Positions 1 to 64,000 of a stretch of 64,000 bases of DNA are shown one piece after another. Origin of the DNA: an uncultured Bacilli bacterium. GTDB lineage: Bacteria; Bacillota_I; Bacilli_A; RF39; UBA660. A program made the translations under genes and the position numbers. The stretch spans positions 6,357-70,356 of the forward strand of contig CALVVX010000001.1 in the NCBI GenBank assembly GCA_944364015.1, in the 5' to 3' direction. How positions within the stretch are numbered: position 1 is the stretch's first letter; each line of letters opens with the position of its first letter. The notes under the pieces were generated by a model. It was not told the origin of the DNA and searched no databases. It saw only the letters and a list, made by a program, of their open reading frames with translations.

Positions 1-30
1 ACGTATCATCATTTATAAAATATAACTCTT

Positions 31-64
31 CCATCGATCTTCCCCCCTTTCGATGGGTCTTATT
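31..64 (+). terminator. 7-bp hairpin (CCATCGA...TCGATGG) followed by GTCTTATT. Possible intrinsic terminator for a plus-strand gene ending left of the window.
   Basis: Inverted repeat read directly at 31-56 followed by a T-rich stretch. No U-tract on the minus strand, so unlikely to serve dnaN. Confidence 0.3.
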
Positions 65-146
65 AAAACACACAGACATGTCGAATTTTGTTGAAATTTG
101 TCGAAAGTAGCAAAAAAAAATTACTTTTTGTAATTTTTTAGATTAA

Positions 147-1262
147 TTAGTAAGTTTTTATCGGTAAAACTAATTGAATTAATGAAATATCATTATTAGA
201 TTTTAATATAATTGGACTACTATCATCGTTAATATAAAGTGATACTTTTTCTTGATTAAAACTCTTAATAGCATCTAACATATATTTAGAACTAAATGAA
301 ATAGAAACACTACCTTCACTATCTACATTTAATTTCTCTTCTACTTTACCTATTTCTGGTGAATTAGAAGAAATAATAAGCTCTCTATTAATAAGTTCTA
401 ATTTTATAGTATTTTTATCTTTATCAGAAGTAAGTAATGAAGCTCTATCAATCATTTCATATAAAGAATTTGAATCAATTTCAATTACAGTAGCAAAATT
501 ATTTGGAATAATAGATGAATTAGCAGGGTAAGTACCACTCAATAATCTTGATAGAAATAAAATATTTTTATATTTGAATAAAATTTTATTATTAAATAAA
601 TGTAACTCTAAATTCTCATCATCATCATCTACTATTTTTGATAATTCTAATAAATTCTTACCAGGAATAACAATATTAACAGATGAATCTAAATCTTTAT
701 CTATATTAATGACTTTTCTAGCTAAACGATATGAATCAGTTGCAATAACTTCAAGAGCATTATTATCTATTCTAAAATTAATTCCTGTTAATATAGGTCT
801 TGTCTCACTTTGAGCAGTAGCAAAAAATGTTTGATTAATAATTGTTTTAAATTCATCAGTATTTAAAATTATAGGTTCTTTAGTCTCTTCTAATTCTAAA
901 TTAGGAAATTCCTCTGGATTAATACCATTCAAATTAAATTCTGTATTAGAAGTAGAAACTATCATTTTAAATCCATCAATAACCTCAATAGTAATATCAG
1001 TATCAGGAAGTTTTCTAATAATTTCTACAATGTATTTTCCCCCAATTACTATACTTCCTAATTCTTTTATCTCACTAATATCTTTTTTATCAATAAAAGA
1101 TCTAACAGATATATCAGTATCGCTTGCAAATAAATATAATCCTTCCTCTTTCAAATCAAACTTAATACCTGTTAATATAGGAATTAAATTTCTAGTTGAA
1201 ATAGCTTTAGAAGTATGATTTAAGTTTTCTAATAAAATATTTCTCTTAATTATAAATTTCAT
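147..1262 (-). CDS. dnaN: DNA polymerase III beta sliding clamp
   Basis: The 371-aa product begins MKFIIKRNILLENLNHTSKAISTRNLIPILTGIKF, with beta-clamp family similarity throughout. It lies immediately downstream of dnaA. The start was moved to the internal ATG (SD AGGA upstream); the 36-codon extension in the ORF track is low-complexity and overlaps the DnaA-box/DUE region. Confidence 0.9.
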   Translation of the reverse strand: MKFIIKRNILLENLNHTSKAISTRNLIPILTGIKFDLKEEGLYLFASDTDISVRSFIDKKDISEIKELGSIVIGGKYIVEIIRKLPDTDITIEVIDGFKMIVSTSNTEFNLNGINPEEFPNLELEETKEPIILNTDEFKTIINQTFFATAQSETRPILTGINFRIDNNALEVIATDSYRLARKVINIDKDLDSSVNIVIPGKNLLELSKIVDDDDENLELHLFNNKILFKYKNILFLSRLLSGTYPANSSIIPNNFATVIEIDSNSLYEMIDRASLLTSDKDKNTIKLELINRELIISSNSPEIGKVEEKLNVDSEGSVSISFSSKYMLDAIKSFNQEKVSLYINDDSSPIILKSNNDISLIQLVLPIKTY

Positions 1263-1430
1263 TCTATTCCTTCTTTCTTTATTTATTATATATATATTAT
1301 TATTATTATACTGTGGAAACTGTGGAAAACTAACTCTAAGTCTTATAATATAAGGAAAAGTTTTCCACAAGCCTGTGGATAAAATTAAAAGTTATCCACA
1401 TTTATCCACAACTTTATGTGGATAAACTTG
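1263..1430. promoter_or_regulatory. oriC: oriC part 2 (dnaA-dnaN spacer): cluster of at least 7 DnaA boxes plus an AT-rich unwinding element
   Basis: TGTGGAAA x2 at about 1313-1329, TTTTCCACA at about 1361, TGTGGATAA at about 1374, TTATCCACA x2 at about 1392-1410 and TGTGGATAA at about 1418. Upstream is (TA/TTA)n at about 1281-1310, a DUE-like stretch. The layout matches the bipartite Firmicute oriC. Confidence 0.8.
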
Positions 1431-2775
1431 ATTTTAGTTCTTCAATTATTTGTTTTAATTGTTCATTTTTTTCTAATTCATCTTCTATTTTTTGATAAGC
1501 ACTAATGATTGTAGAATGATCTCTACCACCAAAGTATGTTCCTATTTTTGGAAACGATTCTGTTGTTAGTTTTCTACATAAATAAATAGCAACTTGTCTA
1601 GGATAATTGATTGTTTGATTTCTCTTTTTTCCTTTAATATCATCGATATTAACCTTAAAATAATCACATACTACTCTTTGTATACGATGAACATCGTTTT
1701 TATACACACTACGATCAATTAATTGATCTTTTAAAGCATCTACTGCTATATCTAGGCTAACAACACCTTTATTCATCATAAGAGCATAAGCAAATACTCT
1801 AGTAATTGCTCCTTCTAATTGTCTAACATCAGAATCAAAACTATTAGCAATGTATTCAATAACATCTTCTGGTACATCTTGAGCAGCTTCTTGATGAGAT
1901 ATTTTTTTCTTAATAATATTAACTCGAAGTTCAAAATCAGGAGGAGTAATATTAGCAGTAAGCCCCCAGTTAAAACGTGTAAGTAATCTATTTTCTAACA
2001 TTTTTAAATCATCAACGGATCTATCAGAAGCAATAATAATTTGTTTATTAGAATTATATAATTCATTAAAAGTATGGAAAAATTCCTCTTGTCCTTTAGT
2101 AGCAGTACCTAAAAATTGAATATCATCAATAATCAAAACATCAATATTTCTATATCTATTTTTGAAATTATCAATTTTTTCAAAACTATTTTTATCATTA
2201 TTTCTAACAGCATTGATAAAATCATTAACAAATTTATCAGATGAAATATATAAAACTTTTTTATTAGAATTTTCTAAAATATAATTACCAATAGCCTGCA
2301 TTAAATGTGTTTTTCCTAAACCACTTTTACTATATAAAAATAATGGATTATAAGCCTTACCAGGTTTTTCCGCTACTGCTCTAGCGGCCACAAATGCAAA
2401 TTTATTACTGCTACCTACTATGAAATTATCAAAAGTATAATTTGGATTTAAATTAGCATCTACTGCACTTTGATAAGGAACACCTGCTTGAATATCTTGA
2501 GTAATATTATTTTCTTTATCAGATACTTCACTTTCTAACTTAAATACAAAATTAAAATTAGTACCAGTTAGAGAGTTGAATATTTTTTCCATTAAATCTT
2601 TATAATTTTCTGTCAAATGTTTAATATGTAATTGCATAGGAACAACCACAATAGCATTTGTATCAGTTAAATCATGAAGTTTAGTGTCTTTAAACCAAGT
2701 TTCAAACGATAAAGAGGATACTTGCTCTTTTATCATTTCCAAAAAATTATTCCATAAAGTATCGGTATTCATCAT
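1414..2775 (-). CDS. dnaA: Chromosomal replication initiator DnaA
   Basis: 453 aa with AAA+ Walker A GLGKTHLMQAIGN, DnaA sensor motifs and a C-terminal DNA-binding domain. Canonical position next to dnaN. Confidence 0.95.
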   Translation of the reverse strand: MMNTDTLWNNFLEMIKEQVSSLSFETWFKDTKLHDLTDTNAIVVVPMQLHIKHLTENYKDLMEKIFNSLTGTNFNFVFKLESEVSDKENNITQDIQAGVPYQSAVDANLNPNYTFDNFIVGSSNKFAFVAARAVAEKPGKAYNPLFLYSKSGLGKTHLMQAIGNYILENSNKKVLYISSDKFVNDFINAVRNNDKNSFEKIDNFKNRYRNIDVLIIDDIQFLGTATKGQEEFFHTFNELYNSNKQIIIASDRSVDDLKMLENRLLTRFNWGLTANITPPDFELRVNIIKKKISHQEAAQDVPEDVIEYIANSFDSDVRQLEGAITRVFAYALMMNKGVVSLDIAVDALKDQLIDRSVYKNDVHRIQRVVCDYFKVNIDDIKGKKRNQTINYPRQVAIYLCRKLTTESFPKIGTYFGGRDHSTIISAYQKIEDELEKNEQLKQIIEELKSSLST

Positions 2776-2789
2776 ATCCTCCTTTCGTA

Positions 2790-3067
2790 ATTACTATTTT
2801 AACACATATTGTGGAAAAAAACGACATAAAATTACATTTTTTTTACTTTTCAACATAGTTTTCCACAAGTTTTCCACAGCTTATCCACAAGCTAAAGCCT
2901 TATATTTCCTAATAAAAACCGACTTTTCCACAGAATGTGTGGATTTTTACTTTCCACAGGCAAAATATTGAGTTTTCCACAGGCTGTTGAAACTGTTGAT
3001 AAAAAATAAAAACCCTTTATTTATAAGGGCTAGATAAAAAAAGTTTTCCACATAACTTGTGGAAATA
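2790..3067. promoter_or_regulatory. oriC: oriC part 1: cluster of about 10 DnaA boxes upstream of dnaA (also the dnaA promoter region)
   Basis: Repeated TTTTCCACA / TTATCCACA / TGTGGAAA(T) 9-mers at about 2810, 2858, 2870, 2881, 2924, 2951, 2974, 3044 and 3058. Confidence 0.8.
3005..3036 (-). terminator. Intrinsic terminator for the HerA-like gene, located inside the DnaA-box cluster
   Basis: On the minus strand the sequence is CCCTTATAAATAAAGGG followed by TTTTTATTTTTT. The palindrome lies about 35 nt downstream of the stop at 3068. Confidence 0.5.
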
Positions 3068-4816
3068 CTATTTTAATTCAACCATCCATTTATCATATAT
3101 AGAAGCATTAGTACTACTAGGCTCTGGATTAGGAAGTTCCATTCTAACAATCATAGGAATTTTCATCATTCTACCAAAAGCAACACATATACCAGATTGT
3201 AAAGCTTTTTGCTTTTCGATAACATCTGCACTAATATTTGGTACCATTTTTCTAATATATTCTAAATCGGTTGGATGATTAATTTTAAATATCAAAAAGT
3301 TACTACATTGAGAAATAACAGTTTCTGATAATTCAGTAGGTCTTTGGGTAATTAAGTCTAAAACTAAACCAAATTTACGTCCTTCTTTAGCAATTCTTTC
3401 AAAAATATTATAACCAAGAATTTCATTATCAAAATCTTTTTGAACATATCTATGAGCTTCTTCTAACATAATATGAATAGGCATTGAACCACGATCAGGC
3501 ATTTGTTTTGAAAACTTAAATAATAATCTTGAATAAATTTTAACCAAAGTTTTTGCAAATCTATCATCAACATCTTCTAAAACAAAATTAATTATTTGAG
3601 CTCTTTTATTATTTTCATAAGCAATAATATCATATATAAATTGATTTAGATCTACAAAGTTATCATATTTAAAAAATCTTGAATTAGAACTATTATTTAA
3701 AGTATGTAACCTAACCTTTAATGCAGTAGCCTCAGTATACGATTTTTCATTTAATAAAAGTCCTTCAGAAATTAAAGCAAAGTTAAGTGCCACTTCTAAA
3801 TCATCTAAATTAAAATATATAGGTACATAATCTTCATTCCATTTAGTTTCATTATCAACAAATTTTTGAATATATTCTGCAATTAAAATACGTTCTACAA
3901 ATTCTCCTTGACTATCAATATCAAAACATTTTCTAAATTGACGAGTATATCCAACACCAGGAACTTCAACATCTAAATTTAAATCTTCTGTATTACAATC
4001 TGTTAAAATAGAAAATATTTGATCCCTTATCCTAGCGGATACTTGATTAGTATACATAACAGAAATAATTGCTTTAGCTATTAAGTGATTTTTATATCTT
4101 TTAGTCTCTTCATCATCTCTAGCAAAAACTGAAACATAACTTAACATTTTTTCTATAACCATTAATTGTGAATAGCTAGTAACATCTAATAAATTAGCAT
4201 AATCATCAACATTAAGTAGCCAAAGTGGTAATTTAACTATATTATAATCAGTATCACCACTTGTAGTATACATCTTATAGTTAAAATTTGCATTATAAGT
4301 ATTAATACTACGAAAAGCATTATCATATTCACTGGTATTATTAAAAATAAATATATTACTATTAAAAGGTATTTTATCTTTCATATTAAATAAATTTTGT
4401 ACTAATCTAGCAACGCCATATGTTTTACCAGAACCAGTATTACCAAAAATAGCACTGTGATTTGAAAACATATCGTCAATATTAATCTTAATTGGATAAT
4501 TATATAAAGGAGAAATACCTAAAGTCATACTTTTAGGATCATTATCTCCCACTATTTCGGCTAGTTCTTCAGTATTAATAATCCTAATCTTCGCAGTCAA
4601 ACTAGGTTTACGAATAATACCACTATAAAATTTACCATTAATAAATTCTCCTAAAAAAGTAATTTTAATGTTCTCTCCATCAACTTCTTCAATTTCTCCT
4701 AATATTTTTTTATCATCTTCAAAAACAACATTAAAATTAAGAAGATCTTCACTAACTACACCTGCAATCTTAACTAAAGCATAATTTTTACTAATTGAAA
4801 TTATTTTTTCAAACAT
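3068..4816 (-). CDS. HerA/FtsK-superfamily (DUF87-like) P-loop ATPase with an N-terminal barrel domain
   Basis: Walker A GNTGSGKTYG, Walker B/DEAH-like IMLEEAHRYV, and a downstream ITQRPTEL...ISQCSNFLIFKINHPTD block typical of HerA-clade ATPases. The N-terminal roughly 90 aa has a HAS-barrel-like pattern. Start set to the third ATG (SD AGAGGG 6 nt upstream). Confidence 0.6.
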   Translation of the reverse strand: MFEKIISISKNYALVKIAGVVSEDLLNFNVVFEDDKKILGEIEEVDGENIKITFLGEFINGKFYSGIIRKPSLTAKIRIINTEELAEIVGDNDPKSMTLGISPLYNYPIKINIDDMFSNHSAIFGNTGSGKTYGVARLVQNLFNMKDKIPFNSNIFIFNNTSEYDNAFRSINTYNANFNYKMYTTSGDTDYNIVKLPLWLLNVDDYANLLDVTSYSQLMVIEKMLSYVSVFARDDEETKRYKNHLIAKAIISVMYTNQVSARIRDQIFSILTDCNTEDLNLDVEVPGVGYTRQFRKCFDIDSQGEFVERILIAEYIQKFVDNETKWNEDYVPIYFNLDDLEVALNFALISEGLLLNEKSYTEATALKVRLHTLNNSSNSRFFKYDNFVDLNQFIYDIIAYENNKRAQIINFVLEDVDDRFAKTLVKIYSRLLFKFSKQMPDRGSMPIHIMLEEAHRYVQKDFDNEILGYNIFERIAKEGRKFGLVLDLITQRPTELSETVISQCSNFLIFKINHPTDLEYIRKMVPNISADVIEKQKALQSGICVAFGRMMKIPMIVRMELPNPEPSSTNASIYDKWMVELK

Positions 4817-4886
4817 ACACATCCCTCTATTCTAAAAAAATTATATCAAAAAAAAATAAAAAAAACAATTAATTATTCAAAAAATA

Positions 4887-4915
4887 TTGACATAACAAAA
4901 TAAAGCATTTATAAT
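4887..4915 (+). promoter_or_regulatory. Sigma-A-type promoter for rpmH-rnpA (TTGACA, 17-nt spacer, TATAAT)
   Basis: Perfect consensus hexamers with a 17-nt spacer, about 35 nt upstream of the rpmH start. Confidence 0.6.
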
Positions 4916-4949
4916 AAAATAGCATTTTACTTTGGAGGTGTAATAATAA

Positions 4950-5084
4950 ATGAAAAGAACTTATCAACCAAATAATCGAAAAAAAGCTAAAAAACATGGT
5001 TTCTTTGCAAGAAAAGAAGGAAATGTATTAAATAAAAGAAGAGCTAAAAAAAGAAAAAGATTATGTTCTGTTAAGAAAAAATAA
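4950..5084 (+). CDS. rpmH: 50S ribosomal protein L34
   Basis: The 44-aa product MKRTYQPNNRKKAKKHGFFARKEGNVLNKRRAKKRKRLCSVKKK is too short for the ORF track. The SD GGAGGTG is 9 nt upstream. A weak hairpin ACCGAC/GUUGGU plus U-tract follows at 5088-5115. Confidence 0.92.
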   Translation: MKRTYQPNNRKKAKKHGFFARKEGNVLNKRRAKKRKRLCSVKKK

Positions 5085-5126
5085 TAAACCGACTAAAAAG
5101 TTGGTATTTTTTGTTCTGGAGGCAAT

Positions 5127-5465
5127 ATGAAAAAAAAAGAAATATTAAAAAAAAATGAAGATTTTGCTACTATAATAAATCAAGGAAAAAAAGAAAAGAA
5201 TGAATATTATAGTATTTTTTACAAAAAAAGTCCAACTAATTTATTTGGAATAAGTATACCTACTAAAACAGGTAAAGCAGTAATTAGAAATAAAATAAAA
5301 AGACAAATAAAAAATATAATAGATAATAATAAAAAATATATACAAACAACTTATGACTATGTTATAATAGTAAAAAGATCCATCATAGATTTAACATATA
5401 AACAAAAAGAAGAACAATTAATGAAATTAATGCATAAGATAGGAGAAAATAATGAAAAAAGGTAG
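5127..5465 (+). CDS. rnpA: RNase P protein component
   Basis: Small basic protein immediately after rpmH, the canonical arrangement. SD GGAGG. Confidence 0.85.
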   Translation: MKKKEILKKNEDFATIINQGKKEKNEYYSIFYKKSPTNLFGISIPTKTGKAVIRNKIKRQIKNIIDNNKKYIQTTYDYVIIVKRSIIDLTYKQKEEQLMKLMHKIGENNEKR

Positions 5466-6363
5466 AAAAATAATAATATTAGTACTAATGGTATTTTTAA
5501 TAACAGGGTGTACAAAAAACTTAAAAGATGAAAATAATAATGTTATTACAAATAAAGAAACAGGTCAAGCAATAACAGAAAATATTATATGTCAACCAAC
5601 AGAAGAAGATGTAAGAAACATATATATAGAAAATGGTGTAGATTTAGATAAATTACCAGTATGTAAAAATTTTACACCACTAGATAATTATGAAGGAATA
5701 TGGACTAGTTTTTTTGTAAAACCATTATCATGGGTAATAATTCAAATAGGATTAATTGTTAAAAATTATGGTTTAGCAATAATTATAACAGCATTATTAA
5801 TTAGATTAATATTAATGCCTATAACAGGTAAAACTGCAATGCAATCAGAAAATATGAAAAAAGCTCAACCAGAAATACAAAAGCTAGAAAAAAAATACAA
5901 AGGAAAAGATTCACAAGAAGATCAAATGAGAAAAGCTCAAGAAATGCTTTTAATATATAAAAAATTTGAAATAAATCCTGTATCAGGTTGCTTATTAGCA
6001 ATAATTCAAATGCCACTGTTGTTTGCTTTTTTAGAAGCAATAAATAGAACACCTGCAATATTTGAAGGAGAGTTTTTAGGACTACAAATGGCTACTACTA
6101 CACTATCAGGTATTCAACATGGTAACTATTGGTATATATTATTTATAATAATAATATTAGGAACAACTTACTTTTCATTTAGAAAAACTTTAAAAGATCA
6201 ATCAATGATGCAAAAACAAATGAAATTTACAATATATTTTATGTTAGTCTTAATTTTAATTGCTTCACTAACTCTACCAACAGCACTTGGTATATATTGG
6301 ATTACTTCAAGTTTATTTACAATTGGACAAAACCTATGGGTAGAAAGAAAGAAGGCTAAATAA
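5452..6363 (+). CDS. yidC: Membrane protein insertase YidC/Oxa1 (lipoprotein type)
   Basis: Signal peptide with lipobox LITGC, a multi-TM 60-kDa inner membrane protein domain, and canonical rpmH-rnpA-yidC-jag synteny. Confidence 0.85.
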   Translation: MKKGRKIIILVLMVFLITGCTKNLKDENNNVITNKETGQAITENIICQPTEEDVRNIYIENGVDLDKLPVCKNFTPLDNYEGIWTSFFVKPLSWVIIQIGLIVKNYGLAIIITALLIRLILMPITGKTAMQSENMKKAQPEIQKLEKKYKGKDSQEDQMRKAQEMLLIYKKFEINPVSGCLLAIIQMPLLFAFLEAINRTPAIFEGEFLGLQMATTTLSGIQHGNYWYILFIIIILGTTYFSFRKTLKDQSMMQKQMKFTIYFMLVLILIASLTLPTALGIYWITSSLFTIGQNLWVERKKAK

Positions 6364-6965
6364 TGAAAAAATATATTTATGAAGAAAAAAATTTAGAACT
6401 AGCCAAAGAAAAAGCTTTATATGAATTAGGATTAAGTAGTGATAAAATAATAATAAATGATATAACAGAAAAAAATGGATTATTAAAAAAGACTGTATCA
6501 ATTGAAGTAATAACAATTCAAGATGTAATATCATATATAAAAAGCACTTTATTAGAAATATTAGATTTAATGAATATAAAAGCTAATTTAGAAACAAAAG
6601 TAAGAGAAAATAGAATAGAAATAAAAATATTTTCTGATAATAATGCCATATTAATAGGAAAAAATGGAAAAAATATGCAAGCATTACAAACAATTATAAG
6701 ACAAATACTTAAAAAAGATATAAAAGAAAAAATACATTTAATAATAGATGTAGAAAACTATAAAGAAAAAAGAATTAGAAATTTAGAAATACTTGCTAAA
6801 AAAACAGCACGAGAAGTTGCCAAAACAAAAGTAGAAACAAAATTAGATAGTATGAATTCATATGAAAGAAGAATTATACATAACATATTAAATGACAACA
6901 AATATGTATATACTGAAAGTATGGGAGAAGAGCCAAACCGTTATGTAGTAATAAAACCAAGATAG
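6363..6965 (+). CDS. jag: RNA-binding protein Jag/KhpB (KH + R3H domains)
   Basis: Position after yidC and a C-terminal R3H-like segment (RRIIHNILNDNKYVYTESMGEEPNRYVVI). Confidence 0.8.
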   Translation: MKKYIYEEKNLELAKEKALYELGLSSDKIIINDITEKNGLLKKTVSIEVITIQDVISYIKSTLLEILDLMNIKANLETKVRENRIEIKIFSDNNAILIGKNGKNMQALQTIIRQILKKDIKEKIHLIIDVENYKEKRIRNLEILAKKTAREVAKTKVETKLDSMNSYERRIIHNILNDNKYVYTESMGEEPNRYVVIKPR

Positions 6966-6992
6966 TATGAGTTCATACTATTTTTTAGTGTA
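6964..6992 (+). terminator. Intrinsic terminator after jag
   Basis: Hairpin AGTATGAGTTCATACT followed by ATTTTTTAG. Confidence 0.55.
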
Positions 6993-7020
6993 AAGTATGT
7001 ATAAAACAGTTAAAAAGTAA

Positions 7021-7049
7021 TTGACTTAATATAACTAAATTAATATAAT
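7021..7049 (+). promoter_or_regulatory. Sigma-A-type promoter (TTGACT, 17-nt spacer, TATAAT) for the MscS gene
   Basis: Consensus hexamers with a 17-nt spacer. SD AAGGAGGG at 7058-7065. Confidence 0.5.
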
Positions 7050-7073
7050 ACCAATACCAAAAGGAGGGATATT

Positions 7074-7946
7074 ATGTATAAAGTAAAACAAATAAGTAGT
7101 TTTTTAAGTGATATAACTACAGTTAATGAAATATATATCTATTTATTTATTAGAACAATAATATTCTTATTTATTGTATTTATATTAAAGCAAATATCTC
7201 TAAAAATAATAAAAAAAATAAAAGATAGTAAAAAAGAATACATATATAGTCAAAGAGTAAGAGTAATTTCTGCAATATTAAAAACATTAATAATAATATT
7301 TGTGTGGGCAGATTATATAAAAAATATCCTAACATTAATAACCTTTATATCAGCAGCCTTTACAATTGCTTTAAGAGAATTTATATTTAACTTTTTCGCA
7401 GGTCTATACATAAAAATTAAAAAACCAATCTCACTTGAAGATAGAATAGAAATTGATGGAATAAAGGGTGATGTAGTTAATATAAAAATGATGAATTTTG
7501 AAGTATTAGAAGTAGATGAAGATACAAAAAGAGGACAAAGTACAGGAATAATAATAAATTTTCCTAATACTACAATTTTTAGAGAACCATTAAAAAACTA
7601 TTCAAAAGCTTTCAAATATATATGGGATGAAATAATAGTAAAAGTACCTCTTGATAGTGATATAGCTAAAGCAAAAGGAGTATTATACAAAATAATAAAT
7701 AATAATGAGATAATAAAAACTATACCAAATAAAATGAAAAAACAATTACAAACAATTAATACAGAATATAGAATATATTATAATCAATACGAACCAGTAA
7801 TATACACAGAAGTTGTGGATAACTGCATTGAATTACAAATAAGATATCTAATACATCCAAAAAAAGCTAGATTTGTTGCATCAACAATATGGAACAAAAT
7901 ATTAGAAGCATATAAAAATAAAGAATTAGAACTATATAAAAGCTAA
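7074..7946 (+). CDS. Small-conductance mechanosensitive channel (MscS family)
   Basis: N-terminal TM helices followed by an MscS beta-domain pattern (AFTIALREFIFNFFAGLYIKIKKPISLEDRIEIDGIKGDVVNIKMMNFEVLEVD). Confidence 0.65.
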   Translation: MYKVKQISSFLSDITTVNEIYIYLFIRTIIFLFIVFILKQISLKIIKKIKDSKKEYIYSQRVRVISAILKTLIIIFVWADYIKNILTLITFISAAFTIALREFIFNFFAGLYIKIKKPISLEDRIEIDGIKGDVVNIKMMNFEVLEVDEDTKRGQSTGIIINFPNTTIFREPLKNYSKAFKYIWDEIIVKVPLDSDIAKAKGVLYKIINNNEIIKTIPNKMKKQLQTINTEYRIYYNQYEPVIYTEVVDNCIELQIRYLIHPKKARFVASTIWNKILEAYKNKELELYKS

Positions 7947-9010
7947 TTCTTAAAATCATTTAAACAATAATTAACATTTTCATTCCAAAAAATTTCATGT
8001 ATTTTGCTAATCTTTTCACTAGTAAAATCAAACAAACTTTGAAATTCTATCTCTCCCCTTTTACTCAAAACAATTAAAATATAAGGATTTTCATCAAACT
8101 TAATTGTCATATCATGAATAGAAGTATTAGCCCAACCAGACTTATGTGCCATAATAAGTCCATCTTTTGGAATAAAATTATATTTCGCAGTAGTAAAAAC
8201 ACTCATAATTTCTTTACCATAATCATTTTCTAAAGAAAAATCATATAGATATTTCATAATTTTAACAGCATCAGTTGCATTAATACTAGAAAATAAAACA
8301 TTATTTTCATAAATAGAATTAACGTTTAACTTATTCCAAAAATCTTTAACATCATTTATATCAAAACGACTAGCAAGCATTTTATAAGCAATATTATCAC
8401 TTTCTACAATTGCATAATAACATAAATCCTTAATAGAATAAACTTTACCAAACTCTTCATTTTGAATAATACCAGAACCACCAGTATAAAAATCTTTAGT
8501 ATAAGTCATTTTCTCATCTAAATTAACATTATTTAAACTAGCCTCTTTATAAATATAAATAACAAATGGTGCTTTTAATACAGAAGCTCCATATATTTTT
8601 TGATCTTTATTATACGAAACAGAAAAACCAGTATTCAAGTCAAAATAGTAAAAAGCAAAATTATTTGAATCACTATTATAATAATTTTCTAATTCCGTAA
8701 CTAAATAATTAATATCTGAATTATTCTTCACTTCAGTGGACATATAAGAATGTAAACAATTAGAAAAATCGACAATTTTTTGATCTAAATTATTATTATT
8801 ATAATACTTTTGTAATTCATAATTTTCTTCATAATTTACTAAAGCATTATTATCAAGTTTATTCTCATTAACAGTTAAAGTAGAATTATCTTTCTTATCA
8901 ATAACACTTGCCATAACTTTATAAGAAACAAAACAAGTAAAAACCATAATTACAATAAGACAACAATATCGAATAAAAAAACTTCTGTTCACATCTGCCA
9001 CTCCTATCAT
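7943..9010 (-). CDS. Membrane-anchored class-A beta-lactamase-fold serine hydrolase
   Basis: N-terminal TM anchor, an SxxK motif (SVLK), an SDN motif (ESDN) and a K[ST]G motif (HKSGW), spaced roughly as in class A enzymes. Confidence 0.5.
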   Translation of the reverse strand: MIGVADVNRSFFIRYCCLIVIMVFTCFVSYKVMASVIDKKDNSTLTVNENKLDNNALVNYEENYELQKYYNNNNLDQKIVDFSNCLHSYMSTEVKNNSDINYLVTELENYYNSDSNNFAFYYFDLNTGFSVSYNKDQKIYGASVLKAPFVIYIYKEASLNNVNLDEKMTYTKDFYTGGSGIIQNEEFGKVYSIKDLCYYAIVESDNIAYKMLASRFDINDVKDFWNKLNVNSIYENNVLFSSINATDAVKIMKYLYDFSLENDYGKEIMSVFTTAKYNFIPKDGLIMAHKSGWANTSIHDMTIKFDENPYILIVLSKRGEIEFQSLFDFTSEKISKIHEIFWNENVNYCLNDFKN

Positions 9011-9042
9011 AAAAATTATATCACATTAAAAATCAATAATCA

Positions 9043-9075
9043 ATTATAAAAAAAGAATAAGATAACTTATTCTAC
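9043..9075 (-). terminator. Intrinsic terminator overlapping the stop of the FtsX-like gene
   Basis: 8-bp stem AGAATAAG/CTTATTCT with a 4-nt loop. On the minus strand it is followed by a U7 tract. Confidence 0.45.
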
Positions 9076-11610
9076 AGATTTCATTGATTCAGCCATATTA
9101 ATTTTTTCTAGTTTAAATCTCATAATAAAGTTAGCAATTAAAGCAAACAATATAGTAATTACTAAAGATAGAATATAACTTAAAGCACTAATTTTTATCT
9201 CAAAAGCCATCTGTTCTACTTGAACTTGAGCCATAACATATAAATGTAGTAATTTACCAAGAGCTAAACCAATTAAAGCTCCAATAATAGATAAAATAAT
9301 ATTTTCTCTTAAAACATAAGAAGCTGTTTCATTACTATGAAATCCTAATACTTTTACTGTAGCAATTTCTCTACTACGTTCAATAATATTAATATTAGTT
9401 AAATTATATAAAACAATAAAAGCTAAAGCACCGGCACTAAAAATAATTAAAGCAACAATATAATTAAGACTATACATAGAATCTTCTAAAATATCTTTTT
9501 GTTCATTAAGTAAACTAACATTATTAACACCATTAATGTTTCTTAAATCAGTAATAAATTTATTATCTAATTGATCATATTTTAAATAAGCATAGTTATC
9601 ATGATAATTAGATAGATAATTACTATTAATATAAATATAATGGTTTAAATAATTATTACAAATATCACTAATTACAAAAGTATAATCTTTATCTAAAATA
9701 TTTAAAGTAAGTTTATCATTGACTTTAATATCTAAAAGTTCTGCTAATTTAGAACTAATAACAGCATGATTATCAGTAGGATATTTAATAGTTTTATCAT
9801 CATTAAATAAACCAAAATAATCTTTAGCATCATCTTCATTACTAGCTATAATAGTAGCTTCTTTAACTTTATCATTATAGTGGATAGTTAAATCAGTTTG
9901 GTAAGCTAAAATGTATTTACTATCATTAGAAGTAATTAAACTATCAATATTATTAACAACATCAGAATTATTTTCAAACGAAATTGTAGCATTATATTTC
10001 ATAATATCATCAAATTGATAATCTAGAATATCAGAAACAGAATCTTTAACACCAAATCCAGTAACTAATAATGCAGTACAACCACCAATACCTAATAACA
10101 TCATAAACATTCTTTTTTTATATCTAAAAGTATTTCTAATAGTAACCTTACTTAAAAAAGATAAATGTTTCCAAAAGAAATCAATATATTCTAAAAATAT
10201 TCTCTTTCCTCCACTAGGAGCCTTTGGTCTAATTAAATAAGCAGGTCTTTCTCTTAATTCGTTATAACAAGAAAATAAAGTAATTAAACCAGATCCAATT
10301 GTTGCCACAATTAAACATAAAATATAACTAATAGGATTAAAATAATAAGCTAAATTTGCAAAACCATAAGTTATATCATATACTTCCCAAATAATTCTAG
10401 GAATAACACCAGTACCTATAAAAAAACCACAAATACAACCTAAAAATGAAGCTGAAACAACATATAAAATATATTTACTAGCTATCTTATTAGCACTATA
10501 ACCTAAAGATTTTAAAGTACCAATTTGAACTCTCTCATCATTAACCATTCTATTCATTGTAGTAATACAAACAAAAATAACTACTAAAATAAAGAATACA
10601 GGAAAGACATTAGCAATACTACTAACAATAGAAATATCATTTTTAAAACGAGATGCACCAACATTTTCCTCTAAAGTTAGAGTATAAGTATCAGGTTCTT
10701 CTAAATTATTAACCTCTTCTCTACTATCATTAATCTCTTTACTTGCATTATCTATTTCTTTTTTACTATCTTCTAGCATACTACTAGGAATACCAGAATT
10801 AATAGCCATATTATACTGATCAATAGCGCTATTTAATTTTTCTTGAGCTTCATTAATCTCATCAAGCGCTTCATTTTTAATATCATTAAATCTTAAATTA
10901 GCCCTTGTAGTTAATAAATTATCAACCTCATCTTTTAAACTATCAATCTTATTATCATAATCATTAGAAAAAATTAATAAATCTTTATCAACACTCAAAA
11001 CAATTTCATGATAAACTTCAGAATCAAAAGCATCTTTTAAAACATAAACAAAACCACTTAAATTGCCATCACCTACTGTAGTACTACCTCTTTCATAACT
11101 AATAAATCGAGGAGAATTTACTAATCCAACAATTTTATATTCCAAATTAGATAAACCATCAATAGAATCTACAACTTTAATAGTCTTACCAATATCACTA
11201 ACATCGAAATTAGCAGCATCAACCACGCATTCATTTTCATAAATAGGCATAGATCCTTCAATTAAATCGACTTTAGCTAAATCAGATAAAGAAATAATTT
11301 GATAAGCTTTGGTTTCTTCTAATTGCATTAAAGCATCTAATTTATAAACTCCACGAGCATTAGTAATACCATCAATATCTAAAAAAGAATTAACATCTTC
11401 ATCAGAAAAACCTAAAGTAGATACTAAAGAAAAATCATACATATCAAGTCTATCAAAATAATCATCTAAAGTTTTTTGCATAGAAGGTTCTGCATTATTA
11501 ATACCAGTAAAAAAACCAATACCTAAAGCTACAATAGCAAAAATAGCTAAATATCTACCAATAGAATTTTTAATGGAACGTAATAACATTAAAAAAGTAT
11601 ATTTATTCAT
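9067..11610 (-). CDS. ABC transporter permease, FtsX/MacB-type, with a large extracytoplasmic domain
   Basis: 847 aa with TM helix plus a long extracellular region containing a coiled-coil. Its 4-TM FtsX bundle is duplicated (two FtsX modules). The gene is adjacent to a MacB-type ATPase. Start moved to MNKYTFLML, 7 nt after the ATPase stop. Confidence 0.75.
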   Translation of the reverse strand: MNKYTFLMLLRSIKNSIGRYLAIFAIVALGIGFFTGINNAEPSMQKTLDDYFDRLDMYDFSLVSTLGFSDEDVNSFLDIDGITNARGVYKLDALMQLEETKAYQIISLSDLAKVDLIEGSMPIYENECVVDAANFDVSDIGKTIKVVDSIDGLSNLEYKIVGLVNSPRFISYERGSTTVGDGNLSGFVYVLKDAFDSEVYHEIVLSVDKDLLIFSNDYDNKIDSLKDEVDNLLTTRANLRFNDIKNEALDEINEAQEKLNSAIDQYNMAINSGIPSSMLEDSKKEIDNASKEINDSREEVNNLEEPDTYTLTLEENVGASRFKNDISIVSSIANVFPVFFILVVIFVCITTMNRMVNDERVQIGTLKSLGYSANKIASKYILYVVSASFLGCICGFFIGTGVIPRIIWEVYDITYGFANLAYYFNPISYILCLIVATIGSGLITLFSCYNELRERPAYLIRPKAPSGGKRIFLEYIDFFWKHLSFLSKVTIRNTFRYKKRMFMMLLGIGGCTALLVTGFGVKDSVSDILDYQFDDIMKYNATISFENNSDVVNNIDSLITSNDSKYILAYQTDLTIHYNDKVKEATIIASNEDDAKDYFGLFNDDKTIKYPTDNHAVISSKLAELLDIKVNDKLTLNILDKDYTFVISDICNNYLNHYIYINSNYLSNYHDNYAYLKYDQLDNKFITDLRNINGVNNVSLLNEQKDILEDSMYSLNYIVALIIFSAGALAFIVLYNLTNINIIERSREIATVKVLGFHSNETASYVLRENIILSIIGALIGLALGKLLHLYVMAQVQVEQMAFEIKISALSYILSLVITILFALIANFIMRFKLEKINMAESMKSVE

Positions 11611-11614
11611 AACA

Positions 11615-12319
11615 TCACCACTCAATATTTTCAACAGGAACAATGTTTTTATTAATCTCTATATTATCAATTTTACCACTTTTAACATGGATAATTCTAT
11701 CAGCCATTGGACAAATAGCTTTATTGTGGGTAATAACAATAATAGTCATTCCAGTTTTTCTACAAGTATCTTGTAAAAGTTTTAAAATAGCTTTTCCAGT
11801 TTTATAATCTAAAGCTCCAGTAGGTTCATCACATAATAATAATTTAGGATTTTTAGCTAAAGCTCTAGCAATAGCCACTCTTTGTTGCTCTCCTCCAGAT
11901 AATTGAGCAGGAAAATTCTTCTCTTTGTTTTTTAAACCAACTTGTTCTAAAACTTTTTTAGAATTAAGAGAATCTTTACATAATTGAGCGGCTATTTCTA
12001 CATTTTCTAAAGCAGTCAAATTAGGAATTAAATTATAAAATTGAAAAACAAAACCTACATCATGGCGTCTATAATTAGTAAGTTTTCTTTTATTATAAGA
12101 AGAAATATCGTCATTATCTACAAAAACTTTACCACTAGATAAAACATCCATTCCCCCTAATATATTAAGTAAAGTAGTCTTACCTGCACCAGATTCTCCT
12201 ACTATGATGCAAAATTCACCCTTATTAATAGAAAAACTTGCATTTTTAAGAGCTAAAGTTTTTACATCTCCTGTATCATATACCTTATCAACATTCTTAA
12301 AAACAATAAAATCTTTCAT
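11615..12319 (-). CDS. ABC transporter ATP-binding protein (MacB/LolD-like)
   Basis: Walker [10 protein letters not shown], signature [15 protein letters not shown], Walker [13 protein letters not shown]. Start moved to MKDFIVF (SD GGAGG). Confidence 0.85.
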
Positions 12320-12429
12320 AAAACCTCCATTTGACATCTCTTATTACCTATGATATTATTATACCAATACTTTATTTAAAAAACAACCAAATACTATTAA
12401 ACCTTGTATAAAATGAAAGGAATGATACC

Positions 12430-13782
12430 ATGAATGATACAATTACAGCCATTTCAACAGCCCAAGGAGTTGGCGCTATTGCTATAATAAGAGTAAGTGG
12501 AGATTCAGCAATAGATATTGTAAATAAAATATTTAAAGGCAAAGATTTGACCAAACAAAAAACACACACTATCTGTTATGGACATATAGTAGACAAAAAC
12601 AAAGTAATAGACGAAGTATTAGTAAGTGTAATGAGAGCTCCTAAAACATTTACTAAAGAAGATGTTGTAGAAATAAATACGCATGGAGGAATTGCAACCA
12701 CTAATAAAGTATTAGAATTACTATTATTAAATGGAGCCCGATTAGCGGACGCAGGAGAATTTAGCAAAAGAGCATTTTTAAACGGAAGAATAGACTTAAT
12801 AGAAGCAGACGGTATCATGAATTTAATTGAAGCTAAAACACAAGTCGCAAGAGAATTATCAATAAACCAATTAAGTGGAAAAGTATCAAACTTAATTATA
12901 AACTTAAGAGACAAATTAGTTCAAATAATTGCTAATATAGAAGTAAACATTGATTATCCTGAATATGAAGATATAGAACAATTAACAAATAGTAAAATTA
13001 AAAATAATATAGAAACATATAAAAAACAATTAATACAAATAATAAAAGAAGCAGAAGATGGAAAAATAATTACAGAAGGAATAAAAGTAGCTATAATAGG
13101 TAGACCAAACGTAGGAAAAAGTAGCCTTTTAAACAACTTATTAGACGAAGATAAAGCAATAGTAACGGATATTGAAGGAACAACAAGAGACATAATAGAA
13201 GGAAATTTATCAATTTCTGGAGTACCTTTAACAATAATTGATACTGCGGGTATTAGAAAAACAGATAATGTAGTAGAAAAAATAGGAGTCGATAAAAGTA
13301 AAAAACAAATAGAAAAATCAGATTTAGTAATATATATGTTAAACAATAATGAAAAAATAGCCAAAGAAGATATAGAATTATATAATTTGATAAAAAATAA
13401 AAAACACATAGTAGTAATAAATAAAATAGATTTAGAAAAAAAACTAATACTACCAAAAGAAATAAAAAATCCAATAACTCTAAGTATATTAAATAATATG
13501 GGAGTAGACAAATTAAAAGAAAAAATAATAAATATGTTTAATTTAGAAAAACTATCTACAAGTGATCTTACTTATTTAAGTAGTGCAAGAAGCATTGCAT
13601 TATTAAAAAAATCTCTAAATTATATAGAAAATGCCATTGAAAATATCAATAATAATAGTCCTATTGATATAGTAGAAATAGAATTAAAAAATTCATGGGA
13701 AGCACTTGGAGAAATAATAGGACAAACCTATAGTGAAGAATTAATAGATGAACTATTTTCTAGATTTTGTTTAGGAAAATAA
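12430..13782 (+). CDS. mnmE: tRNA modification GTPase MnmE
   Basis: N-terminal THF-binding domain, G-domain (GRPNVGKSSLLN, DTAGIR) and C-terminal CLGK motif. Confidence 0.93.
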   Translation: MNDTITAISTAQGVGAIAIIRVSGDSAIDIVNKIFKGKDLTKQKTHTICYGHIVDKNKVIDEVLVSVMRAPKTFTKEDVVEINTHGGIATTNKVLELLLLNGARLADAGEFSKRAFLNGRIDLIEADGIMNLIEAKTQVARELSINQLSGKVSNLIINLRDKLVQIIANIEVNIDYPEYEDIEQLTNSKIKNNIETYKKQLIQIIKEAEDGKIITEGIKVAIIGRPNVGKSSLLNNLLDEDKAIVTDIEGTTRDIIEGNLSISGVPLTIIDTAGIRKTDNVVEKIGVDKSKKQIEKSDLVIYMLNNNEKIAKEDIELYNLIKNKKHIVVINKIDLEKKLILPKEIKNPITLSILNNMGVDKLKEKIINMFNLEKLSTSDLTYLSSARSIALLKKSLNYIENAIENINNNSPIDIVEIELKNSWEALGEIIGQTYSEELIDELFSRFCLGK

Positions 13783-13797
13783 GAAAGAAGTGAAAAA

Positions 13798-15630
13798 ATG
13801 AATAAATATGAAGTAATCGTAGTAGGAGGAGGACATGCTGGCGTAGAATCAGCATTAGCTACTGCTCGTCTAGGACATAAAACCCTCTTAATAACAGGAA
13901 GAATAGAAAACATTGCAACAATGCCATGTAATCCCTCAATCGGAGGTTCCTCAAAAGGAATAATAGTAAGAGAAATAGATGCCCTAGGAGGAGAAATGGG
14001 AATAAATGCAGATAAAACATTAATCCAAATGAAAATGTTAAACTCCTCAAAAGGACCTGCTGTAAGAAGCTTAAGGGCGCAAGCAGATAAAATAACTTAT
14101 CCAAAAGAAATGCAAAAAACTCTTAAAAATCAAGAAAATTTAGATATAAAAGAAGCAATGGTTGAAGATTTAATAATAGAAAATAAAAAAGTAAAAGGAA
14201 TAATTACAGATAAATTAGAAAAAATAGAATCTAAAATAGTTATTTTAACAACAGGAACTTATTTAAAATCAGACATCTTAATCGGAAGCAGTAGAACAAG
14301 AAGTGGACCACATGATGAAAAGCCTAGTTTACATTTATCAGATAAATTAAAAGAATATGGATTCAAAATACTACGTTTAAAAACAGGAACACCTCCAAGA
14401 ATAGCTAAAGATAGTATTGATTTTAGTAAAGCAAAAGTAGAAGAAGGAGATAAAAAAAGCTATACATTTTCGCATGATATAAAAGCAATATATGATATAA
14501 ATAATCAAGTTCCATGTCATCTAATATATACTACTTTAAAAACTCATGAAATAATATTAAATAACTTAAATAAATCTGCAATGTATGGTGGAATAGAAGA
14601 CATCATAGGAATTGGTCCTAGATATTGTCCTTCTATTGAAGACAAATTAGTAAAATTTAAAGATAAAGATAGACATCAACTATTTTTAGAACCAGAAAGT
14701 TTGTATTATGATGATATATATATCCAAGGATTTTCTACTAGTATGCCAAAAGATATCCAAGAGCAAATGGTAAAAAGTTTACCAGGATTAGAAAACGCTA
14801 AAATATTAAGATATGCCTATGCAATAGAATATGATGCAATATATCCAACACAAATAAATGCCTCACTAGAGACTAAAATAATAGAAAATTTATTTACCGC
14901 AGGACAAATAAATGGCACCAGTGGTTATGAAGAAGCTGCTGCTCAAGGATTAATCGCAGGAATAAATGCTTCATTAAAATTAAGAAACAAAGAACCATTA
15001 ATATTAAAAAGAAATGAAGCATATATTGGCGTTTTAATAGATGATTTAGTTACAAAGGGGACAAAAGAACCATATCGTATGTTAACTTCGCGAGCAGAAT
15101 ATCGATTACTATTACGCCATGATAATGCAGATTTAAGATTAAGAGAATATGGTTATAAAGTAGGATTAATTTCAGAAGAAAAATATCAAAAATTAATTCA
15201 AAAAAAAGAAGATATCAAAAAATTAATAAACGAAATAAAAACAAAGAAAATATCAATAACAAAAGATAATAAAAAAACAAGTCTAAGCATATATGAATAT
15301 TTAAAAACACCATCTACTTCTTTATTAGAAATATTAAAAGAAGATAAAAACTATTCACAAGAAGTAATAGAACAAGTAGAAATACAAGTTAAATACGAAG
15401 GTTACATAAAAAAAGTAGAAAGAGAAGCAGAAAAAATGCTAAAAAACGAATCAAAACAAATACCAAAAGACATAGATTACAATAAAGTAACAAATATAGC
15501 TACAGAAGCTCGTCAGAAATTAATTGAAGTAAAACCTAAAACAATTGGTCAAGCATTAAGAATAAGTGGTGTAAATCCATCAGATATATCAATATTAATG
15601 GTTTATTTAAGGAAGTATTATAATGAATAA
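13798..15630 (+). CDS. mnmG: tRNA uridine 5-carboxymethylaminomethyl modification enzyme MnmG (GidA)
   Basis: FAD-binding N-terminus VVGGGHAGVESALA. Length and synteny match. Confidence 0.95.
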   Translation: MNKYEVIVVGGGHAGVESALATARLGHKTLLITGRIENIATMPCNPSIGGSSKGIIVREIDALGGEMGINADKTLIQMKMLNSSKGPAVRSLRAQADKITYPKEMQKTLKNQENLDIKEAMVEDLIIENKKVKGIITDKLEKIESKIVILTTGTYLKSDILIGSSRTRSGPHDEKPSLHLSDKLKEYGFKILRLKTGTPPRIAKDSIDFSKAKVEEGDKKSYTFSHDIKAIYDINNQVPCHLIYTTLKTHEIILNNLNKSAMYGGIEDIIGIGPRYCPSIEDKLVKFKDKDRHQLFLEPESLYYDDIYIQGFSTSMPKDIQEQMVKSLPGLENAKILRYAYAIEYDAIYPTQINASLETKIIENLFTAGQINGTSGYEEAAAQGLIAGINASLKLRNKEPLILKRNEAYIGVLIDDLVTKGTKEPYRMLTSRAEYRLLLRHDNADLRLREYGYKVGLISEEKYQKLIQKKEDIKKLINEIKTKKISITKDNKKTSLSIYEYLKTPSTSLLEILKEDKNYSQEVIEQVEIQVKYEGYIKKVEREAEKMLKNESKQIPKDIDYNKVTNIATEARQKLIEVKPKTIGQALRISGVNPSDISILMVYLRKYYNE

Positions 15631-16324
15631 GAAAGAATTTATAACCAAAATAGAAGAATTAGGAATAAAACTAGATAACGAAAAAATAGAGCAATTAGAT
15701 TTATATATGAAATTATTACAAACAGAAAATAAAAAATATAATCTAACTGCAATAATTAAAAACGAAGATATATATTTAAAGCATTTTTATGATAGTCTTA
15801 CTATTTTTAAAATAGAAAAATTATCTAATCAAAAAATATGTGATTTAGGAACAGGAGCGGGTTTTCCTGGTTTGGTTTTAAAAATAGTTTTTCCTAATTT
15901 AGATGTAACCTTAATTGAGGCTACTAATAAAAAATGTGAGTTTTTAAAATTAGTTATAAATAAACTAAACTTAAAAAAAATTACAGTAATAAATACTCGT
16001 GCAGAAATTTATGCCAAAAACAACAGAGAAATATTTGATATAGTAACTGCTCGTGCAGTAGCAGCCTTAAAACATTTATTAGAATATGCTATTCCCTTAC
16101 TGAAAGTAAAAGGTTACTTTATACCACTAAAGAGTAATATTGATAATGAAACAATAAATATTGAAAATTATTATAAAAAGTTAAAAATAAGACAAGTAAA
16201 TAAAATAGAGTTTTTTTTACCTAAAGAATTAAGTAAAAGAACTTTAATAAAATATGAAAAATTAGAAAAGACAAATCTAATTTATCCTAGAAATTATAAT
16301 AAAATAAAAGAAAAAGATATATAA
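15623..16324 (+). CDS. rsmG: 16S rRNA (guanine527-N7)-methyltransferase RsmG (GidB)
   Basis: SAM-binding motif DLGTGAGFPG. Canonical position after mnmG. Confidence 0.85.
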   Translation: MNKKEFITKIEELGIKLDNEKIEQLDLYMKLLQTENKKYNLTAIIKNEDIYLKHFYDSLTIFKIEKLSNQKICDLGTGAGFPGLVLKIVFPNLDVTLIEATNKKCEFLKLVINKLNLKKITVINTRAEIYAKNNREIFDIVTARAVAALKHLLEYAIPLLKVKGYFIPLKSNIDNETINIENYYKKLKIRQVNKIEFFLPKELSKRTLIKYEKLEKTNLIYPRNYNKIKEKDI

Positions 16325-16364
16325 ATATAAAAAATATGTTATAATTTTACTATGGAGGATAAAA

Positions 16365-17240
16365 ATGTTAAAAAAGAATAAAAATAAGAAAATTATTATA
16401 CTTATTACAATAATATTAATTGTATTAATAATAGTTATTAGTATATTACTAAATATAAATAACACTAATAAAATTAAAAAATCGGCTATTTTATGGTATA
16501 ACGATCAAAACGGATTATATAATGAAACTACAATTGGAGCATTATATAAAAATGGATATATAAATAGCAATAAATCTTTATTTTTAAAACAAGATTTATC
16601 ATGTAAAATAATAAAAATAGAAAATAACAAAGCTATAATAACAAATGATGTTGATTGTAACTTAAATGATCAGATGCAAAAAATACCTACTTTAATAGTT
16701 AATTTATATAAAACTAGCGATAATTCAAAATATGATCCTAATACATGGACTTCTTCAGATATAGAAGTAAAATTAAGCTATAAAAACAATAATTTATTAG
16801 AAGAAGATATAAATCGTATTTATTTAACAAAAGATTATTCTGAAAACAAAGATGATAATAGCTTAATAATAAGTACTCAAAGTTTTATAGAAGACACTTA
16901 TACTATTAATGTAATGTTAAATGATGGTTCTATTTATAGTAAAGATTTTAGTATAAAAATAGATAAAACTAAACCTATATATATAGATAAAGAGATAACA
17001 AATGAAGATTATAAAGCTTATTTTGAAGATAATGAAAGTAATTTAGATGAAGTGTTATATTATTTAACAGATAATAATACACCTCCTACTAATATAGACC
17101 AATTTAATAAAAAAGAAAATATTTCTTTAGAATCAGATAAAACATATCAAGTCTGGGCAGTAGCCACAAATAATGCAAATTTATATTCTGATTTTATAGA
17201 AATAGGCAATTTTAGTCTTAAAACTTTTGAAGAAGAATAA
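16365..17240 (+). CDS. Membrane-anchored hypothetical protein, paralog of 19703..20554
   Basis: Signal-anchor N-terminus. It shares LYNETTIG.LY, TYTIN..L.DGSIY...F.I.ID.T.P.YI and FEDNES.....LYY..D..TPP.N..QF blocks with the other paralog. The C-terminal module (ID.TKP...D..S..D..LYY...NTP) is Ig-like and also recurs inside the pilin-like protein. Confidence 0.5.
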   Translation: MLKKNKNKKIIILITIILIVLIIVISILLNINNTNKIKKSAILWYNDQNGLYNETTIGALYKNGYINSNKSLFLKQDLSCKIIKIENNKAIITNDVDCNLNDQMQKIPTLIVNLYKTSDNSKYDPNTWTSSDIEVKLSYKNNNLLEEDINRIYLTKDYSENKDDNSLIISTQSFIEDTYTINVMLNDGSIYSKDFSIKIDKTKPIYIDKEITNEDYKAYFEDNESNLDEVLYYLTDNNTPPTNIDQFNKKENISLESDKTYQVWAVATNNANLYSDFIEIGNFSLKTFEEE

Positions 17241-17323
17241 AAAATATACTCTTAAAATACTCTTAAATAGAGTTTTTCTTTTATAAAAATTATGATATAA
17301 TAAAGAAAATAGGAGTGTGCAAT

Positions 17324-19690
17324 ATGAATAAAAAAGGATTTACACTAACAGAACTACTCGTGGCAATAGCAATATTAGCAATAGTAGTATCTTTAGGAAT
17401 CGGGGGTTATATATTGTATCAAAAACAAGCTAAAGAATATGCTTATGAAAGAAGTAAAGATTCTTTAATTTCTTCTGCTATATTATATTATCAAGAAAAA
17501 GAATTAAAACCAATTGCAAGTATAGATGATAAAAATTATTATTGTATAACAGTAAGAGATTTAATAAATTATGGTTATCATGATGAAAAAGAGATAAAAA
17601 ATGTCGATCGAATTACTCTTGATACATATATAAAAATAACAGAAAATATTAATACACAAGCTAGAGAAAAACAAGAATTAATATCAAATGATGTATTAGA
17701 TATATGTAATATTGCATCTCAAAAATTAATAGCTAATACTAAGGAAGTATATTCTAATAAAGTAATAAGTGAAATAGAAAAATTAAAATTTTATAATAAT
17801 TATACTTGTTATTATAAACAAGATAATAATGCTTATATAACTGGAGAATATATAGATGGTGATGAATATGGATATTGTCATTTTAATAATTTGGCTCCAA
17901 ATACTAATTATACATATAAAGCATGTGCTACTGCAGAGTTCAACTCAAAAGAATATGAAGCATGTTCTGATGAGATAAAGGTTACAACAAAATCAATTGA
18001 AACACCAAAAATAGAAGAATATTCATATTTTATATCAAATATAGAATACAAAATAAGTGATGGATATAATTTTAATACTTGGTCTAATGACAAAGTAATT
18101 AATTTAAAATATAATTATGAACAATTAAATCCTCAAACAACTTACATAATGTTTTACGTAGATACGTCTAATACTGTAAAAGTAACTAATACAAATATTT
18201 TAAAATGTAACAATAGTAGTTGTACAACAACATCAAATGTAGCTAAAAATACACTTCTACAAAGTGGTTGGTATGGATTAAAAATAGATGATAATAAAAC
18301 TAAAAGTTTGACACTTAGAATAAATAAATCTAATGTTAATATTCAAGCTAAAATATATGATGGTACTAATAATAGTCAAATAGTAAACTATAAATCAAGT
18401 AAAATAGATAATGTAAAACCAAATATAAGTAGTATAAGTCAAACAAATAACTATAATAGTAGTACTAAACAAAGCCAAATAAAAATAACTACATATGATG
18501 CTGATTCTGGTGTAGATAAAATATATATTAGTAAATCAAATAAAACTCCGACACTAAACTCAACAGGATGGACAACATTATCTAATACAACATATCAAAC
18601 ATATCTTGATATTGAGACAACTTATTATATGTGGGTTATGGATAAAGCTAAAAATATTTCAACTATAAAATCATACTATGTAACAAATCCTGATAAAGAA
18701 CCACCAGTAATAACAACTACAATACCATCATATTGGACTCAAAGTGGTAAAAATGTTCAAATAAAAATAACAGACAATGTAAGTTTAAAAAGTTACAAAG
18801 TATATAAATCAAATAATAGTAGTAATATAGTTGCAAGTAAAACGTATACATCTACTAAAACATCTGATACATTTAGTGTATATTTAGATAATAATAACTA
18901 TACAGTATATGCTTGTGATACTAGTAATAATTGTAGTAGCAAAAACATATCTAAATCATCATTATATATAGATAATACCCCTCCAAGTGTTGGAACTTAT
19001 AGATATAATGGTAGATGTAGTGGTGATAATTTATATTTTAATTACACAATAAGTCCAAAAGATACAGGCTCTGGATCAATATCAGTATATCAATATATAT
19101 CTACTAGTAGTTCCACACCATCTACTAATAGTAATCTTTGGGAATATTATAGTACTTATAATACACTACCATGTGGTAAGACATATTATCTACATATAAA
19201 ATTAGTAGATGCTGTAGGAAATGTAACTAGAACAAGATTAGACAGCAGAAAATGTAATTGTCCTGCGCCAGAACCAGTACAAGATTCAGATTGTAAAATA
19301 ATATGTATTATGAGAAAAGCAAGAGATAATTGGCATGGTGCAAGTAGTTCAGATAAAATTAAATGGCATGCGATTAACTCAATTTTAGCGGGAGACGTAA
19401 AATATCCATCACAAATGATTTATGTTGGAGGTAATGTTGGTTCATGGTACTATAAAGGAGAAGTAATTGAAACATGGTATAACAAAAATTGTAGTCCAAG
19501 CACAACCTGTGAAAATCCAACCTGGGAAAATTACAATAATAAAAGATATGCACAATATAATTTTAATACCAATGTAGCAAGTTGTTCTTTATACGATGAA
19601 CAATATCCAAGTGGAGAATGTAAAAATGGTGTATGTTACTGTTGTAAACGAGGAACTGGATGGTATGGTGGTACTTGCTATGATAAATAA
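17324..19690 (+). CDS. Large type IV pilin-like / pseudopilin-family protein (prepilin-type N-terminal cleavage/methylation domain), Cys-rich C-terminus
   Basis: The N-terminus MNKKGFTLTELLVAIAILAIVVSLG matches the class III (prepilin) signal G|FTLxE plus a hydrophobic helix. The 788-aa body is Ser/Thr/Asn-rich with Ig-like repeat modules. The last roughly 150 aa contain about 16 Cys. The track start at 17315 is a GTG; the ATG at 17324 has the SD AGGAG 8 nt upstream. Confidence 0.6.
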   Translation: MNKKGFTLTELLVAIAILAIVVSLGIGGYILYQKQAKEYAYERSKDSLISSAILYYQEKELKPIASIDDKNYYCITVRDLINYGYHDEKEIKNVDRITLDTYIKITENINTQAREKQELISNDVLDICNIASQKLIANTKEVYSNKVISEIEKLKFYNNYTCYYKQDNNAYITGEYIDGDEYGYCHFNNLAPNTNYTYKACATAEFNSKEYEACSDEIKVTTKSIETPKIEEYSYFISNIEYKISDGYNFNTWSNDKVINLKYNYEQLNPQTTYIMFYVDTSNTVKVTNTNILKCNNSSCTTTSNVAKNTLLQSGWYGLKIDDNKTKSLTLRINKSNVNIQAKIYDGTNNSQIVNYKSSKIDNVKPNISSISQTNNYNSSTKQSQIKITTYDADSGVDKIYISKSNKTPTLNSTGWTTLSNTTYQTYLDIETTYYMWVMDKAKNISTIKSYYVTNPDKEPPVITTTIPSYWTQSGKNVQIKITDNVSLKSYKVYKSNNSSNIVASKTYTSTKTSDTFSVYLDNNNYTVYACDTSNNCSSKNISKSSLYIDNTPPSVGTYRYNGRCSGDNLYFNYTISPKDTGSGSISVYQYISTSSSTPSTNSNLWEYYSTYNTLPCGKTYYLHIKLVDAVGNVTRTRLDSRKCNCPAPEPVQDSDCKIICIMRKARDNWHGASSSDKIKWHAINSILAGDVKYPSQMIYVGGNVGSWYYKGEVIETWYNKNCSPSTTCENPTWENYNNKRYAQYNFNTNVASCSLYDEQYPSGECKNGVCYCCKRGTGWYGGTCYDK

Positions 19691-19702
19691 TAAGGGTGTG
19701 AG

Positions 19703-20554
19703 ATGATGAGAAGAAAAATATTAATACCATTGCTAATACTTATATTACTAGTATTAATTGCCACTATAGCATATGGAATATATTATAATAATAAAAACAA
19801 TAACGATATATTAAATGCTAGTATAAAATGGGCAAAAGATTTAGATCGATTATATAATGAAACAACAATCGGTACTTTATATCATTATGGATATATAAAA
19901 GATAATAAAACACTTTTACTAAAGAAAAATAGAGATTGTCAAGTAATAGAAATATATCAAGATAAAGCAAATTTTAAAGAAGAAGAAAATTGTAACTTAA
20001 ATGAAGAATTAAAAAAAGTACCAATAATACAAATAAAAATGACAAATGTATCAGATAATACAGAATATAGAGAAAATACATGGACTTCTTCTGATGTAAA
20101 AGTAGATGTATACTTTAAAAACAATCAAGCTCCTATTAATATAAGTAATATGTATATAACACTTAATTCACAACCAATAATAACAGAAAACTTAATTATA
20201 AAAGCAGATGAGAATAAAATTGATACATATACTATAAATTTAGTATTAGAAGATGGATCAATATATACTAAAAACTTTGAAATATTAATAGATACAACTG
20301 CTCCTACTTATATAAATGCTGATATGTCTAATAATGATTTTGATGCTATTTTTGAAGATAATGAAAGCGGTGTAGAAAAAATACTATATTATGTATCAGA
20401 TCAAGAAACACCACCATCAAATTTAGAACAATTCCTACCAAAAGAACAATTAGAACTACTAACAGGAATAACATATAATATTTGGGCAGTTGGAGTTAAT
20501 CAAGCAGGTGTTTATTCAGACATAACATATATTGGACAATATAATAAGAATTAA
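19703..20554 (+). CDS. Membrane-anchored hypothetical protein, paralog of 16365..17240
   Basis: See the paralog entry; conserved blocks are visible by eye. Confidence 0.5.
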   Translation: MMRRKILIPLLILILLVLIATIAYGIYYNNKNNNDILNASIKWAKDLDRLYNETTIGTLYHYGYIKDNKTLLLKKNRDCQVIEIYQDKANFKEEENCNLNEELKKVPIIQIKMTNVSDNTEYRENTWTSSDVKVDVYFKNNQAPINISNMYITLNSQPIITENLIIKADENKIDTYTINLVLEDGSIYTKNFEILIDTTAPTYINADMSNNDFDAIFEDNESGVEKILYYVSDQETPPSNLEQFLPKEQLELLTGITYNIWAVGVNQAGVYSDITYIGQYNKN

Positions 20555-20621
20555 ATTAATACTTGTAAAATAAAAGAAAATATAGTATCATTAAATAAGA
20601 AAGTATGAAAAGAGGGATAAG

Positions 20622-21761
20622 ATGGAACCAGGAAAAGAAGTTATAAAAATAAGTTTAAATAGCATTATTCCAAATAGATTTCAACCTAGAATATCATTTG
20701 ATGAAGAAGCTTTAAATGAATTAGCAAGTTCAATAAAGACATATGGAATATTACAACCATTAATATTAAGACCTCTAGGAGATAAATATGAAATAATTGC
20801 AGGAGAAAGAAGATATAAAGCTGCAACTATCGCAGGTTTAAGTGAAGTACCAGCTATATTAGTTAACCTAGATGATCAAACAAGTGCAGAACTAGCGATA
20901 ATAGAAAATATACAAAGAAAAGATTTAACCGCAATAGAAGAAGCAAAATCATATAAAAAATTATTAGATTTAGGTAATTATACTCAAGAACAATTAGCGG
21001 CAAAAATGGGAAAAAATCAATCAACAATAGCAAATAAACTACGTCTTTTAACATTATTACCAGAAACTCAAGATGCACTAATGAATAATTCAATATCAGA
21101 AAGACATGCTAGGAGTTTATTACAATTAAAAGACGAACCAGGAAAACAAAGAGAAGTATTAAATCGCATTATAAAAGAAAGATTAACAGTAAAAGATACA
21201 GATGAGTTAATAAAAAATATGATAGGAGAAAAAGATATGAATGAATTTAATCAAAATAGTAACTTAAATCCGCAACCAATGAACTTTAATAACTATGAAA
21301 CTGATAGCTTTGATTTAAACACTTTAAATGATCCAAATTTAACAATACCTACTAACCCACTGCCAAACCAAATATCTAAACCAACAACTAATACAACATT
21401 TGATTTTAGTAGTAGTTTTATACCAAACACTAATACTCAAACTACTACACCAAACTTTGATAGTTTATTAAAAGTAGAAGAACCACCAGTAGTAGAACCA
21501 CCAAAAGCTCCAACAGTTCAAATTGAAAAATCACCAGCCCCTAATCAATATTTTCCATCACTTGAAGAAAAACCTGCTAATATGAACTTTGGACAAGCGT
21601 TTTCTAATCCTATACAAAATAATTCAATTAATATTATGACTGCTATTGATAATACAAAACAATTAATTAGAAACCTTGAATCAGAAGGATATAAAGTTGA
21701 GACAAATGAATTAGATTTACCAGATAGTTATCAAATAACAATAAAAATAAAGAAAAACTAG
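20622..21761 (+). CDS. parB: ParB/Spo0J/Noc-family partition protein with a long low-complexity C-terminal tail
   Basis: N-terminal ParB box (ISLNSIIPNRFQPRISFDEEALNELASSIKTYGILQPLILRP..YEIIAGERRYKAA) and an HTH region. The C-terminal roughly 170 aa are N/P/T/Q-rich. There is no adjacent parA. Confidence 0.75.
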   Translation: MEPGKEVIKISLNSIIPNRFQPRISFDEEALNELASSIKTYGILQPLILRPLGDKYEIIAGERRYKAATIAGLSEVPAILVNLDDQTSAELAIIENIQRKDLTAIEEAKSYKKLLDLGNYTQEQLAAKMGKNQSTIANKLRLLTLLPETQDALMNNSISERHARSLLQLKDEPGKQREVLNRIIKERLTVKDTDELIKNMIGEKDMNEFNQNSNLNPQPMNFNNYETDSFDLNTLNDPNLTIPTNPLPNQISKPTTNTTFDFSSSFIPNTNTQTTTPNFDSLLKVEEPPVVEPPKAPTVQIEKSPAPNQYFPSLEEKPANMNFGQAFSNPIQNNSINIMTAIDNTKQLIRNLESEGYKVETNELDLPDSYQITIKIKKN

Positions 21762-21773
21762 CATCTGCTAGTT

Positions 21774-22421
21774 TTATTCATATAAAAATCTATAATGACC
21801 AGTAATTCCTCTTTTATTATACCATTCAATTAAATTATCATCTTCCATTTTACTATCACTAGATAAACTAATCAAATACGCAATACCATCTTTATTTCTA
21901 TAATCAGAAATAATACCAATGTGATTAGATCCAAAAGCTACAATATCACCAGGCATCCACTTATCTATCTCATACGGATCGTTTGTTAATACTAAACAGT
22001 GCCTTTCAAAGAAAACTTTTAAATTTGCAACACGGCGAAAATCAATATTAGTATCACTTTTCCCTTCAAGATGTGGATATTTATCAATATTATTTTTAAT
22101 ATCTTCATCAATTAATGATTTTAAATCATATCCTGCATTTTTTAAACTTCTCCAAATCAAATCAGTGGCAACTCCTTCTCCATCTGGAGGATATCCACCT
22201 TCATAATAAGTACTTTTATATTTAATTTTTTTATCAGCCTCTTTTTTAGCACCTTCTAAAATATCTGAATAATCATCAATACCATCATTATCAAAATCTA
22301 TCTCACTTTTAATAATTTCTATTCCAAAATCTTTAGCACTATATTTTTTAGAAGGAAAATTAAAAAAGAAAAAAAGCCCAACAATAATTAATAAAAATAC
22401 AAAAATTAACCATTTTCTCAT
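21774..22421 (-). CDS. DUF1287-family protein, membrane-anchored
   Basis: Pattern YPPDGEGVATDLIWRSL...IGIISD recalled as DUF1287-like. N-terminal TM segment. Confidence 0.4.
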   Translation of the reverse strand: MRKWLIFVFLLIIVGLFFFFNFPSKKYSAKDFGIEIIKSEIDFDNDGIDDYSDILEGAKKEADKKIKYKSTYYEGGYPPDGEGVATDLIWRSLKNAGYDLKSLIDEDIKNNIDKYPHLEGKSDTNIDFRRVANLKVFFERHCLVLTNDPYEIDKWMPGDIVAFGSNHIGIISDYRNKDGIAYLISLSSDSKMEDDNLIEWYNKRGITGHYRFLYE

Positions 22422-22473
22422 CTAATCACCTTATAAAAAGTATAACATTAAAACTAGCTAAAAGCAACTAAAG

Positions 22474-24432
22474 TTATTCTTTATTTTCCTTAAATACAGC
22501 ATCTAAATCTGGTTTAGTTTGATTAATATAAGGCTCTGTTCCCTTTATAAAATAAAACAATTTTTTCTTTTTATCATCTTCATTAGCGATTTTACCAGTA
22601 ATAGGATTAACTAAAACACCAACAACATTATCAGGAATATCATACCAATTAGCTTCTTTATCTTTAAAATAATTCTCAATAGTCTCTATCCATATTTCTT
22701 TATGATATTTATTATCATCTTCCCCTAAAGCTCTATTATCATCATATCCATTCCATATACCAACAACTACATCTTTATTATATCCCATAATCCACAAATC
22801 AGTATTAGTAGTACCCGATTTAATTGCATATTTATTTGTAATACGAGGCAATAAACTAATAACAGTAGGATAATTATAATCAATAAAAGCACTATCATAA
22901 GTATAAGTTAACATTTCATTTAAAATAAAAGCAATACTAGAATTTAAAACATTTTCTTGATTATCTTTAAACTCATATAAAACGTTTCCCCTACTATCTT
23001 CGACTTTTCTAATAAAATGCCCCTCTACCTTATTACCTAAATTAGCAAAAGAAGAATATCCGACCATCATATCCATTAAACTAATCTCCTCGGTACCTAA
23101 AGCTAAAGATGGAATAGGTTGTAGTTGCTGAGTTATTCCTACCCTATTTGCCATATCTACAAGCATATCTTCTCCTAAAAACAAATTAGTTTTAACCGCA
23201 TAAATATTATCAGAATACGCAATTGCCGCTCCCATAGAAATAGGACCATCAGCATATTTATCATTATAATTTTTTGGAGTGTAAGTCTCATCATTAGAAA
23301 AAGTAAAAGTTGTTTTTTCACTAGTAAAACTAGATGCTGAAGTAAATCCACTTTCTAAAGCTAAATAATACAAAAATGGCTTCATTGTAGATCCTACTTG
23401 TCTTTTAGAATTAACTGCTCGATTAAACTGTGAAATAGAATAATCTTTTCCCCCAACAATAGCTAATACTGAACCATCATTAGGATCCATCATCATTCCT
23501 GCAACTTCAATTTCATTACTATTTTGCATTTGATTCTTAACAGCGTTCTCTAAACTTTCTTGAGCAACTTTATCTAAAGTAGTATAAATCTTTAATCCGC
23601 CTGTTTCAATTAAAGAACTAGGAATTTCTGCTATATTTTCAAGCTCATTAATAACAGCATCTCGAAAGTAAAATAAATAATCAAGATTATCATCATATAG
23701 TTTTCCAATATAATTTAATTTAGTATTATAAGCTAAATCAGCTTCTTCTTTAGTAATGATTTTATTTCTAACCATTAAATTAAGAACAGTATATTGCCTT
23801 TTTTTAGCTAAATCTTCATTAACTAAAGGCGAATAATTAGAAGGAGATTGAGGAATTCCCACTAACATACTAGCTTCTGCTAAATTCAAATCACTAGCGC
23901 TCTTACCAAAATAATAATGAGCGGCATTTTCAATACCAAAAACACCACCATAATTAATAGTATTTAAGTATCCTTCTAGTATCTCATCTTTAGAATAATG
24001 AGTTTCTAATTCTAAAGCAAGCATTGCTTCATCAATTTTTCTAGCCCAAGTTTTTTCAAAATTTAAAAACAAATTTCTTGCATATTGTTGTGTAATTGTA
24101 GAAGCTCCTTCTTTCATATCTCCACTTGCTATATTATTAGCCATAGCTTTAACAATTCTAAAATAATCAAAACCAAAATGTTTATAAAAATATTTATCTT
24201 CAGTACTTAAAGTAGCACTAATAACATAATTACTAACATTATCTAAACTAATCCAATCTTTATCATTGTCTAAAAAAGCCTCATCATTTTTATCATACAA
24301 ATAATAAGATTGTGCTTTATTAATCTCTGGTTTTGGAGTAAATAGACAATAAAAATATAAACCAACATGTATGGCTACAAAAATTAGAAATGATACTAAT
24401 AAAATTTTTACTATTTTTTTTATAATATTCAC
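22474..24432 (-). CDS. Class A penicillin-binding protein (bifunctional transglycosylase/transpeptidase)
   Basis: GT51 motifs (EDKYFYKHFGFD, GASTITQQYARNLFL) and a transpeptidase domain with an SxxK-type motif. N-terminal TM anchor. Confidence 0.8.
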   Translation of the reverse strand: MNIIKKIVKILLVSFLIFVAIHVGLYFYCLFTPKPEINKAQSYYLYDKNDEAFLDNDKDWISLDNVSNYVISATLSTEDKYFYKHFGFDYFRIVKAMANNIASGDMKEGASTITQQYARNLFLNFEKTWARKIDEAMLALELETHYSKDEILEGYLNTINYGGVFGIENAAHYYFGKSASDLNLAEASMLVGIPQSPSNYSPLVNEDLAKKRQYTVLNLMVRNKIITKEEADLAYNTKLNYIGKLYDDNLDYLFYFRDAVINELENIAEIPSSLIETGGLKIYTTLDKVAQESLENAVKNQMQNSNEIEVAGMMMDPNDGSVLAIVGGKDYSISQFNRAVNSKRQVGSTMKPFLYYLALESGFTSASSFTSEKTTFTFSNDETYTPKNYNDKYADGPISMGAAIAYSDNIYAVKTNLFLGEDMLVDMANRVGITQQLQPIPSLALGTEEISLMDMMVGYSSFANLGNKVEGHFIRKVEDSRGNVLYEFKDNQENVLNSSIAFILNEMLTYTYDSAFIDYNYPTVISLLPRITNKYAIKSGTTNTDLWIMGYNKDVVVGIWNGYDDNRALGEDDNKYHKEIWIETIENYFKDKEANWYDIPDNVVGVLVNPITGKIANEDDKKKKLFYFIKGTEPYINQTKPDLDAVFKENKE

Positions 24433-24672
24433 TTTATCACCTTAATTTCATATAAAATATACTTTACTTGTCATCTATAATTATGTTTTGCAAAAAAATT
24501 AAAAATATAAGTTTTATTTTTATAAATATTATGGTATAATCTCTAGTGAATTTAGTTTGGTGGTGAAAATATAAAAGTAAGAATAAAAGGTTATATAAAA
24601 TCAAATAATGAAAACGAATTTAAAAATATAGAATTAATTGGTATAAAAAATAATAATCAAATTCAATATATA

Positions 24673-24945
24673 ATGGAAAATATATATCATAAAATTAAAA
24701 TAGATAATGGAAAAATTATAATAACTAAAGAAAATGATGAATTTTCAAATACTATGATATTTTCATTAAAAGAAACAACAATATCAAAATATTATTTAAA
24801 GCAACATGATGTTTTAATAGATATTAATATATACACTAAACTATTAGAATATACAAATAATAAAATAAAAATTGTCTATGAAGTAATTGAATCAAATGAA
24901 ACACATGAATTTCAAATAGAAATGGAGAATAGAAATGAGTATTAA
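24673..24945 (+). CDS. DUF1934-family small protein (YwiB-like) upstream of argS
   Basis: A roughly 90-aa protein translationally coupled to argS, as ywiB-argS is in Bacillus. An extended -10 element TGGTATAAT lies at about 24532-24540. Confidence 0.4.
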   Translation: MENIYHKIKIDNGKIIITKENDEFSNTMIFSLKETTISKYYLKQHDVLIDINIYTKLLEYTNNKIKIVYEVIESNETHEFQIEMENRNEY

Positions 24946-26551
24946 AAACGAATTAGAGTTAATAATAAAAAATGCTATTAATAAATTAAATATAGAAGAA
25001 GAAATATTAATAGAAGTTCCTAAAAACAAAGAAAATGGAGATTATTCTACAAATATAGCTTTAAAACTTAATAAAAAGTTAAAAGATAATCCAGTTAATA
25101 TAGCTAATATTATTGTAAATAATATAGATAAGAAAAATATTATAAAAAATATTGAAATAGTAAATCCTGGTTTTATTAATTTTTATATTGATGATGAATA
25201 TTTAATAATTAAATTAAAAGAAATAATAGATAAAAAAAATAATTTTGGAAAATCTAATTATGGAAAAAATAAAAAAATAAATCTAGAATATGTAAGTGCA
25301 AATCCTACAGGATTACTTCACATAGGACATTGTCGTGGTGCAACATATGGGGATAATTTAGCTAGAATATTAAGTTTTATAGGTTATGATGTAACAAGAG
25401 AATATTATGTAAATGATGCTGGTAATCAGATGAATAATTTAGCTATATCTATTAAAGAAAGATATAAAGAATTATGTGGTTATAAAGCAAATATACCAAA
25501 AGATGGATATCAAGGTAAAGAAATAATCACTTTAGCTCAAAAAATATACGATGAATATCAAGATACAAAATTAGAAGAAGATAATGAATTTTTCAAACAA
25601 AAAGGACTAGATCAATTATTAAATAAAATAAAAAAAGATCTAGATACATATAGAACTAATTTTGATATATTTACAAGTGAACAAAGTCTATATTATACTG
25701 GTAAAGTAGATATTGTATTAAATAGGCTAAAAAACAGCAATAAATGCTATATAAAAGATAATGCATTATGGCTAAAAACAACAGACTATAATGATGAGAA
25801 AGATAGAGTATTAATAAAAAGTGATGGAAGTTATACATATTTCTTACCAGATATTGCATATCATATGGATAAATATAGTAGAAATTATGATGAATTAGTA
25901 GATGTATTAGGATCAGATCATCATGGCTATATAAATAGATTAAAAGCTGCGATTGAGATACTTAATGAAGATTCAAGTAAACTAGATATAAAGATATTAC
26001 AAATGGTAAGATTAATAAAAGATAATGAAGAAGTAAAACTAAGTAAAAGAACAGGAAAAACACTAACTTTAATTGACTTAATAGATGAAGTAGGAATAAA
26101 TGCTACTAGATACTTTTTCTCATCTAAAAGTCTAGATACTCAAATGGACTTTGATCTAGATTTAGCAACAAAAGAAAGTAATGAAAATCCAATTTACTAC
26201 ATAGAATATGCAAATGCAAGAATAAGTTCTATTTTGACTAAATATCATAAATTTAATGATAAAATAGAAAAATATAATAACATAAATACACAAGATACAT
26301 ATATTATTTTAAAGAAACTATGTGAATTTGAAGATATAGTCATTAGTGCTGGTAAAAACAAATTACCACATTTAATAGCTAATTACACATATGAATTAGC
26401 AAGTTTATTCCATTCATATTATGCAAAAAACAAAATAATAACAGATAATGAAGAAGAAACACAAGAAAAATTAATATTAATAAAAGCAATAAAAATAGTT
26501 TTAAATAATGCTTTAGATTTAATTGGAATAATACCAAGAGAACAAATGTAG
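24935..26551 (+). CDS. argS: Arginine--tRNA ligase
   Basis: Class I HIGH region (PTGLLHIGHCRG), KMSKS-like motif (LSKRTGK) and an N-terminal Arg-tRNA-binding domain. Confidence 0.93.
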   Translation: MSIKNELELIIKNAINKLNIEEEILIEVPKNKENGDYSTNIALKLNKKLKDNPVNIANIIVNNIDKKNIIKNIEIVNPGFINFYIDDEYLIIKLKEIIDKKNNFGKSNYGKNKKINLEYVSANPTGLLHIGHCRGATYGDNLARILSFIGYDVTREYYVNDAGNQMNNLAISIKERYKELCGYKANIPKDGYQGKEIITLAQKIYDEYQDTKLEEDNEFFKQKGLDQLLNKIKKDLDTYRTNFDIFTSEQSLYYTGKVDIVLNRLKNSNKCYIKDNALWLKTTDYNDEKDRVLIKSDGSYTYFLPDIAYHMDKYSRNYDELVDVLGSDHHGYINRLKAAIEILNEDSSKLDIKILQMVRLIKDNEEVKLSKRTGKTLTLIDLIDEVGINATRYFFSSKSLDTQMDFDLDLATKESNENPIYYIEYANARISSILTKYHKFNDKIEKYNNINTQDTYIILKKLCEFEDIVISAGKNKLPHLIANYTYELASLFHSYYAKNKIITDNEEETQEKLILIKAIKIVLNNALDLIGIIPREQM

Positions 26552-26562
26552 GAGGAATTAAA

Positions 26563-26997
26563 ATGTTAAAAAAAATGAGTAAAGAAGAATTAGAATTATT
26601 ATCATATACTAAAATTGCACAATTATATTTAGAAGAAAGTAAAACTACCCTATCAACTGCAGACTTATTTAAAGAAGTATGCAAACTACTAGACTTAGGG
26701 GAGATAGAATATCAAAGACAATTACCAGATTTCTTTCAATCATTAACTACTTCTAAAGAGTTTATTTTACTAAACGATGGGAAATGGGATTTAAAATCTA
26801 ATCATTCAGTAAAAATAAATATTGATGAAATATACGAAGAAAAAGATGAAGAAATTTCAGAAGATGAAAATGACAATGGAATACCAGATGATTTAGAAGA
26901 TGAAGAATATGATGAAATGATTGAAGATGATTATGATGATGATAGTGATGATCTAGCGGATTTAACAATATTAGATGATGAAGAAATAGAAAGGTAA
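26563..26997 (+). CDS. rpoE: DNA-directed RNA polymerase delta subunit
   Basis: N-terminal HARE-HTH-like domain (SKEELELLSYTKIAQLYLEE...FILLNDGKWDLKS) followed by a long D/E-rich acidic tail, the hallmark of Firmicute RpoE. Confidence 0.7.
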   Translation: MLKKMSKEELELLSYTKIAQLYLEESKTTLSTADLFKEVCKLLDLGEIEYQRQLPDFFQSLTTSKEFILLNDGKWDLKSNHSVKINIDEIYEEKDEEISEDENDNGIPDDLEDEEYDEMIEDDYDDDSDDLADLTILDDEEIER

Positions 26998-27054
26998 CTT
27001 TCTTTTTTTTGTACTATAAAAAAAATTATCTCATATAAATTATTAGGTGATCAT

Positions 27055-27978
27055 ATGCCAAATAAAATAAAAATAGGAATACCTAAAGCATTTTTATATT
27101 ACAGATACCATATTCTATGGGAAAATTATTTAAAAAAAATAAACCTTGAACCAATAATAAGTATCGATACAAATAAAGAAATAATAGAACTAGGAAAAAA
27201 ATATTCAATAGATGAATCATGTTTATCATCTAAAATATATATGGGACATGTAGCTTATTTAAAAGATAAATGTGATTATATATTAGTACCTAGAATATCA
27301 GATTATGGTAAAAATGAAAAAGTATGTGTAAAATTTAATGGATTATATGATATTGTAAAAAACACCTTTAAAAACATTAATTTAATAGACTATAATATAG
27401 AAAAAACAAAACATAAAACAGAATTTATTGGATTAATAAAACTAGGTTTAAAATTTAATAAAAATATATTTAAGTTGATTTTAGCATATAAATATGCTAA
27501 AAGAAAAGAAAAAATATATTATAATAGAATAATTTATCATCAAAAACAAGCACTAAAGAGTAAAAAGAAAAAAATATTAATTGTTTCACATCCATATAAT
27601 ATATATGATAAATATATTGGAATACCAATTACTAATTTTTTAAAAAGTATGGATATAGAAGTATTATATGCAGACAGATTAGATAGAAAAAAAGCTATTA
27701 AAAATTCATATAAGTTATCTAAAAGTTTATATTGGAATTATTCCAGAGAATTAATTGGAGCAATAGAATATTATAAAAACAAAATAAAAGGAATAATATT
27801 TATAACAGCATTTCCATGTGGACCAGACTCTTTAGTAAATGAATTACTTATTAGAAAAATAAAAAATATCCCTATGATAAACATATTAATAGATGAATCA
27901 AGTTCTAAAGTAGGATTACATACTAGATTAGAAAGTTTTATAGATATTATTAATCAAAAGGAGCCAACAGATGAATAG
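27055..27978 (+). CDS. 2-hydroxyacyl-CoA dehydratase component-like protein (HgdB/BcrB-like family), paralog 1
   Basis: Paralogous to the next gene (shared ELGxKYSxDxxC and FxCxPxxxxxxL blocks) with a conserved Cys pattern. Family assignment is from memory of Cys-motif proteins and is weak. Confidence 0.3.
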   Translation: MPNKIKIGIPKAFLYYRYHILWENYLKKINLEPIISIDTNKEIIELGKKYSIDESCLSSKIYMGHVAYLKDKCDYILVPRISDYGKNEKVCVKFNGLYDIVKNTFKNINLIDYNIEKTKHKTEFIGLIKLGLKFNKNIFKLILAYKYAKRKEKIYYNRIIYHQKQALKSKKKKILIVSHPYNIYDKYIGIPITNFLKSMDIEVLYADRLDRKKAIKNSYKLSKSLYWNYSRELIGAIEYYKNKIKGIIFITAFPCGPDSLVNELLIRKIKNIPMINILIDESSSKVGLHTRLESFIDIINQKEPTDE

Positions 27979-29047
27979 TAAAATAACATTTCCTCATATA
28001 GGAAACTATTATATTCCAATTTATTATTTAATAAGTAATATTTGCCACTGCGAAGTAATAGTACCACCTCCTATTACAAGAAAAACAATAGAATTAGGCA
28101 GTAAATATAGTCCTGATTATGTATGTGTACCATTTAAATATAATTTAGGTAATTTCATAGAAAGTATTGAAAAAGGAGCAAATATAATATTACAAGCAGG
28201 AGGAGGTTGTAGATATGGTTATTATGCAGAATTACAAGAACAAATATTAAAAGATTTAGATTATGATATAAAATTTATAAATTTTATTGAAAATAATAGT
28301 ATTTCAATAAAAAAAGTATATAAATTTGCTAAAAATATTAATCCAAAATTAAACAAAATAAAATTTTATTATTATCTTATAAATGCTATATTAATGATAA
28401 TAATTATGGATAAATTAGGTAAATACAATAGAGAAAATATTGGATTTGCTCAAAATTATAAAGAATTTGAACAAATAGAGAAAAAAATGTTAAATGAATT
28501 AAAAAACAAAATAAATATAATTAATTTAATAAAAATATATTTTAAATATAAAAAACAATATTTAAGTATAAAAATAAACAAACCAAAAAATTGTCTAAAA
28601 GTAGGAATAGTTGGAGAACTATACTCGATTATGGAACCGTTTTCTAGTTGTTATATTGAAAAGAAATTAGCTCAAAAACATATTGAAGTAAAAAGATTTA
28701 CTACCATTACTTATTTATTATTACAAAAAAAACATAACATATCTAAATTATTAAAAAAAGGGAAAAAATATTTAAAATATCATCTTGGTGCTGATGGCAC
28801 TGAAAGTGTTGTATTATCAGAAGAACTAGCAAAAGCAAAATATGATGGAATAATTCATATAAAAAGCTTTGGTTGCACTCCTGAAATAAATGCTATGCCT
28901 GCACTTGCAAGAATATCAGAGGATTATCATATTCCTATAATTTATTTTAGTTTCGATTCACAAGACAACACCGTGGGAGTAGATACTAGATTAGAAGCTT
29001 TTTATGATATGATATTAGCAAAGAAAGAAAAAAATAAATTAAAATAA
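27971..29047 (+). CDS. 2-hydroxyacyl-CoA dehydratase component-like protein, paralog 2
   Basis: Translationally coupled to paralog 1. Cys motifs CHC, VCVPFKY, GGGCRYG and FGCTPEI. SD AAGGAG. Confidence 0.3.
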   Translation: MNSKITFPHIGNYYIPIYYLISNICHCEVIVPPPITRKTIELGSKYSPDYVCVPFKYNLGNFIESIEKGANIILQAGGGCRYGYYAELQEQILKDLDYDIKFINFIENNSISIKKVYKFAKNINPKLNKIKFYYYLINAILMIIIMDKLGKYNRENIGFAQNYKEFEQIEKKMLNELKNKINIINLIKIYFKYKKQYLSIKINKPKNCLKVGIVGELYSIMEPFSSCYIEKKLAQKHIEVKRFTTITYLLLQKKHNISKLLKKGKKYLKYHLGADGTESVVLSEELAKAKYDGIIHIKSFGCTPEINAMPALARISEDYHIPIIYFSFDSQDNTVGVDTRLEAFYDMILAKKEKNKLK

Positions 29048-29110
29048 AATTTATTTTTTTAATTGTATCTTAAAAAAATATGATATAATATATAAGTAAG
29101 TGGTGATATT

Positions 29111-29770
29111 ATGAGTGAACTTATTTTATGTTTAATATTATTAATAATATTTACACTAATATTTTTTGCCTATAAGTATTTAGATAAATTAGGTCTAAAA
29201 TTATTATTAGTATTATTAACAATATTATCATTTATAATGTCTTTTAAAATTGGTACTTTTTTTGGAATAAATGTAAATATTAATGTTATACCATATACTT
29301 TAATATTTGTCTTAGTATATATTTTACTAGAAAAACATAGTTTAAAAGAATTAAAAACAGATATATTTTTAAGCATAATAACCTCTATATTTACTACAAT
29401 TATATTTTTAATATTTATTTTATATATTCAAAATGTAAATGATCCAAATATTATAAATATAAATTATTTAATAAATTTATTACCACTTTTAAGTATTTTT
29501 ATAATATTACCAATATCTATATTATTAAGTATAAAGATATATAATTATTTTAATAAAATAAATGAAAATAAAAATGTTAATATTATAATGTGTACAATTA
29601 TTGTATCATTATTAGATAGTATAATTTATGCTATTGCATCTTATTTTCTAGTATTAAATATTAATCAAATTATTAATATAGCTCTTGCTAATTATTTATT
29701 TAAACTAATAATAATTATTATATCACTGCCTTTTATTATGTTTATGGCTAAAAAGAAGGTGATATCGTGA
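29111..29770 (+). CDS. Integral membrane protein (about 6 TM), tandem paralog A, possible vitamin/queuosine-precursor transporter family
   Basis: Hydrophobicity pattern. Similar in size and topology to the next gene. Family assignment is speculative. Confidence 0.35.
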   Translation: MSELILCLILLIIFTLIFFAYKYLDKLGLKLLLVLLTILSFIMSFKIGTFFGINVNINVIPYTLIFVLVYILLEKHSLKELKTDIFLSIITSIFTTIIFLIFILYIQNVNDPNIININYLINLLPLLSIFIILPISILLSIKIYNYFNKINENKNVNIIMCTIIVSLLDSIIYAIASYFLVLNINQIINIALANYLFKLIIIIISLPFIMFMAKKKVIS

Positions 29771-30429
29771 ATTACATATTAATGGCTTTAGAAGTTTTAA
29801 TTTCATTTATATTTATATATATTTTTTATAAAAAATATAAACAAGATGGATTATATATAATTAGTGTAATTATATTTATATTATCAATATTATTATCTAT
29901 AAAAAATATTGAAATAATGAACTTTGAAATACCACTTGCTATTATATTGCCTACTCTTATATTAACAATAAGTAATATATTAGTCCAAAAGCAAGGATTA
30001 GAAGCTATAAAAAAATTAATATATATATTAAGTATAGTATCAGTATCAATAGTAACAATAGTATTACTTACTAGTTTAATAATACCAAGTGATTATTTAT
30101 ATAATTATAATATTTCTTATTATGAAATAATTAAAGATAATTTAAGAACAATAATAATTACTGCAATTAGTCCTCTTATAATTATATGGATAAATTCTTT
30201 AATGTATTATCAATTAAAAAGAGAAAAAAATAATGTATTTATTAGTAATATTTTTACTTCATTAGTAATTTCATTTATTGATGCAACAATATTTTCATTG
30301 CTAGTATTTACATATGTAATACCACTTAGTGAAATATTTATGATAATTGCTATAATTTATGTTATAAAATTATTAATAAATATATCAGCTACACTTTTAG
30401 TATATAAAACTAAAAATACAATAAAATAG
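29767..30429 (+). CDS. Integral membrane protein (about 6 TM), tandem paralog B
   Basis: GTG start overlapping the upstream stop (GTGA), with the SD AAGGTGA 7 nt upstream. Multi-TM. Confidence 0.35.
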   Translation: MNYILMALEVLISFIFIYIFYKKYKQDGLYIISVIIFILSILLSIKNIEIMNFEIPLAIILPTLILTISNILVQKQGLEAIKKLIYILSIVSVSIVTIVLLTSLIIPSDYLYNYNISYYEIIKDNLRTIIITAISPLIIIWINSLMYYQLKREKNNVFISNIFTSLVISFIDATIFSLLVFTYVIPLSEIFMIIAIIYVIKLLINISATLLVYKTKNTIK

Positions 30430-30441
30430 TAGGAGGAAATT

Positions 30442-31104
30442 ATGAGAACAAGAAAACAAGAATTAATTAGTGATAATTTAAAACCATTTATATGCAAAAT
30501 ATTAAAAGAAGCACGATTAAAATATAACTATTCACTTGAAGATTTAGCTAAAGCACTAAATTATCAAAAAAATAGGCAAACTCTACATAAATATGAAACA
30601 GGTAGTTTAAATATACCATATGATTTATTCTTTGAAATATGCCATATATTTAACATAAATAGCGAGATATTAAAAGAAATACCTAAAACAAAAGAAGAGC
30701 AAGAAATATTTGAAAAAAAGATGATTAGAGAATATGTAAATAGTATGCGTAGTGATAAAAATTTAACCAAAGTAGATGAGAAAATAATAAATACATTTAA
30801 AAATGCTTCATTTGAAGTAACTCATCAAAGTAAATTAGCTCTAAAAATATTAGATGATTCAATGGAACCAGCATATTATAAAAACGATAAAGTATATTTT
30901 AAAAAACAAGAAGAATATAAAACTGGAGATGATATAATTATAGCTACAAAAAGCAATGTATTATCAGTAAGAAGATTATATAAATATCCAAAAGGAATAA
31001 TATTACAAGCATTAAATCCTAAATATCCTACAATTAATGTAAATATAATATCTAATGAAATGATATTAGGAAAAGTAACAGCAATATATAGAGAAGTAAA
31101 ATAG
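30442..31104 (+). CDS. XRE-family HTH repressor with a C-terminal S24 (LexA/CI-like) peptidase domain
   Basis: HTH LEDLAKALNYQKNRQTLHKYETG. The C-terminal domain has DSMEP (the catalytic Ser context, cf. GDSMxP) and a downstream Lys in a beta-rich region. SD AGGAGG. Confidence 0.65.
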   Translation: MRTRKQELISDNLKPFICKILKEARLKYNYSLEDLAKALNYQKNRQTLHKYETGSLNIPYDLFFEICHIFNINSEILKEIPKTKEEQEIFEKKMIREYVNSMRSDKNLTKVDEKIINTFKNASFEVTHQSKLALKILDDSMEPAYYKNDKVYFKKQEEYKTGDDIIIATKSNVLSVRRLYKYPKGIILQALNPKYPTINVNIISNEMILGKVTAIYREVK

Positions 31105-31206
31105 ACTTATGTCTATTTTTAATATATATATAAATAATACATATAATTAATTAGCTTTTAGATTTTATCAAGATATGATATAATACCAATACAAAGAGGT
31201 GGTATA

Positions 31207-31926
31207 ATGAAATATACAACGTTATTATTTGATTTAGATGATACCTTAATAGATAATAGTGCTTCTATGCATTATGCTTTTAGAAAAGTATTACAAGTAT
31301 TAAATATATCCTATAGTGAAGAATTATTCAAAAAATGGGAATTATTTGATACTATATATTGGGATATATGGCAAGTAGAAAAAGAAAACTTATCACATGT
31401 AATACCAGAAGATAAAAATACATTTTTAAGATCAAATAGATTTATATTATTTTTTAAAGATTTAAAAATTAATTATCAACAAGCAAAGCAATTAAATGAA
31501 ATTTATTGTCAAAATTTAAGTGTAAATATTATAGAAATAGAAAATGCAAGTAAAATAATTAAAGATTTAAAAAAACATCATAAAATAGTAATAGCTACAA
31601 ATGGTCCACATCAAACAGCAATTGAAAAAGTACAAAAAGCTAAATTAATTAATCATGTTCACGACATAATCAGTTCTGATGAAGCAGGTTTTTCTAAACC
31701 TAGTCAAGAGTTTTTTAAATATTTAGATAGAAAAATCAATAATCATGAAAAAAACAAAACACTAATAATTGGAGATAATCCATTAACAGATATTCTTGGT
31801 GGAATTAATCATGGAATTGATACATGTTGGTTTAATCCGAAAGATAAGAAGATAACTTACGAAATAAAGCCAACGTTTACAATAAAGAAATTAGAACAAA
31901 TAAAAAAATTAGTAAAAATTAAATAA
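31207..31926 (+). CDS. HAD-superfamily hydrolase, subfamily IA (YjjG-like nucleotidase candidate)
   Basis: Motif I LLFDLDDTLID, motif III K and motif IV IGDNPLTDILGG. Confidence 0.7.
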   Translation: MKYTTLLFDLDDTLIDNSASMHYAFRKVLQVLNISYSEELFKKWELFDTIYWDIWQVEKENLSHVIPEDKNTFLRSNRFILFFKDLKINYQQAKQLNEIYCQNLSVNIIEIENASKIIKDLKKHHKIVIATNGPHQTAIEKVQKAKLINHVHDIISSDEAGFSKPSQEFFKYLDRKINNHEKNKTLIIGDNPLTDILGGINHGIDTCWFNPKDKKITYEIKPTFTIKKLEQIKKLVKIK

Positions 31927-31974
31927 CTTTACATTTATAAATAGCTAATGTATAATATAGCTGGAGGGTTTAAT

Positions 31975-32523
31975 ATGTTAGATAAAAAAGGATTAAAACA
32001 AGAACTAAATAAAAGAATATATGTAGATAATGCTGAAGATAAATTGGGGGAAAACTTTATTTATGTAACTTTAGGAAATACACTAAAAGTATATAATGAT
32101 CAAATGACAACACTAGATTTAAAAAAGGAAAACAAAACAAAAACATTAACAATACCAGAAAGTGGTATAGTAATAGAACCAAATAGATTATATTTAGGAA
32201 GAACAAACGAATATACAAAAACAGAAGGCTATGTACCACTACTTGCGGGATTAGATTCTCTTGCACTATTAGGAATAGAAATACATATAACTGCAGGATT
32301 TGGAGACAATGGTTTTGAAGGAACATGGACTTTAGAAATAACATCAACGCAGCCAGTTATTTTATATCCAAATATGCTAATTGGTAAGATATATTATCAT
32401 CCTTTAATCGGAGATCCATCAATAAAATATCAAGGAAAATATTTAAGGCAAATAGAAGAAACTGCATCTAGAATAGATAGAGAATATACAAAAAAATTAA
32501 CAAAAGGGGGTAAAACATGTTAA
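31975..32523 (+). CDS. dCTP deaminase-like (dUTPase-fold) protein, single domain, with an atypical catalytic motif
   Basis: Aligns by eye to Dcd: GYVPLLAGLDSLALLGIEIHITAGFGDNGFEGTWTLEITS...NMLIGKIYY versus E. coli [35 protein letters not shown]...[18 protein letters not shown] is replaced by GLDSLALLG (Ser111 and Arg115 equivalents lost), while the Glu in TLE is kept. Start set at the ATG with SD GGAGGG; the track start lies in an extended -10 TGTATAAT. Confidence 0.6.
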   Translation: MLDKKGLKQELNKRIYVDNAEDKLGENFIYVTLGNTLKVYNDQMTTLDLKKENKTKTLTIPESGIVIEPNRLYLGRTNEYTKTEGYVPLLAGLDSLALLGIEIHITAGFGDNGFEGTWTLEITSTQPVILYPNMLIGKIYYHPLIGDPSIKYQGKYLRQIEETASRIDREYTKKLTKGGKTC

Positions 32524-33542
32524 CAAATACTGAAATAAAAAAACAATTAGAAACTGGAAATATACAAATAACAAATTTAAAAGATCATTCACTAGATAAA
32601 CCAAATAGTTGTCTAGTTAGTATAGAAGATTATTTATATACATTTGATTATAGAATAATAGATACAAAAGATAAAGATAAATATATGAAAGAAATATCAA
32701 CAGGAGCTGTGGATACGTTAAAAAAAATAAAAATAGATAAAAAAGGTACATTGTTAGAACCTCATAAAGTATATATAACAAAAACAAGTGAGAAAATAAC
32801 TACAAATGGATATGTACCTGTATTAAATGGAAGAACATCTCTATCATTATTAGGAGTCAGTATAGAATTAAATAATGGATTTTGGACACAACATCACAGT
32901 GGGCAATTATTAATTACAATAGTTTGTACAAAACCAACTATTATATATCCTAATATAGAAATAGGAAACTTAACATTTTTTGAAAGTACAAACTTTCAAA
33001 GTAAAACTAACGGCATGTTAAGTGGTAGAGAAATAGAAAGACAAATGAAACTTGGAAATATAATAATAACTCCTAAAGATAATATATTAATTAATCCAAA
33101 TTCTGTTAATTTAAGTTTAAATAATACTTTAGGATATTATACAGAGCCTATAATAGATTTAAAGAAAGAAAATAAAATAGAAACAATAAAATTTGATGAA
33201 AATGGAATAATATTGTCTCCTAATCATACTTATGTTACAAGAACAAACGAGTGGACAGAAACAAAAGAACATATTCCCATGTTAAGCGGTAGAAGTTCTT
33301 TAGGAAGATTAGGATATCATGCACATTGTTCTGGTGGTATGGGCTCTATTGGCTATAAAGGATATTTTCATATGGGATTAAGGGTAACTACACCTATAAA
33401 AATATATCCTAATATGAAATGTGCTCAAATATACTATTTTAAACCTGTTGGAGAAACTATTACTAAATATAATGGTAGTATGCAAAACTTATCTGCTGAA
33501 CAATTAGGTAGTAGTTATCATAAAAAACTAATAAAAAAGTAA
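32517..33542 (+). CDS. Tandem-duplicated dCTP deaminase-like (two dUTPase-fold domains) protein
   Basis: Domain 1 reads MLTNTEI...NGRTSLSLLG...SGQLLITIV. Domain 2 reads MLSGREI...SGRSSLGRLGYHAHCSGGMGSIGYKGYFHMGLRV...NMKCAQIYYF. Domain 2 keeps GRSSLxRLG but lacks the Glu, and domain 1 lacks both. SD AAGGGGG. Confidence 0.6.
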   Translation: MLTNTEIKKQLETGNIQITNLKDHSLDKPNSCLVSIEDYLYTFDYRIIDTKDKDKYMKEISTGAVDTLKKIKIDKKGTLLEPHKVYITKTSEKITTNGYVPVLNGRTSLSLLGVSIELNNGFWTQHHSGQLLITIVCTKPTIIYPNIEIGNLTFFESTNFQSKTNGMLSGREIERQMKLGNIIITPKDNILINPNSVNLSLNNTLGYYTEPIIDLKKENKIETIKFDENGIILSPNHTYVTRTNEWTETKEHIPMLSGRSSLGRLGYHAHCSGGMGSIGYKGYFHMGLRVTTPIKIYPNMKCAQIYYFKPVGETITKYNGSMQNLSAEQLGSSYHKKLIKK

Positions 33543-33545
33543 AAA

Positions 33546-33580
33546 AATCAAGATAAATTAATATTCTTGATTTTTTTATT
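33546..33580. terminator. Bidirectional intrinsic terminator between the dcd-like operon and hup
   Basis: Stem AATCAAGA/TCTTGATT with an 11-nt loop, an A-tract upstream and a T7 tract downstream. Confidence 0.55.
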
Positions 33581-33593
33581 TATATTATATTTT

Positions 33594-33866
33594 TTAATTT
33601 AAAGCATCTTTTAATTTATTTCCAGCTTTAAATCCTGGAACAACACGTGCTGCTATATGAACAGGCTCACCAGTTTGAGGATTACGTCCCTCACGAGCTT
33701 CTCTTTCTTTAGCAGTAAATGTTCCAAATCCTACTAAAGCAACCTTTCCAGTCTTTTTAAGACCACTTGTAATACCTTGTAAAGTAGCTTCTAAAGCTCT
33801 ATTAGCTTCTGCTTTAGTTAAATCAGCTTGCTCTACAATAAAATCTACTAATTCAGCTTTTGTCAT
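33594..33866 (-). CDS. hup: DNA-binding protein HU
   Basis: MTKAELVDFIVEQADLTKAEANRALEATLQGITSGLKKTGKVALVGFGTFTAKEREAREGRNPQTGEPVHIAARVVPGFKAGNKLKDAL. Start moved to the internal ATG (90 aa). Locally higher GC and biased codons, typical of a highly expressed gene. Confidence 0.9.
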   Translation of the reverse strand: MTKAELVDFIVEQADLTKAEANRALEATLQGITSGLKKTGKVALVGFGTFTAKEREAREGRNPQTGEPVHIAARVVPGFKAGNKLKDALN

Positions 33867-34003
33867 ATTCTTACCTCCATCTTTCAAGTAAGCTTTTCTA
33901 TGCTTACAACAATAAGATATCACGAAACGGTATTAAATGCAAGTAATTTTACATAAAAAATACAATAAAAATAAAATATTGTAAAAAAAAAGAACAAAAA
34001 GTT

Positions 34004-35473
34004 CTACAAAACAATAGCAATCATATTAGAAGACCCTTTATTAATTACTTTAGTAAGCGTCTGACCTAATTTATGTCTAATATTATCAGGCATCATTGAT
34101 AATTTTGCTTGTATACCTTCTTGAACTATTTCATCTAAACTACGCCCAAATATTTCACTTTTCCATATATTATTAGATTGAGTGTCTTTAGTTAAATAAT
34201 TAATAAGTTCCTTACTTTGTAATTCAGAACCAATAATAGGTTCAAAAGTACTTTCAACATCTACTTTAATCATATGAATTGAAGGAGCTTTAGCCTTTAA
34301 TTTAATACCATATCTACTACCCTGTTTAATTATTTCAGGTGTTTCTAATTTCATATCCTCAATTGTTGGTGCGGCAATTCCATAACCAGTTTGTTTAACC
34401 ATTTTTAAAGCAGATTTAATTTGACTATATTCTTGTTTAGTTTCCTTAAATTCTTGGAAAATAGACAGTAAATTAGCACGAGAAGTAATATCAGTACCTA
34501 CTATATCATTTAAAACTTGATTATAAAGTCCCATTGGAGCTTCTAAATTAATAGTAACTTCTCCAGAGGAAGTATCAACATCAGAAATATAGGCTTTTGA
34601 AATAAATTCACAGTCATTAAAATGATTAGTAATAGTATCTATATCTTTTAATTTATTAACACTAACTACACTTTCTCTTATTTTCTCAATATATACTTTC
34701 TTTAATTCATGATCTGGATTTAGTATAGCAATCCACTCTGGCATGTTAATTTTAACTTCTTCTACAGGAAATTCGTATAAAGCGCTTTTTAATATATTAT
34801 ACATATCTTTCTCTTGCATACTCTCAACATTAACTGCTAAAACAGGAACTTGGTATTTTTCTTTTAGAGAATTTGCTAAATTTTCAGTTTCTGGTAACAT
34901 AGGATGAGCAGAATTTAATAAAACAATAAAAGGTTTTCCTATACTTTTTAACTCTTCAACAACATTCTCCTCAGCAGTTACATATTCACTTCTTGGTATT
35001 TCTCCAATAGATCCATCAGTAGTAACAACAATACCAATAGTAGAATGATCTTTAATAACTTTCTCTGTTCCTATTTCAGCAGCTTCAACAAAAGGAATTG
35101 CCTCAGAATACCATGGTGTCATAACATATCTAGGGCCATTCTCATCTTCATATCCTTTTGCTGCATCAATAACATAGCCAACACAATCAATCATCCTAAT
35201 ATTACAGCTAAAATCATCAATTCTAACTTTAGTAGCACTAGCGGGTACAAATTTTGGTTCAGTAGTCATAATAGTCTTACCACCAGCAGATTGAGGTAGT
35301 TCATCTAAAGCTCTTTTTTTCTCTGCAATATCTTCAATATTAGGAATAACTAAAGTTTCCATAAACCTCTTAATAAAAGTAGATTTACCAGTTCTAACTG
35401 CTCCAACTACTCCTAAATAAATATCACCACCAGTTCTTTTAGCAATATTTTTTATAACATCATAATTATTCAT
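34004..35473 (-). CDS. spoIVA: Stage IV sporulation protein A (spore coat morphogenetic ATPase)
   Basis: N-terminus GGDIYLGVVGAVRTGKSTFIKRFME...ELPQSAGGKTIMTTEPKFVP matches SpoIVA. Adjacent to hup as in Bacillus. Confidence 0.8.
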   Translation of the reverse strand: MNNYDVIKNIAKRTGGDIYLGVVGAVRTGKSTFIKRFMETLVIPNIEDIAEKKRALDELPQSAGGKTIMTTEPKFVPASATKVRIDDFSCNIRMIDCVGYVIDAAKGYEDENGPRYVMTPWYSEAIPFVEAAEIGTEKVIKDHSTIGIVVTTDGSIGEIPRSEYVTAEENVVEELKSIGKPFIVLLNSAHPMLPETENLANSLKEKYQVPVLAVNVESMQEKDMYNILKSALYEFPVEEVKINMPEWIAILNPDHELKKVYIEKIRESVVSVNKLKDIDTITNHFNDCEFISKAYISDVDTSSGEVTINLEAPMGLYNQVLNDIVGTDITSRANLLSIFQEFKETKQEYSQIKSALKMVKQTGYGIAAPTIEDMKLETPEIIKQGSRYGIKLKAKAPSIHMIKVDVESTFEPIIGSELQSKELINYLTKDTQSNNIWKSEIFGRSLDEIVQEGIQAKLSMMPDNIRHKLGQTLTKVINKGSSNMIAIVL

Positions 35474-35539
35474 ATATCCCCTCTCTTTTCTGTTTCATTA
35501 AATACTATGAAAAAATAAGACAAAATATGAAAAAAAGTA

Positions 35540-36169
35540 CTAAATACTTTTCTTTCTTTTAATAATTTCTTTAATAAAATAATTATAAATTCCCTGCATA
35601 TCATCCATATCTTCTAAATGCCATTGAAAAGATAAAATAAAATGATTATCATCTATATACTCAATAGCCTCAATAACATTATCATCACTAACAGCACTAA
35701 CCTTAAAAGGAGCACATACCTTATCTACTTTGTATAAATGTCTAGAGTTAACATAATATTTATCAGATAAAAATTTAGATAAAAAACTATCTTTTTTAAT
35801 ATTAACTAAATGCTTTTTATTTAATAAATAATGATTATTAACTTTAACCAAATCATTTTCACATTTTGCACCACTATACAAACCAACAACTTGATGTCCT
35901 AAACAAATACCCATAAGAGGAATATTATTATCAACTGCGTATTTTACAATTTTATAATGATAATCATATATATCATTACCACCTTGAATAATAATACCAT
36001 CACATAGTTTTAAAACATCATAATTAAAATTATTATTATCATAACAAAATAGTCCAATATAATTACATAAATTATCTAAATACTTTAAATTATTTTTAGT
36101 AACAACTTTATATTCTTTATCATTAATAATCTCATCACGACCAACAATTCCAATAGTAATATTATCCAT
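35540..36169 (-). CDS. Class I glutamine amidotransferase-like protein (peptidase C26 / gamma-glutamyl hydrolase family)
   Basis: GATase1 nucleophile elbow GICLGHQ and a downstream His. Confidence 0.55.
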   Translation of the reverse strand: MDNITIGIVGRDEIINDKEYKVVTKNNLKYLDNLCNYIGLFCYDNNNFNYDVLKLCDGIIIQGGNDIYDYHYKIVKYAVDNNIPLMGICLGHQVVGLYSGAKCENDLVKVNNHYLLNKKHLVNIKKDSFLSKFLSDKYYVNSRHLYKVDKVCAPFKVSAVSDDNVIEAIEYIDDNHFILSFQWHLEDMDDMQGIYNYFIKEIIKRKKSI

Positions 36170-36410
36170 CTAAATATTTATCTAAATTATTAGGAACTTT
36201 ATTATTTAAAACAGTATCAATAATCTTTTGTTCCTTTTCTTTAGATACTTCCTTTCCTGTCATTTTAGCAATATCTTGAATAACTTCTTTCAAAGTAGCC
36301 TCATCATTCATATTTCCTTGTTGTAACTTATCTGCAAGTGATAAAATAGTAGCTTTATCAACATTGGTTTTCTTCTCTATTTTTTTAAAAAAATTATCAG
36401 AAAAAGACAT
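36162..36410 (-). CDS. Small hydrophilic protein, possibly SpoVIF/YjcC-like sporulation protein
   Basis: 82 aa with the pattern FFKKIEKKTNV...LSLADKLQ. Family assignment is weak. Confidence 0.3.
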   Translation of the reverse strand: MSFSDNFFKKIEKKTNVDKATILSLADKLQQGNMNDEATLKEVIQDIAKMTGKEVSKEKEQKIIDTVLNNKVPNNLDKYLDG

Positions 36411-36459
36411 ATAAAAACCTCCTACAATATATTATATGTAGAAGCTAAATTTATGTTAT

Positions 36460-37770
36460 TTACTCATTTTTATTTTTAAATTGTAAAACAATTGGAGTCC
36501 CCTCAAAATCAAAGTTTTCTCTAATTTTATTTTCCAAATATCTTTCATAAGAAAAATGAATTAAATTTTTACTATTTACACTAAAACTAAACTTAGGAGG
36601 TTTAATACCACATTGATTAACAAAATAAATTTTTAATCTTTTTCCCTTATAAGAAGGAGGTTGATTTAATAAAACAGCATCTCTAATAACATCATTTAAA
36701 ACACTAGTTTTAATCTCTTTTTTAGAATTTTCATAAACTTTATAAATTTCAGGCATCAATGTATGAATTCTTTTTTTAGTCAAAGCAGATAAAAATACAA
36801 TTGGAGCATAAGATAAAAACTTAAATTCCGCTCTTACTAATTTAGTAAAATCATTAATATTTGTCTCATTATTAACAAGATCCCACTTATTAACTACTAA
36901 AACAATAGCTTTTCCTGCTTCTATAGCATAACTAGCAATATGTTTATCATGTTCAATTATTCCTTCTTTAGCATTAATAACTAAAACACATACATCACTA
37001 CGTTCAATAGCTTTCATACTTCTTAAAACACTATATTTTTCAATGTTTTCATAAATACGACCACTCTTTCTAATACCTGCAGTATCTATTGCAACATAAT
37101 CTCTACCATTAAATTTAAAAGGTGTATCAACTGCATCACGAGTAGTACCTGCTACATCAGAAACAATAGCCTTCTCTTCTTTTAATAAAGCATTAACTAA
37201 ACTACTTTTACCAACATTTGGTCTACCTATAATAGAAAATTTAATTATATTATCATCATATTCAACATCATTAATCTCATTAAAATCAGCTGTAATTTCA
37301 TCAAGTAAATTGCCTATACCAATATTATGTTCTCCAGATATACCAATAACAGTATCAAAACCTAATTCATAAAAATTATAAATATTTTCTTCTCTTTTGG
37401 TATTATCAATCTTATTTACTGCAACTATAATTTTTTTATTAGCTTTTCTTAAAATATCACGAATAACAAAATCGTTAGTATTTAATTCTTGCATACCATC
37501 AACAATAAAAACTACTACATCAGCCTCATCAATAGCAATTTGTGCTTGAATTTTTATCTCATCATTAAAAAGATCATTAGTAACATCAATACCACCAGTA
37601 TCTATTAAATGAAATTTATAATTTTTATAAGTAACATCTCCATAAATGCGATCTCTGGTAACTCCAGGAGTATCTTCAATAATAGAAATTCTCTTGCCCA
37701 CTAAACGGTTAAAAATAGTACTTTTACCAACATTTGGTCTTCCCACAAGGGCAACAGTAGGTATATACAT
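36460..37770 (-). CDS. der: Ribosome-associated GTPase Der (EngA), double G-domain
   Basis: Two G-domains (GRPNVGKST and GRPNVGKSS, each with DTAGIR) and a C-terminal KH-like domain. Confidence 0.93.
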   Translation of the reverse strand: MYIPTVALVGRPNVGKSTIFNRLVGKRISIIEDTPGVTRDRIYGDVTYKNYKFHLIDTGGIDVTNDLFNDEIKIQAQIAIDEADVVVFIVDGMQELNTNDFVIRDILRKANKKIIVAVNKIDNTKREENIYNFYELGFDTVIGISGEHNIGIGNLLDEITADFNEINDVEYDDNIIKFSIIGRPNVGKSSLVNALLKEEKAIVSDVAGTTRDAVDTPFKFNGRDYVAIDTAGIRKSGRIYENIEKYSVLRSMKAIERSDVCVLVINAKEGIIEHDKHIASYAIEAGKAIVLVVNKWDLVNNETNINDFTKLVRAEFKFLSYAPIVFLSALTKKRIHTLMPEIYKVYENSKKEIKTSVLNDVIRDAVLLNQPPSYKGKRLKIYFVNQCGIKPPKFSFSVNSKNLIHFSYERYLENKIRENFDFEGTPIVLQFKNKNE

Positions 37771-37808
37771 AATATCCCTCCTTTTTGTGTATTATAACAT
37801 AGTAAAAA

Positions 37809-38291
37809 TTAACTTGCAAGCGATAATTTAATACCATTATTAATGATATTAAATACTCTATTATCCCATATAACATTAGAAGATTCTGATATTTTATACA
37901 TATCACTTAAAGAAGCAAAGTCAGTAAGTTCCAAATAAAAACTATTATCATAAAAATAAATATTACCATTTTTAATATTAGTATTATTTAAAATATAAAA
38001 ATAGTCAACTTCATATAAAAAACTATTATTTAGATGAAAAATAACCCTAGCATCAATTTCATCATCAAATAAAATAACTTCTCTTTTAATTTCTATAATT
38101 ATTCCATAATATAAATCAAGATAAATATTTAAAACAACTTCTCCACTCAATTTAAAAAACTTTAAAAAATTTTTAAAAATATTTTTAATAAATTCTTCAA
38201 CTTCATCTATATTAAAAATATCAATATTATCAAGTTTATCATTTAAAACTTTAATAATATAATTATCATCATCAACTTTATTAATAATCAT
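37809..38291 (-). CDS. Short MecA-family adaptor-like protein
   Basis: The C-terminal block IYFYDNSFYLELTDFASLSDM resembles the MecA C-terminal LYSFENRYYLYVDFCNMTDE. Acidic N-terminus. Confidence 0.35.
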   Translation of the reverse strand: MIINKVDDDNYIIKVLNDKLDNIDIFNIDEVEEFIKNIFKNFLKFFKLSGEVVLNIYLDLYYGIIIEIKREVILFDDEIDARVIFHLNNSFLYEVDYFYILNNTNIKNGNIYFYDNSFYLELTDFASLSDMYKISESSNVIWDNRVFNIINNGIKLSLAS

Positions 38292-38334
38292 AATACCACC
38301 TATTTTAATGTATGAAATATATAAAAAAAAGAAA

Positions 38335-38913
38335 CTAAATCATAGTTTCAATTTTATCTAATACTTCTTCTTTACCAGTTTTTAAAACAGTAGAAAATAA
38401 AATTAAGTCCTCTTCATTAATACCAAAAGTAGATAAAATAATTTTTTTATTCTTATCATAACTATTTTTCTTAACCTTATCAACCTTAGTAGCAATAATA
38501 GTAAGAGGAATATTATAATATTTTAAAAATTCATACATCATTACATCATCACTAGTGGGTTTATGACGGAAATCTACTAACATAAAAACATGTTTTAAAT
38601 TTTCTCTTTCTTCTAAATAATCTTCAATAATCATTCCAAATTTACTTTTTAATTTTTTACTAACTTTAGCATAGCCATAACCAGGTACATCAACTAAATA
38701 AAAATCATTGTTAATTAAATAAAAATTTAGAGTTTGTGTCTTACCAGGAGTAGAAGAAGTTCTAGCAAAATTTTTTCTACCTACAAGAGTATTTATAAAA
38801 CTACTTTTTCCAACATTACTTCTACCAACAAGTAAAAATTCTGGTTTTAAATCAATAGGATATTGACTAATTCTAACAGCTATAACTGGTTGATTAATAC
38901 TATTAATTTTCAC
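38335..38913 (-). CDS. engB: Ribosome biogenesis GTP-binding protein EngB/YsxC
   Basis: VAVRISQYP...LLVGRSNVGKSSFINTLVGRKNFARTSSTPGKTQTLNFY aligns to YsxC from residue 1. The start was moved to a GTG (SD GGTGA 5 nt upstream). The 15-codon hydrophobic extension in the ORF track starts with TTG and is likely spurious. Confidence 0.8.
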   Translation of the reverse strand: MKINSINQPVIAVRISQYPIDLKPEFLLVGRSNVGKSSFINTLVGRKNFARTSSTPGKTQTLNFYLINNDFYLVDVPGYGYAKVSKKLKSKFGMIIEDYLEERENLKHVFMLVDFRHKPTSDDVMMYEFLKYYNIPLTIIATKVDKVKKNSYDKNKKIILSTFGINEEDLILFSTVLKTGKEEVLDKIETMI

Positions 38914-38961
38914 AAAAATCACCAACAAAATTATAACAAAAAATAAAAATAAATGCAAATT

Positions 38962-39642
38962 TTAATCGCGACGACTAAAAACTACTAAAGCTAAACGTAA
39001 TATTTCAAGTAAAGTAGTAACTAAAGAAGCAATATAAGTAAAAGCCGCGGCCATTAACATAGAAGAACTCTGCCCTACTTCATCACTATCTAAAATAGCA
39101 AGTTCTGCAAGTTGCATCTTTGCTCTTTTTGAAGCATCAAGTTCTACAGGTAATGTAACAAGTTGAAATAATAAAATAACCAATAACAAGACAATACCTA
39201 CTAATGCTAAATCTAGAAAATTAAATATAAAGCCTAAAAATACCGCTAAATAACCCATTTTAGAACTAAAATTAACCGCAGGTACTAAAGCAGATCTAAT
39301 TTTCATAAAAGTATAATTATCTTTATCTTGAAGTGCATGACCAACCTCATGAGCTGCAACACTAACAGAAGCAATAGAATCTCCATCAAATACAGATTGA
39401 GATAATCTAACTACTTTTCTTTTGGGATCATAATGATCAGTAAGCTCTCCTTTAATAGCAACAACATGTATATCATCAAGTCCATTTTTTTTAAGAATTT
39501 TCTTTGCTACTTCAAAACCTGTTAATCCAGATTTAGATTTAACTTGTCTATATTTTTTATAACTACAATTAATATAAATATCTGCTACTATAGTAATAAT
39601 TAATCCTAGTAATAATAATCCATAATTTAATATAATATCCAT
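38962..39642 (-). CDS. Membrane-anchored zinc metallopeptidase (YugP-like)
   Basis: HEVGH zinc motif and flanking TM segments. Confidence 0.55.
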   Translation of the reverse strand: MDIILNYGLLLLGLIITIVADIYINCSYKKYRQVKSKSGLTGFEVAKKILKKNGLDDIHVVAIKGELTDHYDPKRKVVRLSQSVFDGDSIASVSVAAHEVGHALQDKDNYTFMKIRSALVPAVNFSSKMGYLAVFLGFIFNFLDLALVGIVLLLVILLFQLVTLPVELDASKRAKMQLAELAILDSDEVGQSSSMLMAAAFTYIASLVTTLLEILRLALVVFSRRD

Positions 39643-39650
39643 AATACCTC

Positions 39651-40964
39651 CTATAATATGTTTTTATCAATTAATTTTTTTCGTAATAAATCAGCTTTAT
39701 CAAAATCTTTATTATTACGAGCATCTATCCAATTATTATATAATAAAATATCATCTTTATGCCATTTATCAACATTATATTTTAAACCTAAAACATCACA
39801 AATAACCAAAATCTTACTAGCAACATCTATTAAATTATTATCATTTTTTCTAATTAATTCATTTAACTTTTTAACTAATTCTAATAAATAACTAATAACA
39901 TTTGGAGTATTAAAATCATCATTCATATATTTTTCAAAAATATCATCTTTAATATTAGCATTAAATTCTAAATTATTAACATTACGATAAACATTCGCAC
40001 TCTTAATAACATTTCTAATTTTATCATCAATATTAATAGCCTCATTTAATAAATCACTAGTAAAATTAAGCGGTAGACGATAATGAGTTTTAAACATAGA
40101 AATTTTTATTACATTAGAACTATAATTTTTAATAAAATCTCTAGCAAGAATAAAGTTATTAAGGCTCTTACTCATTTTTTGTCCATCTACATTTATATGC
40201 CCATTATGCATCCAATAATTAGCCAAATGATGATTATGTAAAGCCATAGATTGTGCAATTTCGTTTTCATGATGTGGAAATTGTAAATCAATTCCACCAC
40301 CATGAATATCAATTTTGCCATTAAAAATACCATCAATCATAACAACACATTCAGTATGCCAACCTGGTATTCCCTTACCCCAAGGCGAATCAAAAACTTC
40401 TCCTTCACTAGAACTTCTCCATAATGCAAAATCTAATGCATCCTCTTTTTTCTTGTCAACTTCAACCCTTGCACCGCTTTCTAACTCTTCAATATTTTGA
40501 TTAGATAAAATACCATAATCTTTTATTTTTTTTACTCTAAAATAAACATCTCCATCAACTACATATGCATAATCTTTTTCAATTAATTTACTAATAAAAT
40601 TAAAAATATTATCTAAATTATCAATAACACGAGGACGATAATCAATATCAGCACAATTATAACTTGTTAAATCTTCTAAATAAGCTTCTATATACTTATT
40701 AGCTATTTCTCTTTCAGTAACATTATTATCAATCGCAGCTTTAGTTATTTTATAATTAATATCAGTAAAATTAGAAGCATAAGTAACATCATATCCTAAA
40801 TACTTAAAATACTTATATACCATATCAAAAGTAATAACAGGACGCATATTACCTATATGAACATAATTATAAACAGTTGGACCACATACATACATAGTTA
40901 TTTTGTTTTTATTAATAGGAATAAATTCCTCTTTTTTATTTGTAAGAGAATTGTATATAAACAT
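39651..40964 (-). CDS. cysS: Cysteine--tRNA ligase
   Basis: HIGH-type motif (CGPTVYNYVHIGN), Cys/His zinc ligands and KMSKS. At 437 aa it is somewhat short. Confidence 0.88.
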   Translation of the reverse strand: MFIYNSLTNKKEEFIPINKNKITMYVCGPTVYNYVHIGNMRPVITFDMVYKYFKYLGYDVTYASNFTDINYKITKAAIDNNVTEREIANKYIEAYLEDLTSYNCADIDYRPRVIDNLDNIFNFISKLIEKDYAYVVDGDVYFRVKKIKDYGILSNQNIEELESGARVEVDKKKEDALDFALWRSSSEGEVFDSPWGKGIPGWHTECVVMIDGIFNGKIDIHGGGIDLQFPHHENEIAQSMALHNHHLANYWMHNGHINVDGQKMSKSLNNFILARDFIKNYSSNVIKISMFKTHYRLPLNFTSDLLNEAINIDDKIRNVIKSANVYRNVNNLEFNANIKDDIFEKYMNDDFNTPNVISYLLELVKKLNELIRKNDNNLIDVASKILVICDVLGLKYNVDKWHKDDILLYNNWIDARNNKDFDKADLLRKKLIDKNIL

Positions 40965-41137
40965 AACTTCCCTCCTTTATAAATATATAATAAAATTATG
41001 TTTAAATTATGTGAAAAACAAATAATATATAATATTTTATCACATAATTATACTTTTTTGTTAAAATAAAACAAATAAATATAAAAATACTGACTTTTAC
41101 AACAAAATATAGTATAATTAAAGAACTGGAGGAAGTT

Positions 41138-41701
41138 ATGAAAAATAGAAAGTCATCAATAAGTTCAATAGATGCTAATATAATAGTACTTGCTTGTTAT
41201 TTATTTTCTTTACTATTATCATGGCTTAATGAAGCAAGATATATTGCATGGCTATTTCCTATGATTATATACATAATAGAAAGAAAAAGCGAATTTGTAA
41301 AAAAGCATTCTGCTCAAGCAACAATATTATTTGGTCTTTATACAATATTTTCTATAATATATACATTTATATTTATTATATTATTCCCAGAAGTTAATAT
41401 ATTTGATATTAATTTAAGTAACTTTGCAGGATCATTATTACTATTAACCACATTAATAGCATTATCATTTGCAATATTAATAGTAATAACAATAATAAGT
41501 ATAATTGCAGTATCTAAAACGTGGCATTATGAGGAATATAATATACCATTAGTAAATAAATTAGTACCTAGATTTAAAAAAATAATGGATAAAATAATGC
41601 AAAATAACAATAAAAAAGATAAAGATATAATAATAGATACAGAAATAGAAGAAAAAGAAATAAAAAAAAGAAAAGAAGTTGATAAAAATGAAAAAAGGTA
41701 A
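41138..41701 (+). CDS. Hypothetical membrane protein with a lysine-rich C-terminal tail
   Basis: Hydrophobic helices followed by a KKDKDIIIDTEIEEKEIKKRKEVDK tail. Confidence 0.35.
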   Translation: MKNRKSSISSIDANIIVLACYLFSLLLSWLNEARYIAWLFPMIIYIIERKSEFVKKHSAQATILFGLYTIFSIIYTFIFIILFPEVNIFDINLSNFAGSLLLLTTLIALSFAILIVITIISIIAVSKTWHYEEYNIPLVNKLVPRFKKIMDKIMQNNNKKDKDIIIDTEIEEKEIKKRKEVDKNEKR

Positions 41702-42248
41702 TTATATTGTAATATCTGGTCCATCTGGTGTAGGAAAAGGAACAATATGTAAGCAAGTAGTCGAAAATTTAAAATTAGAATATTCTATTTCCATGACAAC
41801 AAGAGAAAAAAGAGAAGGAGAAATTGATGGAGTAAATTATTATTTTACTACTAAAGATGACTTTAAAAATAGAATAAAAAATAAAGAGTTTATTGAATAT
41901 GCAATTTATAATGATAACTATTATGGTACTTTGAAAAAAGAAGTAATTGATAAGATAAATATGGGAAAAAATATAATATGTGAAATAGAAGTACAAGGAG
42001 CAAAACAAATTAAAAAATTATTTCCATTTGCCCTTTTAATCTTTATTACACCACCATCTATTGAAGAGTTAAGAAATAGATTATTAAAACGTAATACTAA
42101 TGATTTAGATGATGTAGAAAGAAGAATAAATATTGCTAAAGAAGAAGATAAGTATAAAGATATATATGATTATGTAGTAGTTAATGATGATTTAGATAAA
42201 GCAATATTAGAAGTAAATAACATAATAGCAAACAAGATAAATAATTAA
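41688..42248 (+). CDS. gmk: Guanylate kinase
   Basis: P-loop GPSGVGKGT. The track start is TTG; the ATG lies 9 nt downstream. Confidence 0.85.
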   Translation: MKKGNYIVISGPSGVGKGTICKQVVENLKLEYSISMTTREKREGEIDGVNYYFTTKDDFKNRIKNKEFIEYAIYNDNYYGTLKKEVIDKINMGKNIICEIEVQGAKQIKKLFPFALLIFITPPSIEELRNRLLKRNTNDLDDVERRINIAKEEDKYKDIYDYVVVNDDLDKAILEVNNIIANKINN

Positions 42249-42290
42249 ACCAAATAACTAAATTACATATAATAAAAAAGGAGGGTTTTT

Positions 42291-43544
42291 ATGTCAAAAA
42301 TACAAATAGAAGGGGGACATAAATTAACTGGAACAATTAACATAAGTGGTGCTAAAAACAGTGCAGTAGCTTTAATCCCATCAGCCATTTTATGTGATGA
42401 ACAAACAACAATTACTAATGTTCCTAATATTTCAGATGTAGATAGTCTAGAAGAAATATTAAAATATTTAAACGTAAGTATAAAAAGAGATAATGATAAT
42501 GTAACTATAGATTGTTCTAAAATGGAAAATAAAAGTATTCCTAATGAGTTAAGTCAAAAATTAAGAGCATCATACTATTTTATGGGAGCTTTATTAGCTA
42601 AATTTCATAAAGTAGATATGCATTTTCCAGGAGGGTGTTCGATTGGAAAAAGACCCATTGATCTTCATTTAAAAGGATTCGAAAAATTAGGAGCAAAAGT
42701 AGAAGAAAAAGATGATCACATAACAATAAGCGCAAATGAGTTAAAAGGAAATAAAATATATTTAGACATACCAAGTGTTGGAGCTACAATTAATATTATG
42801 ATTGCGGCAGTAAAAGCAACAGGAACAACAATAATAGAAAATGCAGCTCAAGAACCAGAAATAGTAAATGTAGCTATGTATCTAAATAATATGGGAGCTC
42901 AAATAACAGGAGCAGGTTCAAATTCAATAAAAATAATTGGTGTAAAAAAATTAACTAAAGCAATACATGAAGTAATACCAGATCGTATAGAAGCAGGAAC
43001 TTATTTAATAATAGCATCATTACTAGGAGAAAATCTAAAAATAAATAAAATAATAATTAGTCATCTAGAACCTCTAATTTCTAAATTACAAGAAGCAGGA
43101 GTAAAAATGGATATAAAAGATGATTATATAATAGTAAATAAAGTAGAAAAATATAAAGCAATAAACATAAAAACATTAGTATATCCAGGTTTTCCAACAG
43201 ATTTACAACAACCTATGATACCATTTTTAACACAATGTAGAGGAATAAGTAAAGTAGAAGAAACAATATGGGAAAACCGTTTTCAAAACATACCAGATAC
43301 CATAAAAATGGGTGCAGATATAAAAGTAGAAAACAATAGAATTGCCTATATAAAAGGAATAACGCCGCTTACAGGAAAAGAAGTAAAAGCAACAGATTTA
43401 CGCGGAGGAGCTTCAATGTTAATATGTGGATTAATTGCTAAAGGTAATACTACAATTAGTAATATTAACTACATATTAAGAGGATATGACAAAATAGTAG
43501 AAAAACTACAACAAGTCGGAGCAAAAATTGAATTAATAGATTAA
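42291..43544 (+). CDS. murA: UDP-N-acetylglucosamine 1-carboxyvinyltransferase
   Basis: EPSP-synthase-fold MurA with the active-site Cys in GGCSIGKRPIDLH. SD AAGGAGGG. Confidence 0.93.
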   Translation: MSKIQIEGGHKLTGTINISGAKNSAVALIPSAILCDEQTTITNVPNISDVDSLEEILKYLNVSIKRDNDNVTIDCSKMENKSIPNELSQKLRASYYFMGALLAKFHKVDMHFPGGCSIGKRPIDLHLKGFEKLGAKVEEKDDHITISANELKGNKIYLDIPSVGATINIMIAAVKATGTTIIENAAQEPEIVNVAMYLNNMGAQITGAGSNSIKIIGVKKLTKAIHEVIPDRIEAGTYLIIASLLGENLKINKIIISHLEPLISKLQEAGVKMDIKDDYIIVNKVEKYKAINIKTLVYPGFPTDLQQPMIPFLTQCRGISKVEETIWENRFQNIPDTIKMGADIKVENNRIAYIKGITPLTGKEVKATDLRGGASMLICGLIAKGNTTISNINYILRGYDKIVEKLQQVGAKIELID

Positions 43545-43572
43545 AGATTAATATAATTAACTAGAGGTGCTT

Positions 43573-44253
43573 ATGAAAAAAGCAATATTAATTATATTAA
43601 TCTTTTCTTCTTGTTATTTTGTTTATAATATAACTAAAAATAATTCTTTATTTTATTTAAACATCGGAGATGCTCTAGCTATGGGAATAGATAACAATAA
43701 CATAATAACAGAAGGTTATAGTATAAAATTAAAAAATTATTTAGAAGAAACTAAGCAACTAAAAGGATATAATTCTAGTTTTACTAACAAAGACTATCGT
43801 ATAACAGATATTACTAATAGTATTAAATATCATAAAGTAATAACTATTAATAAAGATGAACAAACAATAAATGAATTATTAAAAAAAGCAGATATAATAA
43901 CCATATCTTTAGGAATGAATGAATTATATTATAAATTATTAACCAATACTAATAATATGTATACATATATAGATGAAATATTACAAGATATGGAAGAATT
44001 ATTAATAGAAATAAAAAAATATAATAATAAAAAAGTAATAGTATTAGGATATTATAATATTACAAATAATAATAGTGATATTTTTACTTACATAAACTAT
44101 AAATTAAATAAAATAGTAACTAATAAAAACTTTATTTTTATAAACTTAAATGATATTCTTAACAAAGACGATTATAATACAAATAATAATATATTTTATC
44201 CAAAAAAAGCATCATATGAAAAAATTTTTCAAATAATAGTTGATAAAATATAA
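43573..44253 (+). CDS. Secreted protein or lipoprotein, possible degenerate SGNH-fold
   Basis: Signal peptide with a possible lipobox FSSC. NIGDALAMG resembles a degenerate GDSx motif. Confidence 0.3.
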   Translation: MKKAILIILIFSSCYFVYNITKNNSLFYLNIGDALAMGIDNNNIITEGYSIKLKNYLEETKQLKGYNSSFTNKDYRITDITNSIKYHKVITINKDEQTINELLKKADIITISLGMNELYYKLLTNTNNMYTYIDEILQDMEELLIEIKKYNNKKVIVLGYYNITNNNSDIFTYINYKLNKIVTNKNFIFINLNDILNKDDYNTNNNIFYPKKASYEKIFQIIVDKI

Positions 44254-44318
44254 AAATATTGATATAATAAAAAACGAATTTATTACTATGACTTTGTCAT
44301 GGCGGAAGGAGAGATAAA

Positions 44319-44534
44319 ATGAAAGCAAACATACATCCAAACTATGTAGAAGCTACTGTAACATGTGCATGTGGAAATACATTTAAAACAAAGTCAACTA
44401 CAGATAAGATAAATGTTGAAGTATGTTCTATGTGTCATCCTTTTTATACAGGAAAACAAAACTTTGGAAGTAGAAAAGGACAAGTAGATAAATTTAATAA
44501 AAAATATGGATTTAATCAAAAAGAAACTGCTTAA
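44319..44534 (+). CDS. rpmE: 50S ribosomal protein L31 (zinc-ribbon type)
   Basis: [22 protein letters not shown]...[12 protein letters not shown] with four Cys. Confidence 0.9.
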
Positions 44535-44556
44535 TTTAAGTAGTTTCTTTTATATG
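44521..44556. terminator. Bidirectional intrinsic terminator between convergent rpmE and the secreted-protein operon
   Basis: AAGAAACT...AGTTTCTT stem with inner pairing (about 13 bp total), followed by TTAT. Confidence 0.55.
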
Positions 44557-45197
44557 AAATCAATAATAACAGTAGTTGTTTTTGTCTGCCCATCTACAGT
44601 ATAATTTGCTTTTATTGTTAATACATCATTGTATTCTACAATACCAAATTTTCCATATATAGTTAATCTAAATTGCATATTTAAAGTAGCTATATCATTT
44701 GGAGCAAGCGATGTTTTATCAATACTTATATTGACATTATCTATTAGATTTGACCATGAATCTATTTCATAGGTAGTGTTTCCATTTTCCCATGTTAAAT
44801 TACTTAAATTTTTTATTTTAAAATTCAAATTAAAGTTTTCTCTTTTTGGGTTTACTAGTTGTCCAATTACATAAGTTTTTGTTATATTTAATTTATATGT
44901 ACTAGTTGCCACATCATATGATTCATTTATATTTTCAAATCTATTTTGATTACTAATTGCGTTTCCCTCTATATATTCGGATTTAAAACTTTCATTGAAA
45001 TTTACTCCATTTTCGGTTTGCTCCGGTAGTGCTGGTAAAATATTTTCAGGCCACACATAACCATCAATACTAGCTACTCCAGTTACACTTAAAGTTTCAC
45101 TATAGTATGCATATGATATTCCTAATATTATTATAAATAAAATATATAATGAAAGAATAACATTTCTACTTTTTTTGTGTTGCTTTAATATAGGCAT
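44550..45197 (-). CDS. Secreted protein with a SipW-cognate (TasA/camelysin-type) signal peptide
   Basis: N-terminal TM followed by AYYSETLSVTGVAS, which matches the AyFsDte...G pattern of SipW-dependent signal peptides. Confidence 0.4.
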   Translation of the reverse strand: MPILKQHKKSRNVILSLYILFIIILGISYAYYSETLSVTGVASIDGYVWPENILPALPEQTENGVNFNESFKSEYIEGNAISNQNRFENINESYDVATSTYKLNITKTYVIGQLVNPKRENFNLNFKIKNLSNLTWENGNTTYEIDSWSNLIDNVNISIDKTSLAPNDIATLNMQFRLTIYGKFGIVEYNDVLTIKANYTVDGQTKTTTVIIDFI

Positions 45198-45801
45198 TAA
45201 AACTCACATCCTTTTGTGCAGAATAACTATCTGCATTCCATGTTACTGTTATAGTTCCATTTATGGTATTTCCACTTAATAAATCTCCACTTATATCATT
45301 TGTATTAAATGATACATCACTATCTTGATTACTTGTTATAACTAAATTTTCTAAAGTAGCATCTATTGTTCCATTGTTTGATAGGTCTGTTTGCGTACCA
45401 TTAACTTCAACAGTTATATCATCTTCATTACATGCCGTTGTTGTTCCTGAAGATGATTGCTGTTTACAAACTACTGATGGAGCTCCTACAGAAGCCTCAA
45501 TTGATCCTAGATTTGTAATAGTGTATTCAACAACACTTTTGCTTCCTGGTTGAGCTAATTCTGTAGCTATTTGGAATGTTAATACGCCATCTGGAGACAT
45601 TGTTGTTCCTAGTGGTGTAATCGTTGTTGTTGCACCAGTATCAGTAGCGGTAGCATTAGTAAATTTAACATCAAAATCTCCTGTTGTAGTAGCAGTACCT
45701 GTTATAGTAAGTGTTGATGCAAATGCTGCAAAACTTACACCTACTGCTAAAATACCAATAATTGCTCCTACTAAAACGCTTTTTCCATACATATTTTTCA
45801 T
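45166..45801 (-). CDS. Secreted Thr/Gly-rich protein with a SipW-cognate-type signal peptide
   Basis: VGVSFAAFASTLTITGTATTTGDF. Overlaps the downstream paralog-like gene by 32 nt. Confidence 0.4.
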   Translation of the reverse strand: MKNMYGKSVLVGAIIGILAVGVSFAAFASTLTITGTATTTGDFDVKFTNATATDTGATTTITPLGTTMSPDGVLTFQIATELAQPGSKSVVEYTITNLGSIEASVGAPSVVCKQQSSSGTTTACNEDDITVEVNGTQTDLSNNGTIDATLENLVITSNQDSDVSFNTNDISGDLLSGNTINGTITVTWNADSYSAQKDVSFNAYIKATQKK

Positions 45802-45844
45802 TTTTTATCATCCTATCACAATAATTATAGCAAACATAAATATC

Positions 45845-45889
45845 AATTACAAATAATGTTCTAAAATTACAAATAATGTTCTAAAATTA
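45845..45889. repeat. Perfect tandem direct repeat, 2.25 copies of the 20-mer TTACAAATAATGTTCTAAAA
   Basis: Read directly: aattacaaataatgttctaaaattacaaataatgttctaaaatta. It lies 45-90 bp upstream of the start of the 45166..45801 gene. Confidence 0.85.
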
Positions 45890-45981
45890 TTCTCATGAAT
45901 AAAATTAAAAAACGAATATTATATATTTAAATGTATAATTTTATTCATTATAAAATAATAAAAAGAAGCAAACTAATCGAA

Positions 45982-46950
45982 CTAATGCTTCCTTTTATTA
46001 ACATCCATTTTTTTTAAATATTCTTTAAACAAAACAGCATTTTTAGCTTTAACTAAAGCTAAATAATCTCCAAATTCTTGTAACAAAATACCATTATTTT
46101 TGCAAAACTCTTCAATATTCATACTAGGAAAAAGAATAAACATTTTTATTAATTCTTCTGCCTTTTTAATTTCTTTATTAACTACATTATCAGATACAGT
46201 AGTACTAGTTTTACTACTTTCTTTTTTAGTTTGAGAATACATTTCTATCTTTTGTTTTATATTAGCAATTTTATCTTTATCTGCCTCATTAAATAAGTCT
46301 TCTAACAACTTCATTTTCTTATCATTACTTAATTTATTTATTTTAGTTAAAATATCAATTATATCTTTTTTATCACTAGCCTTAAATAATTTATTAAACA
46401 AATCTTTACTATAATCAACATATACTCTTTTTTTCTTTCTAGAAGCAATATGTTTATTAATAGTAGTTTTATTTTCCCCTAATACAATTTTACGATAATT
46501 AATTCCCATAGATAAAAGATCTTCATAATTAATAGAAAATTCTCTACTCTTTTCTTTTAATAAATCATCATGCCAATTAACACTCTCACAAATATAATGT
46601 AATTGTTTTAAAAGTACTTTTTCTAAATTATTAGATACCCAAAAGTAATCATGAATATTATCATTTGTTATTTCTTTTTCTTTAATTAAATATTTAATAA
46701 GCCTAGAATAATAAAATAATAATTTAGCATTATGTCTAGAAATAAAGAAATCAAAATGCTTATTTAAAAAGTTATTATCAATTTTTAAATCATTTAATAA
46801 ATATCTAATCGCATTACTTTTAACACTATCTTCATTTAATCCCATATCATTAATTATAGGTAAAAGTTTTTTTCTATCAAAATTAGCATCAACGCATAAA
46901 TTATAACAAAGTAAAAATAAATTAGTAGTTTCACTCTTATTTTTCATCAA
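45982..46950 (-). CDS. Hypothetical cytoplasmic protein
   Basis: ORF only; no recognisable motifs. Confidence 0.3.
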   Translation of the reverse strand: MMKNKSETTNLFLLCYNLCVDANFDRKKLLPIINDMGLNEDSVKSNAIRYLLNDLKIDNNFLNKHFDFFISRHNAKLLFYYSRLIKYLIKEKEITNDNIHDYFWVSNNLEKVLLKQLHYICESVNWHDDLLKEKSREFSINYEDLLSMGINYRKIVLGENKTTINKHIASRKKKRVYVDYSKDLFNKLFKASDKKDIIDILTKINKLSNDKKMKLLEDLFNEADKDKIANIKQKIEMYSQTKKESSKTSTTVSDNVVNKEIKKAEELIKMFILFPSMNIEEFCKNNGILLQEFGDYLALVKAKNAVLFKEYLKKMDVNKRKH

Positions 46951-47066
46951 TTCACCTTCTAAATATATATTAACATAATATTATTAATATTGCCATAACA
47001 TTTACAAAAAAATTAAAAAATGCTATACTATAACTATATTAAATTAATTAAGAAAGAGGGTATAAA

Positions 47067-47507
47067 ATGACAATAGGAATAACAAATGATCATCGTGGTG
47101 TAAAAATGAAAGAAATATTGACAAATTATTTAGAACATATGGAATATAATATAATAGATTACGGGACAAAAACAGAAGAATCTGTAGATTTTCCAGATTA
47201 TGCTTATAAATTAGGAAAAGCAATTTTAACACACGAAGTAGATATAGGTATAGCAATATGTGGCACAGGAATAGGAATGAGTATAGCTTTAAATAAGATG
47301 AAGAATATATATTGTGCTAAAGTAAGTACGCCCGCAGAAGCATCACTAGCAAAAGCTCACAATAATGCTAATGCAATAGCTATATCAGAAGAATTACCAG
47401 AAGAATTAGCTAAAGAAATTGTAAAAAGGTTTATTGATACCCCATTTTCTAATATTAATAAGTATGTAAGAAGAAATGATAAAATAAAGGAAATTGAAAA
47501 TGAGTAA
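47067..47507 (+). CDS. rpiB: Ribose-5-phosphate isomerase B (RpiB/LacAB family)
   Basis: IGIAICGTGIGMSIALNK motif. Confidence 0.8.
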   Translation: MTIGITNDHRGVKMKEILTNYLEHMEYNIIDYGTKTEESVDFPDYAYKLGKAILTHEVDIGIAICGTGIGMSIALNKMKNIYCAKVSTPAEASLAKAHNNANAIAISEELPEELAKEIVKRFIDTPFSNINKYVRRNDKIKEIENE

Positions 47508-47691
47508 AATAATACTATATGTATTAGTTATGCCATTTATAATATGGGCTTTTGATAGTATAAATATAAATCAAATATTTAAAAAAAATAGACCATATCA
47601 AGCTAGAATTATTTATATGGCTTTTATATTTGGATTATCTTATTTAGTAGTTAATTTTTTAAATGATTTTTTAGGAGTAATAAAAATTTAA
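47494..47691 (+). CDS. Small membrane protein
   Basis: 65 aa with two hydrophobic helices, overlapping the rpiB stop. Weak. Confidence 0.25.
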   Translation: MKMSKIILYVLVMPFIIWAFDSININQIFKKNRPYQARIIYMAFIFGLSYLVVNFLNDFLGVIKI

Positions 47692-47704
47692 AAGAGGGTA
47701 GATA

Positions 47705-48628
47705 ATGAAAAAAATAATAATTTTTACCATAATATTAATTTTTATTCCTTTTTTTATTATAAAAATATTTAATATTAATAACATAGAAGAAATACAATTA
47801 AAATATATAAATAATATTAATGTTAGAGTTAAAAGATTAGAAACTAATGAAATACAAACAATACCATTAGAAGAATATGTTGCAGGTGTTTTAGCAGGAG
47901 AAATGCCTATTTATTTTGATTTAGAAGCATTAAAAGCCCAAGCAGTAGCATCTCGTAGTTATGTATTAAAAAGAATTGAATATAATAAAAATAATGAATA
48001 TGATGTAGTAGATAGTGTTCTTAATCAAGTTTATTTAGATAATGAACACTTAAAAGAAGCATGGCAAGAAGATTATACAAAAAATATAAATAAAATAAGA
48101 CTTGCGGTTAATCAGACAATAGATCAATATTTAGAATATGATGGACAAATAATTGATGCTTTATTTTTTTCTACAAGTAATGGTTATACTGAAGATTCTG
48201 ATTTAGTATTTAATTTAGAACTACCATATTTAAAAAGTGTAGAATCATCATGGGATGAAGAAACATCATCAGTATTTAATTCTACTACTACTATGTCATT
48301 ACAAGAGTTTTATGAGCGATTAAATTTAAAATATCAAGATAAATTAATTATAGAAATACTACAAAGAAGTAATACTAATAGAGTTTTAAAATTAAAAATT
48401 AATAATCAAGAATTTAATGGTAGAACTTTATATGAAAAATTAGGATTAAGATCAACTGATTTTGAAATAATACAAAATAATACTAATGTTGAGATAAAAA
48501 CTAAAGGATATGGACATGGAGTGGGTATGAGTCAATATGGCGCTCAAGGTATGGCATTAAAGGGATATAAATATGATGAAATATTAAAGCATTATTATAC
48601 GGGAACAAAAATAAATAAAATTTATTAA
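47705..48628 (+). CDS. spoIID: Stage II sporulation protein D (SpoIID/LytB lytic transglycosylase)
   Basis: SpoIID domain motifs (EYVAGVLAGEMP, ALKAQAVASRSY, GYGHGVGMSQYGAQGMA). Confidence 0.85.
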   Translation: MKKIIIFTIILIFIPFFIIKIFNINNIEEIQLKYINNINVRVKRLETNEIQTIPLEEYVAGVLAGEMPIYFDLEALKAQAVASRSYVLKRIEYNKNNEYDVVDSVLNQVYLDNEHLKEAWQEDYTKNINKIRLAVNQTIDQYLEYDGQIIDALFFSTSNGYTEDSDLVFNLELPYLKSVESSWDEETSSVFNSTTTMSLQEFYERLNLKYQDKLIIEILQRSNTNRVLKLKINNQEFNGRTLYEKLGLRSTDFEIIQNNTNVEIKTKGYGHGVGMSQYGAQGMALKGYKYDEILKHYYTGTKINKIY

Positions 48629-48680
48629 AAAAATGTATATAATCTCTATTTTAGTTAAAACTTAAAATAGAGGTGAAAGA

Positions 48681-49325
48681 ATGACAAAAAGAAAATTAAA
48701 ACCATTTGTAGTACCAGTACTTTATGGTCTAACTGTAATAGCTTTTGTATTTTGTTTATATATGATACAACTAATAATAGGAAAAGTTACATTTAAAGAG
48801 GAAATAAAAGAAGATACAGATTATGTAGATAGTGAAATAATACAGCCTAATAATCAATTACCAGTAGTAACTAATGAAACAGTAATAATTAGACCATATA
48901 CAAATGCTGATGTTAGTATAGCTAAAAATTTTTATGATTATAAAGCAGAAGCAGATAAACAAAAAGATGCAATAATTTATTATGAAAATACATATATGCA
49001 AAATTCTGGTATAGATTATAAAAGTGAGAATGTATTTGATGTAGTATCAATACTAGATGGAACAGTAGTAGATGTTAAAGAAGATAACATATTAGGAAAA
49101 ATTATTCAAATAAAACACACTAATGACATAATAAGTGTATATCAAAGTTTATCACAGACAAATGTTAATAAAGATGATAAAGTACTCGCAGGACAAATAA
49201 TAGGTAAAAGTGGAGAATCAAATATAAATAAAGATATTGGTAATCATCTACACTTTGAATTATATTATCAAGGACAAATAGTAAATCCTGAAGAATATTA
49301 TGATAAAAATGTAGAAGAATTATAA
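48681..49325 (+). CDS. spoIIQ: M23/LytM-family peptidase, SpoIIQ-like
   Basis: N-terminal TM plus an M23 domain (HTNDIISVYQSL...GQIIGKSGES...HLHFELYYQGQIVNP). Lies between spoIID and spoIIID as in Clostridia. Confidence 0.55.
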   Translation: MTKRKLKPFVVPVLYGLTVIAFVFCLYMIQLIIGKVTFKEEIKEDTDYVDSEIIQPNNQLPVVTNETVIIRPYTNADVSIAKNFYDYKAEADKQKDAIIYYENTYMQNSGIDYKSENVFDVVSILDGTVVDVKEDNILGKIIQIKHTNDIISVYQSLSQTNVNKDDKVLAGQIIGKSGESNINKDIGNHLHFELYYQGQIVNPEEYYDKNVEEL

Positions 49326-49387
49326 GGCGGTATCGCCCTTTTTTCATAATAACAAAAAACAACAATATAATAATAAGGGGAGATACA

Positions 49388-49645
49388 ATGAATAAAAGAA
49401 TAATACAAAGAGTATTAGAAGAAAGTGAATATATGTTAAAGACAAATCAAACAATAAGACAAATAGCAAAAAAATTTAATGTAAGTAAAAGCACAGTACA
49501 TAAGGATTTAAAAGAAAGATTAATTCAAATAGATGTCAATAAATATAAACAAATAAAACAAATTTTACAATTTCACACTGAAATTAGACATATTCGAGGT
49601 GGAGAATCAACAAAACTAAAATTTATGGTAAAAAATGCTAACTAA
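49388..49645 (+). CDS. spoIIID: Stage III sporulation protein D (small HTH transcription factor)
   Basis: IRQIAKKFNVSKSTVHKDLKERL...IRHIRGGESTKLKF closely matches SpoIIID. Confidence 0.85.
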   Translation: MNKRIIQRVLEESEYMLKTNQTIRQIAKKFNVSKSTVHKDLKERLIQIDVNKYKQIKQILQFHTEIRHIRGGESTKLKFMVKNAN

Positions 49646-49687
49646 AAAATAAAATATATGATAAAATAATTAAGGGACGGTGATATC

Positions 49688-50680
49688 ATGTTTAATAAAG
49701 ATATTGGTATAGATTTAGGAACTGCTAATGTATTAATATATATAAAAGGGCAAGGAATAGTATTAAATGAACCAAGTGTAGTAGCAATTGATTCTGATAC
49801 TAAAAGACCACTAGCAGTAGGTTTAGAAGCACATGAGATGTTAGGAAGAACACCAGGTAAAGTAAAAGCAATAAAACCTATGAAAGACGGAGTAATTGCA
49901 GATTTTGAAACAACTGAAGTCATGCTAAATTATTTTATCAAAAAAGTAAATGGAAAAAGTTTTTTTTCCCGTCCAAGAATATTGATATGTTGTCCATCTA
50001 ATATTACCCAAGTAGAGAAAAATGCAATTAAAGAAGCTGCTGAGAGAACAGGGGCAAAAAAAGTATTTTTAGAAGAAGAACCAAAAGTAGCCGCTATAGG
50101 AGCAGGTATGGATATATCAAAACCAAGCGGTAATATGGTAATAGATATTGGAGGAGGAACAACAGATATTGCAATCCTTTCACTAGGAGGAATAGTAAAT
50201 AGCACATCTATTAGAAGAGCAGGAAATGCTTTTGATAATGATATTATAAAATATATAAAAGAAAAATATAAATTACTAGTAGGAGAAAGAACTGCAGAAG
50301 ATATAAAAGTTAGCATTGGAACAGTATTTCCAGGTTTTAGAAACGAAAAAATGGAAGTAAGAGGTAGAGATTTAGTAACAGGATTACCACATACAATAAC
50401 TCTTACATCTGATGAAGTAGAAGAAGCATTAAGAGAAAGCGTATATACAATTATAAAAGCCGCTAAAAATATATTAGAACAAACACCACCAGAACTATCT
50501 GCAGACATAATTGATAAAGGAATAGTCTTAACAGGAGGAGGAGCAATGGTTGAGGGCTTTTCACAACTATTATCACAAGAGTTAAAAGTACCAGTATTTA
50601 TTGCAGAAAGTCCGTTAACATGCGTAGCGGAAGGAACAGGAATATTGCTAGATAATCTTCATTTAATAGATAATCATTAA
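49688..50680 (+). CDS. mreB: Rod-shape determining protein MreB/Mbl family
   Basis: Actin-fold motifs (IGIDLGTANVLIY, DIGGGTTDIAILS, LTGGGA). Confidence 0.9.
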   Translation: MFNKDIGIDLGTANVLIYIKGQGIVLNEPSVVAIDSDTKRPLAVGLEAHEMLGRTPGKVKAIKPMKDGVIADFETTEVMLNYFIKKVNGKSFFSRPRILICCPSNITQVEKNAIKEAAERTGAKKVFLEEEPKVAAIGAGMDISKPSGNMVIDIGGGTTDIAILSLGGIVNSTSIRRAGNAFDNDIIKYIKEKYKLLVGERTAEDIKVSIGTVFPGFRNEKMEVRGRDLVTGLPHTITLTSDEVEEALRESVYTIIKAAKNILEQTPPELSADIIDKGIVLTGGGAMVEGFSQLLSQELKVPVFIAESPLTCVAEGTGILLDNLHLIDNH

Positions 50681-50801
50681 ACTCAAAAACTTTTGAGTTT
50701 TTTATATACATAAATAATGTAAACAAATAAAAAAATAATCCAAAAAATTGAAAATAAAAAATATAAATGATATAATAAACCCATATGCAAAGGAGTATAG
50801 T

Positions 50802-51425
50802 ATGCAAGAAATAATTTTATCAATCATGGAACAATTTGGTTACATAGGAACATTTTTATTAATAACAATAGAAAATGTATTTCCTCCTATTCCATCAGAA
50901 ATAGTATTATTATTTGGTGGATTTATGACTACATATACATCGCTTAATCTATTTCTAATGATAATCGCAGCCACTTTAGGATCATTACTTGGTGCAATAA
51001 TTTTATATTACATTGGAAAAATATTAAATAAAGAAAGACTAAAAAAAATAATATCAGGTAAAATTGGGAAAATATTACATTTAAAAAATGAAGATATAGA
51101 TAAAGCAGATGAATGGTTTGATACTAAAGGAAATAAAACAGTATTTTTCTGTCGTTTTATACCGATAGTAAGAAGCCTAATTTCAATTCCTGCAGGAATG
51201 AGTGAAATGGATATGAAAAAGTTTATCATCTATACCACTGCAGGATCACTTATATGGAATTCAGTCTTATTATATATAGGTAGTAAAGTAGGAGAAAATT
51301 GGACTGATATATTATCAATATTTGATAATTATTCACATATAACATTAATAGTATTAATAATAATATTCGTAGCAGCGTGCATCCTATTTTATGTAAAAAA
51401 AATAAAGAAAGTAAGCAGTAAATAA
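50802..51425 (+). CDS. DedA/SNARE-associated family membrane protein
   Basis: GYIGTFLLITIENVFPPIPSEIVLLFGG motif. Start moved to MQEIIL (SD AAGGAG); an extended -10 TGATATAAT lies at about 50767. Confidence 0.65.
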   Translation: MQEIILSIMEQFGYIGTFLLITIENVFPPIPSEIVLLFGGFMTTYTSLNLFLMIIAATLGSLLGAIILYYIGKILNKERLKKIISGKIGKILHLKNEDIDKADEWFDTKGNKTVFFCRFIPIVRSLISIPAGMSEMDMKKFIIYTTAGSLIWNSVLLYIGSKVGENWTDILSIFDNYSHITLIVLIIIFVAACILFYVKKIKKVSSK

Positions 51426-51578
51426 TAAAAAGCTTGCTTTTTATATTAAAAATGAGAAAAAGCCTGTTAAACAGACTCTTTCATTATAGAAAAATCTATA
51501 TAAACAGTAACTATAACATTACTGTATTAATATTATAAACAAAATAATAAAAAATATACGTAGTAAGGAAGATAATTT

Positions 51579-51995
51579 ATGAAAAATAAAAATTATGCAA
51601 TAAATATAAATAACATTTATTTAGGAAAAGTAGCAAGAATAAATAGAATTTTTGTTGATAATAAAGCAATAAACAAGTATGAAGTTTATAGAAGTATAAT
51701 ATTTACTCCCAATAAAAACAATCAAAGTCAAGATTTATTATATGATACTCCAAATTATCCAATAATAAATATATCAACAAATGAAGCAATGAAATTAAAT
51801 GATAATACACTAGTAGTAATTGAAGCTTTTAGTCTAAAAGAATTATTAAAATATTATAATTATAATGATATTTTAACAATTAATGATATAAAAAAAATAT
51901 ATAAATTTTTACAATTATTAAATATTATAGAAAAAAAGAAAATAAGAAGTTTTAAATTAAAACAAGAAGAAGTAAAAATGATAAAAAAACGTTGA
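51579..51995 (+). CDS. Hypothetical protein
   Basis: ORF only. Confidence 0.25.
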   Translation: MKNKNYAININNIYLGKVARINRIFVDNKAINKYEVYRSIIFTPNKNNQSQDLLYDTPNYPIINISTNEAMKLNDNTLVVIEAFSLKELLKYYNYNDILTINDIKKIYKFLQLLNIIEKKKIRSFKLKQEEVKMIKKR

Positions 51996-52040
51996 TAAGT
52001 ATATTTTTATATGTTATAGTAAAACCATAGGAGTGATATA

Positions 52041-52796
52041 ATGAAAAAACTAAAAATCTATAGTATAATCATAACAGCTATATTAATAATACTTATTGCA
52101 ATAATTTTATATTGGTATTTTTTTAAAGAAAATATAACTACCGAAGAAGCAAAGCAAATAGCACTTAAATATACAGAATTAGCAGAAGAAAATGTAACAT
52201 TTTCACCAATGAAAAAAGATAGTGATGATAGGGAATATGAAATAGAATTTTTTGATAATAATTATGAATATAAAATAAATATAAATTATAATTCAAAAAA
52301 AATAACAAAATTTCAAAAAGATATAAAAGAAAATAACAATTCCAATATTTCTAATAATATACCACTTACAGAAGAAGAAGCAAAGCAAATAGCTTTAAGT
52401 AAAATAAATAAAAAACAAGATGAAATAACATTTACAAAGGTTCAAATAGATAGAGAAAATGGTAAAACAGTTTATGATATTTATATTCAAGATAATATGA
52501 AGAAATATGAAATGAGTATAGATGTAGAGACTAAAGAAATAATTGCATACAAAGAAAATAATAAAAATAGCAATCCTATTGAAAATAAAAAGTACATAGG
52601 AATAGAAAAAGCTAAAGAAATAGTATTAAATCATGCTAAACTTACTAATAATCAAGCAAACTTTAATAAAATAGAACTAGATGTAGATTACAATATAGCA
52701 ACTTATGAAATAGAGTTTTATTATAATTATTATGAATATGATTACGAAATAAATGCATTAACAGGAGAAATAATAAAATATGAAAAAGAAAGATAG
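52041..52796 (+). CDS. Membrane-anchored protein with three PepSY-like repeats
   Basis: N-terminal TM followed by three repeats of the EEAKQIAL...Y(E/D)I(E/Y) form. Confidence 0.5.
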   Translation: MKKLKIYSIIITAILIILIAIILYWYFFKENITTEEAKQIALKYTELAEENVTFSPMKKDSDDREYEIEFFDNNYEYKININYNSKKITKFQKDIKENNNSNISNNIPLTEEEAKQIALSKINKKQDEITFTKVQIDRENGKTVYDIYIQDNMKKYEMSIDVETKEIIAYKENNKNSNPIENKKYIGIEKAKEIVLNHAKLTNNQANFNKIELDVDYNIATYEIEFYYNYYEYDYEINALTGEIIKYEKER

Positions 52797-52855
52797 TTGG
52801 GACTATTTGTCGCAACTTTTTAAATATGATATAATAATGCAAAGGAAGCGATTAG

Positions 52856-55800
52856 ATGGATATAATAAATAGTAATTTTACTTATGAACAACAAAAAGTA
52901 CTTAATTTGTTAAAAATAGAAAATATAGAAAAATTCGAAAAAGAAACAAACTTTTTTTCTCATATTAAAAATAGCGAAGAAGCATTAATACAATATGTAA
53001 TAGATAATTATAGTTATTTAGATAGTAGTTTATCATATAATGATTTTTGTAATTTAATAATATCTTTTATAAATGATACACAAAATTTAAGTATTGATTT
53101 AATAAATGAGAAATTTAGAAGACAACATAAAGAACTATTTATTGATAATAATGCTCCTAATGAGTTAAAAGAAGCTTTCTATCACAATAAAATAACATCA
53201 ACTTTAATACATAATCATAAAGAATATATACCGTATTTAATAGATAAAGACTTAATAAATAAAATGAATATGGATATAAAAATAAATATTCCAATAATTA
53301 AAGGAAATGAAATAACATATGTATCATTAAATTTTATTAGTGAATATATAAACTTATATGGCAACAAAGACTTTTTAGAACTATGTTCTAAATATGGAAA
53401 TATGTTATCAAATTTAGAAATTATAACTAAAGAAAATGAAATATTAGAACAAGAAATAATAGAAAAATTAATTAGAGAATCAATAAGTAAAAAAATAATA
53501 AAAGGTTATTTTTCTTATCAATATTTAGAAAATGTATCTGAATTTGTAGAAGAATATCCAACTTTATTTATAAATTTAAAAGAAATAAAAACAATACCAA
53601 AAAAAGAGCAAGAAAGACTAAATACTGCTTTTTATAAAAGACAATTAACTTTTGAAGATATAAGAAAATATCCAGAGTTAGCCAAACATTTAAAAAATAA
53701 GAACTTATTTATAGCTTTTGGTTTACAAAAAAGAAATGATCAAATAAAATTTGCAAGACAAAGAAGAACTCGTGATTATGTAACTCAAGTACCGAAAGAA
53801 TATAGTGATTTAGAATTATTAGAAGTATACGGAAATGAATTTTTTTTAAAACAGTGTTTAAAATATGGAAGATATTTAGAGGGAATAAGTTTTGAATTAC
53901 ATAAAAATTTATCAATAGAAAATAACAAATATGTAGAAAATAATAAAATTATGACATCAAAAGATATGGATAATATAATAGAAAAAATAATAGAAAAGCA
54001 AATACTATTAGGTAACATTCCATATACAGAAGAAGATATTCCAGTAATTTTTAAAAACAAACATCCTGAATTATTTTTAGACAAAGATGCACCAGAAGAA
54101 TTAAAAAAATACTTTTATAATTATAAAAATAATTATCAAATGAGTTTTAAGTTATTAAACAGAAAAAAAGAATGGATAAAATATATAGAAAATAAATCAA
54201 TAAAAACATCAATATTAAGATCTAATATATTCAAAGATGAAATAATAAAATACTTTTCAACATTCAAAGATAAAGCAATAAAATTAGGAATAGAAAAAGC
54301 AGAAACAGTAACAGAAATGATAGAAATGCGAAAAGTAGAACTAATGAAAAAATGGTATGATAAAACAGGACAAAAGTTTTTACCAGATGTTGTTATAATG
54401 AAAAGTTTTCCAATAGAAGATGCAGATAAATTTTTAGTATCAGCTTCTAATTGGAGTAAAATAACTAGAAATAAAAGATTTTATAAATTATTAGAAACAC
54501 GTGAAGCAATTTTAAAACTTGCATATTCATTTGGAATATTTGATTTTGATAAAAGAGGCATACATGAATTAGATGTATTAATTAACCACTTACCTAAAAC
54601 AATAGAGTCAGAATATGATTATATAATAAAAAGATTAGACCATAATATTAACTTCTTTTCTCATAAAGATGAATTTATAAAACAATCAAAAAATAAAGAA
54701 GAAGCAATGGCAAAAACAATAGAATATTTAAAAAATCCTGATTTTTTAGATAAAAATGAAGCTTCTGGTATTTTAATTTTATTAAAAACAATTCAAGAAG
54801 AAAAATTAAATATAGATTTTTCTAAAGATATAATATCACAAATATATAAGCAAAAAAAAGATGGAAAAAGAGTATTAGCAATATCACAACAAGAATATCC
54901 TAAAATAACTAAATTAATTAGAGAAATACTAGAACAATACATAGAATTACCAATATTAACTCCATTTAAAGCCCATCAACTATTTGGAGGATTTATACTT
55001 AAATATGATCCAGAATTTCGTGAATTTTTATTAAAAAATATTAATGAAATATATAAACATTCAGAATATGCTGGATATATATCAAATATTCAAAGACAAT
55101 TTTCAAGCATAAAAGCTGCTAATAGTAATAGAAGTTTAACATTAGAATTAGCGGTTAGTTATGTACAAAAAAATAAATATACACAAGTAAATACAGGAAA
55201 TGAAAGACTTGCGGAAATATCAGCAATTGCAGGATATTCACAGGAAGATTTTAATGTTTTACAGCAAATATATAATTATGGTAAACAAAGAGTTTTTAGT
55301 AGCATACCTAACATAAAAAAACAGCATAAAGAATATAGTTATGAAATACTTAAATTAGATGATCCACTTGCTTTAGCAGTAGGAACATTAACAGATTGTT
55401 GTCAAGCACTAGGAGACGCTGCAGAACTATGTATGGAACATAGTATGGTAGATAAAAATGGAAGAGTTTTTGTAATAAAAGACAAAGAAAATAATATAAT
55501 TGCTCAAAGTTGGGTATGGAGAAATAAAGAAACTTTATGTTTTGATAACATAGAGATACCTAATAAAGCACTAAAAAGAGCTTCAAAAAATGAAGAAGAT
55601 CTTAATTATGAAATATTTAATTTGTATAAAGAAGCTGCTAGAGAGCTCATAGAATATGATAACAAAATTTATAAAAAGTTATTAGACAAAAGACAAATAA
55701 CACTACAGCAATATAATGGACTAAAATTAAGCAAAGTAACTGTAGGACTTGGATATAATGATATAGCAAAAGTAATAAAAGAAAATACAGAATTAGAAAA

Positions 55801-56407
55801 AGATAAAATATCAAGACCAATATCATTCGAAGCACCGGTAAAATTAGAAAGCTCACTATATATTACAGATTCAAAAACTCAATATATTCTAGCTAAAACA
55901 AAAGAAGAACATGAAAAATATAATGGACGTGAAATAGCAGTTTATAATGATGAATATGCTATATACACAGATAGTAATTTTAACGAAATAAATTTACTAA
56001 CTTTAGAAAAACTAGAAGCAATAACAAAAGAAAAAACTACAAACTTAAATACAAGTTATATAAACAAAGAAAAAAAGATTATTAGCCAGTTAGCACAAAT
56101 ATATAATTTAGATTCTAATGAAACAAGAATAATTATGAATCCAAATTTTGCAATTATATATGAAAAAAGTCAAACAAAAATCAAAATTGCAGATTTATTA
56201 TTCAATATTAAAATAAATACTGATCAACAACAAAAAGATATAGAAAACAAAGTAGCTATGCAAATAAAATTAGCCATAAATCAAATTGCAGATAATAAAA
56301 AGATTGATATTAGTAATCTTAATCAAAATCAACAAAATATGTATAAAAAAGCATTAAATATAGATAAACTAATAGAAGAAGAAAGGGGTATAAAGTATGT
56401 TAGATGA
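52856..56407 (+). CDS. Large (1183 aa) uncharacterised cytoplasmic protein with an internal duplicated segment and a Cys-cluster region
   Basis: Internal repeat: HKELFIDNNAPNELKEAFYHNK versus HPELFLDKDAPEELKKYFYNYK. The C-terminal third has TLTDCCQALGDAAELCMEHSMVD and IAQSWVWRNKETLCFDNIEI. No TM segments. Confidence 0.4.
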   Translation: MDIINSNFTYEQQKVLNLLKIENIEKFEKETNFFSHIKNSEEALIQYVIDNYSYLDSSLSYNDFCNLIISFINDTQNLSIDLINEKFRRQHKELFIDNNAPNELKEAFYHNKITSTLIHNHKEYIPYLIDKDLINKMNMDIKINIPIIKGNEITYVSLNFISEYINLYGNKDFLELCSKYGNMLSNLEIITKENEILEQEIIEKLIRESISKKIIKGYFSYQYLENVSEFVEEYPTLFINLKEIKTIPKKEQERLNTAFYKRQLTFEDIRKYPELAKHLKNKNLFIAFGLQKRNDQIKFARQRRTRDYVTQVPKEYSDLELLEVYGNEFFLKQCLKYGRYLEGISFELHKNLSIENNKYVENNKIMTSKDMDNIIEKIIEKQILLGNIPYTEEDIPVIFKNKHPELFLDKDAPEELKKYFYNYKNNYQMSFKLLNRKKEWIKYIENKSIKTSILRSNIFKDEIIKYFSTFKDKAIKLGIEKAETVTEMIEMRKVELMKKWYDKTGQKFLPDVVIMKSFPIEDADKFLVSASNWSKITRNKRFYKLLETREAILKLAYSFGIFDFDKRGIHELDVLINHLPKTIESEYDYIIKRLDHNINFFSHKDEFIKQSKNKEEAMAKTIEYLKNPDFLDKNEASGILILLKTIQEEKLNIDFSKDIISQIYKQKKDGKRVLAISQQEYPKITKLIREILEQYIELPILTPFKAHQLFGGFILKYDPEFREFLLKNINEIYKHSEYAGYISNIQRQFSSIKAANSNRSLTLELAVSYVQKNKYTQVNTGNERLAEISAIAGYSQEDFNVLQQIYNYGKQRVFSSIPNIKKQHKEYSYEILKLDDPLALAVGTLTDCCQALGDAAELCMEHSMVDKNGRVFVIKDKENNIIAQSWVWRNKETLCFDNIEIPNKALKRASKNEEDLNYEIFNLYKEAARELIEYDNKIYKKLLDKRQITLQQYNGLKLSKVTVGLGYNDIAKVIKENTELEKDKISRPISFEAPVKLESSLYITDSKTQYILAKTKEEHEKYNGREIAVYNDEYAIYTDSNFNEINLLTLEKLEAITKEKTTNLNTSYINKEKKIISQLAQIYNLDSNETRIIMNPNFAIIYEKSQTKIKIADLLFNIKINTDQQQKDIENKVAMQIKLAINQIADNKKIDISNLNQNQQNMYKKALNIDKLIEEERGIKYVR

Positions 56408-57353
56408 AATAATGAATCAAGCATTATTAATAGATAAAACTAATTTAACTAATCCCAAAGAAATATTATATGTTTTTAAAGAAGAAATTAATAAAAATCA
56501 ACAAATATTATTACAAGCAAATAAAATAGATAATAAAAACAACAATGGGTATTTAATAGATTTTGATGTAATAAATAAAATATTAACAAGAATTGAGAAA
56601 GAACAAATATTTTACAGACAAGTAATATTATCACAAAAAGATGAAGATAAGAAAATAATATATGGAAAAGAAATATTTGACCAAGGAAATGTAATAGTAA
56701 TAAATGATGGTAATACATATGCAATAATAGAAATGATAGCTAGAAATATACTCGCTGCTAATACAACAATATTTGTAAATGATGGTTATATGTATGGGGT
56801 TAATAATTTAATAATTGAATTAATTCAAGCAATATTAGAAAAAAACAATATATCAAAAAATTTAATTCAAATGTGTATTACAACAAACTATGAAAAAGTA
56901 TTATCCAATTATGCAAATATTGACTTAATCGTATGTATAGGTAATCAAAATTTACAAAGAGAAGTTTTAAATAAAAGTAAAAATAAAATAATACTAAGTG
57001 GGTATGAAAACTTTGAACTATATATTGAAGATACAGCAAATTTAGATTTTATAAATAAAATAATAAAAACACAATTAAATATAGATATATATATTAATAA
57101 AAGTATCAATTTAGATATAGAAAATGCTATTTATGTAGATAATATAGATGAAGCAATATCTAAAATAAATTACACATCTGCTAGATACAGTAGTGCTATA
57201 TTTACAAATTCAAAAGAAAATGCAATAAAGTTTATTCAAAACATAAAATCAAGTACAACAACTATAAATACTAGTCCCACTATTGAAAGAATATTAGATA
57301 TAAAACAAGAAGATCTAATAAAAGAAAAAACAATTATATATCCAATTAAATAG
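56397..57353 (+). CDS. Truncated/divergent aldehyde-dehydrogenase-fold protein
   Basis: Overlaps the stop of the large gene by 11 nt. C-terminal DEAISKINYTSARYSSAIFTNSKENAIKF resembles the ALDH [DE]EAI..N...YGL.A.VFT block. Only 318 aa, with no obvious catalytic Cys context. Confidence 0.3.
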   Translation: MLDEIMNQALLIDKTNLTNPKEILYVFKEEINKNQQILLQANKIDNKNNNGYLIDFDVINKILTRIEKEQIFYRQVILSQKDEDKKIIYGKEIFDQGNVIVINDGNTYAIIEMIARNILAANTTIFVNDGYMYGVNNLIIELIQAILEKNNISKNLIQMCITTNYEKVLSNYANIDLIVCIGNQNLQREVLNKSKNKIILSGYENFELYIEDTANLDFINKIIKTQLNIDIYINKSINLDIENAIYVDNIDEAISKINYTSARYSSAIFTNSKENAIKFIQNIKSSTTTINTSPTIERILDIKQEDLIKEKTIIYPIK

Positions 57354-57366
57354 GAAGTGAGTAAGA

Positions 57367-57879
57367 ATGTTATACATAAAAACATATAATTCCCCACTAG
57401 GAATAATTTATATGAAAAGTGATGGAGAATATTTAACAGAATTATCTTTTAAAGTAGAAAAAGAAAATAACTATATAAATAAAGATTTAAAAATCTTTAA
57501 AGAAACAAGTAAATGGTTAGATTTATATTTCAGTGGTAAAGAACCGAAATTTAGACCAAAATATAAAATTCAAAATCTAACACCATTTAGAAAAAAAGTA
57601 ATAAATATTATAAATGAAATACCATATGGAAAAACCATAACTTATGGTGATATAGCAAAGAAAATAGATAATAATAAAAAATTATCTGCTCAAGCAGTAG
57701 GACAAGCAGTTGGATTTAATCCAATTTGTATTATAATACCATGTCATAGAGTAGTAGGAAAAAACAACAATTTAACTGGTTATAAATATGGAATAAGTAA
57801 AAAAATAAAATTATTAGAATTAGAAAATCATAATATAGAAAAATTTAAAATACCAAAAAAGGAAGTGTCTAATGAATAG
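57367..57879 (+). CDS. ogt: Methylated-DNA--protein-cysteine methyltransferase
   Basis: Active-site PCHRVV and an HTH segment. Confidence 0.8.
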   Translation: MLYIKTYNSPLGIIYMKSDGEYLTELSFKVEKENNYINKDLKIFKETSKWLDLYFSGKEPKFRPKYKIQNLTPFRKKVINIINEIPYGKTITYGDIAKKIDNNKKLSAQAVGQAVGFNPICIIIPCHRVVGKNNNLTGYKYGISKKIKLLELENHNIEKFKIPKKEVSNE

Positions 57880-58426
57880 ATGTAAATGGTGTAACTTAAA
57901 AAATCCAAAATATATAAAGTATCATGATAATGAATGGGGAAAATTAAATTTAGAAGACAAATATTTATTTGAAATGTTAATTTTAGAATCGTTTCAAGCA
58001 GGCTTATCATGGGAATGTATATTAAATAAAAGAGATGATTTTAGAGAAGCTTATGATAAATTTAATATAGATAAAATTTGTAATTATAATGAAAATAAAA
58101 TAAAAGAATTGTTAGAAAACGAAAAAATAATACGTAATAAATTAAAAATAGAAGCAAGTATAAATAATGCTAAAATATTTAAAAAAATTGTAAAAGAATA
58201 CAAAACATTTCACAATTATTTAAAACAATTTAGTAATGATGAAATAATTTATGAAATAAATAAAACTACGAATGATTTATCAGACACAATATCAAAAGAT
58301 TTAAAAAAAAGAGGAATGAAATTTGTTGGAAGTACAACTATATATGCATATTTACAAGCAATAGGAATAATAAATTCTCATGAAAAAGATTGTTTCTTAT
58401 ATTCAAACAAAGATACAAAACAATAA
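57872..58426 (+). CDS. tag: DNA-3-methyladenine glycosylase I
   Basis: CKWCNLKNPKYIKYHDNEWG...ESFQAGLSWECIL (zinc-binding Tag). Confidence 0.8.
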   Translation: MNRCKWCNLKNPKYIKYHDNEWGKLNLEDKYLFEMLILESFQAGLSWECILNKRDDFREAYDKFNIDKICNYNENKIKELLENEKIIRNKLKIEASINNAKIFKKIVKEYKTFHNYLKQFSNDEIIYEINKTTNDLSDTISKDLKKRGMKFVGSTTIYAYLQAIGIINSHEKDCFLYSNKDTKQ

Positions 58427-58448
58427 TAAAGCATATAGCATTTTATTA

Positions 58449-59318
58449 TTACTTTGTATCTTTTATATCATCATGATAAAAATAATTAACTACAATAGGA
58501 TTATTACAAAAATCTCTATCGAAAACATTATTATCTTTAACATATAATAATTTTTCTCTATCACAAAAATCTTTAATTTCTTTGTCAAGTTTTTTCCAAT
58601 AATCAACCTTATTATCAATATAAATTTCTTTATATAAATTATACAAGTGAGGATAATAATTAGTTATATAATTTAATATTTTTAACTTAAAATCATCCCT
58701 TAAATTAAGCTTTTCAAGCCATATAGTATTACAGCAATATCTACATTTTTTAATAATTGCAATAACATCAGTAATACCAGGAAAAATTGGAGAAATAAAA
58801 CAAGTAGTTTTAATTTTCTCATCATAAAACGTCTTCATACAAGAAATTCTTCTTTCAATAGAAACAGCATTATCCATTTCTTTTCTAAAATCTTCATCTA
58901 ATGTATTAATAGACCAAGAAACATTAATATTTTTAAATTGTTTAATTAAATTTAAGTCTCTTAATATTAAATCAGATTTAGTAGAAATATTTACATTTAT
59001 ATCAAAATCTTTAATTTCTTCTAAAAAAGCTTTAGTTCTTTCATATCTTAACTCAATAGGTTGATAAGGATCAGTAACAGAACCAATAAAAATAGATTTT
59101 TTATTATATTTTTTAAAAATTTTAATTGGATTCCAAAATTTAACATCAACAAACTCTCCCCATTCTTCTGAATGACCAGTGAACTTTTTCATAAAAGAAG
59201 CATAACAATATTTACATCCATGTAAACAGCCAATATAAGGATTGACTGCATAATCATAAGCTAATAAATTTGATTTTGAAATAATGTTCTTAACTTCTAT
59301 TTCTTTTATATTATTCAT
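58449..59318 (-). CDS. Radical SAM protein, SplB-like DNA-repair photolyase family
   Basis: CLHGCKYC (a Cx3Cx2C radical-SAM cluster motif) near the N-terminus. Size and neighbours suggest a COG1533-type protein. Confidence 0.55.
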   Translation of the reverse strand: MNNIKEIEVKNIISKSNLLAYDYAVNPYIGCLHGCKYCYASFMKKFTGHSEEWGEFVDVKFWNPIKIFKKYNKKSIFIGSVTDPYQPIELRYERTKAFLEEIKDFDINVNISTKSDLILRDLNLIKQFKNINVSWSINTLDEDFRKEMDNAVSIERRISCMKTFYDEKIKTTCFISPIFPGITDVIAIIKKCRYCCNTIWLEKLNLRDDFKLKILNYITNYYPHLYNLYKEIYIDNKVDYWKKLDKEIKDFCDREKLLYVKDNNVFDRDFCNNPIVVNYFYHDDIKDTK

Positions 59319-59384
59319 AGATCCTCCTTAAACCTCGTAATAATTATGAATATTATGTGGTCTTAATTTAGTAATTATAGAATT

Positions 59385-60962
59385 TTATATTCTTAACTTA
59401 AATGTTTTTGGAGCATATTTATAGGCAACAAATAATGAAACCAAAGAATATCCAATACAAAAAATAATCATTGCTATACCAAAATAAAACGTTGGCATTT
59501 TAACTCCAATAAACCAATATACTACAATATAAGTTAAAATTTGAGCAACTTTATATGTACTACTTTTCATCTCGGTATTAGCATTATATGGTTGTAATAA
59601 ATAATATAAAATCAAATAGTGAACAGAGAAGAATATACTCATTGCAATTATTGATACAATTATAATTAAATAATTCAATGAATTATCAGTTCCACCAGAT
59701 AAATATAATAGCATTGCTAATCCTAAACCAATCAATATTGCAGGTAATAAATTTATTATTATTAAAGTTTTTAATCTTTCTCTAAAAACTCCCAATATAA
59801 CTTTTGGTGTTCTATAAATTCTATATGTAAGCATACTATGATCACAATTCATAAACATTGCTTGAGTAACTGATGAACTTCTATTAATAAGATACATTAT
59901 AAATACAAAATAAGGTAAATATACAAGTGTAATTTTATTAATAGATTCTCCCATTAGAGGATTAACTTTAATCATAATAAACGATACTAAAAAAACTAAT
60001 AAAATAACTATTGACTGTTTTTTTACAGCCTTTGTAAGAATTTTACTGTGTCGTTTAACAAATAACTCATGAAAAAAAGCAAATCCAGTTTTATTACTAG
60101 TAAAATTATTATCTAATTCAATTTGTTTTAAACTATTATCTTTCATAGCTTTAGTTCCTGTATTATTTTTCATTGCATAAATATTATTTTCTGTTAAAAT
60201 TTGTTTATACAATTTTCTATAATCTTTAAAATTATTAATTACAAATATACTATATATACCAAGTACTATAGCAATTACAAATATACTTAAGAAAATAGTT
60301 TTATTAATAACTATATTTAATGCAGGTAATCCATAAGCAAGTAATACACATATTGCAATAACACTCCATACTACCGCTGTTGGAATATTTTCATTTTTTG
60401 CTTTCTTTGTTTTTTTAAAATCCCAAATACAATAATTCATTACAATTAATTTAACTGCTACAACGAAGAAAGGTAATAAAATACATAACCATAAAGGTAT
60501 ATTAATTACTAAACCAAACAAAATAGTAAATGGCATAAAACCAATAATAACTCTTAACAATTGATAATAGTAATTAGATAATCCATATTTTTTTGCATCA
60601 AAATTCATAATAACTATCGCATAATATTTATCTTTTGTTGGATTAAGCATGTATGTATTCATAAATGCTCCACCTATTGTGAGAAATAAAAATATATGAA
60701 TAAACGAATCGCTTTTTTCAACAGAATATACTATTAATATTGAAAAAATAGCTAGAAAAACATATAAAAATTTTCCTAAAAAAGTAAATATAAATTCTAT
60801 TAAAATACTAATTATATTAGCAAATATTTTTAATCCTTTGTTCTTATATAAACTATTAGGCAATATTTTATTAATAATAGGAAATTGTTTAATAGAATAA
60901 ATAATACTATTTGCTCTATATGCATTTTTTAATTTAAAGGACATTATAAATGATTTTATCAT
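59385..60962 (-). CDS. Polytopic membrane protein, putative permease partner of the adjacent ABC ATPase
   Basis: About 12 hydrophobic segments. Immediately downstream of the ABC ATPase gene. Confidence 0.45.
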   Translation of the reverse strand: MIKSFIMSFKLKNAYRANSIIYSIKQFPIINKILPNSLYKNKGLKIFANIISILIEFIFTFLGKFLYVFLAIFSILIVYSVEKSDSFIHIFLFLTIGGAFMNTYMLNPTKDKYYAIVIMNFDAKKYGLSNYYYQLLRVIIGFMPFTILFGLVINIPLWLCILLPFFVVAVKLIVMNYCIWDFKKTKKAKNENIPTAVVWSVIAICVLLAYGLPALNIVINKTIFLSIFVIAIVLGIYSIFVINNFKDYRKLYKQILTENNIYAMKNNTGTKAMKDNSLKQIELDNNFTSNKTGFAFFHELFVKRHSKILTKAVKKQSIVILLVFLVSFIMIKVNPLMGESINKITLVYLPYFVFIMYLINRSSSVTQAMFMNCDHSMLTYRIYRTPKVILGVFRERLKTLIIINLLPAILIGLGLAMLLYLSGGTDNSLNYLIIIVSIIAMSIFFSVHYLILYYLLQPYNANTEMKSSTYKVAQILTYIVVYWFIGVKMPTFYFGIAMIIFCIGYSLVSLFVAYKYAPKTFKLRI

Positions 60963-60967
60963 TGCAT

Positions 60968-61666
60968 TTATTCCTCCTTTAAAGCTTCCATTATTTTATT
61001 TTTAAATTGTTTATTATCTAAATTTTCTTTATTTACTTCTTCTAATACTCCTTTATTAAGTATAACTATTTCATCACATAAATCTAACGCTAACTCCATA
61101 ATATGAGTAGAAAAAATAATAATATGATCTTTTTTTATTTCTCTTAACATTTGTTTCATTTCTTCTTGTACTACAATATCTAATGATGTTAAAGGTTCAT
61201 CAAATAATAATACATTAGGATTAGAAATAATATTAACTAACATCTGCATTTTATTTTTCATACCATGAGAATAATCTTTTAACAATTTATCCCTATCATC
61301 TTTATCTATTTTCATAAAGTCAAAGTATTCATCAGTAGATTTTACATTTTTTATTCTTTCGTGATTAATTTCAATAAAAAATTTTAAAAATTCTCTACCT
61401 GTTAAAAATTCTGGAACATTTGGAGTAGATAAAACATAACCTATATCTTCAGGTTTCATTTTTTCTATCTTTTTATTATTTTCTATATAAAACTCTCCTG
61501 CATCAACATCTAAATCTTCATTTATACAATTAAAAAGAGTTGTTTTACCAGCACCATTACGACCAAGTAAACCATAAATTTTCCCTTTTTCAAATTCAAA
61601 GTTAATATCTTCTAAAACTTTTTTCTTATCAAAACTCTTTTTAAGGTGTTTAATTACTAACTTCAT
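60968..61666 (-). CDS. ABC transporter ATP-binding protein
   Basis: Walker A GRNGAGKTT, degenerate signature YSHGMKNKM and Walker B LLFDEPLTSLD. Confidence 0.8.
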   Translation of the reverse strand: MKLVIKHLKKSFDKKKVLEDINFEFEKGKIYGLLGRNGAGKTTLFNCINEDLDVDAGEFYIENNKKIEKMKPEDIGYVLSTPNVPEFLTGREFLKFFIEINHERIKNVKSTDEYFDFMKIDKDDRDKLLKDYSHGMKNKMQMLVNIISNPNVLLFDEPLTSLDIVVQEEMKQMLREIKKDHIIIFSTHIMELALDLCDEIVILNKGVLEEVNKENLDNKQFKNKIMEALKEE

Positions 61667-61782
61667 AAATATCTCTCCTTCAATACAAAATTATACCATA
61701 ATATTTACAAAGTTATATAAAAAAGTAATATTAAATGATATAATTATATTGTGAAAAAAAAACTAAATATGGAGTTGATGTT

Positions 61783-62577
61783 ATGAGCTTAATAGAAGAA
61801 GAAAGAATTAATTCTGAAAAATACAAACTTTTAGAAGAAATAATAGAATATAATAACAAAAAAGTAAAAATTGTAAAATTAACAAGTGATAATGTATCAA
61901 GAGTAGAAGCGATGATTTCTACAGATTCAGATTATAAGCAAACACAAATTGGTGAAGATGAAATTGTTTATAAACAAGATGGAACAATAAAATATATTGG
62001 TTCAAGTACATATTGGATATTACAACTTAAAGAAATAATTGATACTAATTTAAAATATTCTTCAAAAGGATTTTCTTATGAAGATATTATTGGAAATATA
62101 ATTATTGCAATCGATAATGAAAATAGTACTCACTTAAATTCTGATAAAATGGGTAGAAAAGTTGTTAAAGATAGAATTTTATCTTTATCAAGATCAGAGT
62201 TTAAAAATTTATTAAAAGATGAAGAAAAAGAATATAAATTATTAAATTATATTCAAACACCTCAATATAAAGGAGAAAAAAATCATTTTTCATTTGCTAC
62301 AAAATTTTGTCATTATGTAAGTCTAATAATATTTGAGAAAACAGAGTTTGAAGATAACTATTCAATATACGATAATGTATTAAAAAAGTCATTATGTAAA
62401 TATATTAAGAGATATTTGAATTTAGATGTTAAAGAAAGTTCGTTTGAAAATAATTATAATAAATATATAGGATATATAGATCAAATTAGAAATAAAGCAG
62501 AAGAACTTTATGGTAAAAAAATAAGTAGAAATGGTCTTGATCATTTGCTTTGGTATTATCATAAGGGTAGACAATAA
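61783..62577 (+). CDS. Hypothetical protein with a C-terminal Rx4H (HEPN-like) motif
   Basis: The C-terminus ISRNGLDHLLWYYH contains R-x4-H. No other recognisable motifs. Confidence 0.3.
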   Translation: MSLIEEERINSEKYKLLEEIIEYNNKKVKIVKLTSDNVSRVEAMISTDSDYKQTQIGEDEIVYKQDGTIKYIGSSTYWILQLKEIIDTNLKYSSKGFSYEDIIGNIIIAIDNENSTHLNSDKMGRKVVKDRILSLSRSEFKNLLKDEEKEYKLLNYIQTPQYKGEKNHFSFATKFCHYVSLIIFEKTEFEDNYSIYDNVLKKSLCKYIKRYLNLDVKESSFENNYNKYIGYIDQIRNKAEELYGKKISRNGLDHLLWYYHKGRQ

Positions 62578-62594
62578 AACTTTAATTTTAAATA

Positions 62595-63545
62595 TTATTT
62601 TATAGTATTATAATAATCATTTATTATAGTTAATAAATAATCTTTTTTAACTATACTATCTATCCATTTATTAGTTAAATTACCATAATATATTCCACTT
62701 AAACCCCCAACAAGTGCTCCGATAGTATCACTATCATTTCCTAAATTAATAGCTTCAATGACACATTTATCATAACTATTATTATTTATAAAACACCATA
62801 TAACAGCCTCTAGTGTATCAACAATGAAGCCCATACTACTAATATCATCTACATCTAATTTACTAATATCATTTTTTAACAATCTATCATAATACTTTAT
62901 ATCATCCAAATTAAAATAATTTTCGTAATTATATTTTCTTATATTGTTATAAGCAGTTTCTTTTTCTTTATTACTTAATAATTCTATTACTAACAAAGTA
63001 TATATAAAGCAACCTAATATACTTATTTTATGACTATGAGTAAGTGATGATACATCTTTTACTAAATCATATATTTCATCATCATTTAAATTTTTATAAT
63101 AAGAATAATAAGCAATAGGTAATATTCGCATTAAACTACCATTACCATTATAATTAAAACCATTCATTCCACAGTCAGTTATCTTTTCATATCTTTTATT
63201 ATAGTATCTTCCTAAAGCCAAAAAAGTTGTCCTACCAATGCCAAAAGCTTTATCAATAGCAATAAAATCTTTATTTGAAATCCATAAAATAAAATTATTC
63301 ATAATACTCTCATAATCAATTTTACCTTTATTATCAATAATTGCTTTCATTGTGGCAATAACCATACTACTATCATCAGACCAAACACCTTTTTTACCAA
63401 TTCTATTATTACTAATCATATCTGTAACTTTATTATTTTTAAATATTTCTCTTTTTTTAAATTCTAATGGAACTCCTAAAGCATCTCCAATAATAAAACC
63501 AAGTATACCATTTTTGAATTTATTAAAATCTGACATACATACCAC
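62595..63545 (-). CDS. ADP-ribosylglycohydrolase family protein
   Basis: N-terminal GILGFIIGDALGVPLEF...GVWSDDSSM, the ARH/DraG signature. The start could be M1 or M4. Confidence 0.7.
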   Translation of the reverse strand: MVCMSDFNKFKNGILGFIIGDALGVPLEFKKREIFKNNKVTDMISNNRIGKKGVWSDDSSMVIATMKAIIDNKGKIDYESIMNNFILWISNKDFIAIDKAFGIGRTTFLALGRYYNKRYEKITDCGMNGFNYNGNGSLMRILPIAYYSYYKNLNDDEIYDLVKDVSSLTHSHKISILGCFIYTLLVIELLSNKEKETAYNNIRKYNYENYFNLDDIKYYDRLLKNDISKLDVDDISSMGFIVDTLEAVIWCFINNNSYDKCVIEAINLGNDSDTIGALVGGLSGIYYGNLTNKWIDSIVKKDYLLTIINDYYNTIK

Positions 63546-63821
63546 CTAATCATATTATATATCAAATTGAGATATTTTCATATACCAATACTTAAGACAT
63601 TATCATATACTAATTAAATACAACTAATTTAATGATTAAACAAAAATTGACAAGTTAGTATAAATATGATATTATTTAATTACTTTTGAAAGGGAGAGAT
63701 TAAAAAGTTAAACAATCAATTAACAACGACATCTATTACACATTAAAATCTATTATTTCTATTGATTGTTTTAGTGTTGCTTAATTATAAAGACAACTTA
63801 AAATAATGATATAATATTAGT

Positions 63822-64000
63822 AGAAAAACTATGATATAGGACACGATTATTAAGATTTTATTTATAAGAGAGTTATCGGGTGGTGTGAGATAATAGTAAA
63901 CTTAATAATTACTACCTATTAGTTACACTCGAAAGAGATTGTCCGAGATTATCGGTTAAATAAATTAAGTTAAAAAGAGGATGGTACCGTCTATAATAGA
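63822..64000 (+). ncRNA. Partial T-box riboswitch leader; the regulated gene lies beyond the window
   Basis: An extended -10 TGATATAAT lies at about 63807-63815. The leader has AGAGAG (about 63867), GGGTGGTGTGAGA, a CGGTTA (F-box-like) element and AAGAGGATGGTACCGTC at about 63975-63991, which matches the T-box consensus AGGGTGGTACCGCG. The window ends before the terminator/antiterminator. Confidence 0.45.

Follow-up and report, generated by a model that had tools for sequence, protein, structure and literature searches.

What is a HerA-type ATPase doing between rpmH and dnaA, beside the replication origin of a Bacilli chromosome? The window, a stretch of 64,000 nucleotides from an uncultured Bacilli bacterium, has the gene order dnaN, dnaA, DnaA boxes, HerA, rpmH, rnpA, yidC and jag; apart from the HerA gene, its sole addition, this origin region is that of a canonical Firmicute (Table 1). 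What is currently known of bacterial HerA ATPases comes almost entirely from two-gene systems in which they are subunits, namely NurA-HerA, Sir2-HerA and DUF4297-HerA. The locus raises the questions of which kind of ATPase it encodes, whether a partner accompanies it, and what its position means. The original prediction of a HerA-like gene between rpmH and dnaA, read toward dnaA, was confirmed by an open reading frame on the minus strand; the product, given there as 583 aa, comprises 582 aa from its likely start.

The gene ends with the stop codon TAG at 3068-3070 and likely begins with the ATG at 4814-4816 (MFEKII...), and every HerA orthologue compared has MFE or MFK as its N-terminus. The ribosome-binding site AGAGGGA is located at 4822-4828, 5 nt 5' of this ATG, and is overlapped by an alternative ATG upstream (4820-4822). 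A candidate extended -10 element, TGATATAAT, lies at 4840-4848; the HerA promoter was absent from the output of the consensus promoter scan because its -35 element is poor. The box scan found no DnaA boxes in the spacer between HerA and rpmH. No Rfam family scored above threshold anywhere in the window, so that no RNA element is found in the spacers.

Table 1 Features of the HerA locus and the adjacent origin region (window coordinates)
Feature	Position	Strand	Basis and remarks
HerA-family ATPase gene, stand-alone, 582 aa	3068..4816	-	ORF, Pfam, PADLOC, AF2, Foldseek, motif conservation
dnaN	147..1262	-	ORF and comparison of loci
dnaA	1414..2775	-	directly downstream of HerA, co-oriented; constant in the dnaA-linked clade
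rpmH	4950..5084	+	divergent from HerA; ORF list
rpmH promoter	4887..4915	+	perfect TTGACA-17-TATAAT
Candidate HerA promoter/RBS	4822..4848	-	inferred from direct sequence reading
Upstream oriC DnaA-box cluster	2810..3066		between HerA stop and dnaA start; 7 perfect TTWTNCACA plus variants
Second DnaA-box cluster	1321..1425		dnaA-dnaN spacer; 6 perfect sites
First terminator candidate: inverted pair of DnaA-box-like sites plus T-run	3045..3065	-	hairpin dG -9.9 kcal/mol
Second terminator candidate: stem 3011-3031 plus T-run 3001-3010	3001..3031	-	hairpin scan; named in the original prediction

Profile, PDB and structure matches all bear out the earlier assignment of the protein to HerA and set it apart from VirB4, TraG and FtsK. 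The Pfam domain DUF87 (PF01935, the HerA central domain) is matched at 73 bits against a cut-off of 23.2 (E 5e-20) and the PADLOC HerA model PDLC04102 at 7e-105, while the sequence matches in the PDB are HerA proteins without exception, with 9c1m as the best (3e-42). In the AF2 model (pLDDT 88.9), beta strands occupy residues 2-112 and helices residues 203-398, giving an N-terminal beta-barrel (about 1-112), a RecA-like core and a helical-bundle insert (about 203-400). The top Foldseek match is 8yhx_A, the Sir2-HerA ATPase SaHerA of S. aureus (TM-scores 0.74/0.76), and HerA structures in general align along the whole length with TM-scores of 0.6-0.76. The motifs quoted in the original prediction (GNTGSGKT, LEEAHRY and TQRP) are present as Walker A G125-N-T-G-S-G-K-T132, Walker B L451-E-E-A-H-R-Y457 and T490-Q-R-P493, all invariant or nearly so among 13 orthologues; residues K131, E452, E453, R480, Q491 and R492 are invariant throughout the partner-less subfamily described below. 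With DUF87 above threshold, a HAS-type barrel, RecA core and helical bundle, and intact Walker A/B and arginine/sensor motifs, the protein is a HerA-clade ATPase. Its motifs indicate that it is catalytically intact, and by analogy with its relatives it would form a hexamer and translocate DNA.

FtsK and SpoIIIE belong to the same superfamily and are ring-shaped ATPases that pump double-stranded DNA, and an identity with them was rejected. The Pfam profile FtsK_SpoIIIE (PF01580) matches weakly, at 20.4 bits against a threshold of 24, and only at residues 108-148 around Walker A. The N-terminus of the model is a beta-barrel in place of a membrane domain, and no further domain, such as the gamma (KOPS-reading) domain, follows at the C-terminus. 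A conjugative coupling or VirB4-type protein (TraG/VirD4, AAA_10) was likewise rejected: the profiles remain sub-threshold (AAA_10, 17.1 bits against 27.5; TraB, E 0.17), and no transfer genes were found within +/-10 kb.

Among known systems, the Sir2-HerA proteins (SaHerA, Nezha and a Listeria plasmid operon) share the barrel, RecA-like ATPase and helical bundle with the window HerA and provide its closest structural match (TM 0.74-0.76), with the Walker A/B and QRP motifs conserved. Of the structures, 8yho and 8yhx are S. aureus SaHerA and 8j4u and 8su9 are E. coli Nezha, all from Sir2-HerA anti-phage systems, while 9c1m and 8ziq belong to DUF4297-HerA systems and 4d2i is Sulfolobus HerA. 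However, the window HerA is only 21-31% identical to the Sir2-HerA proteins, and its first ~50 residues cannot be aligned to SIR2-linked HerAs. Sir2-HerA genes adjoin a SIR2 gene and are patchy and plasmid- or island-borne, whereas the window HerA has no SIR2 gene adjacent or nearby and is vertically inherited among housekeeping genes under strong purifying selection. In S. aureus, HerA without its Sir2 partner is an inactive trimer, and its N-terminal residues 1-35 are required to bind and activate Sir2 (PMC11514289); a partner-less HerA might therefore need another activator.

The DUF4297-HerA systems supply the best PDB sequence match (9c1m) and have the same fold, but the window has no DUF4297 gene and the DUF4297-linked HerAs fall across a 99/100 split in the tree described below. 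The HerA-NurA pair (Sulfolobus 4d2i; Deinococcus/Thermus HerA) has the HerA-clade hexameric translocase fold in common with the window protein, and as a motor of double-strand-break resection it has a chromosomal repair-type role of the kind proposed here. In contrast, it is more distant in sequence (E 1e-27), no NurA gene is adjacent in the window, and the helical insert of the window HerA is of the larger kind that is typical of anti-phage HerAs. The protein does not reach equivalog level for either set of NCBIfam models, neither HerA_antiphage (156.5 bits where the cut-off is 800, and 154.1 where it is 850) nor HerA (NF040937, 119 against 800; NF040819, 90 against 970).

The earlier description of the gene as stand-alone held up. 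When the SIR2 and DUF4297 partners found upstream of relatives at 24-32% identity were turned into HMMs, these returned nothing (best E 0.2) in the six-frame ORFs of the window and of about 75 partner-less loci. At the window locus, no co-directional SIR2 or DUF4297 effector gene is adjacent to HerA; its direct neighbours are rpmH (divergent) and dnaA, so that no NurA-type gene adjoins it either. PADLOC gave no matches for nine further uncharacterised proteins of the window. A search of the literature on HerA with dnaA or rpmH, or on stand-alone or orphan HerA, returned nothing relevant to this lineage.

To place the gene in its lineage, we compared orthologous loci at 64-95% identity, comprising 14 species-level MAG loci, 8 metagenome loci, 3 more contigs and further copies. 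The order HerA-dnaA-dnaN is found in 30/30 of the loci examined, and the gene is full-length and intact in every one. Five loci (L004, L005, L013, L016 and L020) carry different genes on the rpmH side and keep the adjacency of HerA and dnaA; the rpmH side has been rearranged at least 2 times, while the HerA-dnaA linkage is complete (100%). HerA is under strong, DnaA-grade purifying selection, with dN/dS values between the window and locus L014 of 0.043 for HerA, 0.029 for DnaA, 0.060 for YidC, 0.105 for DnaN, 0.17 for Jag and 0.375 for RnpA. Across the clade, its amino-acid identity keeps pace with or exceeds that of DnaA. A recent insertion into the dnaA-rpmH interval, as originally suggested, does not agree with this pattern, and the position beside oriC appears instead to be an old, lineage-specific relocation. 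The original prediction had named strict conservation at this position, as a known replication factor, as a finding that would speak against it; the position is indeed conserved within the clade, with no known replication factor involved.

Beyond this clade, full-length relatives at 39-61% identity are encoded in genomes of 23-31% GC, in co-directional contexts that differ from one another: ftsY-ylxM-HerA-ffh (with a gap of 11-14 nt between ylxM and HerA), HerA-sepF-divIVA, HerA-sufCDS, gatAB-HerA and HerA-HIT. No conserved partner or common neighbour was found across these loci. Relatives at 24-32% identity, in contrast, have a SIR2 (SIR2_2) or DUF4297 gene upstream. In an unrooted NJ tree, the partner-less group is a single clade (support 100/100), as is the dnaA-linked clade (100/100), and a 99/100 split separates the partner-less group plus two SIR2-linked groups from another SIR2 group plus the DUF4297 group. 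Partner-less loci all have 23-31% GC, compared with 33-65% for SIR2-linked loci. On these sequences, the partner-less HerAs form a small, monophyletic subfamily that appears only in uncultured Bacilli of gut and rumen whose genomes are very AT-rich (23-31% GC). Within it, the gene's position tracks phylogeny, which points to vertical inheritance. SIR2-linked HerAs are the nearest branches, and the partner-less type probably descends from a Sir2-HerA-type system through loss of the effector, which, as the tree is unrooted and contains no archaeal outgroup, is the more parsimonious reading only.

The origin itself has a familiar architecture. DnaA boxes are far more frequent than chance, with 19 perfect TTWTNCACA sites in the whole 64-kb window against 9.1 expected, including 7 in 2810-3052 and 6 in 1321-1425. 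Together, the two clusters match a bipartite, B. subtilis-like oriC layout, and clusters equivalent to the upstream one are present in the orthologous spacers. The HerA stop had been placed within a DnaA box; it in fact lies 2 nt from the box-like site TGTGGAAAT at 3058-3066. The TGTGGAAAT site and the box at 3044-3052 constitute an inverted repeat (3045-3065) that is followed by a T-run and looks terminator-like itself. The hairpin at 3011-3031 with its T-run was recovered where it had been described, amid the boxes, between those at 2973-2981 and 3044-3052. Since the box-pair repeat is also terminator-like, two tandem terminator candidates lie within about 60 nt of the HerA stop. In most orthologous loci, an RNAfold-based scan that admits G-U-containing hairpins identified a hairpin and T-run 13-62 nt past the stop and before the boxes. 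Transcription into oriC, proposed earlier, would consequently be marginal at most, and the predicted HerA transcript in the window covers just the first inverted box pair.

Taken together, the gene encodes an intact HerA ATPase with no linked partner, which is likely of Sir2-HerA-type ancestry and has probably been kept as a core chromosomal gene whose place at the origin is inherited synteny. By homology, the protein would act as a hexameric ring that moves along double-stranded DNA driven by ATP. Its ancestor would have been part of a Sir2-HerA anti-phage system that then lost the effector gene, after which AT-rich Bacilli would have passed HerA on vertically as a core chromosomal gene. In an ancestor of the window's clade, the resident gene may have moved between rpmH and the upstream oriC box cluster and stayed linked to dnaA since, transcribed independently from a promoter of its own and with terminators insulating the DnaA boxes. 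On such a history, the origin-near position would be inherited synteny and not evidence for action on oriC, and a high gene dosage may come with it. We infer a housekeeping role on chromosomal DNA, most likely either the processing of breaks and recombination or the translocation of DNA during segregation, in which no Sir2 or DUF4297 effector would take part.

This reading has to be weighed against others, among which defence is the closest to what is known of the family. An orphan HerA could drive or scaffold abortive infection together with an unlinked Sir2, nuclease or other effector, or act in defence alone. By both sequence and fold, every one of the nearest characterised relatives is an anti-phage HerA, the sister clades in the tree are linked to SIR2, and SaHerA is an active hexamer only with its partner. 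On the other hand, the partner HMMs were blank across the window and about 75 related loci, as was PADLOC for the nine uncharacterised proteins, and the scores of about 155 bits fall far short of the NCBIfam HerA_antiphage cut-offs (800-850). The patchy distribution of defence genes across islands, plasmids and prophages is not seen; the position is fixed and tracks phylogeny in a narrow AT-rich group of hosts, dN/dS is on par with DnaA and YidC, and the gene sits within housekeeping operons, for instance directly past ylxM. It was not found in phage, IMG/VR or plasmid collections: the closest plasmid relative, from a Listeria SIR2+DUF87 operon, is only 31% identical, the IMG/VR scan produced pattern matches and no true HerA relative, and INPHARED phages contain partial terminase-like or HerA-like fragments only. 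The earlier suggestion of a defence ATPase with its partner elsewhere is disfavoured by this vertical, housekeeping-like pattern, and we consider a defence role rather unlikely. A remnant of an inserted element, also raised originally, would mean that an ICE, prophage or defence island landed beside oriC by chance and is now decaying; this is effectively refuted and has next to no probability. Mobile elements often carry ATPases of the HerA/FtsK superfamily, and the FtsK_SpoIIIE and AAA_10 matches might recall one, but both lie under their gathering thresholds. Within +/-10 kb there is neither an integrase, relaxase or transposase nor a repeat boundary, the local GC is that of the host, and the ORF is full-length in all loci under strong purifying selection.

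An origin-specific function would have HerA act on oriC or new origin DNA, through DnaA-oriC remodelling, unwinding or segregation, or tune dnaA by read-through. It would explain why HerA was never parted from dnaA in 30/30 loci despite the rearrangements on the rpmH side, a linkage that could reflect selection for origin proximity; the end of the gene next to a DnaA-box pair and the presence of ParB without an adjacent ParA/Soj are also in line with it. However, relatives of equal length and with the same motifs (39-61% identity) are found at unrelated loci in sister lineages, by ylxM-ffh, GH31, sepF, sufC, gatB and other genes, and the protein therefore need not be encoded near the origin. 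The HerA promoter region has no DnaA boxes, terminators precede the boxes in most orthologues, and the AF2 model shows no extra DNA-binding or DnaA-interaction domain. The DNA translocase acting on the origin that was first proposed is not supported by a family that is not tied to oriC, and we regard an origin-specific function as improbable. A bolder variant has a defence-type HerA ring recruited to the chromosome cycle of these small-genome Bacilli, working at or near the origin by extruding or segregating new origin DNA or remodelling DnaA-oriC, and perhaps replacing a missing ParA/Soj- or FtsK-like activity. Such work would be a reason for the lasting linkage to dnaA, but its chances seem slim.

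Across a whole, coherent lineage, a HerA of anti-phage architecture is kept with no linked effector, inside core operons and under DnaA-like constraint. If the preferred reading of a retained core gene is true, these bacteria offer a natural case in which the motor of an immune system was kept for a cellular function, probably by exaptation, and a clean system for what a HerA ring does alone. As the association with oriC is one of position and not shared by the whole family, the locus offers no fresh access to how replication initiation is controlled. For annotation, DUF87/HerA matches in these gut Bacilli should not be counted as defence systems, and a gene found in addition between rpmH and dnaA is not necessarily a recent insertion.

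Some HerA relatives carry long S/N/T/P-rich tails, which the window protein lacks. In these tails, neither an enzymatic domain nor a terminal motif conserved in all of them was found, and sliding-clamp binding through the repeated tail motifs 'xLV[ST]F' or 'NPALDFG' was considered and dropped as unsupported. In databases, the relatives are named only 'DUF87 domain-containing protein' or 'ATP-binding protein [Bacilli bacterium]'.

A HerA gene at oriC was confirmed in the window, with minor corrections to the original prediction. The motifs GNTGSGKT, LEEAHRY and TQRP are all present in the ORF. Its start is probably the ATG at 4814-4816 (MFEKII..., 582-aa product), because a further in-frame ATG upstream overlaps the RBS AGAGGGA and all orthologues start with MFE or MFK. 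The stop codon (TAG, 3068-3070), thought to lie inside a DnaA box, is 2 nt off a box-like site. By site count, seven perfect DnaA boxes (TTWTNCACA) fall within 2810-3052 and six perfect sites in the dnaA-dnaN spacer (1321-1425). The 64-kb window holds 19 sites against 9.1 expected, a strong clustering. This two-cluster arrangement corresponds to the bipartite oriC of Bacillus subtilis.

Features of the window and of homologous loci (L-numbers) on other MAG or metagenome contigs
Feature	Position	Strand	Remark
dnaN	147-1262	minus	
dnaA	1414-2775	minus	
HerA ORF, longest form	3068-4822	minus	
HerA extended -10, candidate: TGATATAAT	4840-4848	minus	upstream of RBS; inferred
rpmH	4950-5084	plus	then rnpA, yidC, jag, also plus
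TTATCAACA spacers	L009:7761-8135; L010:7761-8145; L011:7755-8155; L015:2028-2365; L021:7635-7935; L001:7752-8091		
ftsY-small ORF-ylxM-HerA-ffh			39-61% tier; HerA start 11-14 nt past ylxM
HerA-sepF-divIVA			39-61% tier
HerA-sufC-sufD-sufS			39-61% tier
gatA-gatB-HerA			39-61% tier
HerA-HIT			39-61% tier
HerA-GH31			39-61% tier

The 127-bp HerA-rpmH spacer contains a perfect plus-strand rpmH promoter and no DnaA boxes. On the other side, a hairpin with a T-run lies 13-62 nt past the HerA stop, before the box cluster, in most orthologous loci (RNAfold-based scan). The first hairpin in the window is a terminator-like inverted repeat at 3045-3065, made up of the box-like site near the stop and the box at 3044-3052 and followed by Ts. 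The second, at 3011-3031, is the minus-strand hairpin with T-run originally noted as the terminator, and was recovered by the terminator scan. Given the divergent rpmH, the candidate promoter of its own and the hairpin with T-run ahead of the boxes, HerA is predicted to be an insulated, monocistronic unit. The proposed transcription into oriC would reach no further than the first two box-like sites, and it is not conserved.

The proposed HerA-clade identity was upheld by profile searches, with a match to the Pfam HerA central domain DUF87 (E 5e-20) and the PADLOC HerA model PDLC04102 covering residues 50-582 (7e-105). The top NCBIfam models, the two 'anti-phage-associated HerA' equivalogs, score it at about 155 bits, where their cut-offs are 800-850. 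All PDB sequence matches are HerA proteins from DUF4297-HerA or Sir2-HerA systems, Sulfolobus HerA being more distant. A 30-sequence alignment gave a confident AlphaFold2 model (pLDDT 88.9, pTM 0.87), in which a RecA-like core is joined by an N-terminal beta-barrel (~1-112) and a helical bundle (~203-400), the same three domains described for the Staphylococcus aureus Sir2-HerA ATPase 8yhx (PMC11514289). This structure (8yhx_A) ranked first in Foldseek against the PDB (TM 0.74/0.76, 21% identity), followed by other Sir2-HerA and DUF4297-HerA structures and then Sulfolobus HerA. It is a true HerA with 'anti-phage' architecture, not an FtsK, VirB4 or TraG protein; FtsK_SpoIIIE and AAA_10 both score below threshold in Pfam. 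Membership tests likewise placed it outside the NurA-HerA, FtsK/SpoIIIE and conjugative-ATPase systems.

Scanning one genome for each GTDB species gave 15 loci, every one in a MAG of uncultured gut or rumen Bacilli/'Erysipelotrichaceae'. HerA-dnaA-dnaN order was found by tblastn with the window proteins in all 14 loci extending past the HerA 3' end, where the contig of the fifteenth (L008) stops. The other side reads jag-yidC-rnpA-rpmH in 11 of these loci, and L015 keeps rpmH before its contig ends. Eight additional metagenome loci and three more contigs (one of 927 kb) share the order. At L004, L005, L013, L020 and L016 different genes have taken over the rpmH side, with HerA still adjoining dnaA. 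The three contigs just mentioned, with parB-rsmG-mnmG-mnmE-x-jag-yidC-rnpA-rpmH on one side and HerA-dnaA-dnaN-comK-like-recF-gyrB-gyrA on the other, represent the full canonical Firmicute origin region, with HerA as the sole extra gene. Across dnaA-linked loci HerA is as conserved as DnaA or more so (64-95% versus 60-97% identity). HerA has been fixed beside dnaA for the whole lifetime of the clade, and the constancy of this order speaks against a recent insertion between rpmH and dnaA. For the closest pair, the window and L014, dN/dS (NG86) is 0.043 for HerA; DnaA (0.029) lies below this value, and YidC (0.060), DnaN (0.105), Jag (0.17) and RnpA (0.375) lie above it. The ranking is unchanged in more distant pairs, though dS is saturating there. 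Constraint on HerA is housekeeping-grade.

When 1.84 billion cluster representatives were searched exhaustively with HMMER, full-length 50%-identity clusters at E < 1e-110 numbered only about a dozen, with 192 clusters at E < 1e-30. The orthologue alignment, scanned against metagenomes, retrieved 80 loci (82% down to 24% identity), whose neighbour genes, analysed by ORF clustering and Pfam/PADLOC scans, define three tiers. At 64% identity or above, HerA lies at dnaA. At 39-61% it is full-length with the same motifs, never at dnaA, and co-directional within other housekeeping neighbourhoods that have no neighbour in common. At 24-32% a partner gene lies upstream, either a co-directional SIR2_2 gene or a DUF4297 gene (the latter PADLOC 5e-151). 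In an NJ tree the HerAs without a linked effector gene (partner-less) form a single clade, and genomic position follows the tree. Bootstrap support is 100/100 each for the partner-less split, the dnaA-linked clade and the dnaA + L023 + GH31 group, and 99/100 for the split between the partner-less HerAs with two SIR2-linked groups and a third SIR2-linked group with the DUF4297-linked group. SIR2-linked HerAs stand on both sides of the latter split, so the more parsimonious history in this unrooted tree would be that the partner-less stem lost Sir2. All partner-less loci have 23-31% GC (window 23.7%), versus 33-65% in SIR2-linked loci.

Some partner-less HerAs, mostly of the ylxM-ffh group (P0122, P0123, P0125, P0127, P0129; L030, L032-L036, L045), are extended at the N- or C-terminus by tails of 80-360 aa that are rich in S/N/T/P, apparently disordered and internally repetitive in short motifs (NPALDFG three times; xLV[ST]F five times; PKTDTGVPLV four to five times). 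No enzymatic domain was found in these tails, and the window's HerA has no tail. In L101 (MAG GCA_022800535.1) HerA is immediately followed, ahead of ffh, by a gene for a PDDEXK_2 (Rpn/transposase-like) nuclease at 9916-10776, an arrangement not seen in other ylxM-HerA-ffh loci.

Taken together, the gene keeps its HerA fold and catalytic motifs intact, is under strong constraint, is inherited vertically and has no linked effector, and its position at oriC is clade-specific. We consider it reasonably probable that it encodes a core-gene ring ATPase acting in a chromosomal DNA transaction, its place at oriC being inherited. Like characterised HerAs, it would assemble into a ring and translocate on dsDNA with ATP, serving break processing/recombination or segregation. 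Apo SaHerA, from the S. aureus Sir2-HerA system, is an inactive trimer and becomes a hexamer only with Sir2 (PMC11514289); a partner-less HerA must self-assemble or use some other activator. The origin-proximal position would be a matter of inherited gene order, affecting gene dosage at most, and a role specific to the origin appears improbable.

The protein is related to Sir2-HerA-type HerA and by analogy would work like it, but it differs from that system in lacking an effector gene, in scoring below the equivalog cut-off and in a distribution that is not defence-like. Partner-family HMMs found no SIR2 or DUF4297 partner (best E 0.2) among six-frame ORFs of the window and ~75 partner-less loci, PADLOC gave no matches for nine uncharacterised window proteins, and the subfamily profile detects no HerA in the window other than this one. 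A defence role with the effector encoded at an unlinked locus is rather unlikely, though the least so of the alternatives. That the gene is the remnant of a mobile element is very hard to credit: no integrase, relaxase or transposase flanks HerA in the loci examined, IMG/VR holds no relative, and the phage genome search gave partial matches only. The best plasmid relative (30.7% identity) sits within a Listeria 'SIR2 family protein + DUF87' operon. Our literature search found no description of the partner-less lineage. We regard the protein as probably an immune-type motor retained as a core gene, and not as a new replication-control element.

In one subclade (six loci: L001, L009, L010, L011, L015 and L021) the HerA-dnaA spacer carries four to five copies of the 9-mer TTATCAACA, versus the window's TTWTCCACA (2810-3052). 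The DnaA domain IV signature GGRDHSTI is GGRNHSTI in five of these six loci, L001 retaining the D, a residue equivalent to the base-contacting E. coli D433. A lineage-specific change in DnaA-box specificity may have occurred, the box/DnaA covariation being imperfect. In relatives the dnaN-recF interval contains a gene with a ComK domain (PF06338), at L097:15000-15452 and in the same position in L098 and L099; in B. subtilis a small S4-like gene is found there.

Elsewhere in the window, Rfam gave no family at gathering score over the whole 64 kb, with tRNA, rRNA, riboswitches and RNase P RNA all among those without a match. The parB gene (20622-21761, plus; ParB_N + HTH_ParB) encodes 379 aa versus 506-535 aa in relatives, with no adjoining ParA/Soj gene. 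Genes in the rsmG-parB interval (15623-20554) encode a membrane protein, a protein of 791 aa carrying a prepilin-type N-methylation motif, and a further small membrane protein. A 1183-aa ORF (52856-56407, plus) has no Pfam, NCBIfam or PADLOC match at E <= 0.001; the 318-aa ORF downstream has only a partial aldehyde-dehydrogenase/ProA-like match. A radical SAM protein (58449-59318, minus) scores 369.7 bits against TIGR04470 'radical SAM mobile pair protein B' (cut-off 410). SpoIVA is complete at 34004-35473 (minus; three Pfam domains, E 9e-111) and an 85-aa ORF at 49388-49645 (plus) appears SpoIIID-like by eye; on these two genes, the 23.7% GC host, with its apparently small genome, is probably an endospore former.

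Follow-up and report, generated by a model that had tools for sequence, protein, structure and literature searches.

Three genes lie at 16365-20554 in the genome of an uncultured gut bacterium, between rsmG and a ParB/Noc-like gene. The window referred to below is the whole stretch of DNA analyzed, 64,000 nucleotides (64 kb) in length. Re-reading the sequence upheld the coordinates and gene order given in a preliminary description of this three-gene block. That description had also set the block within the run mnmG-rsmG-(noc/soj)-spo0J, and here it needs amending: soj/parA is absent and only one ParB-family gene is present, scoring 289 bits against TIGR04285, under the cut-off of 315. The features are as follows.

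15623-16324, plus strand: rsmG, the upstream boundary of the block (Pfam GidB, 3.6e-48; TIGR00138, 1.4e-48)
16337-16345, plus strand: TGTTATAAT, an extended -10-like element upstream of flankA, read from the sequence
16365-17240, plus strand: flankA, a bitopic membrane protein of 291 aa, 44% identical to flankB
17293-17301, plus strand: TGATATAAT, an extended -10-like element upstream of the pilin gene, read from the sequence
17324-19690, plus strand: the prepilin gene, 788 aa counted from ATG 17324
17324-17497, plus strand: prepilin residues 1-58, comprising the leader MNKKG (Phe6 being the first residue after the predicted cleavage), Glu at +5, and a long alpha1 helix
17498-17728, plus strand: pilin head, residues 59-135, with a four-stranded sheet, invariant C74/C128, and an ITVxDLINxGY motif
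17729-19252, plus strand: five beta-sandwich domains, residues about 136-225, 226-360, 361-456, 457-549, and 550-643
19253-19690, plus strand: Pro-rich linker (CNCPAPEPVQDSD), Cys-rich domain (residues 655-788), and stop codon
19703-20554, plus strand: flankB, 283 aa, a paralog of flankA
20622-21761, plus strand: ParB/Noc-like gene, the downstream boundary (ParB_N, 3.6e-32; HTH_ParB, 5.7e-32)

The prepilin ATG has AGGAG 8 nt upstream; an earlier alternative start in the list of open reading frames, GTG 17315, would give 791 aa. FlankA is preceded by GGAGG (16354-16358), and flankB begins 12 nt past the prepilin stop codon and, because of this short gap, is probably co-transcribed with the pilin. 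A weak hairpin and T-run occur at about 17259-17282, 5' of the pilin's -10-like element. By eye, TGnTATAAT can be recognized upstream of most pilin and flank genes examined, including homologous genes in other loci, and it is this conservation, not a generic promoter scan (which did no better than on shuffled sequence in this AT-rich DNA), that makes TGTTATAAT and TGATATAAT putative promoters.

The central protein possesses a class III signal in which the leader MNKKG is followed, after the cleavage mark, by FTLTELLVAIAILAIVV, the first residues being FTLTE. Its scores exceed the curated cut-offs for both Pfam N_methyl (30.6 bits; cut-off 21.2) and TIGR02532 (30; cut-off 16.3), Glu is present at +5, and the motif G-[F..]-[TS]-L-x-E occurs only once across the six frames of the window, in this very protein. 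Sequence hits in the PDB are confined to the N-termini of pilins, such as that of 9egp (1.3e-8). N_methyl is carried by all 21 members of the prepilin family, and G5, T7, L8, and E10 are invariant among them at an overall identity of only ~25%, which argues for selection on recognition by a peptidase. In an AlphaFold (AF2) model of the full prepilin (pLDDT 86), a helix at residues 8-58 (a 50-residue alpha1) leads into the four strands of the head (65-67, 70-76, 102-108, and 114-120), with pLDDT of 80-91 over this part; the long alpha1 helix and antiparallel beta-sheet head of the superfamily are thus both present in the predicted structure. Judged by sequence and modeled fold, the 788-aa product is a bona fide prepilin-type protein and, as originally described, one with a genuine class III signal and a size far above that of ordinary pilins.

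Beyond the head, the model continues through five beta-sandwiches (pLDDT mostly 85-95), the Pro-rich linker, and a compact end domain. The last three sandwiches are Ig-like repeats with IDxxxP...DxxSGV...YY.WV.D.AGN motifs, and the Foldseek matches of the prepilin in the PDB are tandem Ig/FN3 arrays, with E down to 3.5e-11; these support the Ig-like modules that had been proposed for the protein. A profile search with the prepilin gathered 6123 proteins, mostly matching profile positions 340-640 in giant repeat proteins, and Pfam recognizes DUF7743 or Big_13 in homologs. Ig1-Ig3 of the prepilin are homologous to the repeats of such giant surface proteins, which are 1,000-6,600 aa in length and contain the repeat up to 27 times. 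The giants are not prepilins, whereas in the present protein it is a pilin module that bears the repeats. A literature search for DUF7743 found nothing. In sum, the prepilin combines a pilin module, five DUF7743/Big_13-type beta-sandwiches, and an extra C-terminal domain, i.e., the composition of a modular pilin.

The Cys-rich C-terminus reported earlier is equally real: 12 Cys occur in residues 644-788 (145 aa), a content of 8.3%, when the average across 25 further proteins encoded in the window is 0.75%. The number of Cys per predicted domain of the prepilin is always even (2, 4, 2, 0, 2, 2, and 12), which fits intradomain disulfides in an exported protein. The C-terminal domain is conserved in seven divergent prepilins, with 27 invariant columns, 7 of which are Cys, and among the best 150 profile matches it is found in prepilins only (P0015, P0016, P0017, P0022, and partly P0116). 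When modeled alone with AF2, a check suggested in the preliminary description, it was predicted with a pLDDT of 81.5 and a pTM of 0.77. The domain has no PDB sequence match and no Pfam family, and fold searches matched neither solved structures (lowest E in the PDB, 4.8) nor the viral models of BFVD (lowest E, 0.8), making it a candidate for a new adhesin or receptor-binding fold.

The two flanking proteins had been called clear paralogs sharing an Ig-like module with the pilin. Aligning them bore out the paralogy (44% identity over 244 aa, E = 2e-65), and the common module holds at the level of profiles: BLASTP of the flanks against the pilin gave nothing significant (E > 1), but hhalign of the flank family against the pilin family gave 97% probability (E = 1.2e-10), with a second register at 94%. 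This alignment is collinear through the helix, the head motif, and two Ig modules. The head region alone reached a moderate 58-92% probability against the pilin, scoring 26.8 versus at most 13.9 in 30 column shuffles, and a comparison of the flank family with small pilins (283 aa) from relatives, at no more than 47% probability, was not relied upon. FlankA itself is built from a K-rich N-terminus, one transmembrane helix, a TIGxLYxxGYI head-like motif, a conserved Cys pair (C80/C98), and two Ig-like modules; no Pfam family could be assigned to it. In the N-termini of the two flank proteins, MLKKNKNKKIIILITIIL... and MMRRKILIPLLILILL..., the hydrophobic segment is not preceded by Gly and contains no Glu, Gly-1 and Glu+5 are absent from all ten aligned members of the flank family, and neither protein matches N_methyl or bears a class III signal. 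A match to the archaeal Pilin_N family of Pfam in two of the ten (E = 1.4e-4) was set aside as probably reflecting transmembrane-helix composition. We infer that the flanks are pilin-derived proteins lacking a processing site.

Five divergent lineages have a pilin gene next to a flank gene, in differing housekeeping neighborhoods: the window itself, L003 (after rpsI), L087, a lineage comprising L088, L089, L090, L095, and L096, and another comprising L091 and L094. In both of the latter two lineages, the pairs are situated between two cation ATPases. The orthologs that adjoin large pilins in L003, L087, L088, and L091 are those of flankB. Because this adjacency recurs in divergent lineages and among different neighbors, it argues for a functional pair. 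The pairing is frequent and not obligatory in cis, as L004 and L093 possess the pilin without a flank gene, and L006 and L086 the flank pair without a pilin. A metagenome scan with the flank profile detected only two lineages, both of them already known.

The preliminary description had pointed out that PilB, PilC, and PilD genes are missing from the window, and a family search confirmed this: no T2SSE, T2SSF, or Peptidase_A24 domain was found in open reading frames of at least 120 aa, save for two spurious overlaps that were discarded. Of the parts of such a machine, the 64-kb window lacks the assembly ATPase, the platform protein, the prepilin peptidase, and any candidate for a major pilin. 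The ~4.6 kb past its right-hand end contains only a tRNA synthetase gene and radical-SAM genes and none of these parts, none was found in the 10-kb flanks of any pilin locus, and a T2SSE-type (PilB/ComGA) Walker A motif is absent from all 94 sequences (the window plus 93 fetched loci; 1.68 Mb). Further small prepilins do occur in related genomes, and these suggest a pilin-processing system in the clade.

On balance, the evidence tilts modestly toward a modular minor pilin that acts as an adhesin at a filament tip, assisted by unprocessed, pilin-derived membrane partners. This would agree with the original proposal of a tip adhesin, or a minor pilin with accessory factors, and it fits both the modular-pilin paradigm (PMC8179133, PMC9934059) and the conserved pilin-flank pairing. 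In such a scheme, the leader MNKKG (5 residues) would be cut off after membrane insertion by a prepilin peptidase whose gene lies elsewhere, and which would also methylate Phe1. The mature subunit, now 783 aa, would be built into a type IV filament by way of its alpha1 helix and small pilin head. The bulk of five serial beta-sandwiches and a terminal domain would restrict it to being a low-abundance subunit at or near the tip, a position that would hold the Cys-rich domain, the likely ligand-binding (adhesive) module, far from the cell. FlankA would be a duplicate of flankB, the latter being co-transcribed with the pilin. Of the pilin architecture, both would have kept two Ig modules, some of the head, and the hydrophobic helix and, having lost Gly-1 and Glu+5, would escape processing and remain membrane anchors of N-in/C-out orientation. 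There they may contact the giant pilin laterally, pairing head with head and Ig with Ig, and stabilize or prime it before assembly, much as PilA stabilizes the modular pilin PilC of Streptococcus sanguinis. Several observations speak against parts of this reading. No assembly machinery was found within the window or the related loci examined, the pilin keeps Glu5, which the very first subunit of a tip does not need, the pilin-flank pairing is not universal, and the resemblance of the flanks to the pilin is moderate when judged from the head region by itself.

The same lack of assembly genes, in the window and near any of the seven pilin contexts, makes it possible, if rather unlikely, that the giant pilin is not a filament subunit at all. 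Its pilin-type N-terminus, processed or unprocessed, would then be an anchor only, and together with the flanks it would form a wall-spanning, stalk-like adhesin or envelope scaffold independent of any type IV machine. The flanks are, after all, plain signal-anchored versions of the same architecture, implying that such an ectodomain can work from a simple anchor. However, they also demonstrate how the motif decays when unneeded, and strict retention of G-F-T-L-x-E in 21 of 21 members, despite ~25% identity elsewhere, is hard to reconcile with a mere anchor; the small prepilins of related genomes likewise point to processing in the clade.

A more speculative and doubtful conception is that the giant pilin and its uncleavable, pilin-derived partners make up, by themselves, a two-component device on the surface of uncultured gut Bacilli. 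The flanks could serve as a permanent membrane base or terminator on which one or a few giant pilins dock, comparable to the basal subunit that anchors a sortase pilus, or could permit display in which a canonical shaft plays no part; in either case the device would present the Cys-rich domain, possibly of a new fold, as a head that binds host or glycan. If true, a relative of type IV pilins would here have evolved partly away from the classical filament mechanism.

Com systems are the commonest type IV filaments of Bacilli, and the best named NCBIfam match of the prepilin's N-terminus is ComGE (27 bits, residues 2-54). Even so, a role as accessory minor pilin of a competence pseudopilus for DNA capture is improbable: the ComGE score is well under its cut-off of 49 and covers a generic helix only, ComGF reaches 15 bits against a cut-off of 80, and no ComGC-GG equivalog match exceeds its cut-off. 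Moreover, Com minor pilins are small and are encoded in the comG operon, which is absent from the window, and we know of no precedent in Com pili for Ig-like stalks or a Cys-rich end domain.

Still less probable is a fiber protein associated with sporulation or the spore surface, although that would account for a Cys-rich end domain able to be cross-linked in a spore former. Spore coats and appendages typically contain Cys-rich proteins, sporulation genes such as those for SpoIVA and SpoIID are present in the organism, and two homologs of the prepilin adjoin gerA or gpr/spoIIP genes. Against this, the five other contexts are unrelated to sporulation, the putative promoters appear to resemble sigma-A extended -10 sites rather than those of sporulation sigma factors, and we know of no role for a class III signal in spore assembly.

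The history of the locus can be read from its relatives. The block had been interpreted as an insertion at an otherwise direct rsmG-parB junction, and indeed the two genes are at most 250 bp apart in 52 of 65 related genomes. In the closest species (L006 and L086), flankA and flankB occupy the identical site with the pilin missing, and a homologous spacer with the putative promoter precedes flankB in the pilin-less L006 and the pilin in the window. From this arrangement, the event is best read as local: an existing flank pair gained, or lost, a pilin gene between its two members. The further suggestion that the genes had been mobilized, as cargo of a mobile element or as a prophage remnant at this origin-proximal site, can be drawn from the spacer's repeated use for insertion (10 other relatives contain unrelated cargo there, and L022 an IS-like gene) but is scarcely credible and was dropped, since the block has no transposase or integrase, no terminal or flanking repeats in a repeat search, and no compositional break (its GC content matches the surroundings), tblastn found no match in 50,697 phage records and a single weak Ig-domain match in plasmids, and the flank pair is stably kept at the same site in the sister species.

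Modular pilins and partner-stabilized tip complexes are established (PMC8179133, PMC9934059). The modular pilins of S. sanguinis comprise PilB (pilin plus vWA) and PilC (pilin plus lectin), with PilA as partner (PMC8179133, PMC9934059), and a survey by Raynaud in 2021 recorded >1,200 modular pilins that fall into 264 architectures, among them multi-repeat proteins as long as 860 aa (PMC8179133). The modular-pilin idea is therefore already known, and the locus is a variant of it. A literature search combining RFN20 with pili gave no result. It is believed that modular pilins account for the many functions gained by simple type IV filaments. To our knowledge, only a handful have been investigated, and the uncultured Bacilli of low GC content, common inhabitants of human and animal guts, are not represented among them.

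Like PilB and PilC of S. sanguinis, the giant prepilin occurs in a monoderm host, bears a class III signal, combines a small pilin module with grafted non-pilin modules, neighbors a gene for a pilin-like partner, and would be expected to form a tip complex for adhesion. Unlike them, it has five beta-sandwiches and a Cys-rich end domain without a match in Pfam, solved structures, or BFVD, its partner is a putative pilin derivative of 283-291 aa without Gly-1 and Glu+5 rather than a small cleavable pilin, and its genes are outside any pil locus. CofB of ETEC CFA/III and TcpB of Vibrio cholerae, both of type IVb, are also large minor pilins with a pilin module, a linker, and beta-repeat or beta-sandwich domains, and they are located at the tip and initiate assembly (PMC5207764, PMC8179133); they differ in being ~500 aa with a long T4b leader, in having diderm hosts, and in being encoded within the pilus operon, and no sequence or fold match was specific to CofB or TcpB, the fold search giving only generic Ig arrays. 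For the flanks, tip minor pilins of the GspK/PilX type offer a precedent for losing Glu5 while still cooperating with other pilins in a complex at the tip or for priming, but GspK keeps its Gly-1 cleavage site and is processed, whereas the flank proteins have no cleavage site. To the known modular pilins, then, this family adds a long stalk of Ig domains on a pilin and a well-predicted, disulfide-rich terminal domain without a fold relative in the libraries searched; should this domain bind a host or dietary ligand, it would provide a handle on how these unculturable gut bacteria attach. A third addition is the partner, likewise conserved, which lacks a processing site and probably derives from a pilin; it may illustrate pilins evolving into, or being assisted by, plain membrane-anchored proteins.

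The window comes from the region around the replication origin of a spore-forming Firmicute (~25% GC), with dnaN and dnaA (147-2775, minus strand) accompanied by yidC, jag, mnmE, mnmG and rsmG, and with SpoIVA, SpoIID and MreB encoded further along. No species representative in the genome collection has an MnmG more than 90% identical to the window's, and the nearest relatives are MAGs of uncultured gut Bacilli carrying various labels (Bacilli, Tenericutes, Firmicutes CAG:321, Clostridium sp. CAG:451 and CAG:628). Between rsmG, which ends at 16324, and a ParB/Noc-like gene, which starts at 20622, are three genes that share one strand, as the preliminary description had it:

16365-17240, same strand as the other two: flankA, membrane-anchored protein, 291 aa
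17324-19690, same strand as the other two: prepilin, 788 aa
19703-20554, same strand as the other two: flankB, paralog of flankA, 283 aa

The class III leader recognized earlier on the central protein is clearly present. Its ATG (17324) lies 8 nt downstream of an AGGAG, and its N-terminus, MNKKG|FTLTELLVAIAILAIVV, scores above the curated cut-offs of both Pfam N_methyl and TIGR02532 and carries a class III motif that occurs nowhere else in the six frames of the window. Just three homologs came up in a word-indexed search, against 6123 proteins at E <= 0.001 in an exhaustive HMMER profile search; most of the latter cover just the Ig-like repeat region (profile positions ~340-640). Giant surface proteins contain as many as 27 copies of this region, and there the repeats carry the Pfam names DUF7743, Big_13 and Big_3_2, while the N-terminal region is common to about 25 of the best 150 matches. 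N_methyl is found in all 21 aligned homologs, with G5, T7, L8 and E10 invariant.

An AlphaFold2 model built with the 21-sequence alignment is confident (mean pLDDT 86) and predicts the following parts:

Residues 8-58: alpha1 helix
Residues 65-120: four-stranded pilin head
Residues ~136-225, 226-360, 361-456, 457-549 and 550-643: five beta-sandwich domains
Residues 648-653: Pro-rich linker, low confidence
Residues 655-788: compact alpha/beta end domain

A Foldseek comparison of this model with the PDB found tandem Ig/FN3 arrays only, and a sequence search of the PDB found pilin N-terminal helices only. The end domain, for which searches of solved and viral structures gave no match, corresponds to the C-terminus previously described as Cys-rich; indeed, the last 145 residues contain 12 Cys (8.3%, versus 0.75% in the other window proteins). 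Among the best 150 of the 6123 profile matches and the L091 locus of a relative, this domain is confined to prepilins, namely the homologs P0002, P0003, P0015, P0016, P0017 and P0022, partly P0116, and two L091 genes. The number of Cys per predicted domain is always even (2, 4, 2, 0, 2, 2 and 12), which suggests that the pilin may form intradomain disulfides; flankA and flankB have exactly two Cys each. Such even counts are not usual in a protein exported by a presumed strict anaerobe, and the pattern hints that disulfides may form outside the cytoplasm.

The paralogy of flankA and flankB is evident at 44% identity (E = 2e-65). Each has a basic N-terminus followed by a single hydrophobic helix with neither a preceding Gly nor an internal Glu, and then a W..D....Y..TIGxLYxxGYI segment and a Cys pair, both conserved, as well as two Ig-like modules (IDxTxP...DxESG motifs). 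The Ig-like module that they were said to share with the pilin was not significant in BLASTP against the window pilin but emerged in profile comparison, where flank residues 9-272 align collinearly with pilin-family residues 11-446 (97% probability, E = 1.2e-10), and in a second register residues 104-280 align with 458-642 (94%). Moreover, the flank head segment, taken without its TM helix, scored 26.8 against the pilin family, compared with no more than 13.9 in 30 column-shuffled controls. Because the profiles are collinear and the head segment exceeds these controls, we conclude that the flanks probably derive from the same pilin-plus-Ig architecture, with loss of the processing signal; the head homology taken alone is only moderately supported at the profile level.

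The strongest new result of the analysis is the conservation of the pilin-flank pair across divergent lineages. Outside the window, syntenic pilins are 28-37% identical to the window pilin, in the following gene orders:

L003: rpsI, pilin, flank, gerA genes
L087: pilin, then a 281-aa flank (E = 2e-78)
L088, L089, L090, L095 and L096: pilin, then a flank of 293 aa, with a cation ATPase on either side of the pair
L091 and L094: flank (308 aa), pilin (673 aa), flank (313 aa), pilin (680 aa)

Including the window, adjacency was thus found in five lineages, often with 3-25 nt between the genes and with unrelated housekeeping neighbors. Pilins without a flank gene also occur (rbgA, pilin, ftsK in L004, where the pilin shows 73% identity; rpsT, pilin, gpr/spoIIP in L093), as do flank pairs without a pilin (L006 and L086). 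In the lineages whose pilin is flanked by two cation ATPases, a conserved protein of 124 aa (L088 9192-9566, L091 2874-3248, L095 7112-7486) is encoded two genes upstream of the pilin, or five upstream of the first pilin in L091. It has a single TM helix and an Ig-like YYIWVMDNSGKIS motif and may belong to the same module family as a third, smaller member.

Of 80 related loci fetched around mnmG, 65 contain rsmG together with a parB downstream of it, and the gap between them is <=250 bp in 52 and >700 bp, with unrelated cargo, in 11. This cargo includes an IS-like gene (L022), SPFH-like genes (L008, L052) and TM-anchored proteins (L014, L059, L071). A tight junction is therefore the norm in the clade, and the spacer (window 16325-20621 versus L006-L085) has received insertions repeatedly. 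In the closest species (L006, MnmG 90%) and on a second contig (L086), the order is rsmG-flankA-flankB-parB, without the pilin. Since the flankA-flankB spacer of L006 carries the same hairpin/T-run and TGATATAAT element as the region upstream of the window pilin, the pilin gene was gained or lost precisely between the putative TGATATAAT-bearing promoter and flankB. The suggestion that the block had been mobilized was not supported in the sense of a mobile element: it showed no terminal repeats, integrase, transposase or GC break relative to its surroundings, and searches with it returned no phage match and a single weak Ig-domain match among plasmids. Mobile-element cargo is thus an unlikely identity for the block.

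Other features of the window are also worth recording. A HerA/DUF87-type ATPase (584 aa, 3068-4822) lies directly beside dnaA on its yidC side, likewise on the minus strand, and is an unusual origin neighbor. Between the HTH and C-terminal parts of the single ParB/Noc-like protein (20622-21761) runs a long low-complexity stretch rich in N, P, Q and T; the protein scores 289 bits against the Noc model (cut-off 315), and its gene has no adjacent parA/soj. No Pfam family matched a 1183-aa ORF (52856-56407; E <= 1e-5), three consecutive minus-strand ORFs (215, 211 and 322 aa; 44550-46950) or a 525-aa ORF adjoining an ABC ATPase (59385-60962), and the 318-aa ORF after the first of these has only a weak aldehyde-dehydrogenase-like stretch. 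Tandem paralogs occur in two sets (27055-29047 and 31948-33542), namely two DUF2229/HGD-D-like genes and two dCTP-deaminase-like genes, the second of the latter with two matching stretches.

Consistent with the preliminary description, none of the real window ORFs of at least 120 aa matched a PilB, PilC or PilD family. More broadly, no prepilin peptidase, PilB/ComGA ATPase or PilC/ComGB platform was found in the window, in an extra 4.6 kb past its right-hand end or in the related neighborhoods examined, and the 1.68 Mb of sequence fetched contained no Walker A motif of the T2SSE type. Several relatives have additional small Ig-bearing prepilins beside parB or dnaN, none with adjacent assembly genes:

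L037 13886-15621, and L040, L042, L044 and L046-L048 ~13900-15560 (more distant relatives): two small prepilins right after parB (~197 and 283 aa), whose Ig domains resemble DUF5011
L037 8948-9982: 344-aa prepilin between dnaN and mnmG

Carrying orphan pilin genes near the origin is a habit of the whole clade, and the strict conservation of the cleavage motif implies that a processing enzyme is probably encoded somewhere in these genomes.

Both the sequence and the predicted fold are those of a modular type IV pilin, and we are highly confident that the 788-aa protein belongs to the prepilin family in this modular form. The earlier proposal of a tip adhesin or minor pilin is thereby partly supported, though not its mobilization. 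We lean, with some reserve, toward a fuller model in which the pilin would be displayed at the filament tip as an adhesin, its distal Cys-rich domain would be the working end, and the flanks would be co-evolved membrane partners. The main rival, in which pilin and flanks would form a surface complex held solely by membrane anchors and stay out of any filament, would sit with the flanks' non-cleavable helices and the lack of neighboring assembly genes, and the pilin's invariant cleavage motif stands on the other side; we regard it as possible but doubtful. A Com-pilus component is unlikely, with no comG operon in the window. So is a spore-surface protein, despite the sporulating host: a TGnTATAAT extended -10-like element lies upstream of nearly all of these pilin and flank genes, which suggests that they are probably under ordinary vegetative promoters.

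Modular pilins as such are well established. More than 1,200 modular pilins in 264 architectures, including multi-repeat proteins of up to 860 aa, have been cataloged by Raynaud et al. 2021, who argue that modular subunits sit at filament tips (PMC8179133), and in S. sanguinis the modular pilin PilC is bound and stabilized by the small pilin PilA, with both modeled at the tip (PMC9934059). The finding would gain weight were the end domain to represent a new adhesin fold, or the partners a novel means of anchoring or priming a pilin. Compared with known modular pilins, the window protein differs in its domain make-up, in an end domain that matched no solved or viral structure searched and, above all, in its conserved, apparently pilin-derived, non-cleavable partner proteins.
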